From: a virus | Taxonomy: Duplodnaviria > Caudoviricetes | Length of the DNA: 64,000 nucleotides | IMG/VR virus record: IMGVR_UViG_3300028809_000013 | Location: 332 to 64,331 of that record | Direction: 5' to 3' (one strand) | Part shown: positions 1 to 64,000 of the stretch, one piece after another | How positions within the stretch are numbered: the stretch's first letter is position 1 | How the letters are laid out: each line of letters begins with the position of its first letter | The notes under the pieces: generated by a model | Seen by the model: the letters and a program-made list of their open reading frames with translations, nothing else | Database searches by the model: none | Told to the model about the DNA's origin: nothing | Made by a program: the position numbers and the translations under genes

Positions 1-160
1 TGGAGGCCAGCACGAAGTACGCGCCGCGGGCGTCGATGGACAGGGATTCGTCCAGCGCCGCAGTGGTGCAAATCGTAGTGTAGGTAGACTTCTGGCGGCG
101 CAGGACGATTTGTGCCTCGTCTTGGCCCGGCACTTGCGCAGGAGAGGTGTTCAGGTGCAT
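1..160 (-). CDS. Replication initiator/HTH protein, N-terminal part (runs off the left edge)
   Basis: Manual translation from ATG at 160: MHLNTSPAQVPGQDEAQIVLRRQKSTYTTICTTAALDESLSIDARGAYFVLAS. Resembles the N-terminal wHTH start of phage replication proteins (T.I....D..LS..ARG). Confidence 0.55.
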   Translation of the reverse strand, partial: MHLNTSPAQVPGQDEAQIVLRRQKSTYTTICTTAALDESLSIDARGAYFVLAS

Positions 161-636
161 CTTGGTGTGTACCTTTCGTGTCTTGGACGACGCGCCCCTT
201 AGCTTCCAGGCAGAGGGGGCGCGTCGTCCTTTTGTGTTGGGCGCCGACGTGGGAAGGTGTCGGGCGGGGCGAACGAGGAGAAACTTACATCATCCTACAA
301 GTGTTGCACAAGCGCTACGATTCGTCGGAAGACAGTTGCGACGCAGACAGAGCCGCAGTCGCAACCCAAAGCGATTCCCAGCAGCCACTTAGCTGGAAAA
401 CCGTTTCGTCGTAGTTCGGCTTCCATGAAATCGTGCCGCGAAAACGGTGGACGCCGGGTTCCTTCGGATGACCGCAGATCCCAAGCTCGCCCGCCCCCCT
501 CCCGCAGCACGACACGTCCTCGCCAAAGGCGTCGTGTGCCGATAGTGAGAGTTCGCCGGGCTCCGTGCGATCCCCGTCCCAGCCCATCACCCATCCGTCG
601 CCTTCCTCGTTCACGGCGAGGAGGATTTCAATTCGT

Positions 637-1038
637 TCAGGCATCGCCGCGCTCCTGCTTTAGCTCGTTGTAGCGAACCATGTAGGTCGGGTTGAACTCG
701 TACTCCGGCTTGCGCCCCTCCCGTGCGTCTTCTTCCGCGTACTCCACCATCAGCGCGTTCAGTCGTTGCTTGTTGTCGCCCCATTCCGCCCTCAGCGGGT
801 TTCTTCCTTCCTGCGTCCATATCTGCGTTGTGGGCTTCTTCGGGCGCGACTGCTGAAGCCACCTGTGCGCCTCTTCCGCCGTAACCGTGGAGCGCTGCAC
901 CTCGCCGTTCTCGTCCAGCCAGACCAGCGTGATTTGCGAGTGTTGCACGCGGCCCACGGCAAAATACGCTTTCTCCTGTCGTGCTCTTTCATCGCCGGGC
1001 TCGGCTACCTTCTCACCGAAGAGGTTGTGGTATTCCAT
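637..1038 (-). CDS. Hypothetical protein (133 aa)
   Basis: ORF with natural composition, packed in a minus-strand run. Confidence 0.65.
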   Translation of the reverse strand: MEYHNLFGEKVAEPGDERARQEKAYFAVGRVQHSQITLVWLDENGEVQRSTVTAEEAHRWLQQSRPKKPTTQIWTQEGRNPLRAEWGDNKQRLNALMVEYAEEDAREGRKPEYEFNPTYMVRYNELKQERGDA

Positions 1039-1047
1039 GGTTCATTC

Positions 1048-1668
1048 TCAGGGTTGGTGTGGCTGCCGGCGGTGCGGATCGTTGGACGCGTAGAAGATCA
1101 GGGACTTGCGGTCCTCCAGTTGCAGGCGGATCAGCTCGCCGGATTCCTTGTACTCCTCGTACTCCGCCCACGCTTTCGACAGTTCGGCCTTCAACAGCGC
1201 GTGCTGCTCTCGCTGCCGTGCGTCTCCCTCCAACCGGCTCTTGTAGCGAGGGTCGGCCTTGGCGCGTGCCTCCACCTCGCCCTGCGTCAACTGGATGATC
1301 TTGGTGGTGGGCTCCTCCCCGGCGCGCTTGGGCGGCACCTTCTCGGTGTCCGGATTAGCGTAGTAGCGCTGCCGCACCTCCTCCATGATCTCGGCAAGGA
1401 GCTGCGTGCGCTCGTGCTCCGCCTGCGACGGCATGGTTCCGTGCGTCTCGAAGCGAGCCACCAGCCCGGCGATCCTGGATTGCAGTTGGCCGATTTTCTG
1501 CTTGGCCTGCGCCCGTAGCTGCACCGCCGCGTCAAAGCCCTCGAACATGGCCGCGCGATCGTACCCGGTCAGCGCGTCCACCTCCTCCGAAAGCTCGGTG
1601 GGGCGGAAGTACAGGTTGCCGCAGCCGTGGCCGGCGGGCTCGTTGTATAATGGAAACGGGATGCTCAT
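1048..1668 (-). CDS. Hypothetical coiled-coil protein (206 aa)
   Basis: ORF with helical charged composition, tight packing. Confidence 0.7.
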   Translation of the reverse strand: MSIPFPLYNEPAGHGCGNLYFRPTELSEEVDALTGYDRAAMFEGFDAAVQLRAQAKQKIGQLQSRIAGLVARFETHGTMPSQAEHERTQLLAEIMEEVRQRYYANPDTEKVPPKRAGEEPTTKIIQLTQGEVEARAKADPRYKSRLEGDARQREQHALLKAELSKAWAEYEEYKESGELIRLQLEDRKSLIFYASNDPHRRQPHQP

Positions 1669-1676
1669 GGGTCTGT

Positions 1677-1904
1677 TCAGTTCGTGGGGATGGGGAGTGC
1701 GCAGATGTAGCGATAGCCGTACGATCCGCCCCTGCGTTCAATCTCAAGGCCGTGGAATAACGTGTCTACTTCCTCCGTGCTGCCGTCGCTCCAGCGCACG
1801 GTTGCGTACAACTGCCGGCATTCTATAACGCGTCCCGTACGGGTAATGTCGGTGGGTCGCTGTACGCGCTCGCCGCCAACGAGGAGCCTGCCATGTTCGT
1901 CCAT
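1677..1904 (-). CDS. Hypothetical protein (75 aa)
   Basis: Fills the gap between neighbouring genes. Confidence 0.45.
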   Translation of the reverse strand: MDEHGRLLVGGERVQRPTDITRTGRVIECRQLYATVRWSDGSTEEVDTLFHGLEIERRGGSYGYRYICALPIPTN

Positions 1905-1961
1905 GTGTGAATGGGGTTGCTCCCCCTGCGCGGTGAACGCAGGGGGAGACGTGGATGTAGG

Positions 1962-2687
1962 CTAAAAGGGAATTTCGGGATCGAAATCGTTCATCGGCGG
2001 CGCCTGATAGTTGTCGTACGTGTTCGGGCGCGGTCCTTCCCCGATGGGCGGCGACATCGGTCCTCCGAAGGGATCATCGCCGCCGCCGAATGGATCGGAC
2101 GCCGCTTGACGTGCGGGCGGGGTGCCCGGAGTGGCGCCGGCTGCTGGGGCGTCCTGCTGTTGTGCCTCGCGCGGCGGACGGTCCTTGATCCGCACGTAGT
2201 TGCTGGGGATCTTCATCGGCGTGTAGCCGTTCGGCAGCGCCTCGATCCATTTCCCCTTGTCCGCGATGTTGGCGTACTTGCCATCGTCGGAGTGTGTGAC
2301 GGACAGCTCCGCCGTGCGCCCCAGCAGCGGCGCCTCGATGTCGCGCTTCAGCGTCGCAACCTGCTCGTCGGTCAGCGCCCGGCCGCCGTTGCACCACTTC
2401 TCGATGACCTTGCGCAGATTGGCCTGCGGTGCCAGCGAGAACCTGTACCGGTGCGCCACGGTGAGCGGCCAGCCCATCTCCGGGTTGTGGTACGCGTTGC
2501 CCTGAGTGTCGCCCGTGGCGAACACCAGCAGCAGCATCGGCACCAGTTCCTTCTCCTCGCTGTTGAACTTCTTCTGTTCCACCAGCCCCAGGTAGTGCAC
2601 GTCCGCGCAGACTGCGTTCGTGCGCCCCGCGGGGGTCAGGTGCCGGGTAAACCCGCCGCCTTCATCATCAGGTACCGGGATCGCCAT
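1962..2687 (-). CDS. Putative single-stranded DNA-binding protein
   Basis: Beta-rich core, Pro/Gly/Ala linker and acidic-aromatic tail DFDPEIPF typical of SSB C-termini. Confidence 0.6.
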   Translation of the reverse strand: MAIPVPDDEGGGFTRHLTPAGRTNAVCADVHYLGLVEQKKFNSEEKELVPMLLLVFATGDTQGNAYHNPEMGWPLTVAHRYRFSLAPQANLRKVIEKWCNGGRALTDEQVATLKRDIEAPLLGRTAELSVTHSDDGKYANIADKGKWIEALPNGYTPMKIPSNYVRIKDRPPREAQQQDAPAAGATPGTPPARQAASDPFGGGDDPFGGPMSPPIGEGPRPNTYDNYQAPPMNDFDPEIPF

Positions 2688-2702
2688 CGTCTCTTGCCTC
2701 TG

Positions 2703-3020
2703 TTACTGGTTGAAAAGTACGCTTTCTTCCACGCCGAGCACCTGCGCCAGCGCCTTCCGCGCCTGCTCACGGGGTCGCATCCCCGCTTCCCACCGGCTGA
2801 TTTTCCATTTCCCGCTACAGGACGCGCCGAGGTTCTTTACTGCGTCGGCAAGGTCCGTCTGCGACATGCGCCGCTCGATGCGGAGGAAGCGGATGCGCTC
2901 CCCCGGCGAGCGGTTTCGCAGCAGCTCGTGCATCGCCGCCCGCTGGATCATCGCCTCTCGCCCGTCGTCCGCCGCCTCGTGCGGCATCGCATTCCTCCTG
3001 CTGTTGGTGACGCCCGACAC
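2703..3020 (-). CDS. XRE-family HTH regulator
   Basis: GERIRFLRIERRMSQTDLA...ISRWEAG.R.P motif; start uncertain. Confidence 0.85.
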   Translation of the reverse strand: MSGVTNSRRNAMPHEAADDGREAMIQRAAMHELLRNRSPGERIRFLRIERRMSQTDLADAVKNLGASCSGKWKISRWEAGMRPREQARKALAQVLGVEESVLFNQ

Positions 3021-3025
3021 AACCC

Positions 3026-3074
3026 TTGCGCGTCGGTCGAGAGCAACTTAGTATTGTTGCAACGAGGTTGTCAA
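3026..3074. promoter_or_regulatory. Overlapping divergent sigma70-like promoters
   Basis: + strand TTGCGC(3026)-N17-TAGTAT; - strand TTGACA(3074)-N18-TAAGTT; palindrome GTTGCAAC at 3056-3063. Confidence 0.55.
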
Positions 3075-3110
3075 GAGCGCCATCGACCACGGCAACAAAG
3101 GAGAGATAAG

Positions 3111-3329
3111 ATGGGCATGCTTTACGAATATCGAGGTGACTGGGGGCCAGAATGGGATGAGTACAAATCCACCGCACATCCGCCGTTGGAGCCGGTGGAT
3201 CGGCACAGCATCGTGTGCGCAGGCTGCGGTGACGTGTTGGTGGTAGATTGTGGCTGCGGACTGAGCCTGACGGACCACGAGGACGAGTCTTTGTGCGACG
3301 ACTGCACGCTGGAGGAGTTTGAGCGATGA
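3111..3329 (+). CDS. Small Cys-rich (Zn-binding) protein
   Basis: AAGGAG RBS upstream; CxxC motifs; stop overlaps the next ATG. Confidence 0.6.
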   Translation: MGMLYEYRGDWGPEWDEYKSTAHPPLEPVDRHSIVCAGCGDVLVVDCGCGLSLTDHEDESLCDDCTLEEFER

Positions 3330-3820
3330 AAACGGATTACAACGTCATCCGCAGAATTCACGGGCACGCAGGTGAGGAGCTGCCCGTGTGGATGAACGAT
3401 TGGGGCACCTTCAACACTATGCCCGAACCGTGGCGCGAGATCAGCCACGACGAATACTGGCACGGCAACATTTACGTGCATCACGCGGAGGAATACCGGC
3501 AGGTGCGACTGGACCGATACCCGGAGACACACCCCGACCGGGAACGGATTGCGGCCCTTCTTGGCGTTTGTGGGATGTGCGAAGTCACGATTTGCTGGGG
3601 AAACGAGGGCGCGTACGCAATCGTGAAGCCCGCGTTTAGAGCTGCTACGAAAGAAGAACGTGAGTCCAACGGAGGGTGCCCATACCGCTTCTCTCAGCCA
3701 CGGTACCTGCACATCGGTTGCAAGCACGAAGACGTGCACGTAAGGCAGATTTCTGCGTGCTACAACGAGTACAAGTGCACCAAGTGTGGGCGCAGCGTGA
3801 ACATCGATAGTTCAGGATGA
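3326..3820 (+). CDS. Hypothetical protein with C-terminal Zn ribbon
   Basis: ATGA overlaps at both ends; C-x-H...CxxC. Confidence 0.7.
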   Translation: MKTDYNVIRRIHGHAGEELPVWMNDWGTFNTMPEPWREISHDEYWHGNIYVHHAEEYRQVRLDRYPETHPDRERIAALLGVCGMCEVTICWGNEGAYAIVKPAFRAATKEERESNGGCPYRFSQPRYLHIGCKHEDVHVRQISACYNEYKCTKCGRSVNIDSSG

Positions 3821-4068
3821 ACCGACCTATGAAGACGATCACGACGACACACGGGAACCCCGGCCCGATGGACACGATGCCGGGTGAGGCGGAGCAGGTG
3901 CCGCTGGAGATGTCTCACGCCACTGTTTCACTGTCGGCGGAAGATCGGCTGGCGGCCATCGTCGCCATCATCCGCAAGGCGCGCCGTCTGTCCGACGACA
4001 ACGCGCTGCTGCTGCCGGATGAGGTGGAGAAGGTGTACGCACTCGCCATGGGGAGCGCCGAGCCGTGA
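3817..4068 (+). CDS. Hypothetical protein
   Basis: Translationally coupled ORF. Confidence 0.55.
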   Translation: MNRPMKTITTTHGNPGPMDTMPGEAEQVPLEMSHATVSLSAEDRLAAIVAIIRKARRLSDDNALLLPDEVEKVYALAMGSAEP

Positions 4069-4253
4069 AACCCATCCTCGTAATTGCCGCGGCTGCCCTC
4101 CCTGTGGCGCTGGCGTGGGGAGCGCTGGGCTGGTACGCGTTTCTCGCCACGCAGCGGGACCGCAACCGGCTGGACCTGATGCGGGAGATGGGGCGCACGC
4201 GGTTGTCGGAGACGCCGGCCATGGTGCACGCGGCCACGTGGAGGCCACGGTGA
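4065..4253 (+). CDS. Small membrane protein
   Basis: N-terminal hydrophobic helix; coupled start and stop. Confidence 0.55.
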   Translation: MKPILVIAAAALPVALAWGALGWYAFLATQRDRNRLDLMREMGRTRLSETPAMVHAATWRPR

Positions 4254-4438
4254 CGAATCCAGAGTACGACACGGGGGCAGGGTCCGTCCAAGAAGAAATC
4301 AGAAAGCTGGTTGACGCTCTCCCTGATTTGGATCGCGAATGCGCTTGCGGGGGTGTCTACGTTTGCCGTCGTTGCAAGGCACTCTCACAGACACAAATTG
4401 CAACGCGGTGGTTGCAGGGGCGGTTCGGATGCGCTTAG
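4250..4438 (+). CDS. Small Cys-containing protein
   Basis: GTGA overlap; CxC...CxxC. Confidence 0.45.
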   Translation: MTNPEYDTGAGSVQEEIRKLVDALPDLDRECACGGVYVCRRCKALSQTQIATRWLQGRFGCA

Positions 4439-4869
4439 AGGAAATGTCGCCGGACGAGCTGCGGCGCCTGATGGACAGTCCCCTTGCCGGCGACGCGCTT
4501 AAGGACCGCATCCAGCGCATGCTAGCCCTGCGTGAAAACTCGGCTCTGAGCAACAACAGAATCTTTATCCGCCCCACGGAGCCGGAAGCCGCCGAACAGC
4601 AGGCGGGGATCAACCTGCTGCTCTCGCGGGGCTGGAAGAAGTGGCGTGTGGGGCAGCGTGACGCGCGGGGGACGCAAGACCCTGGATTCCCCGACGTGAC
4701 CGCGATACACCCCAAGCACGGCCTGCTCTTTTGGGAGGCCAAGGGAAAGGGCGGGCGCCAGAGCGAGGAACAGAAGGATTTCCAGCGCGCGTGCGAAGAA
4801 GCGGGCCTGCGGTATGTGTTAGGAGGATGCGAGACGATGCGGGCGGCACTCAACGAATTGGACGAATGA
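4429..4869 (+). CDS. VRR-NUC (PD-(D/E)xK) nuclease
   Basis: PGFPDV...FWEAKGKGGRQSEEQKDF motif. Confidence 0.85.
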   Translation: MRLEEMSPDELRRLMDSPLAGDALKDRIQRMLALRENSALSNNRIFIRPTEPEAAEQQAGINLLLSRGWKKWRVGQRDARGTQDPGFPDVTAIHPKHGLLFWEAKGKGGRQSEEQKDFQRACEEAGLRYVLGGCETMRAALNELDE

Positions 4870-5492
4870 CAATGACTACCAAGAAGAAAGAGCGCTTCAT
4901 CAACCTGCGCGACGACGAGGTGCGAGCGGTGCTCGAGGGTGGGCCGGTGCAGATTCGCCGTCCCCTGAAGACTCAGCCCGTGCTGGATCGTCGGCTTTGG
5001 AAGATGCCGGCGCCGTTTGGCGCCGGATGGAGCGACGGGATTACCACCGTCCCATGCTTATCAGGACATACTTTGGCGACGCGTGGCCCGTACGGCGGCC
5101 CCGGCGACCGACTATACGTCCGTGAGGCGTGGACGGCGGACTGCGACATCACGGGATCGGCCTTCGGTGAGCCAAAATGGTGGCACGAGGTGCCGCGCAC
5201 CTTCCGCGGCCTCAAGGCCGTGGACTACCTCCTGTATCGGGCGGACGGGGCAGTCTTGCACGCGCCCCGTCCGGACCCGGAAATCGGGTACATTGGCACT
5301 CCCGCCCAACGAGCGTCCGACTGGCGCCCGCAGGATGAAGACCGCACGGACCTGCGCTGGCAGCCGTCCACCCGCATGCCCCGCTGGGCCTCCCGCCTGA
5401 CCGTGGAGAATGTGAAAACGCAACTGGAGCAAGCAGGGAAGGACGATCCGTGGGAGTGGGTCATCACCATCCAGTGTGTACACGACCAATGA
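4866..5492 (+). CDS. Conserved phage protein, ASCH/PUA-like
   Basis: VRAVLEG...RRPLK, PYG.PGDRLYVREAW and W.PS..MPRWASRL motifs. Confidence 0.7.
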   Translation: MTMTTKKKERFINLRDDEVRAVLEGGPVQIRRPLKTQPVLDRRLWKMPAPFGAGWSDGITTVPCLSGHTLATRGPYGGPGDRLYVREAWTADCDITGSAFGEPKWWHEVPRTFRGLKAVDYLLYRADGAVLHAPRPDPEIGYIGTPAQRASDWRPQDEDRTDLRWQPSTRMPRWASRLTVENVKTQLEQAGKDDPWEWVITIQCVHDQ

Positions 5493-5665
5493 GCACCAAC
5501 CGCATTCAAGATTGCTGGGCGCTGTTCATCGAGGGACAGGCGGAGCCGTTTTGCACGGCCACGCCCATCGAGGCGGCAGTTACGCAGGCCAAGGCGGAGC
5601 GTAAGTCCACCGGGAAGAAGATCACGATCCGCCCCATGGGCGACTCCTTCAAGGCATCCCCATGA
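5489..5665 (+). CDS. Hypothetical protein
   Basis: Coupled ORF. Confidence 0.5.
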   Translation: MSTNRIQDCWALFIEGQAEPFCTATPIEAAVTQAKAERKSTGKKITIRPMGDSFKASP

Positions 5666-6111
5666 CCCCGCGGCATTCGTGGCTGGAGTTGCACGGACGC
5701 TGGGCACAGGCGGACCACGTGCTGAAGGCCCGCGGTGAGCAGGCGTACCGGATGAAGCGCGCGCTACTGATGCCGCCCAAGCTGGACGGACGCACACAGC
5801 GCATGGTGAAGCGGATCGTGCGCAATGTGGAGTTGCTGACGCATTTACAGCGTACGCAATCGGTGGACTGGCTTCGTGGGGGGAATCCAATGGCTCGCTG
5901 GCAGATCGCGGATAGCATCCGTGCCTTGCGCCGTCACATCGCACGACCGGCGGATCACCCCCGTGGCGGCCTGTGGGGGCGCACCAGCGAGTTCAGCCCC
6001 CTCCTGCGCGCGTACCTGCGGGGGGAGACGACCGATGCCGAGTTTGAGACGCGGATGGGCTGGGCGCTGCGGCTACTGGAAAACGTACAGGAGACACAAG
6101 ATGCAGGATGA
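5662..6111 (+). CDS. Hypothetical protein
   Basis: Coupled ORF, 149 aa. Confidence 0.6.
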   Translation: MTPRHSWLELHGRWAQADHVLKARGEQAYRMKRALLMPPKLDGRTQRMVKRIVRNVELLTHLQRTQSVDWLRGGNPMARWQIADSIRALRRHIARPADHPRGGLWGRTSEFSPLLRAYLRGETTDAEFETRMGWALRLLENVQETQDAG

Positions 6112-6577
6112 GAAAAGCTTTACGGTGCTCGCTGTTCTTCAGAACCAGTGGTTCAACGACCCGGACCGTGTTCGCGAGATCGTCTCCGACATGACTCGTC
6201 GTGAGCGCCGCCGGTGGGACAGCGCCATGCTGTTTATGGGCTGTCTGTCCGGCCGTCGCCTGAAGCGCGCGTTTGGCGAGGATGCTGTGTACGAGTGGGA
6301 AACCACCAACGCCTCCGCGGAGATCGGTGGGCAGTCTGCGGCGCGGTTCCCGGCGGACCTCGACCACCTCCGCGCAGAGATCGAGGACGTGCAGCCGGAT
6401 CTGATTCTCGCCTTCGGTAAAATCGCGGCCGTAGCTCTCCCGCGGGTCTGGAATGGCCCGCTCATTATCGGCCCGCATCCCGCAGCCCGCCCGCCGATTG
6501 ATGCTCCGGCGGAGTTGGCGCGCATGGCGGGGGAGCTGGAGGCGTGGCGACTGAAAATGCACGAGGTAAACCGATGA
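6101..6577 (+). CDS. Uracil-DNA-glycosylase-superfamily-like protein
   Basis: SGRRLKR...TNA...LRAEIEDVQPDLILAFGKIA...PHPAAR pattern of the UDG fold. Confidence 0.6.
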   Translation: MQDEKSFTVLAVLQNQWFNDPDRVREIVSDMTRRERRRWDSAMLFMGCLSGRRLKRAFGEDAVYEWETTNASAEIGGQSAARFPADLDHLRAEIEDVQPDLILAFGKIAAVALPRVWNGPLIIGPHPAARPPIDAPAELARMAGELEAWRLKMHEVNR

Positions 6578-6948
6578 AGGAAGATCTTGAATTCGCGCTG
6601 CGTCAGGAAAACGAGGCGCTACGCGCACAGGCGGAGAGCCTGCGCAGGTGGGTCAGCGATCTTCAGTCCGGCATGTACATCAACTGCGTGTACTGCGGGC
6701 ATCGCTACGGACCTGCCGATTCGGTGCAACCCTCCATGCAGGAGATTCTGCACCAGCACGTCCGCGTGTGCCCCAAGCATCCACTCGCGCGAGCGCTGGA
6801 GGATATGGACACCATTCGACGGATGGTGGCAGAGGTGAACGGGGATGACCCGGAGACGTGGCCCAAGCACGGGAACGCGCCCCTCGCCATCGCGTCGTGG
6901 CTGGCCCTGTTAAAGATCGAGCGCGACAGAGCGGAGACGGGCGCGTGA
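6574..6948 (+). CDS. Coiled-coil and Zn-finger protein
   Basis: CVYCG...H...CPKHP. Confidence 0.65.
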   Translation: MKEDLEFALRQENEALRAQAESLRRWVSDLQSGMYINCVYCGHRYGPADSVQPSMQEILHQHVRVCPKHPLARALEDMDTIRRMVAEVNGDDPETWPKHGNAPLAIASWLALLKIERDRAETGA

Positions 6949-7481
6949 GCAAGGGACTGGACCCCGCCCGCCTCGCCCGCAGCCTGACGGAAGCGCTCAA
7001 CCGTCCGTGGGGGCAGAGCCCGCCCGGCGTACACGGCTGTGGGCACACGGAACATGTGCTACGCTGCGTCTACTGCGCGCTGGAGAACAGCCACCGCGCC
7101 ACCAACCGCCGCATGCTGGACAAGCTGCTGGCTGGCGAGCGCGACCGCCTGCGGGACGAAGGCGCCGGAAACATCGCCGCCCGCCGTGCCCGTGCCCGCG
7201 GCAAGGCCCATGTCCTGCTCGTGGACCGCGTGCAGGACAGCCTGCACGCCGCGGGAGTGGTTGAGGTCGAGGTGGACCGCCGCGCCGTTCCTGTGGCCGT
7301 TTCGGCGTCCGGCATGTTCGGGCGGGAGCTGCGGGAGGACGAGGCGTGTGAGATCATCCAGGAGGCGCAGGAAGCATTGGACGCCACGCGCGAATATCAG
7401 ACGCACGTGCTGTGGGACAGAGTGCCGCCAGTCCTCCGTGTCGCCGGGATACCGGATCAGGTGGGACTGCTGGGGATGTGA
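6945..7481 (+). CDS. Hypothetical protein
   Basis: GTGA-coupled ORF. Confidence 0.55.
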   Translation: MSKGLDPARLARSLTEALNRPWGQSPPGVHGCGHTEHVLRCVYCALENSHRATNRRMLDKLLAGERDRLRDEGAGNIAARRARARGKAHVLLVDRVQDSLHAAGVVEVEVDRRAVPVAVSASGMFGRELREDEACEIIQEAQEALDATREYQTHVLWDRVPPVLRVAGIPDQVGLLGM

Positions 7482-7491
7482 AACGCGCCTC

Positions 7492-7569
7492 TTGACTTCC
7501 GCTGCGTAGGAAGATATATTGGTTGTAGTGAGATCAACCAACCCACCAGCACAGGGCAGGCGGAGCATG
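7492..7569 (+). promoter_or_regulatory. Repeated promoter-leader cassette, copy 1
   Basis: TTGACT-N17-TATATT followed by a leader shared with 42322-42398 and 45858-45935. Confidence 0.75.
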
Positions 7570-7839
7570 AGCACGACGACGGCAGCGCGGACGGTGCGGA
7601 AGCAGGTGATGGAAGCAATCCGCGAAGCGGGGTTCGGCGGCCGGCGCTTCTTCTATCAGGCGGTTCTCAATCCGACGTGGGCGGATGAGGACGCGGAGGA
7701 CTGCGTGGATATCCGTGCCCTTGACGAGGTCGTTGCCGAGGCCCGGCCGGGCGACGTGGTGGACGTGTACGTCTACACGCGGACGGACGAGGAGTGGGAC
7801 CAGACCCTCGTGGACAACGTCACCGTCAAGGTGATGTAG
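7567..7839 (+). CDS. Hypothetical protein
   Basis: Follows promoter and leader; hairpin at 7849-7870 after the stop. Confidence 0.65.
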   Translation: MSTTTAARTVRKQVMEAIREAGFGGRRFFYQAVLNPTWADEDAEDCVDIRALDEVVAEARPGDVVDVYVYTRTDEEWDQTLVDNVTVKVM

Positions 7840-7907
7840 TGACACTCCGGAGCCGGGCCATCCCGGCTCCGCGCCTCTCCACCCTTGCACTGACAGGTGG
7901 ACCGACA

Positions 7908-8141
7908 ATGAACGACGCGAATGCGGATCTGGAGCGAGAGATTCAGGCGAGGGTTGCCTACACGTTGAGGACGCGGCCTGAGTTTCAGGCGATGTCGCCG
8001 GAGGATGTCGGCGCGCTGGTGGGGACCAATATAGTGTTGTTGAAGCTCCACTCCGACTTTTCTGCGTCCACCAACACCGCCCGTGCTGTCTTGTCCAGCG
8101 TTATGCGGGACATGGGCGTTGAGTTGTGGCACCTGCTGTAG
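7908..8141 (+). CDS. Hypothetical protein
   Basis: AGGTGG RBS-like sequence; precedes TIGR-like array A. Confidence 0.55.
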   Translation: MNDANADLEREIQARVAYTLRTRPEFQAMSPEDVGALVGTNIVLLKLHSDFSASTNTARAVLSSVMRDMGVELWHLL

Positions 8142-8196
8142 CTAATCCGGCAACGCGGCGGCGGCACCGCGGAACCAATCTGAGTGGGCTAGAACG

Positions 8197-8461
8197 GACG
8201 AGCCGATCCACAGTAGAAGCACCCGAAGCTACAGAGCGAGCCTAGATACTGGAGATACCCGTCTAGTATGAGCGAGCCCGAGCGAAAGGAGTCACCCGCT
8301 GAGAACGAGCGAGCCGTAAGCACCGAGCTATCCGTAATTTGCTAGCGAGTCGCTTTTACCATAGGCATCCGTATACAAAGAACGAGTCGTGCCGCCGAAG
8401 GTAACCTAAGCCTCCAAGCGAGCCGGAGCAGAACAGACGACCTTTGGGTTGGAACGTACAG
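8197..8461 (+). repeat. TIGR-like guide-RNA array A (7 units)
   Basis: Alternating 9-nt repeats ARCGAGYCG and AGNNAYCCG-like, separated by unique 9-11-nt spacers; period 36-38 nt. Confidence 0.85.
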
Positions 8462-8496
8462 CGGGCTACGTAGGGAATCCCTACGTAGCCCGCTGT
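8458..8496. terminator. 19-bp perfect inverted repeat closing array A
   Basis: ACAGCGGGCTACGTAGGGA-A-TCCCTACGTAGCCCGCTGT between convergent units. Confidence 0.7.
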
Positions 8497-8566
8497 TGCA
8501 CCATCGAGCACCCCCACACGGATGTTGCGTACGATAGCCTTCTCCCCCGTGAGCCGCAAGAGGGCT

Positions 8567-10651
8567 TTAGTTGTCAATCGCGGCTAGGGCGCCCGCCTCT
8601 TCCATCTCGATCTCGCTGGCAAGCTCCGTGGCGTCGGGCAGCACACCGGAGGGACCGGGGCGCGACAGAGCGCGTTCCGTGGCAAGCTCCGCCTCTTCGG
8701 GTGTCGGTAGCGCGGACTCCCCGCTGAAGTTGCCGGCCTTGCGCTGGGCGGAAAAATATCTGCGCACGCCGCTGATGGCTTCCTCCATGAACGCGCGCTG
8801 TTCGTTGCGGATCATCCGCTCCACGTCGCGGGGGGTAGAGCCGGGGATGTTCCGTGCCTGCCAGCGCCGCGCCTCCGCGATGGACTGGTACTCGTCGCTC
8901 GTCACTACGTCCGCGAGCACGCCGCGCAGCATGGTGCCGAACGACTCACGGCGCCGATAGAACTCCTCCCGGTCCTCGCCGGGGTTGGGACGCAGGCGGG
9001 TGATCCCCACCTCCAGCCGCTCCAGCTCCCGGCGCACCTCGTCCTGCGTGCTGCGGTCCAGCTTGGAGTTGAACGGATCGAGGAAGTTGCCGGCGAAGCT
9101 GTCCTCCTTGGGCACCTTGTCGCCCAACGCGTCACGCCGCACGGGAAGGCCCCGTGACGCATAGGGGATGCGCGCCTGGATCGCGTCAGGCACGCGGCCT
9201 TGCAAGATCGAGCCCAGCCTGTCGCCGTCTCGCGTCTCCCGCACCACCGGGTCTACCATCGTTGCCCAGCGCGCGATTACCGGGGGGATGAAGCTGGCGG
9301 CCATGCGCTCCACCCACTTGGCCCCACCGCCGGCCGGATCGCGCCGCAGCTCCTCAATCTGCCGCGCCCCCGTAAACGCAGGCTGGTCCGCCATCGTGTT
9401 GAAGATGCCGCCCACAAGGCCGCCCACAAGGCCGCCGATGTTCTCCCCGCCCTCTCCCCGTGCCACGGCAGCCGCCTCCTGCGCTTCCTGCTCCGTGCCG
9501 CCCTGCGCCCGTGTGGCGAGATAAGCGTCACGCTGCGCGTTCTCCTTGGCCTGCGCCGCCTGCTGGGCGTAGGCGCCCACGACGAGCAACGGACCGAAGG
9601 GTGCCATCTTCTTCACGCTCCACCAGCGGTTGCCGATGCGGACGGAGTAGTCTTGCTTCCCGGTCGCCTCCCACCTCCCCGCCTCGCCCTGATCGGTGCC
9701 GGGGTAGCCCAGCGACACCATCCCGCGCTCCGACAGCCACCAACCCACCATCAGCGCGCCGATGCCGGCAGAGCCGCGGCCCATCTGGTCCACGGCGTAA
9801 CGTTGGAGATCGGCGGCTTCGCTCACGTCTCCGTTGGTCGCCGCACGGAAGGCGCGGCGCAGGTTGGCGTAGCCCATCGCCAGACCGGCGCCGCCGTACT
9901 CTACCACCCGATGCGCGGCGTTGGATGGAACGCGGGTGAAGGGGAGCACAACGTCCGCCGCCAGCTCACCCACCGGGTTGTTCTGGCTCACCGCGCGCTT
10001 GGCCCCCGTGAGCAGCCGGGCCATGGGTGTGTTGTCCGCGAAGGTCGCCACCTCGGCGTCATGGAAGGCGCGCATCACGTTTTCGTCCGGCATCCGGGGC
10101 AGGGTGCGGATGACGAAGTCCTCCAGCTCCACGCCAGACAACCCCTCCCGTACGCCCAGTAGCCGCGCCTGCTCCCGCAACGACCGCTCAAAGGCCAGCC
10201 GCTTGAAGGGACGATCGGTCGCCTGCGTGAGCCGGAACACCGTCTTGGTGATGGCGTTCAACAGGGGCGTATCGTACTGCGTCTCCCCCTGATACATGTC
10301 CAGCGCGCGGTTGCCCTGGAATGTGTCGATCCCCTGCATGGCGAGTTTCACGTCCCGCGGCGTCTTCTGCACCGCCTCCCACGACGCGCGCCCAAGGTCG
10401 CTGCTGTCGAACATCCGCGTACGGATGCCCGTACGCCGCGCCGCCAGTCGGTCGATGCCGGAGGCGATGGGGTGTTTGGCGATCTCCGCTCCCGCCATGA
10501 TGGAGTTGGACACCACGTCCGCCAGCCGGGACGCCGGGTTCGCGAGGAGCATCGACTTCCACAGGGTAGTGACCTTGCGGACGTTGGTGCTTCTCTCCAG
10601 CCCGGAGACGTAGTTAGCCATCTCCAGCGTGCAGTTCGTTGCCTGCGCCAT
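8567..10651 (-). CDS. Large virion/ejection protein (resembles the C-terminal part of polyvalent proteins)
   Basis: 694 aa helical protein; PFTRVP.N and DYSVRIG..W.S motifs seen in large phage ejection proteins; position after the ejection genes. Confidence 0.7.
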   Translation of the reverse strand: MAQATNCTLEMANYVSGLERSTNVRKVTTLWKSMLLANPASRLADVVSNSIMAGAEIAKHPIASGIDRLAARRTGIRTRMFDSSDLGRASWEAVQKTPRDVKLAMQGIDTFQGNRALDMYQGETQYDTPLLNAITKTVFRLTQATDRPFKRLAFERSLREQARLLGVREGLSGVELEDFVIRTLPRMPDENVMRAFHDAEVATFADNTPMARLLTGAKRAVSQNNPVGELAADVVLPFTRVPSNAAHRVVEYGGAGLAMGYANLRRAFRAATNGDVSEAADLQRYAVDQMGRGSAGIGALMVGWWLSERGMVSLGYPGTDQGEAGRWEATGKQDYSVRIGNRWWSVKKMAPFGPLLVVGAYAQQAAQAKENAQRDAYLATRAQGGTEQEAQEAAAVARGEGGENIGGLVGGLVGGIFNTMADQPAFTGARQIEELRRDPAGGGAKWVERMAASFIPPVIARWATMVDPVVRETRDGDRLGSILQGRVPDAIQARIPYASRGLPVRRDALGDKVPKEDSFAGNFLDPFNSKLDRSTQDEVRRELERLEVGITRLRPNPGEDREEFYRRRESFGTMLRGVLADVVTSDEYQSIAEARRWQARNIPGSTPRDVERMIRNEQRAFMEEAISGVRRYFSAQRKAGNFSGESALPTPEEAELATERALSRPGPSGVLPDATELASEIEMEEAGALAAIDN

Positions 10652-10679
10652 TGCGTTACGCTAAGGAAGAAGTTATCTT
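10651..10679 (+). promoter_or_regulatory. Sigma70-like promoter for the tRNA-like RNA
   Basis: TTGCGT-N17-TATCTT. Confidence 0.55.
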
Positions 10680-10696
10680 GCTGGTGTCGGAGACAA

Positions 10697-10768
10697 AGCC
10701 CTTCAGTGGTTGCCGAGCCGGGGCCGTGAAGACCCGTGCACGGGCGGGTTCGATTCCCGCAGGGGCTA
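10697..10768 (+). ncRNA. tRNA-like RNA (non-canonical)
   Basis: 7-bp acceptor stem AGCCCTT/AGGGGCT, perfect T-arm GCGGG-TTCGATT-CCCGC, tRNA-like length; D and anticodon arms poor; no encoded CCA. Confidence 0.55.
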
Positions 10769-13700
10769 TCCGCAAGACTCGATGATCTCACGGATGCGGG
10801 CGCCGTGGACCGCTTCCTGAAACTCCAGCCCGCGAGCCTTCAGGGCCGCCGCCGCGCGCTCTCGCCACACCACCGGGTCCATCGTCTGGTTCGCCAGAAT
10901 CTTCAGCGCGTTGAGGTTGCGGCCGGCGTCGGAGCGCTCACGGATGAAGCGGGACAGCAGCAGCGTGTTCTGCGCCTCAGCCTGTTCGATCCCCTGCCGG
11001 AGCAACTGCCGCTCCAACGACGCCTCCGCCGTCTCCAGACCGTCCATCTGCGCCAGCCGCAGCGAGGACCGTTCGATCCCCTCCACGTTCTCGCGCACCT
11101 GATTCCGCACGGCCAGCAGTTCCGCCGCCGTCAGGCCGCGGGTTGACTTGGCGAGCGCGGACACGTCCGTGGGCTGCATCCCCAGCTCGCGCGCCACCTG
11201 CTTCGTCTCCTCCCACGTAACACGCTGCTTGGGGTCCAGTCCTTCCGCCTCCACGATGCGGCGCACGTGGTCCGCCAACCGCCGCTCCCCGGTCGGGTCC
11301 AGCCCGAAGGAAGACAGGTTGGCGTAGCGGCCGGCGTCCAGCACCGGGTTGGCACGGGAAGGTAGGGGATCAAATCCCTCCAGCTCCAGCCCGCCAATGA
11401 GCCGCGAGTACACCCGCTCCACGCCGGGGGTGGCATCGTCGGCAGCGGCCTCCAGTTCATCAATGATGCGACGGCGTACATGCTCGTTCCCGGCCCGGTA
11501 GGCGTCGGTGATGGCGGACTGCTCCGGCGCGGTGAGCGTGCGTGTCACGCGCTGGCGTACGGGCTTCAACGGCCCCTCCGCCAGCAGCGCCACGTCCCGG
11601 TCCGCGATCTGCTGCGGCGTCAGGGTGCGGCGGGCGGCACGCTCTCCCACCTCGCCACGCATGGCGGCGGCCACGTCGGGCACCAGCCGTTCGTAGCGCT
11701 TGGCCAGTTGCTCCAGTTGTCCATCCGTGAACTGCGACAGCGCCACCCGCGCAGTGCCGCGGCGGATTGCGTTGCGCATCTTGCGGCCAGACGTGCGCAG
11801 ATAGCCCACTCTCACCCCCAGCGCACCGGCAGACCCCGCCAGCGCCCCGTAGAGGGGATGATCCGGCTCCATCGCCAACCCCAGCCCCGCACCGGCCGCC
11901 GCCTGCCCGGCCTGCGTCTTCAGCGCATCCAGGATGGGGCCGGGGAAGCTGTAGAGCGCCTGCCCCTGACGTTGCACCGTCTCCCGGAGCGCGGGAGTGA
12001 TGCGGATGGACAGGTTAGTGCCGCCTGCCCCCTCGTCCAGAACGCGCTGCACGGGGTTAGAGCCCAGCAGGTATTCCATCTCCGTGCGAAACCCGTCAGA
12101 CCCCGTTTCCATTAGGTGCACAAGTGCGTGCGCGCGCTGTTGCGGGTTGGCGGTGGCGTTCATCACGTGCAGGATGTCCGCGCGATAGTAGGGCTCCGCT
12201 CGCTCCGCCATATCGCGCATGACGTTATCGGTCAACTCCGGACCCACCCACTCCGTCCGGTACATCTCGTTTTCCATCCCCGGCAGACGGATGGGTTCCA
12301 CCTCCACGCCGAGCTTCTTCCCGTACTTGGCGAGCCAGCGAGGGATGATCTTGTCGTAGAACTCACGCATCCCCTCCAGATTCTTCGGGTCGTTGGACAC
12401 CACCTTCCAAATCTGGTCGCCGGTGCTCCACGCTACACGGTCGTAGCCACCTTCCACCGCCTCATCTACGGCGCGCTTCAGGGTGAGGCCCAGCCACTCG
12501 TCCGTGTTCTTGAACGGGGCGTTGGGGACACCTCGCGTCTCGACTTCACGAATGGCGGCGCTTTCCGCCGCCTCACGAGTCCAATAAGCGGAAATCTCAC
12601 TACCGTCTGGAGCCAATACTGACCATTGGCTCCCGTTCTGTTCAACCTTGTAGGGTTGGTTTGTATAGCCATGCTCCCGCCCCGTCTGATGCCAGTCGCT
12701 CTGTGCCTCCTGCATGAAAAGCACACGCTCACCATCGGGCAGGGTGCGATCGTCCAAGCGGATGTGGGCCATCGTGTTGGGCTCATCCCAATGCGGACCG
12801 CGATAGATAGAGTTGCCCCGCTCCGCGTTGAACTTGTCCAGTGCCTCCCGTAGTGCCGCCTCGCGATTCTGGTTCGCACTCAGGCGACGACCGTTGGCGT
12901 CACGCACGGACCACAGGCTACCATCCTGCTCCATTCGCCAGTCGTCGGGGGCGGAGCGCAGGCGGTCGTTGTCCAGCGTCAGCAGCACTTCGCGGTACGT
13001 CCCCGGCTCACCTCCGGCGACTTGGTAGCCCGCGTAGCGGCCCTTGGTAGCTTCCTGCGCTTCTCGTAGAACTTCGTCGTGCCGCTGGATTACCGACTCT
13101 GCGCCTTTGAACTCATCCATCAATCGGTATATCGCGCTGCGCTCCTGGACAGGCACGTCGCGAAAGTGCGCGCTGGCGTCGATGGCAGCGCTACCCCATT
13201 GCCGGATTTCGCTGATGGCGCTGGCTTCCGCCCACGGCTCGATGGAGGTAGCACGCAATGCGGCAAGCAACTGCTGCTCGATCCCCTTGCTCGCCTCCAC
13301 CGCTACCGAATAGGAGTCATGCAGTTCTTTCAGGCGAGCCCTATTCCCTCGCGTTGCGCCGTAGCCTACCTCGCCCACCCGTACGCGGTTCTGCGCAAGA
13401 TACTGCCCCAACTCCGCGCGCGTGACCTTTTGGTTGCCGCGCTCGCGGAGCCATGCGTCTACGCCGGTCCACTCGCGCTCCCCCTTCGCGATGCCGGCCG
13501 GATGGCCATCCAGGTAGCGGAGCCACTGCGAGGCGGGCGCGGCGTTCTGGCCGCTCCGCACCGCGTTCTCCAGCCGCGAGTAAAAGCGTGGGGCGCCAGC
13601 ACTGGTGCGCAGGGTGGAGATGTCCCCCACGGCACCGATCCGGTTGCCGGCGTGCCGTGCCACGCTGCGTGCAATCGCAGGCCCCGCCGCTCCCACGCCA

Positions 13701-16700
13701 GCGCCGATTGCAGCGCCACGCAGGGGGTCTTCGCGGTCGATGGCCGCCCCTGCCAGCGCCCCGGCTCCGGTGCGAGCTACAGCGCCGAGCAGGCGAGGGT
13801 CGGCGGCGCCTGCGATATCGGGATTGCGGGGATCGAAATTCCCACTGTTGCCAATAGCAGATTTGATCTGTTCCGGATGGAGGGGGATATAAACATCTCC
13901 TTCATCACCGGTGTTGCGGATAACTACACCATCGTAGTTCCCGCTCCTAATGGCATCCCGGAAAGGTTTGCCCTCTGGCCCAAATTGGTATTCGCCCGCG
14001 TAATTGCCCTTGGCATCGATGACGTACGGCTTTTGGATGGACAGGTACACAGGATACACTGAAGGGCCATGTCCTCCCCTTGAATTCACACCCTGCGCAA
14101 ATTGGTTGGCTACATCCTTCGAGGAGGAAAAGAAGCCGGCGATATCTACGTCGGGCTCATCCCCATTGTATGCAGGGAACCCCCCGAATTCGCGGCGATT
14201 GATAGAAGACATGGGCTCTTGACGCTGATCCGGCGGCCACATCCCCTTATAAACCACCAACGGTTCTCCGCTATCGTCCACAATCTTGCTGTTGCCGAAC
14301 CATCGGTTGAACTGAGGCGTACGCGTTTGTGGCTCGCCCTGACTGGGCGCGGAGGCGTTGCGCGACGTTTCAAAATCACCCGCGGCGCCGGTCGAGGCGG
14401 TGGACGCCGGGTGAATAAACTCCGCAGGGATTTCCCCTTCGACGTACGGATATCCCTCTGCATTCACTCCGCCGAAAAGCCCGCTGTTTTCGGGAATCTC
14501 CACGCGCAGCAGTTGTCCGCCGTACTCCTTCTGGAAGTCGGCGGCCTCTGGGAGATTGTCGTGTAGTGCGATGCGGGTTCCGTCCTCATACCCTCCATCC
14601 GCGAAGTCGAAATCCCACTTCCATTCGGGCTCAACCCCCTGTTCGCGCAACCTGAAGAACGACTTCAGAGGGTCACCAGCTCGGTACCCCTCCGGGGCTA
14701 CGTGATAGTAAACGCCCGGATTCTCGGTCGGGTCGGAGCCTCGACGCTTCCCCGTCCAGATGGGGACGGGGGGCTCCTGCCCCTCCAGCCGAGACAAGTC
14801 GCCCACCGCCCCGTACTGGTTCTGAAGCGGGCGCACAGCGACACGGCCGGCGTCCATCAGTGCCTCGGTATCCGGCAGGCGCAGCGGGTCCACCTGCCGA
14901 TCCGGCCCCAGCGCCAGCGGGAACCCGGTGCGGTTGCGCTGCGTGGTCGCCGGAGTCGCTGTCGCCATCTCGTCCGGATTCGTACGGACGAATCCGGCTT
15001 CGGTACGTGGGCGGCTTCGCAGGTCCTCCGCCAGCTCCATCCCGGCACGCCTGCGCGCGGCAAAATTCGCGTCCGCGTTGATGGCACCGCGCATGGACGC
15101 GGCACCGAGGCCAGCCCCGGCCAGCGCCCCCAGCGCCGCGCCGCGAGCAGGATTCTCCGGGTCTAGCGTTCCACCTGCCGCGCCGCCGACAACCGCCCCA
15201 GTTCCGGTGCGGGCGACGAGGTTCAACAGGTCAGGCGTGGCGGCGCCGGTGATGTTCGGATTGCTGGGGTCGAACGCGCCACTGTTACCGGTGGCGGATT
15301 TGATTTGCGTAGGATGGAAGGCGATAAACGAATTTGCAAATCCTTCGGCTTCATTTTTGTAGATTATGCCATCGTAGCCGTGTCGCTCCAGCAGATCGCG
15401 GACGGGTCGCGACCATTCATAGTGAGCCCTTCGTTGAAGAACCTGATCGTCATCCTGTTCCAGATTTTTGCGCAGTCGCTTCCCGAGTATGTCAATTTGC
15501 CTTTGCGCTTCAACGACTTCGGCGGTTGGTAGTTTTGCGCGTACCTGAGCTGTGCCAAGTACACGCGATGGCGTCCATACTCCCATATCCGGCATCTGCA
15601 GGGGATTGCGAATGCTGAGGAATACGGGCATTTCTTTGCCCATCATTTCAGCAGCAGCAGCGTCTCCAAAGTGAAACCCAAACTCTCCTGCTTCAAAAGT
15701 GTCAAAATCCTCTACGGTGCCATGATACACCACCAGCGGCTGTCCCTGCTTGTCTCGCACCTTGCTGTCCCCGAACCAGCGCCGAAATTCCGGCGTGTCC
15801 GTCTGCGCCAGCCTGTCGATGCCTGCGCGGTCGCCTACTGCCCCTACCCGGTTGCCCAGCAAGCGCTGGGCGGGAGACACGGCGTCCGGCATCGCGGAGA
15901 TGACGGAGCCGTCTTCCATGCGCACGCGCACGCGGCCGAAGGTGTTGCCTGCCACGGTGCCGCTTACGGGGCCACCCTCCGTCTGCACTACCACGGGCTT
16001 GCCCACGTAGTTGCTTGCTTCCCGGCGGGCCTCGGCCGCGCGCTCCCGGTCGGTAAGTTGCCCGGTTTCGCGACGACGTTCGGCGGCGCGCTGCATCCCC
16101 AGCGCCTTCAGACGCTTGTCGGCATCCTCACGGGAGAGCGTGCCAGCGCGCACCTGACCGTTGATCGACGCACGGCGGGCGCGGTACGCGTCCTCTGCCG
16201 CTTGGTCGATCTGCCCGGCAGGCGCGGGTGCCACGTCGGGGACGGGTGCCGCTGCGGTTGTGGCGGGCGATTCGCTCCGCGCTACTGGTGCCACGTCAGG
16301 CGCGACGGGGGCGCTTTCCGGAAGCGCACGCACCCACGCGTCGAGATCGACTTCATTACCGGCGTTGGATAGAGACGCCGCGCTTTCTTCGGGCTCTGGC
16401 AAGCCGCGCGCTTTCCTCCATGCACGGTATTGAAGCTCTGCCACACCGCCCGGCTCATATGCCGGTGAATTTCTGTAACTTTGCCACTGCTCTTCCATCC
16501 GTGCACGCCTCGCTGCCTCAAAGCGAGCGCCATACAGCGGGTCTACCTCACGTATCGCGTCCGCCTCGCCCTTGCGACTACCGGAAAGGGACGCGGCTTC
16601 GGCCCTGGATAGCCAGCGGCCAGATGTCGAGGTAAACCCCGCCTCAATGCCCAAGGATGGATCGGGCATTCCTCCTGCGTGTTCATAGGCATCAATCACC

Positions 16701-18013
16701 GATTCATCAACTCCATCATCCAGCATCGCATTAAGGGCCATCCCATGATTCTCGCCTTCGTATACCTTGCCGCCATAACGGATACTGGCGGCACGCACCC
16801 GCTCTCCGCTGCCCGCCGGCGCACGACGCCTCGCCGCGTCTGTCTCCAGTTGACGCAGCCACGTAGGCACCACCTCAGCGCCTTCCTGCGGCCTGTCGAT
16901 GTTCAGATCGGGCGCAAGAAGCCCGCTTTCCCGGCCGGGGCGCGGGCGCACGATCTCGTCCATCCGGTCCGCCGCTACGTCCGCCGTGCCCTCTCCGCGC
17001 CGGACACGCCGCGACGACGGACGGACGAAGAGCTCTTCCGATGCAGTCATGCGGCCACCGCCGGGGCGCAGCAAGCCACCCGCGACACCGCCGGCCAGCG
17101 CGCCGATGGCGAGGTTGGCGCCGCGGCTCTCTCCGTCCTCGTAGTCGTACGCCAGATCGTACGGCAGGCCCTCCGCCACGCCGCGGGCCACGTCCCCTAG
17201 CCGAGTACGTGCGCCGGTGGTCCCGAAGCTCTCCAGCGCCGCACGCATGGCCGTGCCCTCCGGGGCGATCCGCGCGCTGCGGGCCAGCAGGGCGTTTTGC
17301 GCGCCGATGGGCACGGAGGCGCCGAGGATGGCCCCTGCGATACCGGAGGCGCGATCCCCACCCGTTGCAGCCTCCCGGCGGAGCGTTTCGCGTTCACGGA
17401 AATCCTCCGCCGTGGAAACCGGAGACAGCGCCCCCAGCAATTCGTCGCGATACCCCAGCGTGAGCGTCTGCGCGCCGCCAGCCCCGGCGTAGTCCAGCGC
17501 CCGGACCACGGCAGGGCGCTCCTGGAGACGGCGCCGCTCGCGGCTGCGCTCCTCGTCCAGCGCCCGCTGCGTGCGGTTGCGGGTGTCCGGGCCGATGGTC
17601 CCCGTGCGGGAGGGATCGGGGCGGCCCGGAACGCGGGATGGGCGGCGACTCTGCGGCGTACTGGCGGCGTCGGCGGCTACAGGCTGCGCCGTCTCGGACG
17701 CGTCCCGTAGCGCGGCGTAAGGATCGAAGTAGCGGCGCGGAAAGTTGGCAGGAGGAGCCTGCACGCCCGCGGCGCGGAGGGCGGCGCCCTGACGCATGAG
17801 CGGGCTGGAGCCAACGTCCGTGCCGGCGGGCAGGTCTTGGGCCGGTTCCGGCGTGAACGTGTCCTGTAGCCACTGGCGTACGCCGCGCCGCCGCCTGCGC
17901 CTGCGGGGAGGCGTAGTGGCGGTGTCAGGTTGCGGCTGGTTGGCGCCGGCCCGCTCTGCGTCGGCCCGCAGCGAGTCCAGCCAGCCAGTTACCTCGTCCT
18001 CACGCTTCGACAT
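10766..18013 (-). CDS. Giant polyvalent virion/ejection protein with two ADP-ribosyltransferase-like domains
   Basis: 2415 aa; two copies of TP.F.RWFG.SK..D..G.PLVVY(H/K)G...PV.LSI..P...YDG....N...HP.QIKSA.GNSG.FDP.NP.I; also FYSRLE and HW....AHIR..DR...LFMQEAQSDWHQ modules. Confidence 0.8.
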   Translation of the reverse strand: MSKREDEVTGWLDSLRADAERAGANQPQPDTATTPPRRRRRRRGVRQWLQDTFTPEPAQDLPAGTDVGSSPLMRQGAALRAAGVQAPPANFPRRYFDPYAALRDASETAQPVAADAASTPQSRRPSRVPGRPDPSRTGTIGPDTRNRTQRALDEERSRERRRLQERPAVVRALDYAGAGGAQTLTLGYRDELLGALSPVSTAEDFRERETLRREAATGGDRASGIAGAILGASVPIGAQNALLARSARIAPEGTAMRAALESFGTTGARTRLGDVARGVAEGLPYDLAYDYEDGESRGANLAIGALAGGVAGGLLRPGGGRMTASEELFVRPSSRRVRRGEGTADVAADRMDEIVRPRPGRESGLLAPDLNIDRPQEGAEVVPTWLRQLETDAARRRAPAGSGERVRAASIRYGGKVYEGENHGMALNAMLDDGVDESVIDAYEHAGGMPDPSLGIEAGFTSTSGRWLSRAEAASLSGSRKGEADAIREVDPLYGARFEAARRARMEEQWQSYRNSPAYEPGGVAELQYRAWRKARGLPEPEESAASLSNAGNEVDLDAWVRALPESAPVAPDVAPVARSESPATTAAAPVPDVAPAPAGQIDQAAEDAYRARRASINGQVRAGTLSREDADKRLKALGMQRAAERRRETGQLTDRERAAEARREASNYVGKPVVVQTEGGPVSGTVAGNTFGRVRVRMEDGSVISAMPDAVSPAQRLLGNRVGAVGDRAGIDRLAQTDTPEFRRWFGDSKVRDKQGQPLVVYHGTVEDFDTFEAGEFGFHFGDAAAAEMMGKEMPVFLSIRNPLQMPDMGVWTPSRVLGTAQVRAKLPTAEVVEAQRQIDILGKRLRKNLEQDDDQVLQRRAHYEWSRPVRDLLERHGYDGIIYKNEAEGFANSFIAFHPTQIKSATGNSGAFDPSNPNITGAATPDLLNLVARTGTGAVVGGAAGGTLDPENPARGAALGALAGAGLGAASMRGAINADANFAARRRAGMELAEDLRSRPRTEAGFVRTNPDEMATATPATTQRNRTGFPLALGPDRQVDPLRLPDTEALMDAGRVAVRPLQNQYGAVGDLSRLEGQEPPVPIWTGKRRGSDPTENPGVYYHVAPEGYRAGDPLKSFFRLREQGVEPEWKWDFDFADGGYEDGTRIALHDNLPEAADFQKEYGGQLLRVEIPENSGLFGGVNAEGYPYVEGEIPAEFIHPASTASTGAAGDFETSRNASAPSQGEPQTRTPQFNRWFGNSKIVDDSGEPLVVYKGMWPPDQRQEPMSSINRREFGGFPAYNGDEPDVDIAGFFSSSKDVANQFAQGVNSRGGHGPSVYPVYLSIQKPYVIDAKGNYAGEYQFGPEGKPFRDAIRSGNYDGVVIRNTGDEGDVYIPLHPEQIKSAIGNSGNFDPRNPDIAGAADPRLLGAVARTGAGALAGAAIDREDPLRGAAIGAGVGAAGPAIARSVARHAGNRIGAVGDISTLRTSAGAPRFYSRLENAVRSGQNAAPASQWLRYLDGHPAGIAKGEREWTGVDAWLRERGNQKVTRAELGQYLAQNRVRVGEVGYGATRGNRARLKELHDSYSVAVEASKGIEQQLLAALRATSIEPWAEASAISEIRQWGSAAIDASAHFRDVPVQERSAIYRLMDEFKGAESVIQRHDEVLREAQEATKGRYAGYQVAGGEPGTYREVLLTLDNDRLRSAPDDWRMEQDGSLWSVRDANGRRLSANQNREAALREALDKFNAERGNSIYRGPHWDEPNTMAHIRLDDRTLPDGERVLFMQEAQSDWHQTGREHGYTNQPYKVEQNGSQWSVLAPDGSEISAYWTREAAESAAIREVETRGVPNAPFKNTDEWLGLTLKRAVDEAVEGGYDRVAWSTGDQIWKVVSNDPKNLEGMREFYDKIIPRWLAKYGKKLGVEVEPIRLPGMENEMYRTEWVGPELTDNVMRDMAERAEPYYRADILHVMNATANPQQRAHALVHLMETGSDGFRTEMEYLLGSNPVQRVLDEGAGGTNLSIRITPALRETVQRQGQALYSFPGPILDALKTQAGQAAAGAGLGLAMEPDHPLYGALAGSAGALGVRVGYLRTSGRKMRNAIRRGTARVALSQFTDGQLEQLAKRYERLVPDVAAAMRGEVGERAARRTLTPQQIADRDVALLAEGPLKPVRQRVTRTLTAPEQSAITDAYRAGNEHVRRRIIDELEAAADDATPGVERVYSRLIGGLELEGFDPLPSRANPVLDAGRYANLSSFGLDPTGERRLADHVRRIVEAEGLDPKQRVTWEETKQVARELGMQPTDVSALAKSTRGLTAAELLAVRNQVRENVEGIERSSLRLAQMDGLETAEASLERQLLRQGIEQAEAQNTLLLSRFIRERSDAGRNLNALKILANQTMDPVVWRERAAAALKARGLEFQEAVHGARIREIIESCG

Positions 18014-18017
18014 TCAA

Positions 18018-19364
18018 TCACCGTGGGAATTGCGCCAGATTCGCTTCGGGAAGGATCTGCATGATTTCCGCGTCGGATCGCCCCAACTGCCGCAGGCGGG
18101 CCACGGACTGCTCCATGTTCATGCCGGACTGCATGATGTAGGTGCGAGCCTGTTGTGCGTCCCGGCGCGGGAGCGGCCCGTCGCCTACGGGAATCTGCCC
18201 GGCCGTGGCTCCGTTCGCCTGCGCGGTTGTCCTGTTGCCCTGCGTACGGTTCGGCCGCTGTGACGCCCCTGCGCTGGGGCGCGCCTCAGTCCTGTACGAC
18301 CCGTCCGGGCGCAGCACTCCGCTGTCGATGTAGCGCTTCTGCAAATCGTTCAACTGCTCCTGTGCGATGGCGCGGATCTCGCCTTCGGTGAGGCGGACGC
18401 CTTCCGTGCGCGCCCAATCCCGCAGCCTGCCGCGCACGTAGTCCAGTGGCCGCGTGGGCTGCCCGTTGGACATCGTGGGGGCCGCGCCGCCGTGGTCGCC
18501 CGGCCAGTTCAGGATCTCGTAGGCGAAGGACGCCGCGATCCCTTCGGCGGTGTCGCGGGCACGGTCCACGGTGAGCCCGCCGCCCGTGCCCTCCTCCCGG
18601 CGTCTCTCTGCGCGTTCGCGGGCGTCCCTCGCTTCCCTGCGCCCCTCTTCCCGACGGGAGAACTCGTCCGTCAGCTCCAGCTCCGCGCGCTTCTCGGTGA
18701 GCGCCTGCCGCGGCGTGGACGGGATGTTGAGCCCCAGCGCCGCCTGCGTGCCGTAACGGGTCGCCGCGGACTCGTCGTGCCCAGCGGCCAGCGCCGCCCG
18801 GTACGCCTGCTGGAAGCGGTCCCGCTCCTCCGCCTGCTCCCGCTGGCGCCGTACGTCCTCCGTCATCTGTGTGTTGCGGAAGGCGCGGCTCTGCGTGGGG
18901 TCCACCAGCAGGTTGCCGACGCGCCGTACGCCGGGGCGAAGGTGCTGCTCCATGTACGGACGCGTGTTTTCGATGGCGCCGCGCGCATCCGCCAGCAGCG
19001 CCCCCGCCGTGCCCGTGGGGGCCGCGCTCATCGGACCAGCCGGCGCCGGCATGGCCCCGCCGGTGATGGCCGCCAGCGGACCAGCCCGCCGCTGGCTGAC
19101 CGTAGGCACGCTGTCGTAGCCCAGCTCCTCCGGGATCACCCCCAGCTCGTCGTCCTCCAGCGCCATCCGACGCGCGCGGTCTTCCGCGGCGATGCGGTCC
19201 GTCTCCGCCTGCCGTGCCATCAGGGCGGCGCTGCGCTGCTGCTCCTGCTGCATGGCGGCCCGCTGCGCACGCCCCTGCCGGAAGCGGTCGTATCCCTGCA
19301 CCACGCCGGAGGAGAGGGCGCCCGCGAAGTCGTCCCAGCCGGGGCTGATGGGGGCGCGGTACAT
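18018..19364 (-). CDS. Putative internal virion/ejection protein
   Basis: 448 aa Ala/Arg/Gln-rich helical protein between pilot-like and giant genes. Confidence 0.6.
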   Translation of the reverse strand: MYRAPISPGWDDFAGALSSGVVQGYDRFRQGRAQRAAMQQEQQRSAALMARQAETDRIAAEDRARRMALEDDELGVIPEELGYDSVPTVSQRRAGPLAAITGGAMPAPAGPMSAAPTGTAGALLADARGAIENTRPYMEQHLRPGVRRVGNLLVDPTQSRAFRNTQMTEDVRRQREQAEERDRFQQAYRAALAAGHDESAATRYGTQAALGLNIPSTPRQALTEKRAELELTDEFSRREEGRREARDARERAERRREEGTGGGLTVDRARDTAEGIAASFAYEILNWPGDHGGAAPTMSNGQPTRPLDYVRGRLRDWARTEGVRLTEGEIRAIAQEQLNDLQKRYIDSGVLRPDGSYRTEARPSAGASQRPNRTQGNRTTAQANGATAGQIPVGDGPLPRRDAQQARTYIMQSGMNMEQSVARLRQLGRSDAEIMQILPEANLAQFPR

Positions 19365-19984
19365 CAGGGCATCCCCTTGCCGGCGCCGCCCGCCATGCTA
19401 CCCGCGAGCTGGCCAAATCCGCCCGCGAGCTGGCCCCACGCCCGGCGGCGGCTCGCGTCGTTTTCGAGGCGCTGCGCCTCCAGCGTGTTGGCCCGCCCGG
19501 TGATGGCGTCAAGATAACTGCTGTTCAGCCCGGACGCATAGTCGCCGCGCATCCCCAGCAGGTTCATGCGGGCGCTGGCGAGGTTGTCCGCGCCCTGCTG
19601 GCGAATGCGCGCGCGATCCTGCTGCCCCTGCCGGATCGTCTGCTGCGCGTCCCGCAGCCCGAACCCGCTGTACGATGGCGTACGCCCCTGCCCCACCATG
19701 CGCCCCAGCCCGGACGCGTAGGTGCGGGCGAAGTCGTCATCGAAGGCGTCCAGGTTCGCTTCGGTGGACCGCGCGAAGTAGGGCTCCGGGTCGAACGCCT
19801 CCAGATCGCGCTCGAAGCGTCCGCCCATTCCGTTCGCGCGCTGCCCCAGCCCGTAAACGGTGGTGTCGTACATATTGCGGTAACGGCGCTCCTCCGCGCT
19901 TGGCCTGTTGCCACCGCTGAGGGCACCGTAGAGGGCGCTGCCCACGGAGATGGCAGCAGGGATTGCAGCGAGAGGGAAAGGCAT
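19364..19984 (-). CDS. Putative DNA-transfer/pilot (ejection) protein
   Basis: Gly/Ala hydrophobic termini with a Q/R-rich core, typical of podovirus ejection proteins. Confidence 0.6.
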   Translation of the reverse strand: MPFPLAAIPAAISVGSALYGALSGGNRPSAEERRYRNMYDTTVYGLGQRANGMGGRFERDLEAFDPEPYFARSTEANLDAFDDDFARTYASGLGRMVGQGRTPSYSGFGLRDAQQTIRQGQQDRARIRQQGADNLASARMNLLGMRGDYASGLNSSYLDAITGRANTLEAQRLENDASRRRAWGQLAGGFGQLAGSMAGGAGKGMP

Positions 19985-20044
19985 CGGGTGTCCCCTGTGT
20001 GAGATTGCCGGCGATACGCGCAGAACGATGGCGGCCTGTGTGTA

Positions 20045-20093
20045 TTTGGTCGATATCGCCGCCCTTGCGCTACGTATGTATGCGAATTAGATT
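20045..20093 (+). promoter_or_regulatory. TTTGGTCGATA motif plus sigma70-like promoter
   Basis: Motif at 20045-20055; TTGCGC(20065)-N17-TAGATT. Confidence 0.65.
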
Positions 20094-20147
20094 GCGCTGA
20101 GATGCAGGTGGCCAAGGCAGGACACACGCCGCACACGCGAGGAAGGA

Positions 20148-20360
20148 ATGTCAAGTTTGGCGACATGGAACACGGGTGAGGGTCAACTTACGGACGCGAC
20201 AGGGAATGGCAGGCGCGAAACGACAGACCGTAGATTTACCAGCGCCAGATTCGGCCTTAACCATGGCGCGTTTGTAAACCTCTACAACCCCAATAACCCA
20301 CAGCGTGACGCCGATGTTGCTGCTGAGATCGCGAGGGTGCGCGAAAGGATGGGTGTTTGA
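20148..20360 (+). CDS. Hypothetical protein (antisense accessory cassette)
   Basis: GAGGAAGG RBS; follows promoter. Confidence 0.6.
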   Translation: MSSLATWNTGEGQLTDATGNGRRETTDRRFTSARFGLNHGAFVNLYNPNNPQRDADVAAEIARVRERMGV

Positions 20361-20587
20361 TGCCTGAGAACCAGAAGCGACACTTCATCGTCACGCCGGT
20401 CAACGATTTCCACTTCGGCTGGACGGCGTACGTGCTGGGCCTGCCGCGCCCGGTGGGAGGGGCGGCGAGAGAGGGATGGGATGTAGCAGCACAGTGGCCG
20501 TGGACGAATACCATGCATCATGTTGCCATGCCCAAAAATGGACCATTCGCTGTTCAGATCGTGGAGTCGGACGATGCCGATTCCTGA
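20357..20587 (+). CDS. Hypothetical protein
   Basis: Coupled ORF. Confidence 0.55.
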   Translation: MMPENQKRHFIVTPVNDFHFGWTAYVLGLPRPVGGAAREGWDVAAQWPWTNTMHHVAMPKNGPFAVQIVESDDADS

Positions 20588-20768
20588 CGGTACTCACGTA
20601 ATCGCGCGCTTTGGAGAACTTTCCGCCAAACTGGACTTCAAGGTCGTTCTGGTTTGCGGCCAGAACGCCACGCACTATGATGTGATGACGGAGGACGGGG
20701 AGCATTTCGCGGTGCCGTGGCGGAAATTGGAGGCGGACAACCCCGGCGCGGTGCAGGGCACGTCATGA
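20574..20768 (+). CDS. Hypothetical protein
   Basis: GGAG RBS; overlapping ORF. Confidence 0.55.
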   Translation: MPIPDGTHVIARFGELSAKLDFKVVLVCGQNATHYDVMTEDGEHFAVPWRKLEADNPGAVQGTS

Positions 20769-20932
20769 AACCCCACCTGTGCGCCAACTGCAACAAGCAC
20801 AAGGCGCTGTTCTGCACCAGTAAGGACAGGCGCCGCCGGGCGAAGCGGGACCACGAACTCTGCCAACGCTGCTGGCGTGCGGCGGCGAACCGGCTCAGTG
20901 CAGCGATACTGGTACTCGGTGTGATGCTCTAA
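20765..20932 (+). CDS. Small Cys-rich basic protein
   Basis: ATGA overlap; CxxC...CxxC. Confidence 0.5.
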   Translation: MKPHLCANCNKHKALFCTSKDRRRRAKRDHELCQRCWRAAANRLSAAILVLGVML

Positions 20933-21426
20933 GCCGGAATCCTGACCTCTCCTGTCTCCTCCACCTCAACCCACGCCGCGTCCACGGCCACGTCGCTGCC
21001 GGGCCATTCCAGCTCCAGTTGGAAGTTGGTGCCGGAGGGCACGTCCTTCCCCACCTCCACCAAGCCGCGGAAGCGGGGTACGGCGAATGCGACCTCGTAG
21101 GTGCGGCGGACGCGGGAGGGCGGGTTGCCCGGATCGGTGACGGGCTCCAAGGAAAGCTGAATCGTGTCCTCCGTCACCTCCGCGTCGTCCACGATGGCGC
21201 GCACGGTCAGGTCCACGCTGTCCGCGGCCATGGGATCGGACGCCTCCACCCGGTGCGCCAGCGTCAGGTACACGGCAAACCACATGCGCTCGTCGGTGTC
21301 GTCGGGCACTACAGGATTGGAGCGGACACGGGCCGTGTACTCCTCGCCAGCGTCCGTGTAGCCTTCACCGCAGGCGAGAACGCCATCGTCCTCCGCCTGC
21401 CCGAAGAAAAGACCGGGGATGCTCAT
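20929..21426 (-). CDS. Putative tail/virion protein
   Basis: Acidic beta-rich 165 aa protein in the tail module. Confidence 0.55.
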   Translation of the reverse strand: MSIPGLFFGQAEDDGVLACGEGYTDAGEEYTARVRSNPVVPDDTDERMWFAVYLTLAHRVEASDPMAADSVDLTVRAIVDDAEVTEDTIQLSLEPVTDPGNPPSRVRRTYEVAFAVPRFRGLVEVGKDVPSGTNFQLELEWPGSDVAVDAAWVEVEETGEVRIPA

Positions 21427-22298
21427 GGCCGCCTCCGGGCGGTAAGTGCCTCCGCAGGCTTGGGGACGCGGCGCGGCTCATACGTCTCCGGATCATAGTA
21501 CAACCGGTCGTAAATCTCGAACGGCTGTCCCACGACCTTATCCGCCAGCGGCACGCGGTCCAGATCGTAGCGGTCATAGAGGGAGATGTACGTCCCCTCC
21601 TCGTCCTCGCCGTGGTCCAGCGTGAAATTGGCGAGCAGTCCGGTGGACTGATTGACGCCCTGTTCAAAAATGTCGTCTCCCGCGATACGCACCGGCCCAG
21701 CTTCGGTCGCGTCTAGCATCATGCGTACCGCCCGGCGGGCAGGGTCGGCAATACTCGGGCGCGGGCGGATGTAGTGCATGCCCCGATCCTGCTCGCCGTA
21801 GCTTCCCGTAAGCGGAATGGACGCAGTGGAGAGCATGGCGTCCCATATGCGGGGAGCGCGTACGTACACACCCTTCTCCCGTGCATTGGTCGGGTTGTAC
21901 GGGCTGGGCTCCAGCGAGCGGTTCGGCTGCGGCAGCCCCAAGTAGCGGGCGAATCCATCGATGGATTCCTTGTTTACAGGATCGATGGGAGAATTCTGCC
22001 ACTCGTTGAACCCGATGTTGTCCGCCACCCGCCCGAGGGCGCGCTTGGCGGGGCGGTTGCCGTAATAGTCCCCGTCCGTCGCGTCGATGTTGTTGAATAT
22101 GCGCTCTGCCGCGCGCTGGGGTAGCGGACCACCGACGCTGCTGATGGCGCCGAGCTGGAACGGGTTGTCCCGGCCACCCTCCAGCGAGGGGTGCATCTCC
22201 TTCGGCCGTGGCTCGTTGGTGGAGAGCACGCGGGTGATGGCGTCCGCCAGACTGCGGCGGCGGGGTGGATTCTTGTCGGATCTGACGGGTGGCTTCAT
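21423..22298 (-). CDS. Hypothetical protein (291 aa)
   Basis: AGGAG RBS-like sequence; coupled to the next gene. Confidence 0.7.
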   Translation of the reverse strand: MKPPVRSDKNPPRRRSLADAITRVLSTNEPRPKEMHPSLEGGRDNPFQLGAISSVGGPLPQRAAERIFNNIDATDGDYYGNRPAKRALGRVADNIGFNEWQNSPIDPVNKESIDGFARYLGLPQPNRSLEPSPYNPTNAREKGVYVRAPRIWDAMLSTASIPLTGSYGEQDRGMHYIRPRPSIADPARRAVRMMLDATEAGPVRIAGDDIFEQGVNQSTGLLANFTLDHGEDEEGTYISLYDRYDLDRVPLADKVVGQPFEIYDRLYYDPETYEPRRVPKPAEALTARRRP

Positions 22299-22303
22299 GG
22301 ACC

Positions 22304-22332
22304 TTGCGTTCTCCTGTAGGACAAGTTAGTTT
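22304..22332 (+). promoter_or_regulatory. Sigma70-like promoter for the structured ncRNA
   Basis: TTGCGT-N17-TAGTTT. Confidence 0.55.
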
Positions 22333-22338
22333 GATTCG

Positions 22339-22750
22339 CGGGTGGGGCTTCAGCATGCACGAAGGCGACCTAAAACGCCGTATGGGGCATGGCGCAGTTT
22401 GGTGAACTGGACGCGGGACGCCGGAAGGTGCCCAAAACAACATCACCACACCTCAATTATTCTGTCGCCGGTCTGTCGTAAAGCAGCTTCGGCTGCTCCC
22501 CAAGCCAGCCTGCGTTCCATTGGTGGCGCAAGGGAGCGCTTCTCACGGGAGCGTTCGGTTGACGGGCCGGCGACATCATTTTATCATACACCTCAACCGT
22601 GGGTCGCCACGCTACCCTGTGCAGGCGACATCTGGCCCAGCGCTCTATACAACGCGGCTGAACGAGGTGTGAAAGCACCGAAACGGGGGACTACTGTCTC
22701 TCGTCCCGCGGAGTGGCCCCTGCTGGGGAATAACTGGCCACCAGGGGTAG
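22339..22750 (+). ncRNA. Candidate large structured ncRNA of unknown family
   Basis: Gap with no convincing gene, bounded by promoter and terminator; 16-bp helix 22463-22478/22560-22575 with G-U pairs; cUUCGg hairpin 22482-22497; 9-bp long-range pair 22412-22420/22702-22710. Confidence 0.65.
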
Positions 22751-22751
22751 C

Positions 22752-22793
22752 ACACTCACCCCACCAACAGAAAATTGTTGGTGGGGTGAGTGT
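22752..22793. terminator. 18-bp hairpin between convergent units
   Basis: ACACTCACCCCACCAACA-GAAAAT-TGTTGGTGGGGTGAGTGT. Confidence 0.7.
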
Positions 22794-24911
22794 TTACGGG
22801 CAACTGTTGAACGCCGTCTCGTCCACGGCGATCCGCACCGCGACGCTGGGCAGCACCGCCCACTCCCCGTTGTCCGTGACCGTGAACGCCGTCTGGTTGT
22901 GCCGCGCGCGGACGTCGAATTCCGCCATGATCTCCGATCCATCCTCGCTCATGGCGCTGTCCTTCTGCACCGTGTGGCTGACGGTGACGGCATCCGCCGC
23001 TGTGGTGCCGCGCGTGGCGTACACGGACGCGCAAAGGTACTGGTCCTCCACCGTCGTGGTCGCCCCCGAATTTGGCGCGTCCCACTGGAGGGTGTAGATG
23101 TAGTAGTCCGCCGGATACGTGGGGCTGGCGATGATCTGTTCCAGCCCGGTCGGTGCGTTGGGGCCGATCCAGCGTGCGTAGCCGGAGGACGCCGGCCCGG
23201 TGGTCAGGTCGGGGTAGCGGTGGCGCACGAAGTAGTATACGGTCGTCTCGCCCGTGCCCGGTGCGTCGTCGTTGTAGGTGCCGCTGGAGCCGGACGCGGT
23301 GTGGATGAGCGTGGCGGTGCCCGCGTCGTTGGTCGTGTTGCGGAGGATCTGCACGACGAAGGCGCCCGCGTACGTCACCGCCACGCGCTCCACGCTCATG
23401 CTCTGGCGGCTCCAGACCAGCGAAGTGATGCTGGGGGCCGGGGTGGCAACCGTGAACGCGCCCTGCGACACGGCCGGCCACGTGTCCGGCGCGCCGGTGT
23501 AGTCGTACGTGGGCTGCCCCGTCACGGTCCCGGCGGCGGAGTACAGGCCGTCGCGCTTGTAGCGGATCGCCAGCTCGTAATCCCCGGCGTACAGCCCATC
23601 CACCGTGACCTCCGGCGCGAGCGAGATGGACGCGGTGGCGGTAGGCGAGGCACCCCACGCGTCCCCGTCCCGCCGCAGCCACACTTCCACCGTCTCGTCT
23701 CCCTCCGGGCTCACGTCGTCCCACGCAATCGTGTAGGAGTCGGTGTCCTCGGCGGTGGCGCTCACGAAGTCCGGATAGCCGCGGCTCGCGCCCTCGTACC
23801 CGGTGCGGGCGTAGAGGATGGCGCCACAGTGCACCGGCGTGGCGAGTCGGGCGTAACTCCACTGCTGGTACTCCAGCGTGTAGGAATAGGCGTTGGCGCC
23901 GAAGACGAAATGCACCACGCGCTCGCGGGGCTGGTACACGGCGAACCCATCGTCCAGCAACCCCGCGGCGGCGATGTCGAACGGCGTGGGCCACGGATAC
24001 AGCCCCAGCGGCCATGCGATGTTCTGCGACACCCCGCCGCGGCTCTCGCGCGGTCCCTCCAACGACCAGAACCAGTCCGTCGCCCCGTCCGTCACCACCA
24101 GCCGGGGCGCTGCCAGCCCGTGCAGCGCCTCCACCTGCGACGGACCGCCGAAGTTGTCAAAGTTGTCGCCAGTGACGACGAACGTCTCCGTCTGCTTGCG
24201 CGCCAGCAGCGCCCCGCCCAGCCCCACCTGCGACGGCAGGCAGGCGAGCACCGCGTCCCCCGCCTGCCCCGCCTTCAGCCATGCGTCTTCCTGGAAGGTG
24301 AGCGGGTCCGCGATGTCGGAGATGCGGATCATGTGGGGATCGTCCACCAGATTGGTGCCGAAACCCCAACCGACGAGGTAGTCCAGCCACGCACACACCC
24401 CGCGGAAGCGCAGGTAGTTGCCCGTCTCCCCCGCCCACGCCGCGCTGAGGGGCACGACGGTACCCGCGTCCAGGTCCACGACGACCGTGGGCGCCCGGCG
24501 GTCCACGCTGGGCTCATCATGGGCAAGGATGACGTAGGGGCCACTCTGCGTGGCGATGACGCGGGCCTTCTCCACCGACTCGCACGGATCTACCCACGTC
24601 GCGAGCAGCGCCGCGTCGCGCCCGCTACCTGTGCCGGCCCACACCTCCAGCCGGTGATCGCTCTGTCCCGGCGTCCCGAAGGCCGCCACGAAGACGCTAC
24701 GGAGCGTGCTGCGATCGGGGTGCATGCCGGCCACGTAGGTGCAGCCGCCTAGGTTGCTGCGCAGCTCTCCCATCCCCTTGCGCGGCGCCACCCGGCCCCG
24801 GAGCAGGACGACGTTGTCCGCCACCTCCAGGGTCGCAGGCGTAACCGCGCTGGAACCGGACTGGCGGTCTACGCCGCCGCCAAAGACGATGGGGAGCGCG
24901 GCGCGGCTCAT
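22794..24911 (-). CDS. Tail tubular/nozzle (stabilisation) protein with C-terminal FN3-like repeats
   Basis: N-terminal FGGGVD...A.NV...G...RKG, beta-propeller-like body with IRISD..DP..F, Thr-rich beta C-terminus. Confidence 0.7.
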   Translation of the reverse strand: MSRAALPIVFGGGVDRQSGSSAVTPATLEVADNVVLLRGRVAPRKGMGELRSNLGGCTYVAGMHPDRSTLRSVFVAAFGTPGQSDHRLEVWAGTGSGRDAALLATWVDPCESVEKARVIATQSGPYVILAHDEPSVDRRAPTVVVDLDAGTVVPLSAAWAGETGNYLRFRGVCAWLDYLVGWGFGTNLVDDPHMIRISDIADPLTFQEDAWLKAGQAGDAVLACLPSQVGLGGALLARKQTETFVVTGDNFDNFGGPSQVEALHGLAAPRLVVTDGATDWFWSLEGPRESRGGVSQNIAWPLGLYPWPTPFDIAAAGLLDDGFAVYQPRERVVHFVFGANAYSYTLEYQQWSYARLATPVHCGAILYARTGYEGASRGYPDFVSATAEDTDSYTIAWDDVSPEGDETVEVWLRRDGDAWGASPTATASISLAPEVTVDGLYAGDYELAIRYKRDGLYSAAGTVTGQPTYDYTGAPDTWPAVSQGAFTVATPAPSITSLVWSRQSMSVERVAVTYAGAFVVQILRNTTNDAGTATLIHTASGSSGTYNDDAPGTGETTVYYFVRHRYPDLTTGPASSGYARWIGPNAPTGLEQIIASPTYPADYYIYTLQWDAPNSGATTTVEDQYLCASVYATRGTTAADAVTVSHTVQKDSAMSEDGSEIMAEFDVRARHNQTAFTVTDNGEWAVLPSVAVRIAVDETAFNSCP

Positions 24912-25135
24912 GAGGTGTGATTCTCCTTGGAGACGACGGCGTAGGTGTCGAAGTTGATCGCCAGATCAGTCCGCCCGCCCAAGGCCAGCGCTCCCGCCCG
25001 CAGCATGCGTTGGGCGGCGCGGTCGCGGGCCTGTGTGGCTTCCGCCAGTTCCGCCTGCGCCTGTTCGTACTCACGCACGAAGGGGGCAAGCAGCGCAATC
25101 TGCTCCGGCGTCAACTGTGTGGTGTCGTCGCTCAT
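24908..25135 (-). CDS. Small coiled-coil protein (possible fibre chaperone)
   Basis: Coupled ORF in the tail module. Confidence 0.55.
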   Translation of the reverse strand: MSDDTTQLTPEQIALLAPFVREYEQAQAELAEATQARDRAAQRMLRAGALALGGRTDLAINFDTYAVVSKENHTS

Positions 25136-25138
25136 GGA

Positions 25139-25522
25139 TCAGTTGATGACTCCGAAGACCATGCCCGCCCACTCCACCTGCTGCGTGGTGCCGGCCTGGA
25201 TGTAGAGCCCCACCTTGCCGGCGCCGTTCGGCTCCAGCGTAGCGACGGCGCCCAGCAGCGGAGAGAGCAGCGGGGCCAGCACTCCGCCCAGCAGCGTAAG
25301 CACCGCGTCCACCACGGGCGTTCCCGTGGGGTTGGAAACCGAAGCCATGCGCTGGATGCCCGCCCCGGCACCGCTGGACATGATCCGGCCGTCCACGATC
25401 ATCGTGAGCGTGGCGTGCGAGCCGGTGGGCACCTCCACGTCGCAGATCCACGTCTTGGTGTTGCTGGACGTGATGACAACGCCGGACGCGAAGCCGCCGG
25501 GAGAAAAGGATCGCTGACTCAT
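25139..25522 (-). CDS. Tail-associated protein
   Basis: Beta-rich 127 aa protein coupled to the fibre gene. Confidence 0.55.
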   Translation of the reverse strand: MSQRSFSPGGFASGVVITSSNTKTWICDVEVPTGSHATLTMIVDGRIMSSGAGAGIQRMASVSNPTGTPVVDAVLTLLGGVLAPLLSPLLGAVATLEPNGAGKVGLYIQAGTTQQVEWAGMVFGVIN

Positions 25523-27039
25523 GCTGCCTTGGTGGTGAGGATGTACGGACGCGGCCCCAGCTCATTGGCGAGGCAGTTGATACAGAAGGCGAGATAGCCG
25601 TAGGTGGCGTGCTCCCACTCCAACATATAGTCCGTATCGCACACGGGACAGTGGGGCTCGGCGGTCCCGAAGGTGGTCACGGTGCCACTCGGCCCCCGCC
25701 ACTTCCCCGCGCCGGCCTGTGCGTACAGGATGCCGCCGGAACTGGGGTTGGTGGTGGGGACGGTCCCCGCGTTGCCCACGAACGCCACCTTTACCCCGCC
25801 GCCGTAGGAGCCGGTGCCGAACAGGGATAGATTGCCCTGATTGGTGATGCGCATCTGTTCGGACAGCGTGCCGGCCAGCATCGTCCAGAACGTCATGTGG
25901 CCGTCGTCCTCGCCGGTGTCCACGTTGACGAACCCGATGCGGGCGATCTCTCGCGGCGTGGCGGAGCCGGCCCACTGCGACACCGTCCCCACCTGCGTGT
26001 CCGAGGGGATGGAGTCGGAGTCGTAGGCAAGCTGTAGCGACGGGATGCTGGACGAGTTGCGGTAGACGGTGAGCGCGCGCACGCTGCCGCCGAGATTCTG
26101 GCTCGTACCCCCAAGACTCACCCCGGCGCTGTTCCACGCTCCAGCCGTAGTACCTGGTAGGCGCGCATACGCGAGATTGCCGCTGGACAAATCACCCGCG
26201 CTGCGGGTGGCGAGATCGGCCAGACTGCTCCCCGTCTTGCTGATTTTCGCCCACGCAATCGCCGCCGATGCGTCGATGTTGGCGTTGGCGACGAGCCCCC
26301 ACGAAGGCGTACCCCCACTGACCCGCAGTACGTCGTTTTCGCTGCCGGCCGTCAGGTCGCTTACGTCCATCGTGCCGGTGTGGTTGGCACGGTCCAGATA
26401 ATGGGTGCCGTGCTGACCGTCCAGCTTGTCCGCGTCGAAGTTGGTGTTGAGTCCCGACGACGACGGGATGTTGCCCAACGGCACTTCCCCGAAGCTCAAA
26501 CCCACGAATTCCATCGGCCCAAAAGCCCGCAGCCCCGCCACCAGCGCTCCGGCGTTGAAGGACGCCTCCGAATCCGTGACTGCCAGCCCGGCCAGCGTAG
26601 CGTCTCCGTATAGCTTGCCGGCGTCCAGCATCCCGGCGATGCTGTCCAGGTCCAGCGCATCGCCGCCGCCGCTCTCGTGCGAGATGGCGTGCGCCGTAGG
26701 ATCGCGGTCATCGGTGAGGCGAGGATCGCCTTCCAGAATGATGTCGTCGGTGATGCCGTATCCGGCCAGCGTCGTGGGCGTGCCGGTGATGTCACCCCAC
26801 GCGACCGTGCCTCCGCCACCTCCTGCCGGCAGGGTGATGGCCTCGCCGCCAACCCACCCCCGCAGTTCCACGGGGTCCAGGTCGGTGCGCAGCCACAGCT
26901 CACCCTCTCGTGGCTCCGCCGGGTCCGCCGTCAGGCCGCCGTGGTAGTACAGGCTCTCATAGAGCAGGATCAGGTCCGGATCGCCCAGCCCCGTGACCGG
27001 GTGCCGCGGCAATGCGGTACGCCCGCGACCGCGGCTCAT
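25519..27039 (-). CDS. Tail fibre protein
   Basis: W.DITG.PTTLAGYGITD, DPRLTD.R.P..HA.SH..GG.D, DADKLDG and RANHTGT fibre motifs. Confidence 0.85.
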   Translation of the reverse strand: MSRGRGRTALPRHPVTGLGDPDLILLYESLYYHGGLTADPAEPREGELWLRTDLDPVELRGWVGGEAITLPAGGGGGTVAWGDITGTPTTLAGYGITDDIILEGDPRLTDDRDPTAHAISHESGGGDALDLDSIAGMLDAGKLYGDATLAGLAVTDSEASFNAGALVAGLRAFGPMEFVGLSFGEVPLGNIPSSSGLNTNFDADKLDGQHGTHYLDRANHTGTMDVSDLTAGSENDVLRVSGGTPSWGLVANANIDASAAIAWAKISKTGSSLADLATRSAGDLSSGNLAYARLPGTTAGAWNSAGVSLGGTSQNLGGSVRALTVYRNSSSIPSLQLAYDSDSIPSDTQVGTVSQWAGSATPREIARIGFVNVDTGEDDGHMTFWTMLAGTLSEQMRITNQGNLSLFGTGSYGGGVKVAFVGNAGTVPTTNPSSGGILYAQAGAGKWRGPSGTVTTFGTAEPHCPVCDTDYMLEWEHATYGYLAFCINCLANELGPRPYILTTKAA

Positions 27040-27136
27040 CCGATGAACGCGTGTTCGTCGAGCCAGTCCTGCACCTGACGTGGCTTACGCCGCAGCAGCG
27101 CGGCGAAAAGGGCGCGGGACAGGCGGCGCAGATACT

Positions 27137-27550
27137 TCATGGCTGTGCCCGTACCCCCGGCGGGTCGTAGTAGGTGGGATTGGGCAGGAACTCGAAGCAG
27201 GCGGACGGGTCGCGCTGCTCCGCCATCCGCTTCAAGGCGCAGGTCTGCGCACGGTCCTCCTGGTTCTCCTCGTCCAGATGCGCGGCGAAAGCGGCCCGCA
27301 ACTGCCGCTGCTGCACGGCCAGCGTGTCCTGTCTCGCCTGTAGCGCGCGCTGCTGGCGGGGAAAGTCACGCAGGGTCGCGCCGGTGGAGACGATGAAGAT
27401 CATCGTAAGGCCGATGCTGGACGCGGCGCCGATCACCACCTTGCCCCAGCGGGCGGCGCGCTCTGCTGCCAACAGCGTGCGCTCTTCCGGCGGCAACAGC
27501 GATTCCGGCGTACGCCTGCGGCCCTCTGTCCTTGGTGTGGTTGGGCTCAT
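27137..27550 (-). CDS. Membrane-anchored coiled-coil protein (possible lysis component)
   Basis: One TM helix, coiled coil, two C-terminal Cys. Confidence 0.5.
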   Translation of the reverse strand: MSPTTPRTEGRRRTPESLLPPEERTLLAAERAARWGKVVIGAASSIGLTMIFIVSTGATLRDFPRQQRALQARQDTLAVQQRQLRAAFAAHLDEENQEDRAQTCALKRMAEQRDPSACFEFLPNPTYYDPPGVRAQP

Positions 27551-27614
27551 GGGTAGGCGTTGAGATGAGTCGTAATGGCATGAAGTACAGCAACAGGATG
27601 CAACTGTGTGTGTT

Positions 27615-27666
27615 TTTGGTCGATAGTGACAAAAGGATTGACTTCGCACCCTTTCGGCCTAAATAT
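27615..27666 (+). promoter_or_regulatory. TTTGGTCGATA motif plus weak sigma70-like promoter
   Basis: Motif at 27615-27625; TTGACT(27638)-N17-AAATAT. Confidence 0.5.
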
Positions 27667-27707
27667 CCCACAACGCTGTCAACCTGCACCCTTTAAGGGG
27701 ACACTCC

Positions 27708-27896
27708 ATGCCCACCGTACAGGTACGCCACGTCACGCAACGCACCCTGCATCATCAGGAAGCGGGCACGTCTTCTTCGAGCACGATCCATCTGGAGTCG
27801 GAGGACGGGACCGTTCACATCCGCCTTATCGGCTCCGATCCGGAAGCCTATCCGGCCGGGGCGAGCTTCGAGGTAAGCATCACTCCAGCAGACTAA
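27708..27896 (+). CDS. Hypothetical protein
   Basis: AAGGGG RBS; follows promoter. Confidence 0.55.
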   Translation: MPTVQVRHVTQRTLHHQEAGTSSSSTIHLESEDGTVHIRLIGSDPEAYPAGASFEVSITPAD

Positions 27897-28957
27897 CAGC
27901 TTGTCCAGACGGTCGAAGGCGCAGCCCCACACCCGCTCCACGACGTTGACGGTGGATCACCGCAAGTCGCCCACGCGTCCACCGTCAACGTCGGTCCCTC
28001 GTCCCAATCCGATACAAGCCCATCCGCGTCGATGGTGCGCACGCGGGCCTCTGCGGTGCCGCCCCCTGCGCCGGACAGATCCCACGTGTACGTGAGCCCC
28101 GCTTGCGCCGGAAACAGGGCCGTCCACGCTCCCCCGTTGATGCGCTGCTGGCCCGCGTAGGTGAGCACGTCCCCCACTTCTGCGTCAGCGTCCGCCCCGG
28201 CCGTCCACGTGAGTGTCTGCGTGCCTCGCGACACCTCCGGACCCACGGGTGCGGTGATGTTGGGTGGCGTGGGGTAGACCGGCCAGTTGCCGTCAATCGT
28301 GACAGTCTTGTAGCGGGCCACGTTGCTGCGGCTGGCCACGCCGCTGGGGCCGGTCGTTCCCAGCATGTTCACATCCACGAGCACGTCCACCGCCCACGCC
28401 GGCACCGCGTCCCCGTCCTTCCACATACGGATGCGGAGCCGGTTGCGGTTCTGCAAATCCGTGGGGTCTTTGAGGACCTGTGCCTCCATCCACAGCAACG
28501 TGGAGGTGGTGAGGCTGGAGAAGGTGCCCAGTGAGGCGGAGGCGTTCAGGCGCACGGTCCCGTTGGACTGGTACGCCTGATAGGAGACGGTGACGGAGCC
28601 GGTGTTGACGACGATGTCCGTGGTAGCGCGGTAGCCGGCGAAACCATTGGCCGCCGCCGGGTTGCCGGTGAACAGCAGACCGATTCCAGGGCCGCGTTCC
28701 GTGAAGCCGGAGCGGAGTTGGCTGTACCGGAAGGAGACGAGCACGCGGGCGAGGGTGGCACCCGCGGAATCGTTCAGTGTGGCCGCGCCCTGATCGTTGA
28801 CGCCGAGCCCCGTGAACTGCGCTTCCCCGGACGCCACCGTGAGCGTGCCCAGCAGCCCGGCCGTGGTGCCGGAGTTGATGACGCTCGTCCACCCTGCCGG
28901 CGCCCCGTTCGGGTAGCCGGCGAAATCCACGGACAGCGAGGTTCCGGTAACTGGCAT
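27893..28957 (-). CDS. Virion protein with lectin-like and FN3-like domains
   Basis: Gly/Thr/Ser beta-rich; LTWT...D...YA....W...YTW....EARVR..D.DG..SDW. Confidence 0.7.
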   Translation of the reverse strand: MPVTGTSLSVDFAGYPNGAPAGWTSVINSGTTAGLLGTLTVASGEAQFTGLGVNDQGAATLNDSAGATLARVLVSFRYSQLRSGFTERGPGIGLLFTGNPAAANGFAGYRATTDIVVNTGSVTVSYQAYQSNGTVRLNASASLGTFSSLTTSTLLWMEAQVLKDPTDLQNRNRLRIRMWKDGDAVPAWAVDVLVDVNMLGTTGPSGVASRSNVARYKTVTIDGNWPVYPTPPNITAPVGPEVSRGTQTLTWTAGADADAEVGDVLTYAGQQRINGGAWTALFPAQAGLTYTWDLSGAGGGTAEARVRTIDADGLVSDWDEGPTLTVDAWATCGDPPSTSWSGCGAAPSTVWTSC

Positions 28958-28959
28958 GC

Positions 28960-28988
28960 TTGCGCCTTGGCTGTAGGCGAATTAGATT
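28960..28988 (+). promoter_or_regulatory. Sigma70-like promoter
   Basis: TTGCGC-N17-TAGATT; shares GCGAATTAGATTG with the 20065 promoter. Confidence 0.65.
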
Positions 28989-29036
28989 GTTGCGTGAGCA
29001 ATTTAACGTAACCAGCAAATAAGTGAGGCAATACAA

Positions 29037-29267
29037 ATGCAGTCCCCATTTTCACCTCTTGCGTCTCCACCGGCCGCAGACGCTTCGGTGGTCTGGCGGC
29101 CGAATTGGTACGTCACGCGCTTGCACGCTGTACGCGGCCCCGGCAGCTTCGGGCTGTGCGGAAGCGACACCTTCAACCCCGATGAATTACGGGGAGAATG
29201 GCAGGAAAGGCGGCTGGCGAAAGAGGTGCCGCAGTGCAATAACTGTCTGCGCCTACTTGCGAAATAA
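29037..29267 (+). CDS. Small Zn-binding protein
   Basis: H...LCG...CxxC; follows promoter. Confidence 0.5.
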   Translation: MQSPFSPLASPPAADASVVWRPNWYVTRLHAVRGPGSFGLCGSDTFNPDELRGEWQERRLAKEVPQCNNCLRLLAK

Positions 29268-29271
29268 AACC

Positions 29272-29625
29272 ATGAGAGAACCGTACACGCCAAGTGAACT
29301 GAAGGCATGGGCATGGCTAATGGCCCTGCCGCGCATTGACTGGAAGGAGCGCGGCGTCCGTGCCTCCAACCAACAGGTGCTCATCCGCCTGCTGCCCGGC
29401 AAGCTGGGCGCAACCAGCGGCGCCCCCGGCGTTGAAGTGCTGCTGTCCCATCCTGACACGCCGAAGCGCGTCAAAGGCACGGGTAACTCGCTGATGGAAG
29501 CCGCCACCCGTGCGCACGAAGAGTTGTGGGCGGAGGGGGTGCGCATCTATGGTCCGGGGTGGGCACCAAGCGCCGGAAAAGGGCCAACGGATTACGTAGG
29601 CACATTCACGGCGCCGCCGCGGTAG
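29272..29625 (+). CDS. Hypothetical protein
   Basis: ORF directly after the previous stop. Confidence 0.5.
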   Translation: MREPYTPSELKAWAWLMALPRIDWKERGVRASNQQVLIRLLPGKLGATSGAPGVEVLLSHPDTPKRVKGTGNSLMEAATRAHEELWAEGVRIYGPGWAPSAGKGPTDYVGTFTAPPR

Positions 29626-30280
29626 TCTGCGTTCCGTACCGGGTTTGCAGCGAGCCGGCGTAGGTGGAGACGTGCGCACGGAACGCGTCGAGCAACGCGG
29701 CCTCGTCTGCGCTGGCCCGCGCCATGTGCGGCTCCGGCGCCGTCACGCTGCGGCGATAGATGTCCCGCTCCGCGTCCACCACCAGTAGCATCTGGTGCGG
29801 CTCCGGCAGCTCTACGGTCACGGTCTTGTCGGTGGGGCCGATGGACGCAGGGAGGCGCGAGTAGTAGATGCGCACCTCATCCACCCCATCTAAGTCGTTC
29901 GCCACGCCGTACATCACCCGGTCACGCACGATCACCCGCGGCGGGAACGCGGAGCCCTGATCGTGCAGCGTGACCGGGAATACCTCGTCGCCCACCGCGT
30001 AGGCACTCGTCCCCGCGTCGTAAATCTCGATGCGCTGTATCAGGTCGGGCGTGGGCACGGGGTCCGCGATGGTGTTCAGGTTCACGCTGCCCGTGCTCAC
30101 CGGGGCGTGGGCGCAGACGCCGAAGTAGTCCGGGTTGATCTTCCCCGCCAGCGCGAATAGCTCCTGCTGCCGCACCCCGATCCGTGCGTAAATCAGGGCG
30201 CGGTTCTCGTTGACTTCGCTGGTGTACTGCCTGGCGCGGGCCAGCGCCAGAATCGCCACGTCCTCGACGGTGTAGCTCAT
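29606..30280 (-). CDS. Head-tail adaptor/ring protein, paralog 3
   Basis: YTVEDV...A..RAR start, Y.R.P....ELP..H..LLV pattern. Confidence 0.65.
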   Translation of the reverse strand: MSYTVEDVAILALARARQYTSEVNENRALIYARIGVRQQELFALAGKINPDYFGVCAHAPVSTGSVNLNTIADPVPTPDLIQRIEIYDAGTSAYAVGDEVFPVTLHDQGSAFPPRVIVRDRVMYGVANDLDGVDEVRIYYSRLPASIGPTDKTVTVELPEPHQMLLVVDAERDIYRRSVTAPEPHMARASADEAALLDAFRAHVSTYAGSLQTRYGTQTTAAAP

Positions 30281-30504
30281 CGCGTCTTGCAGTTCACTAC
30301 GTCAACGTCAGGAATCCACGGACGCATGCCTTCATACCGGAAAGGCGCTCTGCCTCCCAGCGAGCGGTAGACGTGAACTTCACGGCTCCCCTTGCTCCAA
30401 TCTCCAGCCTCGTAAAGCACTTCCTGCTCTTTCAGAGAACCGATTAGATGACGCTCCCTGCCATCCTGCGGCCCTCCGATCATTGGTACAATTCTGCCGC
30501 TCAC
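30277..30504 (-). CDS. Hypothetical protein
   Basis: GTGA and ATGA coupling; IGGP.DG motif. Confidence 0.55.
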   Translation of the reverse strand: MSGRIVPMIGGPQDGRERHLIGSLKEQEVLYEAGDWSKGSREVHVYRSLGGRAPFRYEGMRPWIPDVDVVNCKTR

Positions 30505-31136
30505 GGTTGATTCCCCATTCTCGCAACGGTAGACGTGCTGCTGGCGCGTACGTAGGTGCGGAAGTTCTCCATCCACGCGGCCCGCTCCGCCGTCTGGCGC
30601 TCCGCCTCTCCGGGCGGATGGTTCGCGGCGTCCTTGCCGATCATGTGGATGTACAGGGCGAGGATGTGGATCTCGTCCCAATCCGACGTGAGCGCCGGGT
30701 CCGTGGTGCCAGCCGGATCGCCGGTGGTGGCGGTCAGCGCCCGCGGCGTGCGTGCATAGTACATCGTCAGGTTGCCGGACGTAGGGTCCAGCGGATTGCC
30801 GGCGCTGTAGAAGCTTCCGCCGAGATCGTAGACCGCCGGCTGCGACAGGTCGGCGGTCTTGTCGTGCAGGGGCACTTCGATGACCCGGCTCCCGGTGGCG
30901 TTCTGGATGCGGTAGATGGCGATGGCGTCGCTGGGACGTGCCCACGCACCGCCGGAGAAGGCCACCGTGGCACTTTTGCCGAAGAACGAGGGACGCACCT
31001 CGGCGGCGGCCAGAAAGCATTCCAGGAGCGACCGACGTACGATGGCAAGCAGCTCCACGTCCTCGTTGAACTGCGCGGGGCGGGCCTTCAGGCTGCGGTT
31101 GTACGCGGCGTCGATGAGCGAGGAGACGAGAGCCAC
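30501..31136 (-). CDS. Head-tail adaptor/ring protein, paralog 2
   Basis: VSSLIDAA start, LTMYYARTP pattern, ~210 aa. Confidence 0.65.
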   Translation of the reverse strand: MALVSSLIDAAYNRSLKARPAQFNEDVELLAIVRRSLLECFLAAAEVRPSFFGKSATVAFSGGAWARPSDAIAIYRIQNATGSRVIEVPLHDKTADLSQPAVYDLGGSFYSAGNPLDPTSGNLTMYYARTPRALTATTGDPAGTTDPALTSDWDEIHILALYIHMIGKDAANHPPGEAERQTAERAAWMENFRTYVRASSTSTVARMGNQP

Positions 31137-31199
31137 GGCGTCAGCGCTTCCGGTAGTAGTAGACGAGCCACAGGGCGAGCACGGAGGAGAAGGCCCACA

Positions 31200-31481
31200 T
31201 CAGTCGTCGTCTCCGGGCACGAAGCCCAGTTCGGCGCGCATCCCCTCCGCCTCCAGCTTGGCCGCCCTGCGAAACGCGAGCTGGTTGCGGCGCCCCTCCG
31301 GCGTGGAGACGATGAGGGTGTCGATGCTGGAGGCCAGCACGCGGATCGCGTCGCCGTCAATGTTGTGCAGGTGCACGAAACAGTCCCTCGTCCCGGCGGA
31401 AGACAGCCAATCGCTCATCTGCGCGTCGATGCTGTCCGCGCTGTCGGTGACGTTGAGCGCCTGTCCGTCCCCCACATGCAT
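31200..31481 (-). CDS. Hypothetical protein (possibly frameshifted from a start at 31519)
   Basis: Natural-looking C-terminal ~93 aa. Confidence 0.45.
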   Translation of the reverse strand: MHVGDGQALNVTDSADSIDAQMSDWLSSAGTRDCFVHLHNIDGDAIRVLASSIDTLIVSTPEGRRNQLAFRRAAKLEAEGMRAELGFVPGDDD

Positions 31482-31515
31482 ACGACCGTATAAACGTCGG
31501 GCGGTGTGTAGCGGC

Positions 31516-32199
31516 TCATGTGATTCTCCAGGTTCCGGCGTTGGACGACCCTGCCACGGTGGCAATGGCCATCGCCTCTGCGTCCATGGCTTGCTGCGGG
31601 AGCAAGGGCAAGTCGGACACCGTCCGCGCCGTGCGGCCGGCCATGAACAGGGCGAGGTTGCACACCAGCGCATCACGGCAGGTGTCGGGGAGAGCGATGA
31701 CGGAGGTGGGGCCGGTCAGGTCGTCCATCAACGGCACGATCATCAGCTCCAGCCCGTCGTACTCCTCCCACCCGTTCGCGCCGTAGACCGTCCCCAGCGT
31801 GTCCAGCAGGTTCAGCGGGTACAGCTTCCCGTTGACGATGGAGGCGGCCGGGAAGCGCCATGCTCCCTCCGTGTTGCGGCTAGCGTGGTCAGTGATCTCC
31901 ACGGGTATGCGTACCTGATCGCAGGTACGGACTACGTACACCTGCCGCAGCAGGAACAGGTGCGCCGGCAGGGTGATGCCCGTTCGACCCGTTACCGCAG
32001 CCATGAGTGCGGCGTTGCTCACCGTCGTGGGCGTGGCAAGACTCGCTTCGTCCAGCGCCACGATCTTCTCCGCCAGCCGGCGTGCGTAGCGGGACAGCGC
32101 CCGCATGCACGCCACGTCCGGCACGTTCTGGCGCGTGAAAGAGGCGTGGAAGTCGCGAGCCTCGTCCAGCAGTTCAGCAACGGTCACGGGCGCATCCAC
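31516..32199 (-). CDS. Head-tail adaptor/ring protein, paralog 1
   Basis: TVAELLDEAR start, I.LP...RDALV..LA end. Confidence 0.65.
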   Translation of the reverse strand: MDAPVTVAELLDEARDFHASFTRQNVPDVACMRALSRYARRLAEKIVALDEASLATPTTVSNAALMAAVTGRTGITLPAHLFLLRQVYVVRTCDQVRIPVEITDHASRNTEGAWRFPAASIVNGKLYPLNLLDTLGTVYGANGWEEYDGLELMIVPLMDDLTGPTSVIALPDTCRDALVCNLALFMAGRTARTVSDLPLLPQQAMDAEAMAIATVAGSSNAGTWRIT

Positions 32200-32276
32200 T
32201 CCCTCAGGCGGTGCAGCACGTCATCGCTGGTGTGCCCATCCCATTCTGGCGCGCTTCTCATCGTAATCATGTCCTT

Positions 32277-32510
32277 TCAGCCGGCCCGCGCGTTGATCTC
32301 CGCCACCGAAATCCCGGCGTCGTGCACCTTGGACACAGGCACGACTTGCTGCCGCGTCCACCATGCCTGTAGCAGCGGCAGGATGGAGATGGCCAGCGCC
32401 TTCCACAACTCCGCCTTGTCCAGGTCCAACAGACCGTAGGCGACCGCCAGCGCAACAATCGTGGATACGACTCCACCCGCCATCAGCGCCGGCTCTCTCT
32501 GCATACCCAT
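32277..32510 (-). CDS. Putative holin
   Basis: 77 aa, two hydrophobic helices, REPAL...R.QV.PV pattern. Confidence 0.55.
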   Translation of the reverse strand: MGMQREPALMAGGVVSTIVALAVAYGLLDLDKAELWKALAISILPLLQAWWTRQQVVPVSKVHDAGISVAEINARAG

Positions 32511-32528
32511 TGTTCGTACCCGGGTTGC

Positions 32529-32558
32529 GGCCCGGCGCTGCGTTTACAGCGCCGGGCC
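32529..32558 (-). terminator. Hairpin
   Basis: GGCCCGGCGCTG-N6-CAGCGCCGGGCC after the stop at 32569. Confidence 0.45.
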
Positions 32559-32568
32559 TCCGTGCGCG

Positions 32569-32919
32569 CTACTTCGTGACGATGTTCCAGACCAGCCCGC
32601 GACTGCCTTGCCGCTCTCCGTACTCCTCGGCCTCCCTGCGGCTCCAGAAGGGGCCTTCCTGGCTGCCGGTCGTTTGATCGAGATTGCTTACAGCCACCCA
32701 GTACTCTACCTGCCGGTCTTCGGTCGTCCGTCCCACCTTGCGCACTGACGATACCAGATCGCGCGGGATAAGCGCCATCACTTCCCGGTCGCCGGAGAGG
32801 AACGCGTAGTCGTTCCCCCACCCTTCGACTCGTTGTGCTTCGACCACCTGTTCGGCGGTCTTCATCTGTACCGGCTCTCCCACCAGCGCGGCCCGGAAAG
32901 TCACCGTAAACTCTGCCAT
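32569..32919 (-). CDS. Hypothetical protein
   Basis: GGAGG RBS. Confidence 0.65.
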   Translation of the reverse strand: MAEFTVTFRAALVGEPVQMKTAEQVVEAQRVEGWGNDYAFLSGDREVMALIPRDLVSSVRKVGRTTEDRQVEYWVAVSNLDQTTGSQEGPFWSRREAEEYGERQGSRGLVWNIVTK

Positions 32920-32980
32920 CTCACTGCCTCCGAAGAAAGAAAGAGAGTGCCGGAGATTACGCCCGCTCCGGCTTCGGGCT

Positions 32981-33514
32981 TCAGCTCTCCACGTCCTCAG
33001 TTGGCGCCGCGGGCAGCATGGCCGCCGGAACCCCGTCGAAGTAGGTCGTGGTGATGGACGCCGCGTTCAGCGCCGTAGTCCCCGGCGTGAAGTTGCCGCC
33101 GCTGCCGTTGCTCACCGTGACGCTGCCAACGATGGCCTTGTCCGCCGGCCACGCGGGCAGCGTCACGGTCCCGGCCGCCAGCACGGTATCCGACGCGGCG
33201 ACGGTGGCGGCTCCGGCACTGTCCAGCAGCAGCAGGTAGGTGCGTTTCTGCCCGGCAGGGATCACGGCGCCGGTGAGCGTCCACAGGTCGTCGGTGGCTG
33301 CCTTCGACTTGAACTCGCCGTTGATGGTATACGAGATGGTGGCGTTGGAGCGCACCTTGCTCGTCGTGGTACCGATTCCCGCGCCACCATCGGAAAGAAC
33401 GCGGTGCAGCATCGCGTTACGGAGCGCCACCGAAGTCGCCCGCATCGTGTTGTGGGCCTCCTTCAGCACGTTCGGGAGGGACTGCGGGTGCGGATAGGCG
33501 AAAGCGTTGGGCAT
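32981..33514 (-). CDS. Putative capsid decoration/cement protein
   Basis: Ala/Thr/Gly-rich 177 aa protein downstream of the MCP. Confidence 0.55.
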   Translation of the reverse strand: MPNAFAYPHPQSLPNVLKEAHNTMRATSVALRNAMLHRVLSDGGAGIGTTTSKVRSNATISYTINGEFKSKAATDDLWTLTGAVIPAGQKRTYLLLLDSAGAATVAASDTVLAAGTVTLPAWPADKAIVGSVTVSNGSGGNFTPGTTALNAASITTTYFDGVPAAMLPAAPTEDVES

Positions 33515-33519
33515 CGGGC

Positions 33520-34308
33520 TCAGTCCTCGTCAGCGGTGGAAGCAGGGTGCTTGGTGGTCTTGTGCGCCTTCAGGCCGCGCTTGCTGCCTGCCTCGAAATC
33601 GCACTGGTTGCACGGGAACGGCGGACCCTCCTCTCCGCTTGCCCCTTCCGGGGTGCCGGCGTCCGCCTGACTCATCGCCGGCTCGTTGTCCTCCACTTCC
33701 ATCGATTCCACGAATTCCCCGTCCGCCGCGCTGCCGGTCTGCTGCGGCTCTTCCTGCCCCCGGCCGGACGAGCTGATGTAGCCGGAACGCCCTTCCGCGT
33801 CCTGCGTGGTGTCCGCGTCCAGCGCTGCGTTCATGTAGAACGGCTCCGCCTCGATGGGCCGGTGGGGACGGTAGGACGCGCCGTCAGGCAGCGGCGTCCC
33901 CGGGGCGTCGAAGTGATCGGCCGGCTGGCCGCCGATAATGCCGCGGTTCGCGTCTACCGACACCGCGCCCATCGAGTGATAGCGGGTGTAGGCATCCCGC
34001 CAGCGCTCATCGCCCAACAAACCGCGGTAGAAGGAATGCACCCCCTCTACCGCACCCGTGACGGCGGACTGCACCATCTCCTGCGCCTGCGCCAGACCAA
34101 TGAGCCCGCTGGGCGAAGGCTGGACAGCCGGCACTGCGCCAATCCGCGCATGGCGCGGATTTCCGGCCAGACCACGGGTGAAAGCGATGTCCGCCCGCGC
34201 AGCCGCGCGCTCTTCCGCCAGCTCGTCACGGGAGCGGCCGGTGACGCTGGTGAGGCGGGGCCGCTCGCGGATCTCGCGGATCGGGGTCATGTCGTCATTC
34301 ATGCTCAT
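33520..34308 (-). CDS. Hypothetical protein with C-terminal C2H2 finger
   Basis: FPCNQCDFEA.SKRGLKAH...KH. Confidence 0.65.
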   Translation of the reverse strand: MSMNDDMTPIREIRERPRLTSVTGRSRDELAEERAAARADIAFTRGLAGNPRHARIGAVPAVQPSPSGLIGLAQAQEMVQSAVTGAVEGVHSFYRGLLGDERWRDAYTRYHSMGAVSVDANRGIIGGQPADHFDAPGTPLPDGASYRPHRPIEAEPFYMNAALDADTTQDAEGRSGYISSSGRGQEEPQQTGSAADGEFVESMEVEDNEPAMSQADAGTPEGASGEEGPPFPCNQCDFEAGSKRGLKAHKTTKHPASTADED

Positions 34309-34820
34309 CAGGATGCGATTTGCAGGGGGTTGGCGATGGGGTGGCCCATCCGCCAGCAGTAGTCAGCCGCGAAGTCCACGAAGCCGTCCCAATCCGCCGC
34401 GTGCACGTCCCGCCGGTTCTGCTGGTAGGCGTTCACGTATGCCGCCCACTCGGTCGGGCCGCGGAAACGGGCGGGATCGAAGCGCTTGACGCGCTCCACG
34501 ACCCACATCCCCGGCTCCCGGTAGTTGTCGTCCTCGTCGCGGAGCACCATGACAAGATAATCATGGCCGCCGCGGTCGGTATCCCACAACTCCCAGCGCG
34601 GTTCGTACTCGACGCGGCGAGGCTCGCCGTTGGCGTCGTAGCTCCCCGACTTGTGCGGGATGACGCGCCCGCGCCGGTTGTACAGCAGGCGCAGCGTGGG
34701 CTTGTGGCTCCGGAGCGCCTGCGCCACCCCATCGGGTGGCGCAAGGCGGAAATCATGGTCGATGTGCGGACCGATGATCTCCCGCTCTACGTCTTTGATG
34801 TTCAGGCTGGCCGGAAGCAT
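34308..34820 (-). CDS. Hypothetical protein
   Basis: TGATG coupling. Confidence 0.7.
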   Translation of the reverse strand: MLPASLNIKDVEREIIGPHIDHDFRLAPPDGVAQALRSHKPTLRLLYNRRGRVIPHKSGSYDANGEPRRVEYEPRWELWDTDRGGHDYLVMVLRDEDDNYREPGMWVVERVKRFDPARFRGPTEWAAYVNAYQQNRRDVHAADWDGFVDFAADYCWRMGHPIANPLQIAS

Positions 34821-35362
34821 CAGAGCGCGCTTTCCATGAATTGACCGGCCACCTTGAAGAACGCATAGAACGGCTTGCGGGCGCGCTCATGCCTTACCCG
34901 CTCCAGGGCCGTCTCCGTCCACTCGGTTTCCTGCGGCGCGAAGTCTCGCGGCTCGCGATTCACCAGTGTCACATACGTGGTGATGTGCTCCGCGTCGGTG
35001 CGCGGCGAGAACGCGTCCAGCACCGGATCGGGAAGCCACCCGCGCTCGGCCTGCTTGCGGATGCGCTCCAGCCACTTGCTCGTGTCGGTGGGGATGCCCA
35101 CTGAGAGCAGGAACTTGCGGGTGCATGGATCACTGAACGTATCCAGCGCGCGCTGGGCTACCTCGTCGCTGCCGGTGGCGACCATGGCGCAGACCTCGTC
35201 CAGCCGCGCCCGATAGGCTTCCTGCGCCCGGAGCAGGGCTTCGATCACCTTGGCCTCGTCCGGGGCGCCGTCCGCGTCCAATACCTCCGGGGGGAGATGG
35301 TCGTACATGTCCGGGCCGATCTTCCACTCCAGGTACCGTCTTTTTTCGGGCGTCGCGCTCAT
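34820..35362 (-). CDS. Hypothetical protein
   Basis: TGATG coupling. Confidence 0.7.
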   Translation of the reverse strand: MSATPEKRRYLEWKIGPDMYDHLPPEVLDADGAPDEAKVIEALLRAQEAYRARLDEVCAMVATGSDEVAQRALDTFSDPCTRKFLLSVGIPTDTSKWLERIRKQAERGWLPDPVLDAFSPRTDAEHITTYVTLVNREPRDFAPQETEWTETALERVRHERARKPFYAFFKVAGQFMESAL

Positions 35363-35396
35363 TCAATTATCTGTGGCAGATTTGTGCGTCGTGGTT

Positions 35397-35428
35397 GCGG
35401 GCCGGGGTTGGTTTCAACCCCGGCCCGC
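35397..35428 (-). terminator. Hairpin after the major capsid gene
   Basis: GCGGGCCGGGGTTG-GTTT-CAACCCCGGCCCGC. Confidence 0.6.
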
Positions 35429-35438
35429 CTGCCCCCGC

Positions 35439-36707
35439 TTACGTACGGGTGATCCCCTCGATCACCGCGTGGTTGGCCGGCGCACGCGTCACCATCTCCA
35501 CATGCTCGCACCAGTCGGCCGTGAAGGCGTGCACCCGCCCCTCGCCGGTCGTGACACGGTGCAGGATGTTGCCGTCGTCGTCAATCCAGCCGGAGGTGCC
35601 CATCTGGCGGAAGAAGACATCGTCCATCCGCAGCCAGTACATGCGCTGCGGGGGGCAGTCCTTGTCCTTCACCAGCGGCTTGCCGCCGTACTCGATGGCG
35701 TCCTGCCCCGACTTCAGCTCCATCGGGTTCACCTGCCGGCGCTCGCTCACGAGGTTGTTGACGTGCGTGTCGTGCACGTTCGTGTTCGAGAACGCGACCA
35801 GCCCGCTCTGGTCCGTGGCCTTGCGGAACAGCGCCGAGTTGGTGGCCCGCATCGCCCTCTCCAGCAGGATCGGGTCGCTGTTGTACGGCGCCGCGGTGTA
35901 GTCCACCACCGTGGACTGGAGCACCGCCCGGCCGGTGCGCGACAGGTTGAAGTAGTTGCCCGTGTCCGTGACGAAGCCGGAGACGCCGGTCAGCTCGTTC
36001 CCGTCGTTGCGGTTGGTCGAAGAAGAACCGAGCTGGATCTCCTCGCCGTCCGTGAGCGTGACCGCCGTGTTGACGGTGATGGTGCCGGCGCTTTCGTCCA
36101 CGGCGGTGATGGTGCGGGAGACGGCAGCCGTGGCGAACCACACCTCCATGTTCTCCTTCAGACACATCACCTTCTCCCAGCCCTCCAGGTCCGCCTGCAC
36201 GTAGGTAAGCCCGTAGGGGTCGGAGACGGGGACCGTCGTGGAGGCCGTCACCGCGCCGTCCACCGTGGCGAGGATGGCGTTGCCATCGCCCCAGCTCTGC
36301 CGCTGCTTGGAGAGCCGGTAGCCCTCCTTGGTGTCGTCCAACGCCTGCGACAGCGCGGCCTTGAAGGTGGCCCGGCTCCCCTTGGTGGCGGCGATGGACT
36401 GGCCGGTGATGTAGAACGAGCCGTAGAGGCTCTTCACGTAGCCGGTGATGCGGTCATACCGGCCGAAGCCGGGGTTGGGGAGGGCTCCGTTCTCCGCCCG
36501 CGCTCCGTGACCCTGCGCAGTGGCGGTCTTCAGCGGCTCCACCCAGTTCAGGCCCACATCGGTGGGCTTGGTCTTGATCCGCGACAGCAGCTCCGTGCTC
36601 GTGTTGACGAGGTTGCGGATCTCGTTGACGACGTAGTCCTCCTTCAGGAAGGCGGCGATGGTGCTTGCCGCACCCGCGTCGTCATAGATTACCTGGCGTC
36701 CTGCCAT
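35439..36707 (-). CDS. Major capsid protein
   Basis: 422 aa after the scaffold; LKE.Y...I..LVN, E.G.LP.PG, G.PLV.D.DCP and P.NHAVI.GI patterns of HK97-fold MCPs. Confidence 0.85.
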   Translation of the reverse strand: MAGRQVIYDDAGAASTIAAFLKEDYVVNEIRNLVNTSTELLSRIKTKPTDVGLNWVEPLKTATAQGHGARAENGALPNPGFGRYDRITGYVKSLYGSFYITGQSIAATKGSRATFKAALSQALDDTKEGYRLSKQRQSWGDGNAILATVDGAVTASTTVPVSDPYGLTYVQADLEGWEKVMCLKENMEVWFATAAVSRTITAVDESAGTITVNTAVTLTDGEEIQLGSSSTNRNDGNELTGVSGFVTDTGNYFNLSRTGRAVLQSTVVDYTAAPYNSDPILLERAMRATNSALFRKATDQSGLVAFSNTNVHDTHVNNLVSERRQVNPMELKSGQDAIEYGGKPLVKDKDCPPQRMYWLRMDDVFFRQMGTSGWIDDDGNILHRVTTGEGRVHAFTADWCEHVEMVTRAPANHAVIEGITRT

Positions 36708-36775
36708 GGGCGTGTGACTCCTGCTCTGGTTCGTTTGCGTTCAGGCGTCCCCGGCAGGATGCCAAGGCGCCGCAT

Positions 36776-37909
36776 TCAGTCTCCGAAGAAACGATCGACC
36801 ATGCTGTCGATCACGTCATTCTCGCGCTTCGGGCGCACCCACTCTGCCTTGCGCCCGCCCGGAGCCGCGGTGTTGGGCGGTGTGGTGCGGCGGGCTCCGG
36901 CCATCTTCGCCGTCCTGCGCACCCGTTCCTGCTGGGCCCTGCGGTCCGCCGCCTGCTGGGCCTTGGCGGCGTCCCTGCGCTCCCCGGCCAGCCGCTTGGC
37001 CACCTTGGCGGCATGCGCCCGCACGTCGGCCGCGACCACCTTCGTCCCGGCAGCCGCGGCCCTGCGAAGGAAGTTGTCCACCGAGTCCTGCACGATCTCG
37101 ATGGACTCCGCCTTGCGCACGCCCAGCTTGCCCGCCTCGTCCTGCACCAGCCTGCGCACTGTCTCCGCAACCCGCTGCTCGGATACCCGCTGCTGCGTGG
37201 CCCGCGTCTGCCCCTCACGATGGTTCTGCATGGCGATGGAGCGTTCGCCGTCGAACACCCGGCGCGCCCGCGGATCGTCGGAAAGCTCCTGCACCCGGTC
37301 CAAGGCGGCGGCCAGCAGCTCCGGGTTGCGCAGACCGAGATCCACCAACACTGTTTCGGTGAACAGCTCCGGCTTGGCGTCGGCCACCGTCAGAAGGAAG
37401 TGCTCTCCTCCCGCGGGCGTGGCGAGGTCGGCCATGAACTGCTCGTACTCGGTCTGGAAGGCGCGGGCAGTGGACACCTCGCGCTCCGCCGACTTGCGCA
37501 GTTCCGCCACCTCCTGCGTCTTGCGGGTATAGTCCCGCACCAGACTCTTGTACGCCTTCTCCGCCACCGCCCGCGCCTTGGGGTCGGTGATGGCGTCGAT
37601 TTCCTTGCGGTCGAAGGGGTCGTCCTCCTCATGGCTCGCGTCGTCGCGGTCGCCTTCGGACTCCTCGCTCTCGTCCGCCTCCTCACCCAGCGCGCCGTCG
37701 TCCCCGGTGCCGTCGTCTGCGTCGGACTCCAGATCGCCCAGGCCGTCGCCCGGCGCCTCCAGGTCGTCCGTGTCGCCTTCCACGGTCAGGTCCGCGTCGT
37801 CGTTCAGGATGATGCCCGTCTCGTCGCCCACCGTGTCCGCTTCCTCGGTGCCGCCGAAATGACGGTCGAAGATGTCGTCGGGGATGGACGTGCCCTGCAT
37901 GTCGCTCAT
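36776..37909 (-). CDS. Capsid scaffolding protein
   Basis: Very acidic N-terminus, DYTRKTQE.AE.RK motif, position before the MCP. Confidence 0.8.
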   Translation of the reverse strand: MSDMQGTSIPDDIFDRHFGGTEEADTVGDETGIILNDDADLTVEGDTDDLEAPGDGLGDLESDADDGTGDDGALGEEADESEESEGDRDDASHEEDDPFDRKEIDAITDPKARAVAEKAYKSLVRDYTRKTQEVAELRKSAEREVSTARAFQTEYEQFMADLATPAGGEHFLLTVADAKPELFTETVLVDLGLRNPELLAAALDRVQELSDDPRARRVFDGERSIAMQNHREGQTRATQQRVSEQRVAETVRRLVQDEAGKLGVRKAESIEIVQDSVDNFLRRAAAAGTKVVAADVRAHAAKVAKRLAGERRDAAKAQQAADRRAQQERVRRTAKMAGARRTTPPNTAAPGGRKAEWVRPKRENDVIDSMVDRFFGD

Positions 37910-38030
37910 CTGTGGTGCCTCTGTGCCGGATGATTGTGCCGCAGGGACCAGAGGTGGACCGTGCTGCGGGAACGGGGTGGAAACTGGTGACTGTGGATGC
38001 CTCGTGGGTGAGGATGTACGACAAACTGTT

Positions 38031-38078
38031 TTTGGTCGATACCCTTGCCCTTGACTTACGGCATAGAGGGATTAGATT
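38031..38078 (+). promoter_or_regulatory. TTTGGTCGATA motif plus promoter of array B
   Basis: Motif at 38031-38041; TTGACT(38051)-N16-TAGATT ending 8 nt before the first repeat. Confidence 0.65.
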
Positions 38079-38086
38079 GAGCCACT

Positions 38087-38421
38087 GTCGAGCCGAAAGT
38101 GGAAAGACAACCGAATCATCTGAGCGAGTCAGTGGAGTGGAAGTAACCCGTAGCCAAAGAGCGAGCCGTGAAACGTTAGACACCCGGACTGGAACAGCGA
38201 GCCGTAGGGATTGAGCCACCCGAAGCAACGCAGCGAGTTGAGTAACGGTAGTCACCCGAGTGCACAACAAGCCGTTTGGTAGTGAGACGCCCGAAGGGAG
38301 GAAGCGAGCCTGACGCGATTGAAGTAACCCGAAAGGGTGTAGCAAGCCGTAGCAATCGATTCAACCGCCTGCCGCCAGCGAGCCGAAGCAGTTGAGATCA
38401 CCGGAAACATCCAGCGCCTTT
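38087..38421 (+). repeat. TIGR-like guide-RNA array B (9 units)
   Basis: Example unit AGCGAGCCG-tgaaacgtt-AGACACCCG-gactggaac; spacers 7-11 nt, mostly 9; followed by hairpin 38426-38460. Confidence 0.9.
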
Positions 38422-38430
38422 CTATGGCCG

Positions 38431-38730
38431 TCAGGGACATGTACCCGCGCCCTGACGGCCGGATTCCTGGTCGTCGCGGGCACGCTGGGCGCAAAGCCAC
38501 TGGATCTGCTGTTCCATGTCGGAGAAACGGGCCTCATAGTTCCGGTCCAGCGTGTTCTGCGCATCGAAGGCACGTTCCATATCGGTGCGCAGGCGTTGGG
38601 TGTCGGCCTCGTTCTCGTTGGTGCGATACTCGGTGCGTGCCACCGCCACGAACACACCCATGGCTGGTAGGATGAAGGCGAGCACCCATCGAGGGATGCG
38701 CAGGTCGTTGTTGCTATCGGATTCAGCCAT
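38431..38730 (-). CDS. Membrane-anchored coiled-coil protein (holin/spanin-like)
   Basis: One TM helix, coiled coil, two C-terminal Cys; same architecture as 27137-27550. Confidence 0.6.
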   Translation of the reverse strand: MAESDSNNDLRIPRWVLAFILPAMGVFVAVARTEYRTNENEADTQRLRTDMERAFDAQNTLDRNYEARFSDMEQQIQWLCAQRARDDQESGRQGAGTCP

Positions 38731-38764
38731 GGCCCCGGATCAACCTTCACCGAAGTGTGCCACC

Positions 38765-39115
38765 ATGCCCAAGGTCGTGATCGACGGAGTACAGTACATC
38801 CCCATGCCCGCGCCGCTGGAAGATGCCGACGAACTCATGCGTGCGCTGGAGGTGCGGTTCGACAGTGACGCTGGCGACAATCTCACGGTCCGCGAGTACC
38901 TGCGCATCCTACTGGACACGCTGTGGGTCGAGGAGGAGGGCTTCAGCGGAAAGCGTCCTTTCGGCAACAGTGGATGGAAGTATGAGTTGTACGAACCCTT
39001 GGTCCGGGACGGCTTCCTCCCTGGCGAAGTGGAAGACGGTAGGCATTTCCCGGATAGCTACGAAGACGCAGACCAATACGTCCGCCTGTTGATTCAGGCG
39101 ATGACGCGTCCGTAA
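38765..39115 (+). CDS. Conserved phage hypothetical protein
   Basis: TVREYL..LL.TLW.E.EGFSGKRPFGNSGW motif; stop overlaps the first repeat of array C. Confidence 0.7.
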   Translation: MPKVVIDGVQYIPMPAPLEDADELMRALEVRFDSDAGDNLTVREYLRILLDTLWVEEEGFSGKRPFGNSGWKYELYEPLVRDGFLPGEVEDGRHFPDSYEDADQYVRLLIQAMTRP

Positions 39116-39560
39116 GCCGAAGTATAGGAGCCACCCGTCGTATCGAAGCGAGTCAAAATTTCAGAGACGCCCGTATTGCAGGAACGAGTCTAACGGACAA
39201 AGCCACCCGTACGGGAAGAACGAGCCGCAACGAACGAGTAACCCTTTGGATAAAGAGCGAGCCAGCGTTTTTGAGACACCCGTCATCGACTAGCAAGCCG
39301 TGGTTCACGATACACCCGACGCTACTAGAGCGAGCCGTGCGAGCTGTGAGTAACCCGTGGCAGACTAGCGAGCCGTAGAATGTGAGATAACCGCGCCGCT
39401 TCAAAGCGAGCCGTACATCTTGAATCACCCTGTCTGACCAAAGCGAGCCGTGTCCGGGGAAGCCACCCTTCTGCCCTTGAACGAGCCGGAACTCGCAAGT
39501 CACCCATCCAGCCAGAACGAGCCGTCGAACCCGATACACCCTGCTCCTTGGAGCGCCGCA
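39111..39560 (+). repeat. TIGR-like guide-RNA array C (12 units)
   Basis: Example unit AACGAGCCG-gaactcgca-AGTCACCCA-tccagccag; 24 unique spacers of 9-11 nt. Confidence 0.9.
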
Positions 39561-39562
39561 GC

Positions 39563-39599
39563 AACCAGCCCCGCCTGTACGGTACAGGCGGGGCTGGTT
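39563..39599. terminator. 18-bp perfect inverted repeat closing array C
   Basis: AACCAGCCCCGCCTGTAC-G-GTACAGGCGGGGCTGGTT between the array and the portal stop. Confidence 0.7.
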
Positions 39600-39605
39600 C
39601 TCTCT

Positions 39606-41903
39606 TCAGTTCAACAGCCCGCCTCCCGCAGCATCTTCAAGGCCCTGCTCCATCATGTCCGCCTCTGCCCCCAGCGGGTCCATTGCGGCCCCCATGCCAC
39701 CCATCGGCCCCGCTGCCGGCTCCCCGCCCTCCTGCGGCATCCCACCGGGCGCACCTCCGGCCAGCAACATGGCGTCCTGGACGCGCTGCTGGTCGATGGC
39801 GGCCTTCACCGCAAGGAAGCGTTGCTGCAACACCATCTGCGCTTCTTCCGGCCACTCCTTCCACTCGGCGCCGGCCAGCGTACGGCGATGCTGGCGGTAG
39901 TGCACGGCTAGGTTCTGCCACGGCTGCGGCATGACCAGCTCCGTGGAGTCGTCCATCCCGTCCATGCCACCGAGCAGGCTGATTTGCTCCTCGATCCGCA
40001 TGGCCTCCGCCACGTCGCCGTCTTCCGACTCGTACGCCGCCTCCAGCCCGCCGAGCTGGAGCGCACGGGCAAAGCGGGCCGGGTCGGGACGTCCCGTCTC
40101 CGGGTCGTTGAACAGGACGGGGAAGCGCTGCGCCAGATCCATGATGACCGCCTGCCGTGCAACCTCGCTTCCCGGACGGCTGCTCCCCGCCTGCGGGATG
40201 ACGTCCACCGCGCCCTCCAGGTCGGAGGCGCGGAAGCTCTGCACCATGTAGCGGCGATCCGGCCCCGCGGCGTAGTACAGACGCTCGTCCGTGTAGTTGT
40301 TCTTGATGAGGATGAGCCACGCACCGGCAAGGTCCGCCACCGCCTCCTCCGCGGAGGCAAGGAACGGCCCCAGGTCCGCGTCGTCGGCCTCCTGCAGCTG
40401 CATGATGGCGATGCCGGCCGTCACCCCGCCCGTGGTCCCGCCCTGCGACACCGCCCGCATCCCCGTCACCCGCTCGAAGTCTACCAGGAGCCGTTCCCGT
40501 TCCTGGTACACGGACGCGGGGAGCGCGGGCACCGGCATGGGCTCCGGCTTGTACGGGTAGGTGTACCGCACCACCTCGCCCGGCTCCGTGGTGAAGGTGC
40601 CCTTTTTGACCCCCGCCTGATTGGGCACGGCGTACTTGCCGTTTGCGAACAGCCGGTGGTGCTCCGCGATGCGGGCGGACAGTTCGTTGTACTCCCGGTT
40701 GATCGCGACCGCCGCCTCCAGCTTGCTCATGCCGTGGTAGCGGCCGGGCACGATGATGTCCTGCGTGTGGATCAGGCGGAACAGCCCGTCCGGGAGGTCT
40801 TGTGGCTCCTCCAGCAGCACGTCGCCCACGCTCACCCAATGCCGCCCCTCCGGATAGTCGGCGCACTGCCTCTCGTAGTAGAACTTCACCAGCGCCCGCG
40901 GCAGGCTCTTCTGCCGCTCGTCCCGCGGCGAGACGCCGAACTCGCTGCCGTCGCTCAGACGCCCGTCCAGCATGCCGCTGAGGGTGGAGAGAATCCCCAT
41001 GACCGTGGACAGGTCTTCCGCCTGCACCTTGGCCGCCGCCTCCGGCCAGCGCTTCGCGATCTCGCGCAGGCTCATGGGCTCCGTGACGATGAACCACGTC
41101 ACGTCCTCGTCGCAGGTAGCTTCCGGGTTGACGCGCACCTGAAACGGAGAGTAGACGCGAAAGTCCACCTCGCCCTCCTCCACCACGTGCGCCTTGGCCC
41201 CCGGCCGTGGGCGCCCATCCTCGCCCAGCATGGGTTCGCCCTCCGCGTCGTAGGGCACCGTCAGGATCTCGGTGGCCGGGACCAGCATCCCCGGCTCGTC
41301 CTCGCTCTCCACCAGCAGTGGCGTGACCCCGTCCGCCTCGTAGACCGGGCACTCCATCTCCGCCTCCAGCCGCTTGATGCGGCCGGCACGGGGGTTCCAG
41401 AAGGGAAGCGCGTAACCGTTGCCCGTGAGGATCGTCCAGCCGCAGAAATGACGGTAGCGCCGGGCCGCCTTCAGCTCCGTCCACTTGGCTTCGATCAGGT
41501 CATCCCCGAGCTGCGCCGCCTTCATGTCCTTGGGGTCGGACGACGCCGGCACGACCTGCGTGGCCGGGCGGGTCTTGGTGACCTTGGCCAGATACGTGTT
41601 GTAGAAGGGGAGGCAGAGATTGTAGGTGGGCTTCAGCTTCCAGAGCGGGTCGGTGCGGTCCACGCGAAAGCCGTCCCGTCCCAGCCGGTGCCAGTGCTGC
41701 CCCACCAGGAAAAGCAGATTCTGCTGCCACGCGAGGTGGAGCGGGCGGAGGTACTGCGTCTGCTCGTCCCACAGCGCGGTCAGGTATGCGGCGTAGGAGC
41801 GGCGGGCGTTGTCGTTCCAGCCCGCGGTGCCGGGCAGCACGGTGGGGTACGGAGCCGGGCCGTGGTCGCCTACGGGCGTGGTGAGGTCGTTGTGCTCGTG
41901 CAA
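39606..41903 (-). CDS. Portal protein
   Basis: 765 aa; W..N..F..G.HW, SPF...V.P.A, TAG.AI..LQEAD patterns of P22-like portals; lies between TerL and scaffold. Confidence 0.85.
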   Translation of the reverse strand: MHEHNDLTTPVGDHGPAPYPTVLPGTAGWNDNARRSYAAYLTALWDEQTQYLRPLHLAWQQNLLFLVGQHWHRLGRDGFRVDRTDPLWKLKPTYNLCLPFYNTYLAKVTKTRPATQVVPASSDPKDMKAAQLGDDLIEAKWTELKAARRYRHFCGWTILTGNGYALPFWNPRAGRIKRLEAEMECPVYEADGVTPLLVESEDEPGMLVPATEILTVPYDAEGEPMLGEDGRPRPGAKAHVVEEGEVDFRVYSPFQVRVNPEATCDEDVTWFIVTEPMSLREIAKRWPEAAAKVQAEDLSTVMGILSTLSGMLDGRLSDGSEFGVSPRDERQKSLPRALVKFYYERQCADYPEGRHWVSVGDVLLEEPQDLPDGLFRLIHTQDIIVPGRYHGMSKLEAAVAINREYNELSARIAEHHRLFANGKYAVPNQAGVKKGTFTTEPGEVVRYTYPYKPEPMPVPALPASVYQERERLLVDFERVTGMRAVSQGGTTGGVTAGIAIMQLQEADDADLGPFLASAEEAVADLAGAWLILIKNNYTDERLYYAAGPDRRYMVQSFRASDLEGAVDVIPQAGSSRPGSEVARQAVIMDLAQRFPVLFNDPETGRPDPARFARALQLGGLEAAYESEDGDVAEAMRIEEQISLLGGMDGMDDSTELVMPQPWQNLAVHYRQHRRTLAGAEWKEWPEEAQMVLQQRFLAVKAAIDQQRVQDAMLLAGGAPGGMPQEGGEPAAGPMGGMGAAMDPLGAEADMMEQGLEDAAGGGLLN

Positions 41904-42036
41904 GGAAGGACGCTCTCCGGGTGGACGGCGCCGCGGGCTGGCGGTCGCCTCGCTACCCGGAGAGCGTAGTGTGTGTGTTGATTTTGGGGTAGATCTGAGC
42001 CCTCGCCTGCCAGTGAAAGAGTGGAGGGGGCGGGGG

Positions 42037-42324
42037 TCAGTAGCAGGAGGCGCAGCGGCCGTTCTCGTGAATGGACGACTCGCTCATTGCAAACCCGCAG
42101 TCGGCGCAGAACCCGTAGCCGGTAGGCAGGCCACGGACGCGAGAACCACGTACGCCATAGCCATCGAGCGGGTAGACGGTCGCCTCGTGATGCGGGCGCT
42201 CGCCACAGCGGCGAGCCTCAGCCTTGGCGTCCGTCGCGCTCTCCGCGAAGACCGCGATCCGGATGTGTGCCCCTCCGTCGTTCACCGATACGCTCCACGC
42301 CCGAAGTCCCGTCGTCATGCTCAT
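42037..42324 (-). CDS. Hypothetical protein with C-terminal CxxC pair
   Basis: Follows the promoter-leader cassette. Confidence 0.6.
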   Translation of the reverse strand: MSMTTGLRAWSVSVNDGGAHIRIAVFAESATDAKAEARRCGERPHHEATVYPLDGYGVRGSRVRGLPTGYGFCADCGFAMSESSIHENGRCASCY

Positions 42325-42398
42325 GCTCCGCCTGCGACGTGCTGTGGGTTGGTTGACTTCACTGTACCTAAGTTAACTTGGGCTATATGAGAAGTCAA
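42322..42398 (-). promoter_or_regulatory. Repeated promoter-leader cassette, copy 2
   Basis: TTGACT-N17-TAACTT then TCAACCAACCCACAGCAC...GCAGGCGGAGCATGAGC. Confidence 0.7.
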
Positions 42399-42980
42399 GG
42401 GCCACGTTACGACGCGTCGCTAGTTCATGGACCTGGCCCGCCTTCATGGGGCGGCACGCGACGATTGGCCGCGGATGGATGGAGCTTCCCATGATTATTG
42501 AAGTTCGGAGCGACGCGGTATCGGTCGCTGCCTCCCGCAGTAGTCGCAGATGCCGGTCGCCGGCCACGTGCGCTTCACCGTGTGGTCGTCGTAGGCAATC
42601 TCCACTGCACCCTCCGACGTGATGTACCACGACTCCCACCCGTTGACACGGCGTTTCACCGTGATGTAGGCGTTCCGCCCGCAGTGGGGGCCGCGAACGC
42701 ACCCACGATCACTGACACACAGATGACGATCAGGTTCTCCATCATGCTGCTTTCTCCTTCGGCTGCTGCGGATGTATGACGAATAGGCTCCTTCCCCTCA
42801 CCTGCACCGGCTCTCTCAGCGGGACACGCTCGTGCACCTCCCCGAGCAGCGGGGCCAGCAGCCGCAGCGCTCCCGTTGTCAGGATGACGCATCCCTGCGC
42901 TTCCAAATCCGCAAGCACCAACTCCACCGCGTGCCTACGTCTCTGCCTCTCCGGTACGTTCGCCACGTCCTCCACGGTGA

Positions 42981-43304
42981 CTACGCAGAGCCGGGAGGAG
43001 GCGTCCGCCAATTGATGGGCTCCGGCACGTACCATTCGCCTTCCTGCTCCTCGCCCTCGTGAACCACTGCCGGCTCTGCTTCCGGCATGTCCACGAAGCC
43101 CTCCCGCTGCATGCGCATCACCCTGTCCATCATGGCGTACGCGTGACTCTTCTCTGCGCGCAGCAACTCCTGGGTTGTCGCCAGAAACTTCTCGGTGCGC
43201 CTCGACTCCCGCTCGCCCATGCGATACATCACCCACCAACCCAGCGCACACATCGTCAGCATCGCCGCTGATGCCACCAGCAGCATCCATTCGCTCATCT
43301 TCAT
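42981..43304 (-). CDS. Membrane-anchored hypothetical protein
   Basis: GGAGG RBS; N-terminal TM helix. Confidence 0.6.
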   Translation of the reverse strand: MKMSEWMLLVASAAMLTMCALGWWVMYRMGERESRRTEKFLATTQELLRAEKSHAYAMMDRVMRMQREGFVDMPEAEPAVVHEGEEQEGEWYVPEPINWRTPPPGSA

Positions 43305-43641
43305 CCTCCATCAACTCAGGTGGGAATTCACGCACATCCAACAGTTCGTACGGCGCCAGCGTCTCCACCGCCAATTGCCCGCTGTAATGCCACACCACAT
43401 CCACATGGGACACGCCCTCCGCGTCCTCGTGGTGCACGATCCACGGGCGTAGCGGAAGGCTTGGACCCTGGTTCACCGTCCCTGCTGTGCAGCGGAGAGG
43501 GTGGGCGATGTCGCATCGATCATGCATCCTCCCACGCAGTGAGTTCGCCCGTCACGGGGTCGTGGCTGTGGTACCGGTGATCTCCGTCACACCCCCAGCG
43601 GCGGCATTCGTCAGCCATCGGGGTCCCGCCATCACCGACCC

Positions 43642-44190
43642 CTACCGGAGACTCCGCAGGGCTGGGGGCGGCCTCGGCGCGCACCTGCTCGCAGAAACGG
43701 CGCATGGCGCCGTGTGCACCCCACCGTCCGGTGGTGCCAAGCCAGCGAGCACCGTGTTGTAAGCGGCCTCGTTGCTCCGGGCGATCCACTCCCAACCGTC
43801 ACGCTCCGCTGCGAGTGCCCGGATGCGGTTCACGACGTCCGACGCGCTGTCCTCGTAGAGGCGCTGGAGCGTCGTCTTGTGGCGAGTGAGTACGTGGGCG
43901 CGCGGGATGCCCAGCCGGTCCAGCTCCGCCTCGATCTCGCGGTACTCCTCTTCCGCTGCGGCCACGCTCTCCTCCAGCACCGAGGCCGGGTGGGAGGCGG
44001 GGTCGCCCATCAGGTGTCTCACCGCGAACGGCGGGTTCGCGACGTAGGCGGCTGCCGTCTCATGCGGGCGGAACGGCTCGCCGTCCTCACCGTGCGCGTG
44101 CCCTCGCGCGTAGCCGTGGCGGAACGCCGCCTCGATCGCCTCCGCCGGCGACAGGCTCAACCCTGCCGGCGTCGTCTGTTCTGCCATCAT
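43642..44190 (-). CDS. Hypothetical protein
   Basis: GGAGG RBS; coupled ORF. Confidence 0.55.
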   Translation of the reverse strand: MMAEQTTPAGLSLSPAEAIEAAFRHGYARGHAHGEDGEPFRPHETAAAYVANPPFAVRHLMGDPASHPASVLEESVAAAEEEYREIEAELDRLGIPRAHVLTRHKTTLQRLYEDSASDVVNRIRALAAERDGWEWIARSNEAAYNTVLAGLAPPDGGVHTAPCAVSASRCAPRPPPALRSLR

Positions 44191-44498
44191 CCCTCCGCGA
44201 GGTCGAAGTTGTCGTCGTCTTGGGCGGGCGGTTCCCAGCCGGCTGGTCGCGGGATGCGGACGCAGAGCAGCCGGGCGATCGCGGGCGGCACCGTCGGATC
44301 ATCCAGACCGTCGATCAGCGGGTCGCACCGCAACCCGTCGTACCCGTCGGCCGGCGCCCAATGACCGGGCGAGAACAGGCCGTCCGGCGCGGTCCCGGCC
44401 TCGATCCACACGGGCTCGCCCTCGAACACCCACACCTCGCCGTTGGCGTCCACCGCCACGTGCGTCGCCCACTCGGGCAACTCGCTCGCCTCAGCCAC
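44187..44498 (-). CDS. Hypothetical protein
   Basis: PEWATHVAVD..G....F...P motif common in phage proteins. Confidence 0.65.
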   Translation of the reverse strand: MAEASELPEWATHVAVDANGEVWVFEGEPVWIEAGTAPDGLFSPGHWAPADGYDGLRCDPLIDGLDDPTVPPAIARLLCVRIPRPAGWEPPAQDDDNFDLAEG

Positions 44499-45183
44499 GG
44501 TCCACCTCCTCCCCCAGCACGGCCGCCCGCAGGATCATCCGGGCGTCACGCGCCGCCTTCTCCGGCTCCACGGTTCCCTCCTGCTCCCGGTCCAGTACCG
44601 CCAGCGCGTCGGCCACGGCATTCCAGCGGAGGCCGAGAAGGCGCGTGGTCTCTTCGACCTCGCCGGGCTCGTCGTACATGGTCACTCTCAGGCTGGCGAA
44701 CCGGCGGCCATCGCCGTCGTACAACGATCGCGGGAGGGGCGTCGTGGAGCGCAGGTCGCCCAGCAACTCGTCGCGGCAGTCCAGCACCGCGCGCCGGATA
44801 TCCCAGTTGTAGATGCCGGCGTTGTCGAGCGCGGCTTCCAGGCTGCGGTCGATCTTGTCCGCCAGCGTCTCGCCGGCCGCTCGCTCCGCTGTCGTCAGTC
44901 CGGCGGGGACGACGGGGGTGGAGGACCGGAGGGCGGCGGAGAGCGTGCTGTGGAGCCGCCCGAACTCCTCGGCCTCCGGATACCCAAGGCGCCCGTCTTC
45001 CCGCCTCCGGATAGCGAGGGTTCGATACCGCTCCAAGGTGGCCTCGATGTCATGCGACCACTCATCCCCCTCGCTGGCGGGCGTGTGCTCCCCGCCGTCC
45101 GGGTGGGAGGGGTCGGGGGCGTCGAGCAGGTGCCGCGCCGCGAACGGCGGGTTCGCGACGTCTCCAACGGCGTTCTCGTGCAT
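44491..45183 (-). CDS. Hypothetical protein
   Basis: ATG just after the upstream stop. Confidence 0.6.
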   Translation of the reverse strand: MHENAVGDVANPPFAARHLLDAPDPSHPDGGEHTPASEGDEWSHDIEATLERYRTLAIRRREDGRLGYPEAEEFGRLHSTLSAALRSSTPVVPAGLTTAERAAGETLADKIDRSLEAALDNAGIYNWDIRRAVLDCRDELLGDLRSTTPLPRSLYDGDGRRFASLRVTMYDEPGEVEETTRLLGLRWNAVADALAVLDREQEGTVEPEKAARDARMILRAAVLGEEVDRG

Positions 45184-45185
45184 CG

Positions 45186-45860
45186 TCAGTCTCCGGTCAG
45201 GGTGCGAGCGCGGAGGATCAGCGCGTCCAGCCGCGTGTCGATGTGGGTCGGGAGTGCCGCCAGCTCCGCCACCAGCGCAGACAGGGCGGGTAGCGCCCGG
45301 ATGGAAGCCGCGCCGAGGCGGCACGCGTCCGCGTCCCTGCGGGCAAGTTCCGCCAACTCCCGTTGAACGTTGTCCTCACGCGCGGCCAAATAGTCGGCAA
45401 CGCGGTCGGTTTCTTCGGCCTTCACGATGAGCCTCGCCGCCGCCCTGGAGCCCAGCCGCTCCATCTGAGCCTCCGCTGCGATCCGCAACGCGTCGGCTTG
45501 GATGCGGGCCGCGTCCATATCGAGCAGCAGGTTGGCCGCCGCACGGAGCTTGGCGATCTCGCCGGCGGACCACCCGCCCGCGCTTTCGATGGCGCTCGCC
45601 GCGCCGTCCACGATCTCGACCGCCTCCAGGACGGGACAGGCGAGGTGCGCGTTCACCCGCGTGTGCGGTCTGCCCCTCCCTTCGCGCAGGAACCGGAGGT
45701 GTGCGGCGGCCTCTGCGGACCGCTCCCGGTACGCGCCAAGCCCTGTCGTCGTCGCGCACCGCAACCCGCCCTGCGTGTGCGTGGCCGCGACCGGCGCTCC
45801 GTCGCGAGTGATCGTCCCGTCGTCCTCAAAGACCAGCTTCCCGGTCGTCGTCGTGCTCAT
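45186..45860 (-). CDS. Hypothetical coiled-coil protein
   Basis: Follows the promoter-leader cassette. Confidence 0.65.
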   Translation of the reverse strand: MSTTTTGKLVFEDDGTITRDGAPVAATHTQGGLRCATTTGLGAYRERSAEAAAHLRFLREGRGRPHTRVNAHLACPVLEAVEIVDGAASAIESAGGWSAGEIAKLRAAANLLLDMDAARIQADALRIAAEAQMERLGSRAAARLIVKAEETDRVADYLAAREDNVQRELAELARRDADACRLGAASIRALPALSALVAELAALPTHIDTRLDALILRARTLTGD

Positions 45861-45935
45861 CTCGTCGCCTGCCCCGTGCTGTGGGTTGGTTGATCTCACT
45901 ACAACCAATCTATATTCTCACGCATCCGAAGTCAA
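45858..45935 (-). promoter_or_regulatory. Repeated promoter-leader cassette, copy 3
   Basis: TTGACT-N17-TAGATT; 29 nt identical to copy 1. Confidence 0.75.
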
Positions 45936-48715
45936 GAGCCTTCTTCAACTCGCTCCGCGAGTCGCTCCCGGTGCTCCCTGACCCGACGTTCCCGCGCCGT
46001 CTCGCCTCGCCTCTCCTGCGTCACTAGCTCCGGCGGCGCGACGCGGGCGAGGGTCGCATAGCGCTCGCCGTCCAGCATGTGCATACCTCCAGCCGTGTTC
46101 TTGTCCGGCCCCGGTGTGTGCGCTTCGTAGGGTTTGGGCTTCTTCCAGCGCAGGTTCTTCATCTCCCACAGCAGGCGCGAACCAGCCATGAATTCACCCT
46201 CGTCGCTGGCGTCCGCCCCCGGTCGCAGATGCACCCATTCGCTGTACAGGTTGTCAAAGATGTACCAGCGCGGCTCGCCCACGGCGCTGGGCGAGCCGCG
46301 CTCCACCGTCAGCGGCGGCTCCCGCTTGGTGCTGGGGGCCAGCAGGTTTTGCAGCATGCGAATGCCGGCGTCCACCGCCTTCAACTTCTGGTCGAGCTGC
46401 GTAAAGACGAGCCGGGCGCCGATCTCTGCCGCGGCAGCGTTCAACTCGATGCTGTCCTGTAGCGCAGCGGTGTCGATGTAAATGGTGAGCGTGGCGTCCC
46501 GGTCCTCATTCAACCACGGCAGCACGGGTGGATAGAACCGGCTCCGGGTCTTGCCCTCCTCGTCGGTGCTCTCCACCGTACGGCCCCTGGTGAGATCGCG
46601 CCACACCGCGGACACCCGCTGCTCCGCCGTCTCCCCGCTGCCGCTGAAATACTCGTACACCGTGTACACGCGCCCCGTCTCGTCCATCGCCTTGATGACA
46701 AGGGCGAAGAAGTACGCCGAGTCGCAACCGCCCCACACCTCATAGTGTTGCGGCACCTTGAAGGCGGGGATGACGTGCACCGCCGGGTCGAAATCCGCAT
46801 ACACGCCCCCGGTGCGGCGCTTGTAGATGCCGAAGACGCGTACCATCCGCTCCGCCGGGTCTTTGTAGCGGCGGGCGAAGCGGAGTACCTTCTCGCGGTC
46901 CATGTGGGGCACTTTGATGCGACCCACCCCCATGCTGGCGCGATCCCGCTTCTCCAACGCTTCGTCGTACTCCGCGAGCCCGCCTTCGATCACGTACACG
47001 TCCGGGTTGTCCCCGCCCTTGTTGCCCGCCGGCAGGTACAATCCCTCCTCCATCCAGCCCAGCCCGTTGACCGGGGTGACGGTGATGTAAATCTGCCCGC
47101 CCGTGGTCGCCACGCGCGCCGCGGCCTCGTTGAAGTGCTCCTCCGGCACCGGCTCGTCCAGATGGATGTGCCCCACCGCGTCACCCGTCCAGCTCGTTGC
47201 GGCCTGCTCGTACGACACGAACCAGATCCGGCAGACGCCACCGTCCACCCGCCGGATCGTGGCGCACTTGTGCTGCTCGCTCCAGTGCACCAGCAGGCGA
47301 TGCGGGACGAGGGAGAGAAAAATCTTCCGCGTCACCTTCTCGTAGAAAGGGAAATCCGGGAAACCGGACCACAGCGTCTCGATGAGCGGCACCCGCTTGT
47401 ACGGGTGCACACCGTGGGCTCGCCAGATGTTGTCAATATGTGCGATTGTCGTGTTGTGGGTAACAATGCAGTTCTCCACAACATAGGTACGCTCCGGGTG
47501 CGCCACCTCTATGCAGACCTGCTCGGTTTCTCCGGCGGGATCGATGCGAACCAAGATGCGTTCTTTGGTAACGCAAGGGTTTCTCTGGCGCGCCAACTTG
47601 CGGGAAAGCCTGAATAAAGGCACGTCGTGGACGCGTATGTTGACGCGGTACGACTCCCGTCCCAGCCGTTTTTCTCCTTTGTACGTGTACGATGTTCTGC
47701 GTACTCCCATAACCGCAGTACCACCCAACGACTGAGCCAGGAAAACAACCGCATCAGCCAGACACTTTGATGTAGAACTAAACTCAATCTGCCCATTCTT
47801 TAGCGCCGATCCATCCGTGTCCATCAGTCCTTGCAAGAGCGCAAGTCGCTGAGGGGCGTCGTTGTACAAATAGCAGTCGGGGACGTGTTTCTCCCATGAC
47901 CGCTTGCCCATCAACCCCAGCCCCCGCAGGGACGCAGTCAACGGGTTTGAACGAACGAAGTCCCCCTTCGCGTTGCGCGCATACGGGGCCGGTATACTCC
48001 AGTCGCAGTTTGTTCCTTTGACTTTTTGCAAACTGACGCCATCAGGAAGCAACCTGCGCACCTCTTCCAACAATTCATCATCAACGCTGGAAAGCCTAAC
48101 CGCATCTTTGCTGATCCCACCGTCGCCCAACAGCACGCCCATCAGATACGGGTCTACCGGCACGTCGCAAGCGGGCAAGCGCACAGCCCCTACGGCGGGT
48201 ATGCTGAACCTCTGAGGCGGCTTGGGCCGCATGCCGCCGGGGCTACTCAGAATGTCACGCAGCGAGTACACACCCCATTGCATGTAGCGCCGACCAAAGC
48301 TCTGCTTGCCAGTGGCGTTCGGGTTGGCTTTGACAAAGCGAGCCTGCGGGTCTTTGGCCTTCCACAAATGGTCCAAGCCGCAACGGGTAGAGGCGCCATC
48401 GTTGAAAGTAAGCCGGTACACCGGCTTCACACCTTGGGGATAGACCCCTACCACAGGAGTAGGCGTGCCATCTCCAGCTATCACCAAGTCACCCACGCAC
48501 AACTCTCCCATCTCACGCCATCCGCTCGGCGTGAGTACGGGAGTGTCTACCGGCATCTCCTTCCCGTACCGATTTGAGGCGATATTCAGGACAACGGGGT
48601 AGTCCGCAATGCAGTATTCTTCCTGTCCCTCGTGGGGGGTAAACGGAAACTCGGCGGGACGCAGCAAATCCCGCCGAGGAGCCCACGGAGATACCAGATC
48701 GTCAATCGCGCTCAC
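45932..48715 (-). CDS. terL: Terminase large subunit, intein-containing
   Basis: Walker A ASNRYGK/TT split by the intein; Walker B IHLDEP; TVTP..G; nuclease motifs GGCD and H.LD..RY. Confidence 0.9.
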   Translation of the reverse strand: MSAIDDLVSPWAPRRDLLRPAEFPFTPHEGQEEYCIADYPVVLNIASNRYGKEMPVDTPVLTPSGWREMGELCVGDLVIAGDGTPTPVVGVYPQGVKPVYRLTFNDGASTRCGLDHLWKAKDPQARFVKANPNATGKQSFGRRYMQWGVYSLRDILSSPGGMRPKPPQRFSIPAVGAVRLPACDVPVDPYLMGVLLGDGGISKDAVRLSSVDDELLEEVRRLLPDGVSLQKVKGTNCDWSIPAPYARNAKGDFVRSNPLTASLRGLGLMGKRSWEKHVPDCYLYNDAPQRLALLQGLMDTDGSALKNGQIEFSSTSKCLADAVVFLAQSLGGTAVMGVRRTSYTYKGEKRLGRESYRVNIRVHDVPLFRLSRKLARQRNPCVTKERILVRIDPAGETEQVCIEVAHPERTYVVENCIVTHNTTIAHIDNIWRAHGVHPYKRVPLIETLWSGFPDFPFYEKVTRKIFLSLVPHRLLVHWSEQHKCATIRRVDGGVCRIWFVSYEQAATSWTGDAVGHIHLDEPVPEEHFNEAAARVATTGGQIYITVTPVNGLGWMEEGLYLPAGNKGGDNPDVYVIEGGLAEYDEALEKRDRASMGVGRIKVPHMDREKVLRFARRYKDPAERMVRVFGIYKRRTGGVYADFDPAVHVIPAFKVPQHYEVWGGCDSAYFFALVIKAMDETGRVYTVYEYFSGSGETAEQRVSAVWRDLTRGRTVESTDEEGKTRSRFYPPVLPWLNEDRDATLTIYIDTAALQDSIELNAAAAEIGARLVFTQLDQKLKAVDAGIRMLQNLLAPSTKREPPLTVERGSPSAVGEPRWYIFDNLYSEWVHLRPGADASDEGEFMAGSRLLWEMKNLRWKKPKPYEAHTPGPDKNTAGGMHMLDGERYATLARVAPPELVTQERRGETARERRVREHRERLAERVEEGS
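47453..48559 (-). mobile_element. Intein with LAGLIDADG homing endonuclease (369 aa, class-3-like)
   Basis: Block A EMPVDTPVLTPSGW, block B DHLW, motifs YLMGVLLGDG and LLQGLMDTDG, block F VCIEV, block G IVTHN|T; visibly lower GC. Confidence 0.9.
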
Positions 48716-48909
48716 GGATTACTGCTTGGATTGAATGGGGGGGGGATTGTTCTAAAGGAGGCGGTTGCGTTCATGCGGCGGTACGATCCCGTACCTGCGC
48801 CACTTTCGTCGCTCCGCTGTCCGCTCCACGACGTGCAGCGCCACGGTGAGCAGCAGCGCCGGGGTGCAGAGCCCCAGCAAGACGACGATCCAATCCCATA
48901 GAGTCGTGT

Positions 48910-49212
48910 TCATGGCTCTTCCGCGATAGCCGGTTGTGTCGGGTTCTCCGAATGGTGACGGCAGCCCTGATGCTCAAAGGTAAGCAGGCCGGCGCGGTGG
49001 GACACAGGGTTCATACATACGCCCCAATCAGAACTGCCGCGCAACTCCGCGAACCAGATGCATCCCGTGGAGCAATCGCTACCCCACTTTCCGTTGCCCT
49101 CCCGGTCGTCCCTGCCGTACGGCTGGTAGTCTTCAGGCAGATCCTTCACAACACGCTTCGCCGCGATGTGTGTGACCCGCGCCGCCATGGGCATTTGTGA
49201 TTCATCCAGCAT
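48910..49212 (-). CDS. DUF3027-like Cys-rich protein
   Basis: CS.GC.WF..L.G..DWGVC.NP.S.RAGLLTFEH.GC. Confidence 0.65.
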   Translation of the reverse strand: MLDESQMPMAARVTHIAAKRVVKDLPEDYQPYGRDDREGNGKWGSDCSTGCIWFAELRGSSDWGVCMNPVSHRAGLLTFEHQGCRHHSENPTQPAIAEEP

Positions 49213-49339
49213 CGCTCACCTCCATCCGATGTGCAGGTGGGTCGCGACCCAGATCAGGCCGCCCACGATCGCCGCCCCACCGACGAGGGCGAACACGAGC
49301 ACCGCGTAGATGACTCGCATCCGGGGCATAAAGTCGTAG

Positions 49340-49717
49340 TCACCCATCGCTCACCTCCATGAGGTCGGACAGGTCGATCCCCTGCCAGGCGCAGTAGCAG
49401 CGGGCGATGGCTTCCTCATCCGAAGACCCCTCTGCGACGTACACGCCCTCCGGCGTGTAGGCTGAGAAGATCCCCGGCGTGAGGGCGTACGTCCCGCCGC
49501 CGGCTCGCATCTCTTCCACCAGTTCGCACACGTCGCACCAGTCCTGCGGCCAGCGGGGGACGACCGTGGGGCCCTCGTCGGCGTGCAGAGTCCCCGTCAA
49601 TCCAGTCGTCGGACCACCCCAGCTCCACGGCGGGCTGCGCTGCAAGTCCGTGTAGCCCTTGCGCACCGCGATCCGCCGTTGGATCTCCAGCAGCACCTCG
49701 TCCCTCGTCATCTGCAT
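49340..49717 (-). CDS. Hypothetical phage protein
   Basis: RIA...G, VP.W..D....ELVE.M...AIAR pattern; overlaps the upstream stop. Confidence 0.55.
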   Translation of the reverse strand: MQMTRDEVLLEIQRRIAVRKGYTDLQRSPPWSWGGPTTGLTGTLHADEGPTVVPRWPQDWCDVCELVEEMRAGGGTYALTPGIFSAYTPEGVYVAEGSSDEEAIARCYCAWQGIDLSDLMEVSDG

Positions 49718-50370
49718 CCGTCCTTTCCCAGCAGGCGGCGCACGGCGATAACGAATCGATCCCACCGCGTGGTCTGCCACGTAAGCTCGCGATACCGGCG
49801 CAAGAAGCGGCGCTTGGCCTTCGCGTGGCTCCACGGACGGCGCACGAACAGGTGCGAGTAGGGGGCATGGCTCAGACTCCATCCCTTGACGCGTCCGGGG
49901 CCATCCTGCGGCATAAGGTCGCGCGCCTCCGTCGCCAACATGCGCTCATCGGCGGTGACGACGCAGGCGGGCATCTTGTAGCGGCCCAGTTTGGACCGAT
50001 CACCAAGCCCGAATCGGTCCTCCACGCAATCCATCAACTGCGCCTCCATCTCCGCGTACCCCGCCAGCGATGCTCTGGCCGGACGGGGCACATCCACCAG
50101 ATACGCCTCGCTGGCGTCGTGCAGCAGGCCGTCCAGCGCGTACCTGCCGCAGCACTCGTACGACACGTGCACGCAGTGCTCAGCCACGGAGTAGTGACGA
50201 CGAACATGGCCCCCGAACCTGCATTGTAGAGAGAGCGCGTGCGCGATGTCTTCGATGTCGAAGTCCCCGGAGCGGGGATCAGCGGGATAATACCTGCGTC
50301 CGCTGCTGGTGCACCCCCAATCACCTACTCGCTCGCGCTCCTCGGTATGAGCATCCGCCTTGGCCGTCAC
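49708..50370 (-). CDS. HD-domain 5'-deoxynucleotidase (YfdR-like)
   Basis: IEDIAHALS.QCRFGGH...YSVAEH...LLHDASEAYLVD.PRP. Confidence 0.9.
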   Translation of the reverse strand: MTAKADAHTEERERVGDWGCTSSGRRYYPADPRSGDFDIEDIAHALSLQCRFGGHVRRHYSVAEHCVHVSYECCGRYALDGLLHDASEAYLVDVPRPARASLAGYAEMEAQLMDCVEDRFGLGDRSKLGRYKMPACVVTADERMLATEARDLMPQDGPGRVKGWSLSHAPYSHLFVRRPWSHAKAKRRFLRRYRELTWQTTRWDRFVIAVRRLLGKDGCR

Positions 50371-50597
50371 GGCACCGGCTTCCCGCTCACCACGTAGTCC
50401 AGCCCCAGCCCCATGGCGCCACAGATGCGCTTCAGCGTCCCCACCTTGACGCTCTCGATGGGACGCTTTCCCTTCTCGATGGAGCAGAGGTGCGTCACCG
50501 ACATGTCGGCCGCCTCCGCCAACTCATCCTGCTTCATCCCCCGTAGCGCCCGCGCCGCCTTGATGCGGTTGCCGGGGGTGGACGTCTCGCTTGCCAT
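50367..50597 (-). CDS. XRE-family HTH regulator
   Basis: GNRIKAARALRGMKQDELA...SIEKGKR; promoter TTGACT(50672)-N16-TACATT upstream. Confidence 0.85.
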   Translation of the reverse strand: MASETSTPGNRIKAARALRGMKQDELAEAADMSVTHLCSIEKGKRPIESVKVGTLKRICGAMGLGLDYVVSGKPVP

Positions 50598-50814
50598 TTT
50601 TATCTTCTCTCCCTCGCTGATGATACAGACTGCCATCCAACCTGAATGTAATGCGCGGACGCAAGAAGTCAACAGGCATGAAGCCATACCCACATCTCAC
50701 ATAACGGATGCAATCCACCGCTCCCTTGCCCATCATCAGCCACCTTCCTATTTTGTGGGCTGTCTCTTGTTTTAGCCACGGACTTGCATCTCTCGCCACA
50801 AAAGGAGCAACAGA

Positions 50815-51045
50815 ATGAAGTACACGCGCATCAGCTTCGGGATCGCGGCCTGCCTCGCCGTCATGGCGCTGGCCGCCTGCAACGACACCCCCACGCACGC
50901 CCGCGACTGCACGTCCCCGTCCGTCTGCGGCGCCAACGCGAACGGCGGCGTCCTCGGCGGTGGCGGTGGCCGCACCGACACCATCCCCCAGCCCTCCAGC
51001 ATGGGCGACTCCACCGGCGTTCTCGGGGGCGGTGGCGGGCACTGA
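50815..51045 (+). CDS. Small lipoprotein or secreted peptide precursor
   Basis: AAGGAG RBS; signal peptide with lipobox LAAC; GVLGGGGG occurs twice. Confidence 0.75.
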   Translation: MKYTRISFGIAACLAVMALAACNDTPTHARDCTSPSVCGANANGGVLGGGGGRTDTIPQPSSMGDSTGVLGGGGGH

Positions 51046-51066
51046 GCCTGGATCTTACCCACGTAG

Positions 51067-51115
51067 GTAAAACCAGAAGGGCGGCGCTCTTACGGCGCCG
51101 CCCTTCTGGTTTTAC
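51067..51115. terminator. Bidirectional terminator
   Basis: 21-bp inverted repeat including A/T tracts, between convergent genes. Confidence 0.75.
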
Positions 51116-51396
51116 TCGCCTTCGTACTTGGCGATGGCGGCACGCATCTGCGCGTAACTACGCACGCTCTTCGCCTCGCCAGCGTCACACTTCCGCACAA
51201 ACTCGCGACAGGCGGCCAGCAGGTCCGGCGCAGCATTCCAGCGGGCGCAAAGATGGCGGATGAATTCGGATGTCTCCTCCAAATCCAACATACCTCCAGT
51301 CTCCACAAAGAAACCGAAATCCCCCGCCTCCACAAAACCGTCATCCCCCGCCGTCAGTATCATACTTTCGATCCCCGACACCTCAACGTCACTCAT
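51112..51396 (-). CDS. Hypothetical protein
   Basis: AAPDLL.AC motif common in phage proteins. Confidence 0.65.
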   Translation of the reverse strand: MSDVEVSGIESMILTAGDDGFVEAGDFGFFVETGGMLDLEETSEFIRHLCARWNAAPDLLAACREFVRKCDAGEAKSVRSYAQMRAAIAKYEGE

Positions 51397-52231
51397 CTGT
51401 CACCTGTCCCTGTAGTTGGCTATCCAGCGTCAACCCGTGAACCTGCACCACCCCCAGCCGCACCATGATCTCGTCGGCACGGGCCCGCACGATGGGCTCA
51501 CGGCGCCGTGACGCGATGTGACGCGCGCTGGCCGCGTAGTCCATCGCCTCGCCCCGACGTCCCATCAACTCCGCCCCACGCGACACGTCCAACATCTGCA
51601 ACGCCACCCCTTCCTCCGCCCCCGCCAACTCGTTCACCGCGTGATCGAAGCGGCTCCGCGAAGAATGGAACCAACGCTCGTGCTGTAGCGTGCCGGCCGC
51701 GAACGCCTGCGAGGCGAAAAGCACCATCCGCTCGAACGGGTTCTGCGCGTAGAAGGCCGCCTGCGCCGCGGTCTGGTAAAGGAACCGCGCGTCCGTCTCC
51801 CGCCGCAGCAGGCGCAGGTACGACAAATCCTGCACGAAGGCGAACAGGCCCGCGGGAGAGTCCCGCCACATGTCCATCCGCACCACCGCGTGCGGCGAGG
51901 CGGTTCCCTTGTCGTTGAGCTGCATGGCCTCCACGAAGCAATCATGGTGCGCCGGTCCCAGCCATTCCGCCAGCCGGTTGCTCTCCGCCTCCCGCAGCGC
52001 GCTGCGGTAGGCCATGTACGCCTCCTCGTGCTCGGCGCGGTAGCGGTGCATGCGACCCACGCACGCGCGACTCTGGTACATGGTTTCCCCGTCCCCCACC
52101 GCGTGTGCCAGATCGTACGCCTTCTGCGCCATCTTGCGGCACAGGCCCACGTCCGCGATGGAGCGCGCCATCCGCGCATGCTTCAGCGTCCGCCGCGCCT
52201 CCTCGAACTGCTCCGGAACCTCCTGGATCAT
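51389..52231 (-). CDS. TPR-like helical repeat protein
   Basis: Repeated A..LA...GD, G......E.EEA...Y..AL and G...EA..YA..A patterns; start uncertain (ORF open to 52315). Confidence 0.7.
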   Translation of the reverse strand: MIQEVPEQFEEARRTLKHARMARSIADVGLCRKMAQKAYDLAHAVGDGETMYQSRACVGRMHRYRAEHEEAYMAYRSALREAESNRLAEWLGPAHHDCFVEAMQLNDKGTASPHAVVRMDMWRDSPAGLFAFVQDLSYLRLLRRETDARFLYQTAAQAAFYAQNPFERMVLFASQAFAAGTLQHERWFHSSRSRFDHAVNELAGAEEGVALQMLDVSRGAELMGRRGEAMDYAASARHIASRRREPIVRARADEIMVRLGVVQVHGLTLDSQLQGQVTDE

Positions 52232-52330
52232 GTCGCTTCCTCGCATCGGGACCGGACCCTTCCCATTGACGGGTGATGGCTGCCTGACTTTCGATACAAG
52301 ATAACTTCCGCGCACCTATCCGGTCAAGGA

Positions 52331-52738
52331 TTATCGGAGCTGGCGACTACCGGGAGCGAATGCTTCAGCCGCGGTGCGCACCCGCCCCATGGACTCGGCG
52401 TCATAACCCCAGCGGTTTCCGTCGTAACACCCCTCGCCAAAGAACCAACGGGGCACGGGCGTCGAGTGGCAAACGTACCGACGTAGCGCGATGATGAGGG
52501 CGCGCAGCGTTCCGCCTTCCGAGAAGCCCCGCCACCGTCCTTGCTCGTAGTGGGTGTAGACCAGCTTTCCGCTGTACTTGTCGCGGAGCCATACTCGTCC
52601 ACGAGCGTCAATCTCCAACTGAGAGACACATCCCTCGTGGTGGAAGAACTGACGACCACAGGAGGCGATAAGCCGTATGAATTCGTTGGCCTGCTCCAGC
52701 CGGGCGCTCTTCTCGGCCCGCTCCTTGTGGGTGCTCAA
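52331..52738 (-). CDS. Conserved phage hypothetical protein
   Basis: N..I..IAS.GR.FF...WRGFS.GGTLR.LI motif. Confidence 0.65.
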   Translation of the reverse strand: MSTHKERAEKSARLEQANEFIRLIASCGRQFFHHEGCVSQLEIDARGRVWLRDKYSGKLVYTHYEQGRWRGFSEGGTLRALIIALRRYVCHSTPVPRWFFGEGCYDGNRWGYDAESMGRVRTAAEAFAPGSRQLR

Positions 52739-53565
52739 CTTACACCAGTCCCCTTCGAGTTGAGCACCGCGTTGACGATCTCCTCCTGCAAATTCGCCAG
52801 CTCGTCCAACACCTCCTCCGCGGGCACCCCATGTCGCGCGCCGAAGGCGAGCAGGCGCCGCCGGTTGATCTCCAGCAGCGTTTGCGAAAACAGGCGGACG
52901 GCGCCGCCGGAAAGCGTGTCCTGCGCCGCCTTCACGCGCGCGATTTCCGTACGGGCCAGCTTCGCCTTCAGCTCCACCAACGCGTCGTATCGCTCCGTGG
53001 CCGCCGCCCTCTCCTTGTGCCACTCAGCAATCTCCTTGGCGCGCTGGCGGTGCTCGGCCTCCCTCGCCTTGGCCGCCTCCTCCCCGTGCACCTCCGGGTT
53101 CAGCATGGGCAGATCCAGCGGCTCCGGACAGGGGGCGGGATCGTCCAGCACCTCCACGGCGGCGGAAATCAACTCCTCCGTAATCTTCAGCTCGGGGTGG
53201 AGCGACAGGTAATCCATGTCGTCCAGCCGGTCGTGGTAGCCCGCGAGCCGCCCCCGCAGCGTGTACCGGGACGCGGTGCCGTTGCGATAGGCGGGGCTCG
53301 CGATCCCGGCCAAGCTGTGTCCGCCATGGTTCCGGCAGGCCGGGCGTCCATACCGCGGGTCGCCATCCAACCTGCTCGTCTGGATGGGGCTGCGGACCAT
53401 GCAGGGTTCATCGAAGCGGTTGCTCCGCCCGCAGACCTTGTAGCCCATGCGTCCGTCACACTCCTCGATCCAGGACACCCACTCCGCCGAACCGGGCTCC
53501 AGCCCGTGTCCCACCCGCTCGGGGAAGAGTGGCCCCCGCGGGTCCGTAAGCGCTGACGGCCTCAC
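52735..53565 (-). CDS. Putative terminase small subunit (HGGxSTG-like)
   Basis: CG......PC...CRNHGG.S..G.....Y..G..SRY followed by helical region. Confidence 0.6.
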   Translation of the reverse strand: MRPSALTDPRGPLFPERVGHGLEPGSAEWVSWIEECDGRMGYKVCGRSNRFDEPCMVRSPIQTSRLDGDPRYGRPACRNHGGHSLAGIASPAYRNGTASRYTLRGRLAGYHDRLDDMDYLSLHPELKITEELISAAVEVLDDPAPCPEPLDLPMLNPEVHGEEAAKAREAEHRQRAKEIAEWHKERAAATERYDALVELKAKLARTEIARVKAAQDTLSGGAVRLFSQTLLEINRRRLLAFGARHGVPAEEVLDELANLQEEIVNAVLNSKGTGVS

Positions 53566-54371
53566 CGCCGCTCCTCCCTGTCCCGCGCGATAGCATCCGC
53601 CAGCGCCAAGGACCGCTCCTCCGCCAGCAGGTCGTCCAGCGCTTCCGCCGGAGACGCAGGCTCCTTCAAATCCGGCAGCGCTGCGCGCATCTCCGCGTTG
53701 TAGCCGTTGTGGCGCTGACGGATCGCGGCGAGGGCAGCATACGCCTCGGCATGATCCTGCGCGGGAGCGGAGCGGAGGGCGGAAACGACAGAAGCCGCGA
53801 TCCCGTCCCACGGAAGACGGTTCATCTCGCGCGGGTAACTCTGCGCATAGTTCCTCAGAACTGTGACCACCGTAAGCCGATCGGCCTCCTCCCGCTCACG
53901 CGCGGTGGCCTCGGCCACTACCCTGTCCCACTCGGCGCCCGGTCCTTCGTCCGTCTCCCGCGCGGCTCCCTGCTGGGAGGGGACGGGAGGCGTGGCGTAA
54001 ACACGCTCGAACTCGCGGCCGGGGGCGAAGTCGGCCGGCGCGCCGTGCACGCAGCAGTAGGGGTCCAGCACGTGCGGGTGCAGCAGGCCCACCGAGCCGT
54101 CCTCCGGGCTCGCCCATTCACACGTGCAGCATACGCTTTCTTCCTCCCCGTCCCCCTGCTGTGCACCGGAGGGAGCATCCCCCTCCTCACCGATGAAACC
54201 GTTGGCCCGCCGCACCCGCTGCACCGCCTCGGGGATGGTGTCGGCACACTCCCGATTATCGCCCTGCGTCGCCCACCACACCGGAGACCCCCACACCGTT
54301 CCAGAACTCATCGTCACCGTGGGCTCATCGCTCGCCACGGTCACATACTCGCTCTCGTCAATCTCGCTCAT
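53562..54371 (-). CDS. Hypothetical protein
   Basis: GAGG RBS; starts just downstream of array D. Confidence 0.6.
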   Translation of the reverse strand: MSEIDESEYVTVASDEPTVTMSSGTVWGSPVWWATQGDNRECADTIPEAVQRVRRANGFIGEEGDAPSGAQQGDGEEESVCCTCEWASPEDGSVGLLHPHVLDPYCCVHGAPADFAPGREFERVYATPPVPSQQGAARETDEGPGAEWDRVVAEATAREREEADRLTVVTVLRNYAQSYPREMNRLPWDGIAASVVSALRSAPAQDHAEAYAALAAIRQRHNGYNAEMRAALPDLKEPASPAEALDDLLAEERSLALADAIARDREERR

Positions 54372-54395
54372 CGCCTCTGTCCTTGTGTCCGGTTT

Positions 54396-54625
54396 GGTTA
54401 CGTTCAAGACGTACGGGTGACTCTACACTCTACCGGCTCGTTCCAAATTCGTCCGGGTTACTCGTCTGCTACGACTCGTTCTTTTGGTCCGGGTTACTCC
54501 GCGCGGCCCGACTCGCTCTTAGCATACGGGTTGCTCTAGTACGGCGGCTCGCTCACACACTTCGGGTGACTATTCAGTTACGACTCGTTCCCGAATTCCG
54601 GGTTACTTGTGCCAAACGGCTCGCT
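54396..54625 (-). repeat. TIGR-like guide-RNA array D (6 units), directly downstream of the tas-like gene
   Basis: Minus strand reads AGCGAGCCG-tttggcaca-AGTAACCCG-gaattcggg-AACGAGTCG-taactgaat-AGTCACCCG-aagtgtgtg...; 7 nt gap after the stop codon. Confidence 0.9.
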
Positions 54626-54632
54626 GTGTGTC

Positions 54633-55913
54633 TCAGTACCTCCCAATCATCTGCCACGGTCCCACGTACGACGCCTCGGAATGGCCCAGCACGGAGATGG
54701 CGTAGGGCTGACCCACCGGCAGGCCCAGCGCTTCCCGCCACACTTGCCAGAGATGCGACAGGAAAAGCTTCTCCGTCTTGCGCAGCGCCGTCAGGTGCTT
54801 GCGCCCGTCCGCCCAGCCCACGCGCTCGCGGTCCAGCTTCGCCCGCTCGGCGCGGTACACCTGCTCGTACTTGCCCCGCGGCACCTTCAGGAAGCCAGTG
54901 CCTACCAGATACATCTGCTTCTTCACGTAGGCGTCGTAGGTGGACTTCTGCCCGCGCGCCGGCTTGGGCTGGGCCGCACGCACACCGTCCTCCGGGCCGG
55001 CCACCTTCACCAGGGCGCCGGTGCACGAGGCGGTGCTTCCGAGCGCCTGATGCTTGCCGGTCACGTTGTAGCCCACCGGCCAGTCGCGCGTCATACCGCA
55101 GGCGGCGCAGGCGTAGCGCTCGCCGGGCACCGTGGCGAGGCCCGCGTACGCCCAAAACGCGGACGCCGTGGTCGCCTTCCTCGGGTCCAGCCGCGCCAGC
55201 AGCTTGCACGCGAGCGTAGGCCCGATCCCCTTCACCTGCGACAGCCACGGCCAGCAAACGTGGTCTTTCAGCGCACGCTCCATCTCCTTGCGAAGCTCCT
55301 GCTCCTCGGACCACGCGCGGTGGTACATGCGGCCCAGGATCGGCACCGGCCCGCTCTCCTCGCCACGGGCGATGGCGCCCAGCATCTCCTCCACACCCGC
55401 GACCTCCTCCGTCCCCTCGCCCCACGTCTCGTCGCGGCCCTGAAGCACGGCGCGAATCTGCTCGCCGCACCCGATACGCTTGCGCTGCGCCTGCTCGTAC
55501 CCGTCCGCGAGGAAACGCAGCATGCGGTCGTTCTCGGACTGCGGGGGCGCCTCGTGGTTGGCCGCCGACAGAACCGTCTGCGTCGCCACAAAGGAGTCCA
55601 GATCGGCTTCATGGCGTCCGACAAGGCCACGCCGTGCCTTCCACTCCTCGTTCTCCTGATGCTCACGCAGTTCCGTCAGCCCCTTCTTGCCGAAGCCGCG
55701 AATCAGCAGCAGCGCTTCGTCCGACAGCCGCGCCGCCGCCGCGGGCGTGGCGAAGCCGTCGCTGCGCAGCGCGTTGGACGTGCGCGCCGACAGATCGGAC
55801 CAATCCTCGTCCCGCCCGGCCACGGCGGCTCCGTGGCGGGAGGAGAAGAACGTCACGTCCGTGCGCTCCCCGCTTGCCAGCTCCTTCAGCGCTTCCCTCT
55901 CGATGGTGCTCAT
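54633..55913 (-). CDS. TIGR-associated (Tas)-like Nop-domain protein with N-terminal RNAP alpha-CTD-like domain
   Basis: IS110/Nop-type core (Q..RI...QIR coil; WLSQVKGIGP.LA..LLA; SAFWAYAGL; H..A.RK..KLFLSHLW..WR...GLP); no RuvC DEDD domain; aa 37-84 resemble alpha-CTD; adjacent array. Confidence 0.85.
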   Translation of the reverse strand: MSTIEREALKELASGERTDVTFFSSRHGAAVAGRDEDWSDLSARTSNALRSDGFATPAAAARLSDEALLLIRGFGKKGLTELREHQENEEWKARRGLVGRHEADLDSFVATQTVLSAANHEAPPQSENDRMLRFLADGYEQAQRKRIGCGEQIRAVLQGRDETWGEGTEEVAGVEEMLGAIARGEESGPVPILGRMYHRAWSEEQELRKEMERALKDHVCWPWLSQVKGIGPTLACKLLARLDPRKATTASAFWAYAGLATVPGERYACAACGMTRDWPVGYNVTGKHQALGSTASCTGALVKVAGPEDGVRAAQPKPARGQKSTYDAYVKKQMYLVGTGFLKVPRGKYEQVYRAERAKLDRERVGWADGRKHLTALRKTEKLFLSHLWQVWREALGLPVGQPYAISVLGHSEASYVGPWQMIGRY

Positions 55914-55967
55914 CTTCGGCTGCCTTGCTTCCGGTTGGTAGTATACAAATTGTACTGCGACGTAATC

Positions 55968-55996
55968 AACTTACATCACGGCATAACTCCGCGCAA
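55968..55996 (-). promoter_or_regulatory. Promoter of the tas-array D unit
   Basis: TTGCGC-N17-TAAGTT. Confidence 0.65.
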
Positions 55997-56004
55997 GTGT
56001 CTCG

Positions 56005-57180
56005 TTACTGCGGACCTGCCATCGTGGATGCCGCGGTAGGCGAGGCGGGGTGCAGAGGCGCCAGCAGCAGCGTATAGGGCGGCGAGCCCTCCGGCACCGC
56101 GGCCGGGGTGATGATGATCGGCTGTCCGGGATGGCCGGGCAGGTCGATCCGTGCCTTGTCCCCCGGCACCTTGTCCATCAGGGCGAGCATCTGCTTGGCG
56201 TTGATGCCGCAGGTGAAGTCCGGCCCGTCCCCCTCCACATCCACCATATCGCGTGCGAGCCCGTTGCGGGTGGCGCTGTACAGGTGCAGTTCCTTGGCGT
56301 GACGCACCGCGAAACGCACCGGATGGATGTCCTCGCCGCTCGCCACCACGTCCATCCGCATCAGCGCCTCGATCAGCGGCTTGCGCTCCGCCTCAATCCA
56401 GGAACAAAGCTGCTGGCGCGCCCGATTGAGCACGTCGTCCACGACGGAGGGGAACAACTCGGTGAGCGTCTTGGCGTGGTACTCCCGGTCGCCGGCCCGG
56501 AACGATGCCCATCCCTTGTCCACCGACACGCCGACCGAGTCCGTGGGCTCGAAGAAACGCTGCACGTTGGCGACGGACGGGGGCAACAGGCTGATTTCGG
56601 TTCCCGGCTCCGGCTGCCGTCCGCCCTCATAGGGAACCTGAAGCTCCGCGAACACAGCGCTGTCCCCCGCGATGACCTGCATGTGCGTGGGCTTGAAGCG
56701 CAGCGCCATCCCCAACAGCGCCGGCCGCCCCATCTCCGGGGTCGCCACCGCGAACGCCACATGATCCGCGGCGAGGTGCAGGTACTCCCCCGGCACGTAC
56801 AGGATCGGGTCGTCCGGGGCGCCACCCACCGGCGGGAAATCGTCCACGTCCATCTGTGGGATGTCGTACCGGCTGCGGCCCACGGCGATGGCCACCATCC
56901 CCTTGCCTTCCACCGCGAACGACACCTCCAGCCCGCTCGGCTTGCGCAACGCCTCGGCCAGCATGTGCGCGCCCAGCAGCAGCCGCCCCGGCTGGCGCAC
57001 CATCGCCGCGACCCGGATGCGGGCGGCGGTCTGGATGTCCGTCCCGGTCAGCGTCACGTACCCGCCGGACGCCTCGATGAGCACGCCCCGGCCAGCGGTG
57101 ATGGGCAGGCGGGGGTTAATACTCCGCATCACAAGGGCGAGCGCGGACGAAAACACACTCGCGTTGGCTGTGAATTTCAC
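56005..57180 (-). CDS. dnaN: DNA polymerase III beta sliding clamp
   Basis: GVLIEA....TLTGTD, DDFPP, FAVA....RP.L.G, FP, INAK.ML and P.II patterns; 391 aa from a GTG with GGAGG RBS. Confidence 0.85.
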   Translation of the reverse strand: MKFTANASVFSSALALVMRSINPRLPITAGRGVLIEASGGYVTLTGTDIQTAARIRVAAMVRQPGRLLLGAHMLAEALRKPSGLEVSFAVEGKGMVAIAVGRSRYDIPQMDVDDFPPVGGAPDDPILYVPGEYLHLAADHVAFAVATPEMGRPALLGMALRFKPTHMQVIAGDSAVFAELQVPYEGGRQPEPGTEISLLPPSVANVQRFFEPTDSVGVSVDKGWASFRAGDREYHAKTLTELFPSVVDDVLNRARQQLCSWIEAERKPLIEALMRMDVVASGEDIHPVRFAVRHAKELHLYSATRNGLARDMVDVEGDGPDFTCGINAKQMLALMDKVPGDKARIDLPGHPGQPIIITPAAVPEGSPPYTLLLAPLHPASPTAASTMAGPQ

Positions 57181-57419
57181 CACTTCCTCCTTTTCATGTC
57201 CTTTGCACCCTCCGTCAACCACGCGCCGATAGCGATCAACCAGCACAACACCCACACTACTAGCGGAATCCAGACTGGAGACAACACCAACCACCACGAC
57301 CAATCCAGCTTCCCGCTCATCTTCATTCCTACCAGTGCTCCCTGCACGCTACCCATCAACATCCTTGCGATTCCTTCAAAACCAAACAGATTCGCGCCGA
57401 CCTGCTTCCATTTACTCAT
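57177..57419 (-). CDS. Small membrane protein
   Basis: K..G.LDWSWWLVLSPVWIP motif. Confidence 0.7.
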   Translation of the reverse strand: MSKWKQVGANLFGFEGIARMLMGSVQGALVGMKMSGKLDWSWWLVLSPVWIPLVVWVLCWLIAIGAWLTEGAKDMKRRKW

Positions 57420-57786
57420 CTTCCCCTCCCCCCTCACTTATCACCACGTCACCGTCCGCCAACGGGATCGCCTGCCCATACTCCGTCCTGCACACCCGTT
57501 TGAAACCGTTGTTCTCCATGTTGGACAGCAAGATTCTTTCATTCGGGTCCGCCCTCTCCCTGACTTCCTCCACCGTTTCTTCGCGACCGTACATCGTCCA
57601 CGGCGAACAAACCTTCCAATCCCCTGTCAGGGCTCCCGACTCTCCTTCCACCTCCTCACGCTCCACCAATCGATACCCAAAGGTATGCGGTCGCTTCCCG
57701 GTCAGCCCTCCTTCGGGAAACTTCACATAGCTGTTTTCCGAAAACAGCAATCCAGGATGCAGATACTCCACATATCGAACGATCAT
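57412..57786 (-). CDS. Hypothetical protein
   Basis: GAGGAG RBS-like sequence; ILLSNMENNG motif. Confidence 0.7.
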   Translation of the reverse strand: MIVRYVEYLHPGLLFSENSYVKFPEGGLTGKRPHTFGYRLVEREEVEGESGALTGDWKVCSPWTMYGREETVEEVRERADPNERILLSNMENNGFKRVCRTEYGQAIPLADGDVVISEGGGEDE

Positions 57787-57813
57787 CTGCTCCGTCTCCT
57801 CGCAAAGGGGGTC

Positions 57814-60474
57814 TTATGCCGCACGTGCGGCCATGCGCTCCAACAGCTCCTCCATCATCCCACGTTCGTCGCTCGCCATCTCTCCGTCCGTCGCGGTGGA
57901 CACCTCCCGGCGCCTGCGGTCCAGGATCGCCATGATATCCTCCTCGATGGTGTCCTCCGCCAGCAGATACCAGTGGTTCGCCGGATCGGGCTTGTCGATG
58001 TGCCCAACTCTCATCTCCAACTGGTCCATGTCGTCCGGCGTCCACCCCAGTTCGATGATGGCGGTGTCGTTGGCTGCGGTCAGCGTCAGGCCCATGCCGC
58101 CACTCTGGAAGTTGATGGAGATGAGCGGGCACGCCGGGTCCGCTTTGTACTCCCGGCACGGGAATTCCGCGGCATAATGCAGCTCGTGGGAACGTCCGCA
58201 CGCAGCACAGCGCTGGAACCGCGTCACCGCCTCGTCCTTGCGCCCGGCCGTCACCCCGCCGTGGATGTACGGGGCCTGGAACCGCCGCGCCACTTCCTCC
58301 ACGACCTCCTGATGCCACGCGCCGACGATCAGCTTTTCGCCGCTCTCCTCCATGAAATTGCCGATCCACTCCACCACGCCCGCCATCTTGCCGAACGCGG
58401 CCAATCGCTTCAACGCCCCGATGCGTACCAACCCCTCCGCCCGCTGCGCCCGGTAGGCGGCATCCTGCGCCCTCGCCTTGCGCGCTTCCCGGCGCTGCTC
58501 CGGGCTCATCCCCTCCAGCGACGCGTTGAACTCGCGGTCCTTCAGCGCATGCTCCGCCGCCCAGCCGGCCACGTCACGCTCCGCGCGCTGGTATTCGGCG
58601 CGGTTGTCGATGGTGAAGGGCACGATGTGCCGCTCCACCATGGGAATTTCCGCATACACGTCGCGGCGGCGGCGGCGCACCATGCAGACGCTCCGGAGTC
58701 TCTGGTTCAGCTCCACCATGGCCTCCGGCGGCACCCGCACGCTGCCCATGACGCCGCCAGCATAGCCACAGTAGCGGGTGGCGTAACCGTAGAAGCCACC
58801 CATGTCGTCCAGCCGGTCGATGATCTGCAAAGGCTCGATCAGGTCCGCCGCCTGCTTGCGCATCGGCGTGCCGGACAGGAGAAGCTGCACCATGTCGTGC
58901 ATCACCTCCCGGCAGCGCGTTCGCCAGCCGGCGGCGAGGTGTCGCAGCACCAGCGTGCGCTGCGCCTTCCGCCCCAGCACGTGGCGGTGGAACTCGTCGC
59001 AGACCAGCCCGCGAAACAGCATCTCCGCCAGCGGGCCGTCGCAAGTATCCACGATGCGCTTGCCGCGGTTGTTCACGGTCCAACGCACCCCGGCCCAATC
59101 CATCAGGATGTCGTAATTGATGATGAGGACTTCGGCGCTACGGAGCTGGCGCAGGCACTCCCCGAACCATTTCTCGTGCCGCTCGGCATAGCGCAGCGCC
59201 GGCCCCGTCTCGATCCAGTTGTCCGGCTCGCGCGGCGCCTTGCCGTCCAACACCGCCACGGATCTTCCGAGCAACCAGCGCTCCGCTTCCCGGCGCCATG
59301 CAGACTTCAGGGTGGCCGGCACCACCAGCAGCGCGGGATAGGATTCGGTGTGGCAGAGGGTCGCCAACGCCTGTGCGCTTTTCCCCAAACGCATCTCGTC
59401 CGCAAGGATGATCCGCCGCTGCCGGGACGCGTAGGAGACGCCCACGCGCTGGAAGGGGCGCAGCGTGCCGCCGAGATTGTCCACGTGGAATTCAGTGTCG
59501 GGCAGGCGACTTTCTTCAAGGTTGGCTTCCGCGCGCTGGAGCGCCGACTCCGCCCGCTCCAGCGCGTCGGCCTCCACCTCGAAGTCGTGCTCGGCGGCGA
59601 AGCGCAGCAACTCCGCGCCGGTGAGCTCCGGAACCTCCCACACCTTCTGTGCGTTGACCCAGCGCGCCCCCGGCAACTGCTTTACCGCAGTCACCAGCGC
59701 CGCGCTGTACGGGAATGAGACGCAGAACCGTTCTCCACCCCAAGTCACCCGGCGAGGGTTGGGACGAGGCTGGGCTTCGGTATCCACCTTGGGCTCCTTC
59801 CGCTCCCACGTGGCCCGCGCCGCCGCCACTCGCTCCGGGTCGCTGAGATAGGCGTCCGCCTTGGCCCAGCGCACGCGGGCCTGCCGCGCTAGTTCTTGCT
59901 CTCGGGATACAACAGATTCATCAACTTGTCCGCCTCTTCCACTACGGACTCCAGAATCCCTTCCATGAATCGCACCGGGTCGGTGCGGTCCGCAGTCTTG
60001 AAACGATGTACCGCTTCGCTCTTCGCTCCGACAATGGCGGACTGTATCAATCCCCTCGCCTGCTCCCTGTCCAGCATCGGATTCCTTGGGTTGATGGGAA
60101 CGCAGATCCACGCACTTGCGCGGCAACCAGCATTCGATTGTGGTTTCTGTGGCGACACGATTCCGGATGGCTTCCCGCTCGGCGGGGCTCATCGCGGCGT
60201 AGGTTTCGGCGTGGGGCAGGCCCAACTCTTTGGAACAATCGGTCCCGAATCCCAGCAGGCGAGAGGCGGGGTTATCGATGTCGCGACCGCAGCGCTGGCA
60301 AACCTCACATTCACGCACCAACACGTGCGCGCGAACCTGCACCGCAGCCGGCGTTACGCGGACAACCTCGGCGGCGATCTCGCGGCTGGCGATGCCCTTG
60401 TCCTTGGCCAGCCACGCGGGCAGGCCCAATTCAATGCGATCCCCTACCGCAAACTGCACTTCCGCTGTCGTCAT
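57814..60474 (-). CDS. SNF2-family helicase with HARP-like and N-terminal Zn-finger (DUF6011-like) domains
   Basis: LRPFQ..GV, ILADEMRLGKS, CDEFH, LLSGTP, GLTLT.A, Q.E.R; FPYS..LV..VK.LPG.RW; CQRCGR....P.S...G.G.DC. Confidence 0.9.
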   Translation of the reverse strand: MTTAEVQFAVGDRIELGLPAWLAKDKGIASREIAAEVVRVTPAAVQVRAHVLVRECEVCQRCGRDIDNPASRLLGFGTDCSKELGLPHAETYAAMSPAEREAIRNRVATETTIECWLPRKCVDLRSHQPKESDAGQGAGEGIDTVRHCRSEERSGTSFQDCGPHRPGAIHGRDSGVRSGRGGQVDESVVSREQELARQARVRWAKADAYLSDPERVAAARATWERKEPKVDTEAQPRPNPRRVTWGGERFCVSFPYSAALVTAVKQLPGARWVNAQKVWEVPELTGAELLRFAAEHDFEVEADALERAESALQRAEANLEESRLPDTEFHVDNLGGTLRPFQRVGVSYASRQRRIILADEMRLGKSAQALATLCHTESYPALLVVPATLKSAWRREAERWLLGRSVAVLDGKAPREPDNWIETGPALRYAERHEKWFGECLRQLRSAEVLIINYDILMDWAGVRWTVNNRGKRIVDTCDGPLAEMLFRGLVCDEFHRHVLGRKAQRTLVLRHLAAGWRTRCREVMHDMVQLLLSGTPMRKQAADLIEPLQIIDRLDDMGGFYGYATRYCGYAGGVMGSVRVPPEAMVELNQRLRSVCMVRRRRRDVYAEIPMVERHIVPFTIDNRAEYQRAERDVAGWAAEHALKDREFNASLEGMSPEQRREARKARAQDAAYRAQRAEGLVRIGALKRLAAFGKMAGVVEWIGNFMEESGEKLIVGAWHQEVVEEVARRFQAPYIHGGVTAGRKDEAVTRFQRCAACGRSHELHYAAEFPCREYKADPACPLISINFQSGGMGLTLTAANDTAIIELGWTPDDMDQLEMRVGHIDKPDPANHWYLLAEDTIEEDIMAILDRRRREVSTATDGEMASDERGMMEELLERMAARAA

Positions 60475-60523
60475 TCGCCATGCTCTGATCGGTCAACCCG
60501 CGAACCAAATTCATCTGCATGGC

Positions 60524-60552
60524 AATCTATGCTAACCCGGAGCAGAAGTCAA
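60524..60552 (-). promoter_or_regulatory. Sigma70-like promoter for the helicase-clamp unit
   Basis: TTGACT-N17-TAGATT. Confidence 0.65.
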
Positions 60553-61124
60553 GCAGCCTGCGAAACGGCGCAGCAGGGTCCATGGCGGCTGAGATTGATA
60601 TCCTCCATCGGATGCAGCTTGCCGCATTCCAGGCACGGCGCACGCACGATCTCGCGGGTTTGATAGATGCCGGTGAAGCGGAAGCCCAGCCGCCCCTTCA
60701 GTAGATGCTCGGCCGCACGGGGGTGCACTCCCAGTCGCCGCCCAAGGTCGGGCCACGTAAGGCGTCGCTCCGGCGGCTCGCGCAGGCTTTCGTTGACGGC
60801 GCGCCACCCGTCGTCCGTGGTGATCTGGTGGCGCCTGCGGCTGGGTCGATTGTCCGCCGGCTGCATCAACACCGGCTTGCGCATCACCTCCTTGCGCCGC
60901 TGGCAAAAAAGCTCGACGGCCTCCATGTAGATGGCTCCGGCGTCGGGGCTCCAGTCCGCCCAGCGCCACGGAGCGCCGGACGGATAGAGGGCCGCGGTAA
61001 TCTCGGCGTCCATGGTAAGCTCACCAAAGCGGGCGAGCACACGTTCCACGACGACGACGATCTCTTCGCGGGACAGCGGGGAGAAGGGGAGGTATGTTTG
61101 CGGTGGGTTCATGGCAACGGTCAC
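60549..61124 (-). CDS. Hypothetical protein, possibly DNA-binding with Zn site
   Basis: TW.DLGRRLGV HTH-like segment; CLECG...H..CC. Confidence 0.55.
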   Translation of the reverse strand: MTVAMNPPQTYLPFSPLSREEIVVVVERVLARFGELTMDAEITAALYPSGAPWRWADWSPDAGAIYMEAVELFCQRRKEVMRKPVLMQPADNRPSRRRHQITTDDGWRAVNESLREPPERRLTWPDLGRRLGVHPRAAEHLLKGRLGFRFTGIYQTREIVRAPCLECGKLHPMEDINLSRHGPCCAVSQAA

Positions 61125-61549
61125 GTAGGGTGAAGCAATCTCGTCCCAACAACACTCACGCGGTTCGTAAAGAGATCGAACGCAATCGCTTCCTGACCGG
61201 GACGCCAGACCGGGTATCCCATCTCCTCCGCGTATCCCACGGTAGAGGCAGTGCCCCTTCCTCCAAGAAACGCAACCACTAAATCAGGATACGATTTCTT
61301 CAGCATTTCCCGATTGCGGATCGGGCCAGCGCGCCTTCCGTGCTTCTGCCAGTCGGCAGGAAACTCCATCAGCGCCACATCCATGCGTTCAGCCCACTCC
61401 TTGGCAAACATATCCGCGCCCGGTGCCCCACCATGCACCAAGAGCGTGATCGGCCGCTTTTCGTGCAACTCACACAGCGCTGCGAACACAAAAGTCCGGG
61501 ACGCATAATCACGACCCCCGGTCACCACCACCACGTTTCGTGTCACCAT
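61121..61549 (-). CDS. SLOG-family (DUF2493/YspA-like) protein
   Basis: VVVTGGRDY...LVHGGAPGAD...FPADW..HGR.AGPIRN..ML...GGRGT. Confidence 0.9.
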   Translation of the reverse strand: MVTRNVVVVTGGRDYASRTFVFAALCELHEKRPITLLVHGGAPGADMFAKEWAERMDVALMEFPADWQKHGRRAGPIRNREMLKKSYPDLVVAFLGGRGTASTVGYAEEMGYPVWRPGQEAIAFDLFTNRVSVVGTRLLHPT

Positions 61550-63345
61550 TCTTCACCTTCCTGCACGTGGCGCTGCGTGATCCGGAGGTTCCTACGGTTG
61601 AAGCGAAAAGGCACTTCCAGGGTCGGACCGTGGCGGTTCTTGGCGAGCACCGCCACGCTGTCAACGTCTCCGGTGGGGTAGGCGTGGCCGTTACCGTGCA
61701 GGTTGATGCTCTCCGTGACCGGCCGGACGCGGGAATGGTCGGGGATGATGATCTGGTCCGGATCGGCGGCCATCTGCATGCCCCCGTAGAGATCCTGCAT
61801 CACCGGCGTCTCCTTCTTCTTCGCGGCCTCGTTAGTGAGCTGCGACAGGCCAAAGATCAACAGACGGTGCTCTTTTGCCAGCCGGAAAAGCGACTGCGAG
61901 CCAGCGATGGCATGCTCATGCACCTTCTTCTCCACGCCGTGCGAAAGCATCCACAAAAGCTGGAGATAGTCCACCACGAAGGTGCGACAGCCACAGTACT
62001 CCCACAGGTGCAGGATGGACGACGTTACATCGTCTACACTGCGCAACAGCTCGCGGTTCGCTTTGATGACACCACCCGTCTCCTCCATGATGATCGCCAT
62101 CCGCTCGGCGGCAATATCCCACGTCGCGCGGTTGAAGCGCTCGCCGTAGCCAAGCTCCGCCGCCGTCACGTCCGCGATCATGGGCAGGAACCGGCCGGCG
62201 TTCTGCCCCTGAGACATCTCCATGGAGACAAAGCCCACGCGCTCGCCGTGCATGAAGGCGGTGGCGGCGCAGTTCTGCGCCAGCATGGACTTGCGACCGT
62301 TCTGCCCGCCGCCGATCACCACGTACCAGCCGTGGGCAAGCCCCGCCTCGCCGCCCTCGTCGCCACAGGCTTCGGACCACTTGGCCCACGGCGTAGGTAC
62401 CACGTCGAGCGGACGTTCCCGCTCCTCCGCCATGCGCTCCAGCGTGTCGCCAACCAGCGAATCGAAGGCGAACGGCGGCTTGGGGGTGCCAATCTTCTCC
62501 GCGGCCCGCATCAGCCCGTCCATGCGGACACGGAAGCCGGCCGGGTCCTGCTGGCGCAGCGCGCAGGGGTCTTTGGCCCCCGCCGCGGCGGCGCGGATCA
62601 CCTTGGCATCCGGTAGGTCAGCGGCGATGGAGCGCACCATGATCGCACCGCCGCCGTCCGGCTCCTCCCACACGTAAACGTCACGGTCCGTCAGGAAGGG
62701 CAGCACGGCTTCCCGGCAGTGCAACCACGTATCGGCCCCAGGAAGGCCCAAGGCCATGATTCCGACGCACCAGAGTGCCTGCGTGTCAGTCTCCCCTTCC
62801 ACGAGGAACACAGGAGCGTCTGGCGCGATCTTGGGGAGCATCCAGAGCCCGTAGCAGCCGGGGATGCTGCCGCCCTCGCCCTCCCAATACTGGTTCTTCT
62901 TGCCCGGCCGCTTCTGGAGGCGCAAGCGGCGGCGCAGGAGCGCGCCGTCCAGCCCATAATAGGGGATGTACACCACGGGCGAGCCGAACTTGCCCACTTC
63001 GGACACCACGCCCCACGACTCCAGCCGGTCCGCTGGCAATCCCTTCTCCGCCGCGTAGTCGTCCACCGTGTAGCCGCGATGCTGGCGGATGCTCACCTCG
63101 ATTCCCAGCGCGTCGGCCAGCCCCATCAGGCGCCCGCTCCCCTGACCGCCGCACCCGCTGCACTTCCAGCCGTACTCGCCCAGCATGGCGGACGCGGTCG
63201 TGTCGTCGTGGGCCACCAACGGGCAGCGGAAGCGGAGCAGGCCGTTCGGTCCCGGCGTCGGCTTCAGCTCGGACCTGCGGCGAATCTCGTCCGCCAGCAG
63301 GGCGCGCAGCCCGGCGATGTCCGCGACTTCGATTGCGGCGCTCAT
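61543..63345 (-). CDS. Primase-helicase (Zn finger, Toprim, DnaB-like)
   Basis: CP...HDD...C.GC; LVEGETD; KDP; FVSMEMS; VVDYLQL; LSQL; AKNRHGP. Confidence 0.9.
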   Translation of the reverse strand: MSAAIEVADIAGLRALLADEIRRRSELKPTPGPNGLLRFRCPLVAHDDTTASAMLGEYGWKCSGCGGQGSGRLMGLADALGIEVSIRQHRGYTVDDYAAEKGLPADRLESWGVVSEVGKFGSPVVYIPYYGLDGALLRRRLRLQKRPGKKNQYWEGEGGSIPGCYGLWMLPKIAPDAPVFLVEGETDTQALWCVGIMALGLPGADTWLHCREAVLPFLTDRDVYVWEEPDGGGAIMVRSIAADLPDAKVIRAAAAGAKDPCALRQQDPAGFRVRMDGLMRAAEKIGTPKPPFAFDSLVGDTLERMAEERERPLDVVPTPWAKWSEACGDEGGEAGLAHGWYVVIGGGQNGRKSMLAQNCAATAFMHGERVGFVSMEMSQGQNAGRFLPMIADVTAAELGYGERFNRATWDIAAERMAIIMEETGGVIKANRELLRSVDDVTSSILHLWEYCGCRTFVVDYLQLLWMLSHGVEKKVHEHAIAGSQSLFRLAKEHRLLIFGLSQLTNEAAKKKETPVMQDLYGGMQMAADPDQIIIPDHSRVRPVTESINLHGNGHAYPTGDVDSVAVLAKNRHGPTLEVPFRFNRRNLRITQRHVQEGEEW

Positions 63346-64000
63346 GCGGCCACCTCCAGCGGAGCGTCAAACTCCTCCGGCCACGGCGCATACTCCCGTT
63401 CCGCCAGCCCCACGGTTTCCCCAGCGATGCCCATCTGCCGCTTCAGCCGCACCGCCTCCGCCCGGCGACCGTCCCGGAGCGCCGCAACGAGGTGGATCAT
63501 GTCCAGCTCACGGCCGGTGTAGCCCCGGAACCCGCCGCCACTGGCCGCAGCCCGCATCGGCGCCGCTGCCGGCACGTCGGCGTCCTCGTCCACCGGCCAC
63601 CACGGCTCCAGCTTCAGCTTGGACCGGGCAGTCCGCATGTGGCGCTCAACCGTATCGTCGTCCCGGAAGATCGTTTCCGGGTAGGTGTAGTCCACGCCGT
63701 CCGGATTCCGACTGCGGTCCGCCCCGGTCATGAACCCATCGGCCCGCGCCCCGGCCACCGCCAGCCGAAGCTGCTCCCGGTTGTAGCCGGCCCGGAGCCG
63801 GTCGCGGACTTTCCGCCACCCGCGGCTCTTGGGATCGTAGTTGCGCTTCCGCCCCGTCGCTGAACGCCAATCGTCCAGCACTGCCGCCACTTCCGTAGCC
63901 TCCCGGTCCGACTTCCTCTCCTTTGGCGCCTCAATTTCCTTGTGGGGAAGGGAAGAGGGGAGAAAGGGGGAGGAGGAAGAGGCGGGGGGGACTATAGGGG
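63342..64000 (-). CDS. Replication initiator protein, C-terminal part (enters from the right edge)
   Basis: Frame stays open to the edge (PIVPP...); RL..GY....L..AV...W/F...PETIFR pattern of phage replication-protein C-terminal domains. Confidence 0.65.
   Translation of the reverse strand, partial: PIVPPASSSSPFLPSSLPHKEIEAPKERKSDREATEVAAVLDDWRSATGRKRNYDPKSRGWRKVRDRLRAGYNREQLRLAVAGARADGFMTGADRSRNPDGVDYTYPETIFRDDDTVERHMRTARSKLKLEPWWPVDEDADVPAAAPMRAAASGGGFRGYTGRELDMIHLVAALRDGRRAEAVRLKRQMGIAGETVGLAEREYAPWPEEFDAPLEVAA

What the first reader, a model, noticed from the sequence alone, without database searches (positions are those of the whole stretch)
8197..8496. Orphan TIGR-like array A, far from the tas gene
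Seen: 7 units with the same two alternating repeats as the tas-adjacent array. It lies downstream of the 7492 promoter and two small genes and ends in a 19-bp hairpin. Its last repeat decays to AACGTA, as in array D. Inference: guides supplied in trans to the single Tas protein, possibly at a different stage of infection.
Basis: partly seen in the sequence, partly recalled or inferred. Interest (0 to 1): 0.8.

Follow-up and report, generated by a model that had tools for sequence, protein, structure and literature searches.

The report
Remote TIGR guide-RNA array in phage
This is a genuine seven-unit TIGR guide-RNA array lying about 46 kb from the phage's only Tas gene, a normal member of a known RNA-guided system whose unusual feature is its remote position.

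Summary
Window 8196-8451 (+) holds seven 36-38-nt units. Each unit is a 10-nt edge repeat, an 8-10-nt spacer, a 10-nt loop repeat and an 8-nt spacer. A 3'-truncated edge (8452-8456) and a perfect 19-bp hairpin (8458-8496) follow.

- **Same repeats as the other arrays.** They match arrays B (38086), C (39116) and the tas-adjacent D (54626, minus strand). Models trained only on B-D recover array A and almost nothing else.
- **The protein is a real Tas.** Gene 54633-55913(-) has a Nop fold, its best solved-structure matches are TasH and TasR, and the Y/H processing dyad is conserved. It has no nuclease domain, and it is the only tas in the record.
- **The array is conserved.** A collinear relative keeps the same seven units. 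Spacers diverge 6.9% against 18.7% at neighbouring 4-fold sites, and the hairpin shows three compensatory pairs.

Best reading: these guides are processed and used in trans by that Tas. Expression, targets and any stage-specific timing remain untested.

Published surveys scanned at most 5-10 kb around tas. I found remote arrays in 2 of 19 other Tas phage contigs, and this scan has noted remote or orphan TIGR arrays on other DNA before. Verdict: a new member of a known kind, of moderate interest.

The parts
7492..7520 (+). Sigma-70-like promoter (TTGACT, 17 nt, TATATT). It belongs to a 5-copy promoter family in the window and is the likely start of the transcript that ends in array A.
   Evidence: only promoter-like site in 7300-8700; family copies at 7491+, 38050+, 60553-, 45936-, 42399-.
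7567..7839 (+). Small ORF 1 (90 aa). No family match. The relative G002 has a different gene in this slot.
   Evidence: no Pfam or PHROG hit; window 7504-7907 has no match in G002; GC3 0.82.
7848..7871 (+). GC-rich hairpin of 10 bp with a 4-nt loop, just after ORF 1. It may be an attenuator or terminator between the promoter and the array.
   Evidence: inverted repeat I7.
7908..8141 (+). Small ORF 2 (77 aa). No family match. A homologue (87 aa) is present in G002.
   Evidence: (76% nucleotide identity).
8169..8195 (+). A 27-nt leader directly upstream of the array. Conservation with G002 begins here, while the genes further upstream differ.
8196..8451 (+). TIGR array A: 7 units starting at 8196, 8234, 8270, 8307, 8343, 8380 and 8416. 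Each is edge 10 nt + spacer A 8-10 nt + loop 10 nt + spacer B 8 nt.
8452..8456 (+). 3'-truncated edge repeat (GAACG). It supplies the 3' half-edge of the last tigRNA, and array D ends the same way.
8458..8496 (+). Perfect 19-bp hairpin with a 1-nt loop and no T-run. It is the likely terminator of the array transcript and lies 70 nt from the 3' end of the convergent gene 8567-10651(-). G002 shows three compensatory pair changes.
38086..38416 (+). TIGR array B (9 units plus truncated edge). Its own promoter lies at 38051-38078.
39116..39555 (+). TIGR array C. A 5'-truncated first unit starts at the stop codon of gene 38765-39115. Eleven full units and a truncated edge follow, then a hairpin.
   Evidence: partial unit 39115-39140, E 0.006.
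54401..54626 (-). TIGR array D (6 units plus truncated edge GAACG), starting 7 nt after the tas stop codon.
54633..55913 (-). tas gene (426 aa). It has a coiled-coil and Nop core with the Y404/H411 dyad, plus an N-terminal extension of about 125 aa with an RNA-polymerase alpha-CTD-like helix-hairpin-helix. No HNH or RuvC domain. Predicted promoter at 55969-55940.

Best explanation
Array A is a functional dual-repeat TIGR array of a soil phage.

Proposed mechanism:
1. It is transcribed on the + strand. The likely start is the promoter at 7492, reading through two small cargo genes. The transcript ends at the 19-bp hairpin.
2. The precursor is cut in the middle of each edge repeat, most likely by the Tas protein itself through its Y404/H411 dyad. 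[quoted passage not shown]
3. Dimers of the phage's single Tas (gene 54633-55913, about 46 kb away) bind these RNAs in trans. Tas recognises the shared ends of both repeats: a start of G/A-A-G and an end of CCG.
4. This Tas has no nuclease domain, so the complexes most likely bind 16-bp DNA sites without cutting. Spacer A pairs with one strand and spacer B with the adjacent part of the other strand. Binding would block or modulate transcription or replication of host or rival-element DNA, not of the phage itself.

Shown here: the array anatomy, its identity with the tas-adjacent array, the Tas fold and dyad, the single tas, and conservation under purifying selection.

Inferred: transcription, processing, loading in trans, DNA binding and the nature of the targets.
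For: Anatomy
- Two alternating 10-nt repeats, 8-10-nt spacers, a 36-38-nt period, 7 units, a 3'-truncated edge and a terminal hairpin. These match the definition in Faure et al. [quoted passage not shown]
- Edge and loop repeats share the same start and end, as a symmetric Tas dimer requires (rule read).
- Models built without array A recover it specifically.

Tas protein
- phmmer against PDB chains hits the TIGR-TasR chain 9mty_A (E 1.3e-17) and TasH (E 2.3e-6).
- The predicted structure has mean pLDDT 81.9, and its ten best PDB fold matches are all TasH or TasR chains (E 2.4e-9 to 2.5e-7), followed by IS621 recombinase.
- Y404 and H411 align with SpTasH Y289 and H296, the pre-tigRNA processing residues (alignment; residues named in PMC13421893, passages read; dyad said to be typical of dual-repeat systems in the Xu et al. 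preprint).
- Y404 is nearly invariant across 26 homologues.
- There is one tas gene in the record.

Selection
- The collinear relative G002 keeps the same 7 units at the same place.
- Differences number 16 of 256 positions: spacers 8/116, repeats 8/140. The neighbouring gene differs at 74 of 396 4-fold sites. Fisher p = 0.0015 for spacers and 4e-6 overall.
- All three hairpin changes are compensated.

Other
- No ORF of 80 aa or more lies within the array; one predicted 92-aa ORF (8449-8727) touches only its last 3 nt. There is no Rfam family hit.
- Remote arrays also occur in other Tas phages: G014 at 17 and 43-44 kb from tas, and G020 at 10.3 and 16.3 kb.
Against: - No expression or processing data exist for this phage, so nothing shows that the array is transcribed or loaded.
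- The A units fit the consensus less well than B-D units (15.6-24.9 bits against 19-29; one unit reaches only E 7.7). The last two loop repeats end CCT rather than CCG.
- A GC hairpin at 7848-7871 lies between the predicted promoter and the array. No promoter was predicted closer to the array.
- The terminal hairpin lacks a T-run.
- No target was found. Window guides against the window itself gave 0, 0, 2 and 30 sites at 0, 1, 2 and 3 mismatches. A control with mispaired spacers gave 0, 0, 2.1 and 32.3.
- The selection test rests on one pair of genomes and 16 differences. The region lies in a mosaic block, so its history may differ from other parts of the genome.
- The record is estimated at 79% complete, so a second tas cannot be fully excluded.
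Confidence: 0.8

Rival explanations
1. Array A is a relic. It was once a duplicated or translocated piece of a TIGR array and is no longer expressed or no longer accepted by Tas. It persists only because it sits next to a useful terminator.
For: The A units score lower than B-D units. Two loop repeats end CCT and two edge repeats end CCT or CCC. An intervening hairpin lies at 7848-7871, and no promoter is predicted next to the array. Unlike B, C and D, array A shows no gain or loss of units between the relatives.
Against: Divergence from G002 is about one third of the 4-fold-site rate, in the spacers as well as the repeats. The off-consensus loop variants are themselves conserved in G002. CCT and CCA endings also occur in array C. 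The 3'-truncated edge and the hairpin are intact, and the hairpin's changes are compensated.
Confidence: 0.12
2. The repeats act at the DNA level, as iteron-like or centromere-like binding sites for a phage protein, and not as RNA guides.
For: Regular 36-37-bp spacing of a short conserved motif is also typical of iterons and partition sites. TasA loci are sometimes linked to ParB-like genes (PMC12045711, Discussion, read).
Against: The unit anatomy is identical to the array that directly follows tas. All four arrays are oriented with their transcription units and end in half an edge repeat, which makes sense for RNA processing but not for DNA binding. Spacers are all different yet conserved between relatives. 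No ParB-like gene turned up in the 53 window proteins I scanned against PHROGs.
Confidence: 0.04
3. Chance periodicity, or a coding tandem repeat.
For: The k-mer detector does give false clusters in coding repeats of other contigs.
Against: Seven in-register hits to a model trained on other arrays, against 1.22 scattered hits per shuffle. No ORF of 80 aa or more lies within the array; one predicted 92-aa ORF (8449-8727) touches only its last 3 nt. The period of 36-38 nt varies and is not a fixed multiple of 3.
Confidence: 0.01

Closest known systems
Dual-repeat TIGR-TasA systems (e.g. the FpTIGR locus of Flavonifractor plautii; Faure et al. 2025, PMC12045711)
   Same: Alternating edge and loop repeats of 8-12 nt, short paired spacers, units of about 36 nt, a truncated terminal edge repeat and a terminal hairpin. 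The effector is a nuclease-less coiled-coil plus Nop protein.
   Different: Array A is not next to tas. It is about 46 kb away on the record, or at least 16.6 kb if the record's ends were joined. It is one of three arrays in separate transcription units away from tas. Spacers are 8 nt rather than 9. The box-like repeat end is CCG rather than CCA. Tas carries an extra N-terminal alpha-CTD-like domain.
SpTIGR-TasH of Salicola phage CGphi29 (PMC12045711; PMC13421893)
   Same: It is phage-encoded and has 16 nt of spacer per guide. The Y/H dyad in the C-terminal loop of the Nop domain, which processes the precursor autonomously, aligns with Y404/H411 here.
   Different: TasH has an HNH nuclease and cuts DNA. 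This Tas has none. Protein identity is low, 15-16% in the fold alignment.
Orphan CRISPR arrays and phage-borne mini-arrays that use Cas proteins encoded elsewhere (recalled from general knowledge, not from a call)
   Same: A guide array physically separated from the effector gene and served in trans.
   Different: The RNA-guided family, repeat architecture and targeting rule are different. There is no adaptation machinery.
Archaeal box C/D sRNA genes dispersed in a genome and all served by one Nop5 (relationship described in PMC12045711, Discussion)
   Same: Many dispersed guide genes share box C/D-type anchors, and a single Nop-domain protein dimer binds them in trans.
   Different: Those guides direct RNA methylation with fibrillarin and L7Ae and have K-turns. 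Here the guides lie in tandem arrays, are processed from a precursor, and in characterised TIGR systems pair with DNA.

Membership tests
Dual-repeat TIGR array (Faure et al. 2025) | Two distinct, alternating short repeats (8-12 nt) | tested here: met
   A 10-nt edge repeat and a 10-nt loop repeat alternate in all 7 units. The consensus is the same as in arrays B-D.
Dual-repeat TIGR array (Faure et al. 2025) | Short spacers (about 9 nt, up to 12) between the repeats, giving units of about 36 nt, usually in 5-15 copies | tested here: met
   Spacer A is 8-10 nt and spacer B is 8 nt. Units are 36-38 nt and there are 7 of them. All 65 eight-nt spacers read from the window's 33 full units are different.
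Dual-repeat TIGR array (Faure et al. 2025) | Edge and loop repeats share box D-like starts and box C-like ends that covary | tested here: met
   Both repeats start G/A-A-G and end CCG. In array A, 4 of 7 edge repeats and 5 of 7 loop repeats end CCG. The others end TCG, CCT or CCC. Which nucleotides Tas actually contacts was not tested.
Dual-repeat TIGR array (Faure et al. 2025) | [quoted passage not shown] | tested here: met
   GAACG at 8452-8456 and then the 19-bp hairpin. The first edge repeat departs from the consensus in its first 4 nt. The hairpin lacks a T-run.
Dual-repeat TIGR array (Faure et al. 2025) | Located directly upstream and/or downstream of a tas gene | tested here: not met
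   tas is at 54633-55913 and array A at 8196-8456, 46.1 kb apart. A tas gene is nevertheless present in the same genome. This is a matter of genome organisation, not of the array's anatomy.
Dual-repeat TIGR array (Faure et al. 2025) | Transcribed and processed into tigRNAs of about 36 nt that co-purify with Tas | not testable with these tools
   No RNA run holding this DNA could be listed. Heterologous expression or infection experiments are needed.
Tas protein (TIGR-associated Nop-domain protein) | Coiled-coil plus Nop-domain fold related to TasR, TasH and IS110 RNA-binding domains | tested here: met
   Pfam Transposase_20 above its cut-off. PDB sequence hits to 9mty_A (1.3e-17) and TasH (2.3e-6). 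All top-10 fold matches are TasH or TasR.
Tas protein of dual-repeat systems | Y/H processing dyad in the C-terminal loop of the Nop domain | tested here: met
   Y404 and H411 align with SpTasH Y289 and H296. Y404 is conserved in at least 90% of 26 homologues, and the G-H motif in most. Catalysis was not tested.
TasA (nuclease-less Tas) | No HNH or RuvC nuclease domain | tested here: met
   Pfam finds only RNA_pol_A_CTD/HHH_5 (residues 40-84) and Transposase_20. Residues 1-125 are an extension found in only 5 of the 26 aligned homologues; most homologues are 300-340 aa. Parts of the N-terminus have low model confidence (pLDDT below 50 at 1-3, 15-36 and 96-120).

The most novel reading that the evidence does not exclude
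The phage spreads at least 34 guides over four separately transcribed arrays that serve one nuclease-less Tas. That Tas carries an RNA-polymerase alpha-CTD-like domain and acts as a natural RNA-guided transcription regulator of host or rival-element DNA. Array A would be the stable 'core' guide set with fixed targets: it has the same seven units in relatives and its spacers are under purifying selection. Arrays B-D would be fast-turnover sets. Because each array has its own transcription unit, the phage could load different guide sets at different times.
Probability: 0.15. Interest if true: 0.8.

Novelty: new member of a known kind. Interest (0 to 1): 0.45.

Why it matters
TIGR-Tas was described in 2025, and its natural targets and biological role are still open questions.

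- **Undercounted guides.** The two genomic surveys I read looked for arrays only within 5 kb (Faure et al., Methods) or up to 10 kb (Xu et al. preprint, Methods passage) of tas. This phage keeps 3 of its 4 arrays, about 28 of 34 guides, more than 15 kb from tas. G014 and G020 do likewise. Catalogues built around tas therefore undercount guides, and tas-less contigs may carry working arrays.
- **A handle on targets.** Array A shows a remote array kept under purifying selection, spacers included. This argues that its guides have stable natural targets, and it offers a defined set of seven 16-nt specificities for finding what a phage TasA actually binds.
- **An analogy.** The arrangement resembles dispersed box C/D guide genes served in trans by one Nop protein.

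Tried and rejected
1. RNA evidence: the look-up of sequencing runs on window 6500-10500 listed 3 DNA runs (soil metagenomes) and no RNA holder.

2. Self-targets: 33 window guides were tested in both possible strand arrangements against the window. Counts equalled those of the mispaired-spacer control.

3. Targets in 21 other viral contigs (1.32 Mb, including G001 and G002): 32 guides were tested. Array A gave only one 1-mismatch site, at the chance level. One perfect site was found for an array C guide (see Noticed in passing).

4. Known phages: blastn of window 7400-8600 against 50,697 phage records found no match. tblastn with Tas found 7 records, all below 60% identity and below 50% coverage. 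The portal protein matched only distant actinobacterial phages at 23-31% identity.

5. Rfam: only sub-threshold miRNA-type hits to the bare hairpin.

6. tRNA scan: none found.

7. Shared spacers between the window's arrays and 65 Tas loci from bacterial and archaeal genomes: only scattered 6-8-mer matches outside arrays, which are noise.

8. Remote-array candidates rejected on inspection as coding or other repeats: G004:48378, G007:37435, G008:58047, G010:35942, G011:43552, G013:18035 and G019:47020-50055. G013:5485-5671 looks array-like but has no tas-adjacent array for comparison, so it is left open.

9. A search of host genomes for the seven 16-nt target sites was not attempted. The host is unknown, and 16-mers are expected by chance in the large collections.

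10. Literature:
- 'TIGR array' plus 'orphan' returned one unrelated paper.
- 'orphan' and 'multiple arrays' do not occur in either survey paper. 'Distant' and 'in trans' do not occur in the preprint and occur once each in PMC12045711, in unrelated contexts.
- Supplementary tables of these papers were not seen and might list remote arrays.

Full report
**What is there**

The window is almost all of a 64,331-base IMG/VR virus record. The record is linear, and CheckV estimates it to be 79% complete. Its G+C content is 65.6%.

Between 8196 and 8451 on the + strand lie seven head-to-tail units of 36-38 nt. Each unit has four parts:
- a 10-nt edge repeat (consensus GAGCGAGCCG);
- spacer A of 8-10 nt;
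- a 10-nt loop repeat (consensus GAGTMACCCG);
- spacer B of 8 nt.

After the seventh unit come the first five letters of another edge repeat (GAACG, 8452-8456), one base, and a perfect 19-bp hairpin at 8458-8496. The hairpin folds at -41.8 kcal/mol, z = -6.8.

The same two repeats build three more arrays:
- **B:** 9 units from 38086 on the + strand.
- **C:** a 5'-truncated unit from 39116 and then 11 units on the + strand.
- **D:** 6 units from 54626 on the - strand, starting 7 nt after the stop codon of a 426-aa gene.

All four arrays stop after five letters of an edge repeat.

**Is it more than chance?**

Three tests say yes.
- A two-block weight matrix was trained only on the 26 units of B, C and D. 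At 14 bits or more it finds all seven units of A and one other site in both strands. Markov shuffles give 1.22 scattered hits on average.
- A sequence-only Infernal model from the same 26 units gives the A units E-values of 6.7e-4, 7.3e-3, 0.015, 0.034, 0.19, 0.3 and 7.7. Only one non-array site reaches E <= 0.3.
- A de novo periodic 6-mer detector returns exactly the four arrays.

No ORF of 80 aa or more lies within the array; one predicted 92-aa ORF (8449-8727) touches only its last 3 nt. No Rfam family matches. The A units are weaker matches than the B-D units, but B-D were the training set.

**The protein**

The 426-aa gene at 54633-55913(-) is a Tas protein.
- It matches Pfam Transposase_20, the IS110 C-terminal RNA-binding domain, and an RNA-polymerase alpha-CTD / helix-hairpin-helix domain at residues 40-84.
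- It matches phrog_4285 at 3e-40.
- Against PDB sequences it hits the TIGR-TasR chain 9mty_A (1.3e-17) and TasH (2.3e-6).
- An AlphaFold model built from 26 homologues has mean pLDDT 81.9. Its ten best PDB fold matches are all TasH or TasR chains, followed by IS621 recombinase and Nop5.
- In the alignment, Y404 and H411 fall on SpTasH Y289 and H296. These residues cut the precursor RNA (PMC13421893, passages) and are said to be typical of dual-repeat systems (Xu et al. preprint, section read).
- No HNH or RuvC domain is found.

Most homologues are 300-340 aa and cover only the C-terminal 70% of this protein. Only the five closest carry the N-terminal extension. The protein is therefore a TasA-type, nuclease-less effector with an added alpha-CTD-like domain.

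Six-frame searches of the record with PF02371 and phrog_4285 find this gene only. A second PF02371 stretch scores 13.7 bits, below the cut-off.

**Context**

Almost all genes from 8567 to the right end run on the - strand. In order of transcription they are the replication genes, a clamp-like gene, tas with array D, the terminase, the portal, the scaffold, the major head protein and the virion proteins.

Array A closes a short + strand block of small genes of unknown function. It converges on the 3' end of the last - strand gene (8567-10651).

The only promoter-like site in 7300-8700 is TTGACT, 17 nt, TATATT at 7492-7520. It belongs to a family of five sites beginning CTTGACTT. The others lie:
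- directly before array B (38050);
- before the helicase gene (60553-);
- after the terminase (45936-);
- before the portal operon (42399-).

Three of the five share a conserved leader. tas has a different predicted promoter. Nothing in this indicates special timing for array A.

A 10-bp GC hairpin at 7848-7871 lies between the promoter and the array. Read-through is therefore an assumption.

**Relatives and selection**

Two related viral contigs were found.
- **G002** (64,941 b) is collinear with the window from end to end.
- **G001** (37,533 b) covers window 26849 to the end.

G002 has array A at the same place with the same seven units.
- Conservation starts 27 nt upstream of the first unit. 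The genes further upstream differ: G002 has four small ORFs there.
- Differences number 16 of 256 positions: edge repeats 3/70, spacer A 2/60, loop repeats 5/70, spacer B 6/56.
- The adjacent 694-aa gene differs at 74 of 396 4-fold sites and at 34 of 1390 first and second codon positions.
- Spacers at 6.9% and repeats at 5.7% are both well below the 18.7% of 4-fold sites. Fisher p = 0.0015 for spacers, 1e-4 for repeats and 4e-6 overall.
- The three changes in each hairpin arm pair with each other, and none is left uncompensated.

By contrast, arrays B, C and D differ among the three phages by whole units and by replaced spacers.

**Targets**

From the reported 8-nt 3' overhangs of TasR cuts (PMC12045711, passage read), I infer that a target reads as spacer A followed by the reverse complement of spacer B. 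I tested both arrangements.
- Against the window itself, counts equal those of the mispaired-spacer control, so the guides do not address this phage.
- Against 1.32 Mb of other viral contigs, array A guides gave nothing beyond chance.
- Spacers have 47.5% G+C against 65.6% for the genome. Positions 1-2 of both spacers are biased to T/A then A.

The host is unknown. Fifty-five of 65 genome loci with Tas relatives carry Gemmatimonadota-lineage names.

**Comparison with what is known**

Array A meets every sequence-level criterion of a dual-repeat TIGR array as defined in PMC12045711 (sections read). The exception is adjacency to tas.
- That paper mined 5 kb on each side of tas.
- Neither text contains 'orphan' or 'multiple arrays'. 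'Distant' and 'in trans' are absent from the preprint and occur once each in PMC12045711, in unrelated contexts.
- A full-text search for 'TIGR array' with 'orphan' found nothing relevant.
- I did not see their supplementary tables.

In my own survey I examined 19 other Tas-bearing viral contigs of 30 kb or more.
- Genuine arrays 10 kb or more from tas occur in 2: G014 at 17 and 43-44 kb, and G020 at 10.3 and 16.3 kb.
- One further case is uncertain (G013).
- Seven flagged clusters were rejected as coding or other repeats.

Earlier notes of this scan describe similar cases on other DNA: a two-unit array 12.6 kb from tas in a marine phage, and TIGR arrays in elements without tas. I did not re-test those.

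**Verdict**

The 'in trans' reading is the best explanation (0.8) but remains an inference. The 'different stage' idea has no support.

Array A is an ordinary member of a known kind of system in an under-described genomic arrangement. Its main value is as a conserved, selected set of seven natural guides for a phage TasA whose targets are still unknown.

Noticed in passing
window 54633-55913 (-), residues 1-125 of Tas: Tas carries an N-terminal extension with an RNA-polymerase alpha-subunit CTD-like helix-hairpin-helix (Pfam PF03118, 26.9 bits against a cut-off of 23.8). It is present only in the 5 closest of the 26 aligned homologues. This could link RNA-guided DNA binding to transcription.
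   Followed up: partly
window 7491(+), 38050(+), 60553(-), 45936(-), 42399(-): A family of five promoter-like sites begins CTTGACTT. Three of them (7491, 45936, 42399) are followed by a conserved leader of about 45 nt with a small stem and a GGAG-type ribosome site. Copies of the leader also occur in G001 and G002.
   Followed up: partly
window 39218-39254 (array C unit) and G016 position 47492 (-) (locus L116): The two 8-nt spacers of this guide match, in the expected arrangement, a perfect 16-bp site inside a small ORF of an unrelated Tas-bearing phage contig (56% G+C). About 0.04 such hits were expected over all guides and both arrangements. It may be chance.
   Followed up: partly
all four arrays (8196-8451, 38086-38411, 39116-39550, 54406-54626): Spacers have 47.5% G+C in a 65.6% G+C genome. 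The first two positions of both spacer A and spacer B are biased to T/A then A. All 65 spacers are distinct. Unexplained.
   Followed up: no
arrays B, C, D in the window against G002 (26.0-27.0 kb, 10.4-10.6 kb) and G001 (10.1-11.2 kb, 26.5-26.7 kb): Unit content differs among the three related phages: B has 9 units against 6, C 11 against 9, and D 6 against 3 against 6, with replaced spacers. Array A keeps the same 7 units. This suggests fast turnover by unit gain and loss in some arrays.
   Followed up: partly
window 38765-39115 (+): A small gene (phrog_15618, unknown function) sits between arrays B and C, and its stop codon overlaps the first, 5'-truncated unit of array C. The gene is absent from G001 and G002.
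   Followed up: no
Tas residues C269, C272, H288, C297: Three cysteines and a histidine are invariant in all 26 aligned homologues, within a beta-rich insertion of the Nop domain. This looks like a zinc-binding motif.
   Followed up: no
loci L135-L191 (genome contigs): Fifty-five of 65 loci with relatives of this Tas lie in MAGs named Gemmatimonadota, Longimicrobiales or Gemmatimonadaceae, which hints at the host. My detector found almost no dual-repeat arrays within 3 kb of these chromosomal tas genes. Six loci (L155, L158, L159, L166, L167, L178) share a conserved sequence of about 35 nt about 70-130 nt after the end of the tas match.
   Followed up: no
G014 (loci L105-L108): 11.2-12.9 kb, 38.5 kb, 56.6-57.5 kb: A second, distantly related phage (Tas about 30% identical) carries about 50 TIGR units in five clusters. 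Three of the clusters lie 17-44 kb from its tas.
   Followed up: partly
window 10766-18013 (-): A single 2415-aa ORF lies in the virion module. It matches only PHROG families of unknown function.
   Followed up: no

Follow-up and report, generated by a model that had tools for sequence, protein, structure and literature searches.

A dual-repeat TIGR array with a promoter-like site of its own lies antisense in the head module of a soil phage, 16 kb from the tas gene

The window, that is, the whole stretch of 64,000 nucleotides of soil phage DNA analysed here, carries a head module on its minus strand. The genes identified in this module include those for the major head protein (35439-36707), a head scaffolding protein (36776-37909; phrog_3927, E 6e-6) and the portal (39606-41903; Pfam P22_portal, E 2e-14; phrog_156). 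Between the scaffold and portal genes, and on the opposite strand, lies the repeat array that we call array B (38087-38418, plus strand), just where an earlier note on this DNA had placed it. A second array, C, occupies the same interval, and both are antisense to the head module. Two small genes lie between them. The immediate right-hand neighbour of array B is a gene of 99 amino acids with a predicted membrane helix (38431-38730, minus strand). Between it and its counterpart in G002, one of two related viral contigs (G001 and G002), 24 codons differ synonymously and 5 non-synonymously, and third positions account for 25 of the 31 substitutions; judged by these changes, the gene is under purifying selection. 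The other gene, of 128 amino acids (38729-39115, plus strand; phrog_15618, function unknown), runs directly into array C. It is missing from the relatives, which carry two extra leading array C units in its place.

Array B consists of nine units, which start at 38087, 38123, 38160, 38196, 38232, 38266, 38303, 38341 and 38377 and measure, in that order, 36, 37, 36, 36, 34, 37, 38, 36 and 36 nt (five of the nine are 36 nt long, the range being 34-38). They are followed by AGCG, a 3'-truncated edge repeat contained in the degenerate repeat AGCGCC at 38413-38418. Each unit is composed of an edge repeat of 9 nt, a spacer A of 9-11 nt, a loop repeat of 9 nt and a spacer B of 7-9 nt. Over the 34 units parsed in the window, all 34 repeats of each type were 9 nt long, with the consensus A[G/A]CGAG[C/T]CG for the edge and AGnMACCCG for the loop; the core CGAGCCG of the first array B repeat begins at 38089. 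This parse agrees with the claim, made before us, of nine units that follow a promoter and close on the AGCGCC repeat and an 11-bp hairpin, both of which were located. When edge cores spaced by 34-39 nt were chained, the window gave chains 11, 9, 7 and 6 long and 100 first-order Markov simulations of it never gave a chain longer than 3, so the arrays are far beyond chance. The GC content of the array B region is 55% versus about 66-68% in the flanks, and its RNA is less structured than 100 of 100 shuffles (z +2.5), as expected of single-stranded guides. Some units depart from the consensus and may therefore be inactive: in units 1, 8 and 9 the loop ends in ACCG and not in CCCG, unit 5 has a spacer B of only 7 nt and unit 2 has the edge repeat AGCGAGTCA. 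CRISPR-like and coding readings of the array were both rejected: its repeats are 9 nt long and non-palindromic, the GC content is 55%, and between relatives the array differs by three whole units, or 112 nt, so that any frame would be lost.

Upstream of the first unit, at 38051-38078 on the plus strand, the promoter scan identified the site TTGACT-16-TAGATT, which is the same in G001 and G002. No other sigma-70-like site was found between 37500 and 40000 on the two strands (shuffle mean 0.5). Judged from the position of the -10 element, transcription would start about 6-7 nt past it, at approximately 38084-38086; the site, its spacing and a predicted start almost at the first repeat were thus confirmed as first described. 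In the re-implemented scan the whole window contained 14 promoter-like sites on both strands, five of which carry the -35 hexamer TTGACT, and three of these five have the exact TTGACT...TAGATT combination, at 38051 (plus), 45935 (minus) and 60552 (minus). Once aligned, the TTGACT promoters share cTTGACTt-N15-17-TA[G/T/C]ATT, usually followed by G, and one of them precedes the start of an SNF2-helicase gene (57814-60474) by about 50 nt. Since the hexamers of array B match this repeated type, its promoter is of the phage's own recurring type, and this, along with the conservation of the site in two relatives, supports the proposal that array B has a promoter of its own.

Concerning the other end of the array, a GC-rich hairpin of 11 bp occupies 38426-38460 (arms 38426-38436 and 38450-38460), between the convergent array B (plus strand) and 99-aa gene (minus strand). 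The last codons of this gene fall inside the hairpin, which hence separates the two convergent units. It folds at -30.6 kcal/mol, with z values of -3.4 on the plus strand and -2.8 on the minus strand, and its stem, like the promoter hexamers, is retained in the array B of G001 and G002. No U-tract follows the hairpin on either strand and the terminator scan called none there, so termination at this point is uncertain.

Array B is one of four arrays in the phage contig, which together contain 34 units. Arrays A, B and C are on the plus strand and array D on the minus strand. Array A (8197-8456) has 7 units followed by a truncated AACG, array C (39111-39555) has 12 units followed by a truncated AGCG, and array D (54401-54625) has 6 units followed by a truncated AACG; degeneracy, as in some units of B, also affects the terminal units of A and C. 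Array A is followed by an 18-bp hairpin (8458-8496, plus strand; z -7.4) and array C by a 17-bp hairpin with a U-rich tail (39563-39599, plus strand; z -6.0), which constitutes its terminator. No Rfam family was found in the window at gathering thresholds. The scan detected no promoter-like site directly upstream of array A or array C; a site TTGACT-17-TATATT at 7492-7520 (plus strand), which precedes array A by about 700 nt that include a small ORF, is a possible promoter of that array through the ORF.

Since array C lacks a promoter-like site of its own and starts 690 nt downstream of array B, the two may form a single unit with array B as its promoter-proximal half. Transcription would then begin at the 38051 promoter, read through antisense to the 99-aa gene and stop at the terminator at 39563-39599, and array B would be the first part of a split array and not an independent one. 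In favour of such an arrangement, no promoter-like site precedes array C in 37500-40000, of the hairpins behind A, B and C only that of C has a U-rich tail, and in the relatives nothing but the 99-aa gene separates B from C. However, the 11-bp hairpin is conserved exactly between the convergent units, a polymerase that read through it would run into a gene under purifying selection, the truncated edge repeat that closes array B is what a complete array ends on, and a promoter of array C may escape a sigma-70 scan. We consider a joint B-C unit a serious but rather unlikely arrangement. It does qualify the description of array B as stand-alone, which holds in terms of distance only: the matching Tas protein is encoded 16 kb away and the array may be joined to C.

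The architecture of these arrays was compared with that of the TIGR arrays defined by Faure et al. 2025 (PMC12045711). As described there, edge and loop repeats of 8-12 nt alternate with two 9-nt spacers in 5-15 units; the array opens on an edge repeat truncated at its 5' end and closes on an edge repeat truncated at its 3' end and a terminator; tigRNAs of 36 nt arise by cutting edge repeats at their middle; a start motif (box D) and an end motif (box C) are common to both repeats, since both are bound by a symmetric Tas dimer; and spacer size is conserved within one locus (PMC12045711). On this published definition, array B is a genuine dual-repeat TIGR array. In the four arrays, spacer A measures 9 nt in 24 of 34 units, 10 nt in six and 11 nt in four, spacer B measures 9 nt in 27 of 34, and 18 of 34 units are 36 nt long (range 34-38). 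This agrees with the TIGR-TasA arrays of that paper in the 9-nt edge and loop repeats, the two spacers of about 9 nt and the unit of about 36 nt, whereas a spacer length of 9-11 nt in one locus departs from the within-locus constancy it describes. The two repeats resemble each other at both ends. Position 1 is A in 31 of 34 edges and in all 34 loops, and position 2 is G in 23 and 29, respectively; towards the other end, position 7 is C in 25 edges and 34 loops, position 8 is C in 33 and 34, and the final G is present in 27 of 34 repeats of either type. Even the spacer bases next to both repeats are biased alike (last base G in 21/34 and 20/34, first base T in 15/34 and 15/34). The resulting boxes, AG...CCG, differ from the UG...CCA reported for TasR arrays (PMC12045711). 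Adjacency to the tas gene, another feature of these loci, is found in array D, at 7 nt, but not in array B, at 16.2 kb; array A is 46 kb away.

The earlier note had taken the CGAGCCG-type repeat for the edge and the CACCCG-type for the loop, and several lines of evidence favour this assignment. Each of the four arrays opens with an edge repeat, whole or 5'-truncated, and arrays A, B, C and D end in AACG, AGCG, AGCG and AACG, which are the first four bases of the edge repeat. In array B, the opening CGAGCCG and the closing AGCG, followed by the 11-bp hairpin, conform to this pattern, and truncated edge repeats at the ends, a hairpin behind them and motifs shared by both repeats are again features of TIGR-TasA arrays as published (PMC12045711). 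Furthermore, the centre of the edge repeat, CGAG, is near-invariant (33, 30, 34 and 34 of 34), whereas the centre of the loop repeat is variable and its position 3 may be any base; a constant edge centre and a variable loop centre fit a sequence-specific cut in the edge and a passive loop. The relatives have the same pattern. The edge is likely cut at AGCG^AGCCG.

Further support for the assignment comes from covariation with G003, a second phage (118 kb). The first repeat base of this phage is C in 28 of 33 edges and 27 of 33 loops, and both types of repeat start with C-G where those of the window start with A-G; the start bases of edge and loop covary between the two phages. G003 was found with a loose array-pattern scan of the viral collection that returned at least 119 stretches. 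Among the matches listed, a periodic-repeat screen flagged only one (L012), and another on the same contig (L044) also has an array; the other 117 were taken as chance matches. At least six array blocks were identified in G003, one of them about 95 kb from its tas gene on the linear map.

A Tas-like ORF beside a G003 array led to the tas gene of the window through a tblastn match at 54885-55499 (minus strand; E 1e-13). The gene (54633-55913, minus strand) encodes 426 amino acids, with an alpha-CTD-like domain at residues 40-84, a coiled coil and a Nop-type domain with Y404 and H411. It is preceded by a promoter-like site, TTGATT-18-TATACT (55940-55969, minus strand), and array D starts 7 nt past its stop codon, so that a canonical tas-plus-array locus is present in addition to three remote arrays. 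The Pfam Nop model PF01798 had no match in the record. Nevertheless, phmmer searches with the protein gave E values of 1.3e-17 to 9MTY (TasR) and 2.3e-6 to TasH chains, and the ten best Foldseek PDB matches to its structure model, which was built on 40 homologues (pLDDT 88.8), were all TasH or TasR (E 8e-9 to 1.7e-6, probability 1.00), followed by IS110-family recombinases and then by archaeal Nop5. By sequence and predicted fold, the ORF matches Tas proteins and is homologous to TasR and TasH. Its Y404 and H411, each at least 90% conserved among the 40 homologues, align with Y289 and H296 of SpTasH, which are the catalytic residues for the processing of pre-tigRNA (PMC13421893; Xu et al. preprint). 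The alignment thus indicates that the processing dyad is kept, and catalysis by it is predicted.

No nuclease domain, either HNH or RuvC, was found among the Pfam matches of Tas at E <= 0.1, a list made up of RNA_pol_A_CTD, Transposase_20, HHH_5 and a marginal KPBB_C (E 0.084, below the cut-off). The RNA_pol_A_CTD match at residues 40-84 scored 26.9 bits against a cut-off of 23.8, and the N-terminal fold resembles an RNA polymerase chain in 7vpd (TM 0.82 over 56 residues). Most Tas homologues have 300-340 amino acids and no alpha-CTD-like N-terminal part; this part was present in three of the ten homologues scanned (P0004, P0005 and P0006) and above the Pfam cut-off only in P0004. Given the absence of a nuclease, DNA binding or transcriptional interference is expected of this Tas rather than cleavage. 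TasA and nuclease-dead TasR are described as acting as repressors (Xu et al. preprint).

The relatives provide a view of how the arrays change. G001 and G002 encode Tas proteins with 88-89% protein identity to that of the window and keep the four-array layout: G002 has arrays A to D, and G001, a 37.5-kb fragment without the array A region, has B, C and D. Array B contains six units in both relatives versus nine in the window, and four of the nine window units have a counterpart. All seven array A units are shared, as are six of the 11 array C units compared, plus the leading truncated unit, and two of the six units of array D. Over units paired by spacer similarity, for which 19 of the 33 window units parsed were used, repeats had changed at 21 of 342 positions and spacers at 32 of 357.

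These observations bear on whether array B is a relic, silent or in decay, with a promoter match that is coincidental and array D as the only array in use. Off-consensus repeats are more frequent in B than in D, loops ending in CCCG being 6/9 and 6/6, respectively, as a relic would show. However, the repeats of orthologous units change less than their spacers, the promoter and hairpin of array B are conserved in the relatives, the promoter is of the type that recurs in this phage, and phages with 100% identical flanks carry different sets of units, which speaks for active turnover and not for decay. We therefore regard a relic as very improbable. The window and its two close relatives constitute a natural comparison: the structural genes next to array B are 100% identical in the window and G002, and yet the array has nine units in the one and six in the other, four of them shared.

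From 36700 to about 38007 the window is 100% identical to G002. G002 then becomes identical to G001, from about 38008 through array C, and the window diverges from both. This switch of identity locates a recombination breakpoint at about 38007, just upstream of the array B promoter, and from the three aligned sequences the block formed by the promoter, array B, the gene and array C behaves as an exchangeable cassette. A breakpoint in this position fits a promoter-B-gene-C cassette that moves whole, which is a further point in favour of a joint B-C unit.

The location of array B raised one more alternative, in which the repeats act as DNA, as iterons or as a packaging or partition site for a head-module protein of the phage. 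The array adjoins the portal and scaffold genes, and ParB-like genes are described in operons with some tasA genes (PMC12045711). Against this, the four arrays share a polarity that runs from a promoter or upstream gene to a hairpin and have truncated repeats at their ends, the phage encodes a Tas predicted to bind and process RNA, and no ParB-like family was found in a subset of the window ORFs, 29 different ones, that was scanned. A role of the repeats at the DNA level therefore seems hardly credible to us.

We are confident, if short of certain, that array B works as a dual-repeat TIGR array and, with the three others, feeds a single Tas. How it would be transcribed, cut and used we infer as follows. 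The sigma-70-type phage promoter at 38051-38078 would initiate, a few bases ahead of the first repeat, an RNA of about 340-380 nt that would end, or slow, at the hairpin at 38426-38460. Tas dimers would bind each unit via the motifs common to both repeats, namely A-G, which is box D-like, and C-C-G, which is box C-like, and Y404/H411 would cut inside the edge repeats, probably at the position proposed above. Cutting would free nine tigRNAs of about 36 nt, each composed of 5'-AGCCG, spacer A, loop, spacer B and AGCG-3', and each of these would guide a dimer of Tas to about 18 bp of DNA, where spacers A and B pair with opposite strands. The outcome, with a Tas devoid of nuclease, would be DNA binding or interference with transcription.

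We looked for the sites that such guides would recognize. Predicted sites of 18-20 bp for all guides, with up to two mismatches and in both orders of the half-sites, were absent from the window, G001 and G002, and at three mismatches the window contained two matches while the control with swapped partners averaged 1.85. The guides therefore appear not to target the searched part of their own genome or of G001 and G002. Unrelated viral loci totalling about 1 Mb gave three matches with up to two mismatches, an uncontrolled count. As to the host, a Tas pattern search of genome contigs returned 54 stretches, none of which was confirmed, and yielded no host or prophage. The relatives of the portal protein are distant phages of Actinobacteria, and some Tas homologues carry labels of Gemmatimonadota/Longimicrobiales MAGs. 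The sequencing runs that contain the stretch or part of it are three soil-metagenome DNA runs, one of which may be its source, and no RNA run.

This system, of a known kind, has an unusual layout and an unusual effector domain. Like published TIGR-TasA systems, it is phage-borne, with a Tas in the genome that has a Nop-type domain and no nuclease, and it differs from them in the distance of arrays B and A from tas, 16 and 46 kb, and in the N-terminal alpha-CTD-like domain of its Tas (PMC12045711). SpTasH of Salicola phage CGphi29 (PMC13421893; 9W03, 9W04 and 21KL), also part of a phage-borne dual-repeat system, is the best structural match of the Tas model, and the catalytic tyrosine and histidine with which it cuts within the edge repeat align with those on the C-terminal loop of the window Tas. 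Yet SpTasH cleaves DNA with an N-terminal HNH nuclease that the window Tas lacks, and identity in the fold alignment is 16-17%. TaTasR (9MTY), the best sequence match among solved structures, has the same Nop-type RNA-binding core and differs by its N-terminal RuvC nuclease.

Guides encoded away from their effector genes, with promoters of their own and acting in trans, occur in orphan CRISPR arrays and in the CRISPR mini-arrays of phages. The likeness of array B to these is an analogy only, as the repeat architecture and the effector family are unrelated. Concerning TIGR systems, the survey of Faure et al. spanned 5 kb on each side of tas (PMC12045711), and the preprint of Xu et al. annotates arrays "surrounding tas loci". 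The passages of Faure et al. and Xu et al. consulted for this comparison mention neither arrays at tens of kb from tas that have promoters of their own nor an alpha-CTD-like N-terminus of Tas. Since guide arrays can be found far outside flanks of 5 kb, a survey that starts from tas may miss some of the guides. The 2025 description of TIGR-Tas systems leaves open their natural targets, their biological role and the way in which arrays gain units (PMC12045711).

In this phage, an alpha-CTD-like domain is located where other Tas proteins carry a nuclease, which fits the repressor activity of Tas proteins without one and suggests contact with the transcription machinery. The 34 guides in four arrays, together with a nuclease-less, alpha-CTD-like Tas, may even constitute a system of RNA-guided transcription control, with guides expressed from at least three promoter contexts: together with tas, on its own (array B) and downstream of small genes (A and C). 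We hold this last proposal, contexts included, to be speculative and on balance improbable. If it were true, guide sets would differ by infection time, Tas would bind sites in the host or in rival phages and there block or recruit RNA polymerase, and the swapping of B-C cassettes between phage lineages would re-target the system.

A comparison of positions ~38008-39600 with the two close relatives, viral contigs G001 and G002, placed a recombination breakpoint immediately 5' of the promoter of array B, one of the four dual-repeat TIGR arrays of the window. Throughout the scaffold gene the window and G002 were 100% identical; past this gene and up to the end of array C, G002 was identical to G001 and the window diverged from there. 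On this sequence pattern, the block formed by array B, the 99-aa gene and array C looks like an exchangeable cassette. In the relatives, array C begins with two extra units at the place where the window has a 128-aa gene (38729-39115, + strand; phrog_15618, function unknown). This is a TIGR array that has either gained or lost a gene at its 5' end.

Loop repeats ending in ACCG, ACCT, CCCT or CCCA instead of the canonical CCCG were considered off-consensus and were found in array A (8381-8452), array B (38341-38412) and array C (39367-39551). In arrays A and C they were concentrated among the promoter-distal units; in array B they were concentrated at its first unit and its last two. All units of array D, which adjoins the tas gene, were canonical. 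A promoter-plus-leader module was also observed in two copies, at 7492-7570 (+ strand) and 45935-45860 (- strand), which share the same hexamer type and about 45 nearly identical nucleotides 3' of the -10 element. Two other ORFs, both on the - strand, deserve mention: one of 927 aa (45932-48715), whose LAGLIDADG homing-endonuclease matches and weak Hint match suggest an intein within a phage gene, and a very long one of 2415 aa (10766-18013) that comes from a crude ORF call.

The second phage carrying TIGR arrays, G003 (L012 + L044), is a 118-kb phage with terminal repeats. Its TIGR units, 33 of which were parsed from L012 + L044, lie in at least six blocks that surround a Tas-like gene, and one further block is located on the opposite strand near 114 kb.

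Concerning Tas itself (gene at 54633-55913, - strand), residues 1-120 hold an N-terminal domain that resembles the C-terminal domain of the RNA polymerase alpha subunit, whereas TasH and TasR bear nucleases at this place. This part is absent from most Tas homologues, which are 300-340 aa long; it was present in three of the ten scanned, with the Pfam cut-off exceeded by a single one, P0004. Residues C269, C272, H288 and C297 are invariant across 40 Tas homologues and are located inside a beta-hairpin insertion of the Tas structure model. The stretch from 269 to 297 is probably a zinc-binding insert within the Nop-type domain.

Follow-up and report, generated by a model that had tools for sequence, protein, structure and literature searches.

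The small gene and the four arrays of the record

We analysed 64,000 nucleotides of DNA from a soil phage, referred to here as the window, which correspond to bases 332-64331 of a record of 64,331 bases. CheckV places the completeness of this record at 79%, and 'genome' is therefore used below for the 64,331-base record only. The record and a 64.9-kb relative share their start and end points, which suggests that these are real ends. The locus of interest is a small gene whose stop codon lies inside the first unit of a repeat array, and the features needed to describe it are the following.

8196-8456, plus strand: TIGR array A, 7 units, with a downstream hairpin (z-score -7.4)
38086-38418, plus strand: TIGR array B, 9 units, with a hairpin downstream at about 38426-38460 (z-score -3.6)
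38431-38730, minus strand: gene P0241 for a 99-aa protein with a single hydrophobic segment near its N-terminus, situated between arrays B and C
38731-38764, no strand: intergenic stretch between the divergent P0241 and P0002, candidate leader or promoter of array C
38765-39115, plus strand: small gene P0002, 116 aa, matching phrog_15618 (1.4e-22), function not known, in the leader of array C
39110-39557, plus strand: TIGR array C, 12 units of the dual-repeat type (36-38 nt each), all 24 spacers distinct
39563-39599, plus strand: 18-bp perfect hairpin (arms 39563-39580 and 39582-39599, 100% complementary)
39606-41903, minus strand: portal gene (Pfam P22_portal, 2.2e-14), convergent with array C
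54401-54626, minus strand: TIGR array D, 6 units, beginning 7 nt past the tas stop codon
54633-55913, minus strand: tas gene P0001, 426 aa, the sole Tas match in the record

Sequence reading and chain parsing placed the units of array C head-to-tail, with starts at 39110, 39146, 39182, 39218, 39255, 39291, 39328, 39366, 39404, 39441, 39479 and 39515. In each unit, spacer A lies between the edge repeat and the loop repeat, both of 9 nt, and spacer B follows the loop repeat; alignment of all 34 units of the four arrays gave the repeat consensus GAGCGAGCC(G)...GAGnCACCC(G). This is the plan of the dual-repeat TIGR array, for which the main text of Faure et al. 2025 (PMC12045711) describes two alternating repeats of 8-12 nt and spacers of ~9 nt in units of ~36 nt. 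Eighteen of the 34 units are 36 nt long and the other 16 are 34, 37 or 38 nt. Spacers of 9 nt occupy position A in 24/34 units and position B in 27/34, the others being 7, 10 or 11 nt long. CC stands before each spacer, usually followed by G (27/34 for spacer A and 27/34 for spacer B), and an AG-containing motif follows each spacer in the 34 units; these are the flanks at which TIGR arrays would carry conserved box C and box D bases.

All four arrays terminate in a 5-nt truncated edge repeat. In array C this is 39551-39555, followed by CC, and strong hairpins lie 3' of arrays A, B and C (z-scores -7.4, -3.6 and -6.2, respectively). Truncated terminal repeats and hairpins after arrays are likewise described in the main text of the discovery paper (PMC12045711). 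The hairpin of array C folds with -39.3 kcal/mol, and 6 nt separate its end from the stop codon of the portal gene (39606-39608). A consensus terminator scan listed none of the hairpins after arrays A, B and C, and the terminator reading is taken from the hairpins themselves. The array C hairpin is terminator-like in shape, yet the stretch downstream of it is pyrimidine-rich, without a clean run of T.

A prior sequence-only reading of this DNA had described array C as the largest array, with 12 units and 24 different spacers. Sequence reading and chain parsing both bear out the unit count, and 24/24 spacers of array C are distinct. The same holds for the shared ending of arrays B and C that it had pointed out (GAGCG+CC at 39551-39557 in array C, CAGCG+CC at 38412-38418 in array B), for the 18-bp hairpin abutting the portal stop, and for the minus-strand membrane-protein gene between arrays B and C, which is P0241, its hydrophobic stretch being judged by eye; no PHROG family matched this protein. 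Its tally of 34 units in four arrays for one effector agrees with ours (7 + 9 + 12 + 6 = 34, with a single Tas match in the record), as does the absence of any repeated spacer, since 68/68 spacers of the record are distinct. No pair of spacers within the genome shared 7 or more bases in either orientation, and a spacer-word comparison gave 11 pairs with at least 7 common bases against 9.9 in shuffles, and thus no sign of spacer tiling or reuse. One claim stood in part. The first repeat does overlap the TAA of the small gene (39113-39115), but this repeat, at 39110-39118, is a degenerate edge, in which only AGCC (39115-39118) fits the edge-repeat part that is expected at a mature 5' end.

Generic repeat detectors performed poorly on these arrays. 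Tandem Repeats Finder reported no array, and with a lag-autocorrelation detector the arrays could not be told from background; the analysis therefore relied on k-mer chains and a sequence model. The pattern CGAGCC-N9-16-ACCC occurred 20 times in the window, compared to a mean of 3.27 and a maximum of 9 in shuffled sequences (0/100 shuffles with 20 or more), and four clusters accounted for 16 of the 20 matches. The sequence model, derived from the 34 units, returned 32 matches in the window at E≤5, all of them within the four arrays, including 12/12 units of array C. As this model was trained on the same 34 units, its informative part is that there were zero matches elsewhere in the 64 kb.

The Tas protein

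When 27 Tas-family queries were run against the record (tblastn, E≤0.01), the matches were confined to its 55-56 kb bins. Array D alone adjoins tas, array C lies 15 kb from it, and 28/34 units, spread over three arrays, are more than 14 kb away. The portal, scaffold and capsid genes around arrays B and C are encoded on the other strand.

A coiled coil and Nop domain take up residues 127-426, approximately; the protein also has a zinc-ribbon insert and, at its N-terminus, an alpha-CTD-like helix-hairpin-helix. A phmmer search of the PDB matched residues 203-418 to TasR (9mty_A, E 1.3e-17) and to TasH chains (E 2.3e-06). Foldseek aligned the AlphaFold model (pLDDT 81.8) with TasH 9w04 and TasR 9mty at probability 1.00 (TM-score by target 0.57-0.73), and the next fold matches were IS621 recombinase (E about 4e-3) and, more weakly, Nop5. 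A tyrosine near the C-terminus, Y404, recurs in at least 90% of 27 sequences; together with the GH motif at 410-411 it aligns with the C-terminal part of TasH, for which the main text of a recent preprint (Xu et al., 10.64898/2026.09.09.750476) reports a Tyr/His processing dyad.

Pfam assigned only RNA_pol_A_CTD, Transposase_20 and HHH_5 to the protein, and neither an HNH nor a RuvC nuclease domain. Model confidence is low over the first 125 residues, so a very divergent nuclease domain could still reside there. The alpha-CTD-like helix-hairpin-helix occupies residues 40-84 (Pfam E 4.1e-06, above the curated cut-off), and the N-terminal extension of ~125 residues was present in only 5/120 homologues among the matches listed, the others being about 300-340 residues long. 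A Cys-Cys-His-Cys cluster (C269, C272, H288, C297), invariant across the Tas clade, sits in a beta-rich insert of ~50 residues that TaTasR does not have. As judged from its sequence and predicted fold, the Tas of this phage is a TasA-type protein with two additions, the alpha-CTD-like domain and the zinc ribbon. Without RuvC or HNH it would be expected to bind DNA but not to cleave it. Transcription repression by TasA-type proteins in reporter assays is described in the main text of the same preprint (10.64898/2026.09.09.750476).

In a one-genome-per-species collection of bacteria and archaea, 55/65 matches of the Tas clade were labelled Gemmatimonadota (MAGs). Together with the 66% G+C of the phage, this indicates that the host phylum is likely Gemmatimonadota. 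Beside Tas homologues in Gemmatimonadota MAGs, k-mer chains found no arrays, and the unit model found single units at two loci (L100 and L095). In L100, a Longimicrobiales MAG, the unit is bounded AGCC...GAGCG, is followed by a hairpin, and lies directly 3' of tas. An archaeal MAG (L155) has, beside a distant Tas homologue, a 9-unit array whose two repeats are nearly those of the window.

No link of P0002 to TIGR systems was found beyond this junction

The sequence-only reading had described array C as fused to the stop of the small gene, and had proposed looking for TIGR arrays beside homologues of the gene. P0002 is one of a large family of phage proteins, with 670 homologues at E≤0.01; an alignment of 29 sequences has 19 invariant columns, and the structure model of P0002 is confident (pLDDT 88.5). 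It matched no Pfam family, no PDB sequence below E 0.8 and no PDB fold (0 matches at E≤0.001), and the protein atlas returned nothing usable.

Around homologues at 80 viral loci, with ~6 kb on each side, the unit model (E≤5) found TIGR-like units at 0/80, while as a positive control in the same run it recovered the arrays of two close relatives with 41 matches. Searches with tblastn likewise found a Tas gene at 0/80 of these loci. Since tas is 15 kb away in the window, whole virus records were searched too, and a Tas gene was present in 0/10 records carrying the closest P0002 homologues, compared to 3/3 records in the positive control. The portal, scaffold, capsid and membrane genes of the window were also absent from the surroundings of the homologues (0/80 loci). 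With not one co-occurrence among these loci and records, and with both close relatives lacking the gene, a meaningful link between P0002 and array C is not supported. We take P0002 to be a dispensable cargo gene unrelated to TIGR, which lies in the leader of array C in the window's phage only.

The junction of gene and array in the relatives

Two related viral sequences could be aligned with the window. The first, G001 (64.9 kb), is collinear with the window's genome and 88% identical to it over 52.3 kb of alignment; the second is G002, a fragment of 37.5 kb with about 99% identity to G001. A Tas query of viral contigs and a portal query of metagenome contigs gave only these two, and the GenBank phage collection had no match to 36700-42000. 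Both relatives carry arrays B and C, the membrane-protein gene and tas, and neither carries P0002.

Homology between the window and both relatives ends at 38769, five bases inside P0002, and restarts at 39117. In place of P0002 the relatives have 101 other bases, which make up two TIGR units and part of a third; this partial third unit is most of the edge repeat of the window's first unit. After a 1-base gap, the 101 bases open with six bases equal to the Lys-Val codons of P0002, and the 8-mer just before the first full repeat is identical at 7/8 positions to the last codons and stop of P0002 (a random 8-mer matches P0002 somewhere with at most 1 mismatch 12% of the time). Such remnants are short and are suggestive by their position alone, as they lie precisely where residues of P0002 would be expected after an internal deletion. 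The identical gene-less joint recurs on a contig of an independent soil run.

Because the relatives have two extra units and no P0002, and because no TIGR link was seen across the homologues, the overlap of stop codon and first repeat is very probably a rearrangement scar. The likeliest history would be an ancestor in which P0002 was followed, a few bases on, by a longer array, with a separate deletion in each lineage: the gene would have been deleted in the lineage of the relatives, and the first two units in that of the window. Alternatively, P0002 may have been inserted and two units replaced, in which case the overlap would still be a scar.

Unit-level differences between related arrays

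We compared the arrays of the window with those of G001, counting a unit as common to two genomes if at least 70% of its spacer positions agreed.

Array A, window and G001: 7/7 units common
Array B, window and G001: 5/9 units common, 4 of them collinear and one an out-of-order, doubtful pair; G001 has 6 units
Array C, window and G001: 8/12 units common
Array D, window and G001: 3/6 units common, one pair doubtful; G001 has 3 units

In common units, 387/431 spacer positions (90%) and 379/414 repeat positions (92%) were identical, near the identity of the flanking blocks between the window and G001 (81-98%). Differences in array C were found at its 5' end, inside it and at its 3' end: two units of the relatives are swapped for P0002 in the window, unit C3, exactly one unit of 36 nt, belongs to the window alone, G001 has another unit in the place of C8, and the last two units with their hairpin correspond to one different unit with a different hairpin in the relative. 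In array B the first and last units are constant and the interior varies. There was thus no polarity in the array differences. Between G001 and G002, arrays B and C are identical (111/111 and 225/225 spacer positions, respectively), whereas array D has the last unit alone in common despite ~99% identity elsewhere. In G002 an extra 152-codon ORF lies between tas and array D and has its stop inside the first unit.

The sequence-only reading had held that spacers invariant across diverged relatives would speak against a variable guide repertoire. Part of the repertoire is in fact stable (7/7 units of array A and 8/12 of array C), and the rest has been lost, gained or replaced. Since no end of the arrays is a preferred site of change, the comparison speaks against CRISPR-like growth from a leader and in favour of recombination and deletion. 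On the aligned sequences, the arrays differ in three ways: by point change at about the genomic rate, by unit-precise gain and loss, and by replacement of whole units.

Spacer targets and composition

The geometry of a target was inferred from reported 3' overhangs: spacer A comes first, then the reverse complement of spacer B. We ran this geometry (A+rc(B)), its counterpart rc(A)+B and four control geometries, with gaps of 0-2. Within the phage and its two relatives, the best matches in the real geometries had 3 mismatches over 16-19 positions, compared to 2-3 mismatches in the controls. At 145 other loci (1.7 Mb), A+rc(B) gave 0, 0, 14 and 161 sites at 0, 1, 2 and 3 mismatches, respectively, and rc(A)+B gave 0, 0, 14 and 136; the corresponding ranges for the four control geometries over the 1.7 Mb were 0, 0-1, 9-18 and 151-234 sites. 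In all of these sequences the two real geometries thus did no better than the controls, and no target emerged.

The spacers are also of a different composition from the genome. Excluding the first base, which is mostly G, their G+C content is 46.8% compared to 65.6% for the genome, and sets of random 8-mers drawn from the genome never fell below 59.9% (n = 2000 draws). A G+C content so far below that of the genome indicates that the guides were not sampled from the phage genome. The obvious candidates for targets would be AT-rich stretches of the host or of other mobile elements.

Expression signals and a proposed mode of action

A promoter-like site lies just 5' of array B (38051-38078) and another precedes tas (55969-55940); others precede the plus-strand genes upstream of array A. 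In 38731-38764, the 34 bases between the divergent start codons of P0241 and P0002, no sigma-70 consensus was found. These bases are nonetheless closely kept in the relatives: over 43 alignment columns (38731-38764 with the first 5 bases of P0002) there were 1 substitution and 1 indel, compared to 81% identity with the relatives in the neighbouring gene. As the relatives retain this stretch and the start codon yet lose P0002, we read array C as driven from there. Transcription of array C could also be by read-through from the promoter of array B. Since arrays B and C run opposite to the head genes, late transcription would cross both of them antisense.

Published TIGR work on other systems suggests a sequence of transcription, stop, processing, pairing and blocking for array C. 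The plus strand would be transcribed from the conserved short region upstream of 38765, with P0002 carried in the 5' part of the precursor in the window's phage, and the 18-bp hairpin would end transcription. Tas dimers on each unit might then cut the edge repeat after GAGCG and before AGCC, which would yield tigRNAs of about 36-38 nt; the bounds of the single unit in L100 (AGCC...GAGCG) fit this proposed cut site. The two spacers would pair with opposite DNA strands at adjoining sites, and the nuclease-free complex would presumably block transcription or replication of its target, be it part of the host or of a competing mobile element.

Weighing of alternative explanations

We conclude that array C is very probably a dual-repeat TIGR array of the working type which, together with three smaller ones, provides guides for one nuclease-free TasA-type Tas, and that its junction with P0002 is a scar. 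A role for P0002 as a TIGR accessory factor, in array expression, processing or spacer gain, would make its fusion to the first repeat functional. The gene does physically abut array C and is well conserved (19 invariant columns in the 29-sequence alignment), its confident fold without a PDB match leaves room for such a role, and G002 also has an ORF that ends within the first unit of array D. This explanation is nevertheless very unlikely in view of the 80 homologue loci, where a TIGR-like unit, Tas and the window's portal, scaffold, capsid and membrane genes were all absent, of the whole records (Tas in 0/10, control 3/3), and of the two close relatives, which keep arrays B and C and tas without P0002. 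The variation among relatives could alternatively mean that the arrays are a CRISPR-like adaptive memory to which units are added at a leader end, and the 68 different spacers, the differing unit content and the nearly complete difference of array D between the ~99% identical G001 and G002 are what such a memory would produce. The differences have no polarity (5', internal and 3' in array C, internal in array B), array D retains its last unit alone while array A has all of its 7 units in common, and spacers change about as fast as repeats (387/431 and 379/414 positions identical). In the published work drawn on here, TIGR systems are moreover without known adaptation genes, and we regard adaptive memory as highly improbable.

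The two remaining explanations concern what the guides act on and whether there are guides at all. Arrays B and C lie antisense within the head-gene block, between the portal and scaffold genes, and the preprint's main text describes TasA proteins as able to repress transcription, so the guides might regulate the phage's own genes, such as the late operon, through sites in its own genome. The best self matches were no better than the controls (3 mismatches over 16-19 positions and 2-3, respectively), and spacers of 46.8% G+C do not resemble a 65.6% G+C genome in which all 2000 random samples reached at least 59.9%; we therefore give self-regulation very little weight. The lack of targets in this phage and its relatives and across the 1.7 Mb of other loci would also be expected if the repeats acted as DNA, for instance as protein-binding iterons or as packaging or replication signals, and not as guide RNAs. 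We consider this extremely unlikely, as the units fit the TIGR plan in detail, including the truncated terminal repeats and hairpins, as the phage genome encodes a Tas protein, and as equivalent repeats flank Tas genes of unrelated archaea and bacteria.

Relation to known systems and significance

By its sequence features, array C is an ordinary example of the recently described dual-repeat TIGR kind. As far as the main texts on TIGR/TasA go (PMC12045711; 10.64898/2026.09.09.750476), the present system is like those described in its alternation of repeats and spacers in units of ~36 nt, in its truncated terminal edge repeats and the hairpin 3' of the array, and in having a nuclease-free, phage-borne Tas with a Nop domain. 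Published dual-repeat guides are described as uniformly 36 nt, whereas 16/34 units here are 34, 37 or 38 nt. The arrays also differ from those described in their placement, with 28/34 units, divided among three arrays, at distances above 14 kb from tas. Three features are unusual: the distal arrays, the N-terminal alpha-CTD-like domain and the zinc-ribbon insert. Word searches of the main texts of PMC12045711 and 10.64898/2026.09.09.750476 returned nothing on a helix-hairpin domain, a zinc insert, or multiple or orphan arrays.

The phage Tas shares with TasR and TasH (9mty; 9w04 and related structures) the coiled-coil and Nop fold and the conserved C-terminal Tyr and Gly-His region. It differs from both in having neither RuvC nor HNH, and from TaTasR in its zinc-ribbon insert of ~50 residues. 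A more distant kinship of RNA-binding fold, and a guide with two variable segments, connect the system with box C/D sRNA-Nop5 and with the IS110/IS621 bridge RNA; unlike these, it has no fibrillarin-recruiting or DEDD recombinase domain and its guides stand in long tandem arrays. CRISPR arrays resemble it in having tandem short repeats and unique spacers followed by a terminator on a mobile element. They differ in having one repeat of 25-36 nt, with spacers of similar length, in place of two alternating 9-nt repeats and ~9-nt spacers, and, unlike CRISPR arrays, those of the relatives differ without leader-end polarity. Identity of array C as a CRISPR array was rejected on its two alternating 9-nt repeats and its ~9-nt spacers.

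The published work drawn on here names the natural targets of TIGR-Tas, and the gain and loss of spacers in its arrays, as open questions. The present data narrow the first, through spacers that are AT-rich and match neither phage nor relatives and through a Tas clade with 55/65 matches in Gemmatimonadota. The second is addressed by three related genomes with alignable arrays, in which events can be read directly at the level of units. A joint reading would combine the distal guides, of which one distal array has its own promoter-like site and two lie antisense in the head-gene block, with a TasA carrying an alpha-CTD-like domain and a zinc ribbon, with array change across three genomes, including replacement of a whole array between phages that are 99% identical, and with AT-rich targets in a probable Gemmatimonadota host. 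We offer this joint reading tentatively and think it rather unlikely to hold as a whole. If it did, a TasA with an alpha-CTD-like domain could be an RNA-guided regulator that touches the transcription machinery in addition to blocking DNA, the three genomes would give the first natural view of TIGR array change, one without leader polarity, and the AT-rich spacers (47% compared to 66% G+C) would point to promoters or foreign DNA.

The fusion of gene stop and array that drew attention to this locus is thus itself ordinary, a probable rearrangement scar beside an unrelated cargo gene, and its by-products are the view of array change and the constraints on targets. As described in its main text, the discovery search covered 5 kb on either side of tas (PMC12045711). 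Because arrays can sit far from tas, surveys confined to the vicinity of the gene will undercount guides.

Guide arrays and repeat boundary

G+C content is 46.8% in the spacers (all 68, from the four TIGR guide-RNA arrays) compared to 65.6% in the genome. The first spacer position was G in 27 of the 34 units, in A spacers and B spacers alike, and the second was T in 15 of 34. Because these bases recur at the spacer start, one or two of the bases now counted as spacer may belong to the conserved repeat.

The interval between tas and array D differs between two relatives that are about 99% identical. The 37.5-kb fragment G002 carries here:

L081, 10406-10864: ORF of 152 codons, function unknown

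The stop codon of this ORF falls within the first unit of array D. Near-identical G001, in contrast, lacks the ORF and carries a different array of three units.

Tas protein and its homologues in other genomes

Window 54633-55913, minus strand: tas gene; the extra parts are product residues 1-125 and 266-316

At its N-terminus, Tas has a helix-hairpin-helix domain resembling the RNA-polymerase alpha-CTD, common to five of the 120 homologues listed. An insert of ~50 residues, which the Tas nuclease TaTasR lacks, contains an invariant Cys-Cys-His-Cys cluster.

Gemmatimonadota MAGs accounted for 55 of the 65 genome matches of the phage Tas clade (loci L095-L159), and no multi-unit array was detected within 10 kb of most of these matches. 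TIGR units lay beside a Tas homologue at the following loci:

L100, 10737-10815 (Longimicrobiales MAG): lone TIGR unit, bounded on each side by a half edge repeat, plus a hairpin, directly after the tas homologue
L155, 1148-1480 (Hadarchaeum MAG): nine-unit array

The L100 unit amounts to a one-guide 'array'. The Tas homologue next to the Hadarchaeum array shares only 27% identity with the phage protein, and the edge and loop repeats of that array are nearly identical to those of the phage.

Record ends and long reading frames

The window's record (ends at 1 and 64331) and the 64.9-kb relative G001 share homologous start and end points. Although completeness was estimated at 79% and 66%, these matching termini suggest that the records run to the real ends of the genome. 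The window also contains:

10766-18013, minus strand: single ORF of 2415 codons
45932-48715, minus strand: 927-residue product with terminase large-subunit family matches

In the latter product, both the N-terminal part and the C-terminal half matched terminase large-subunit families, and the N-terminal part also matched primase and helicase-loader families.
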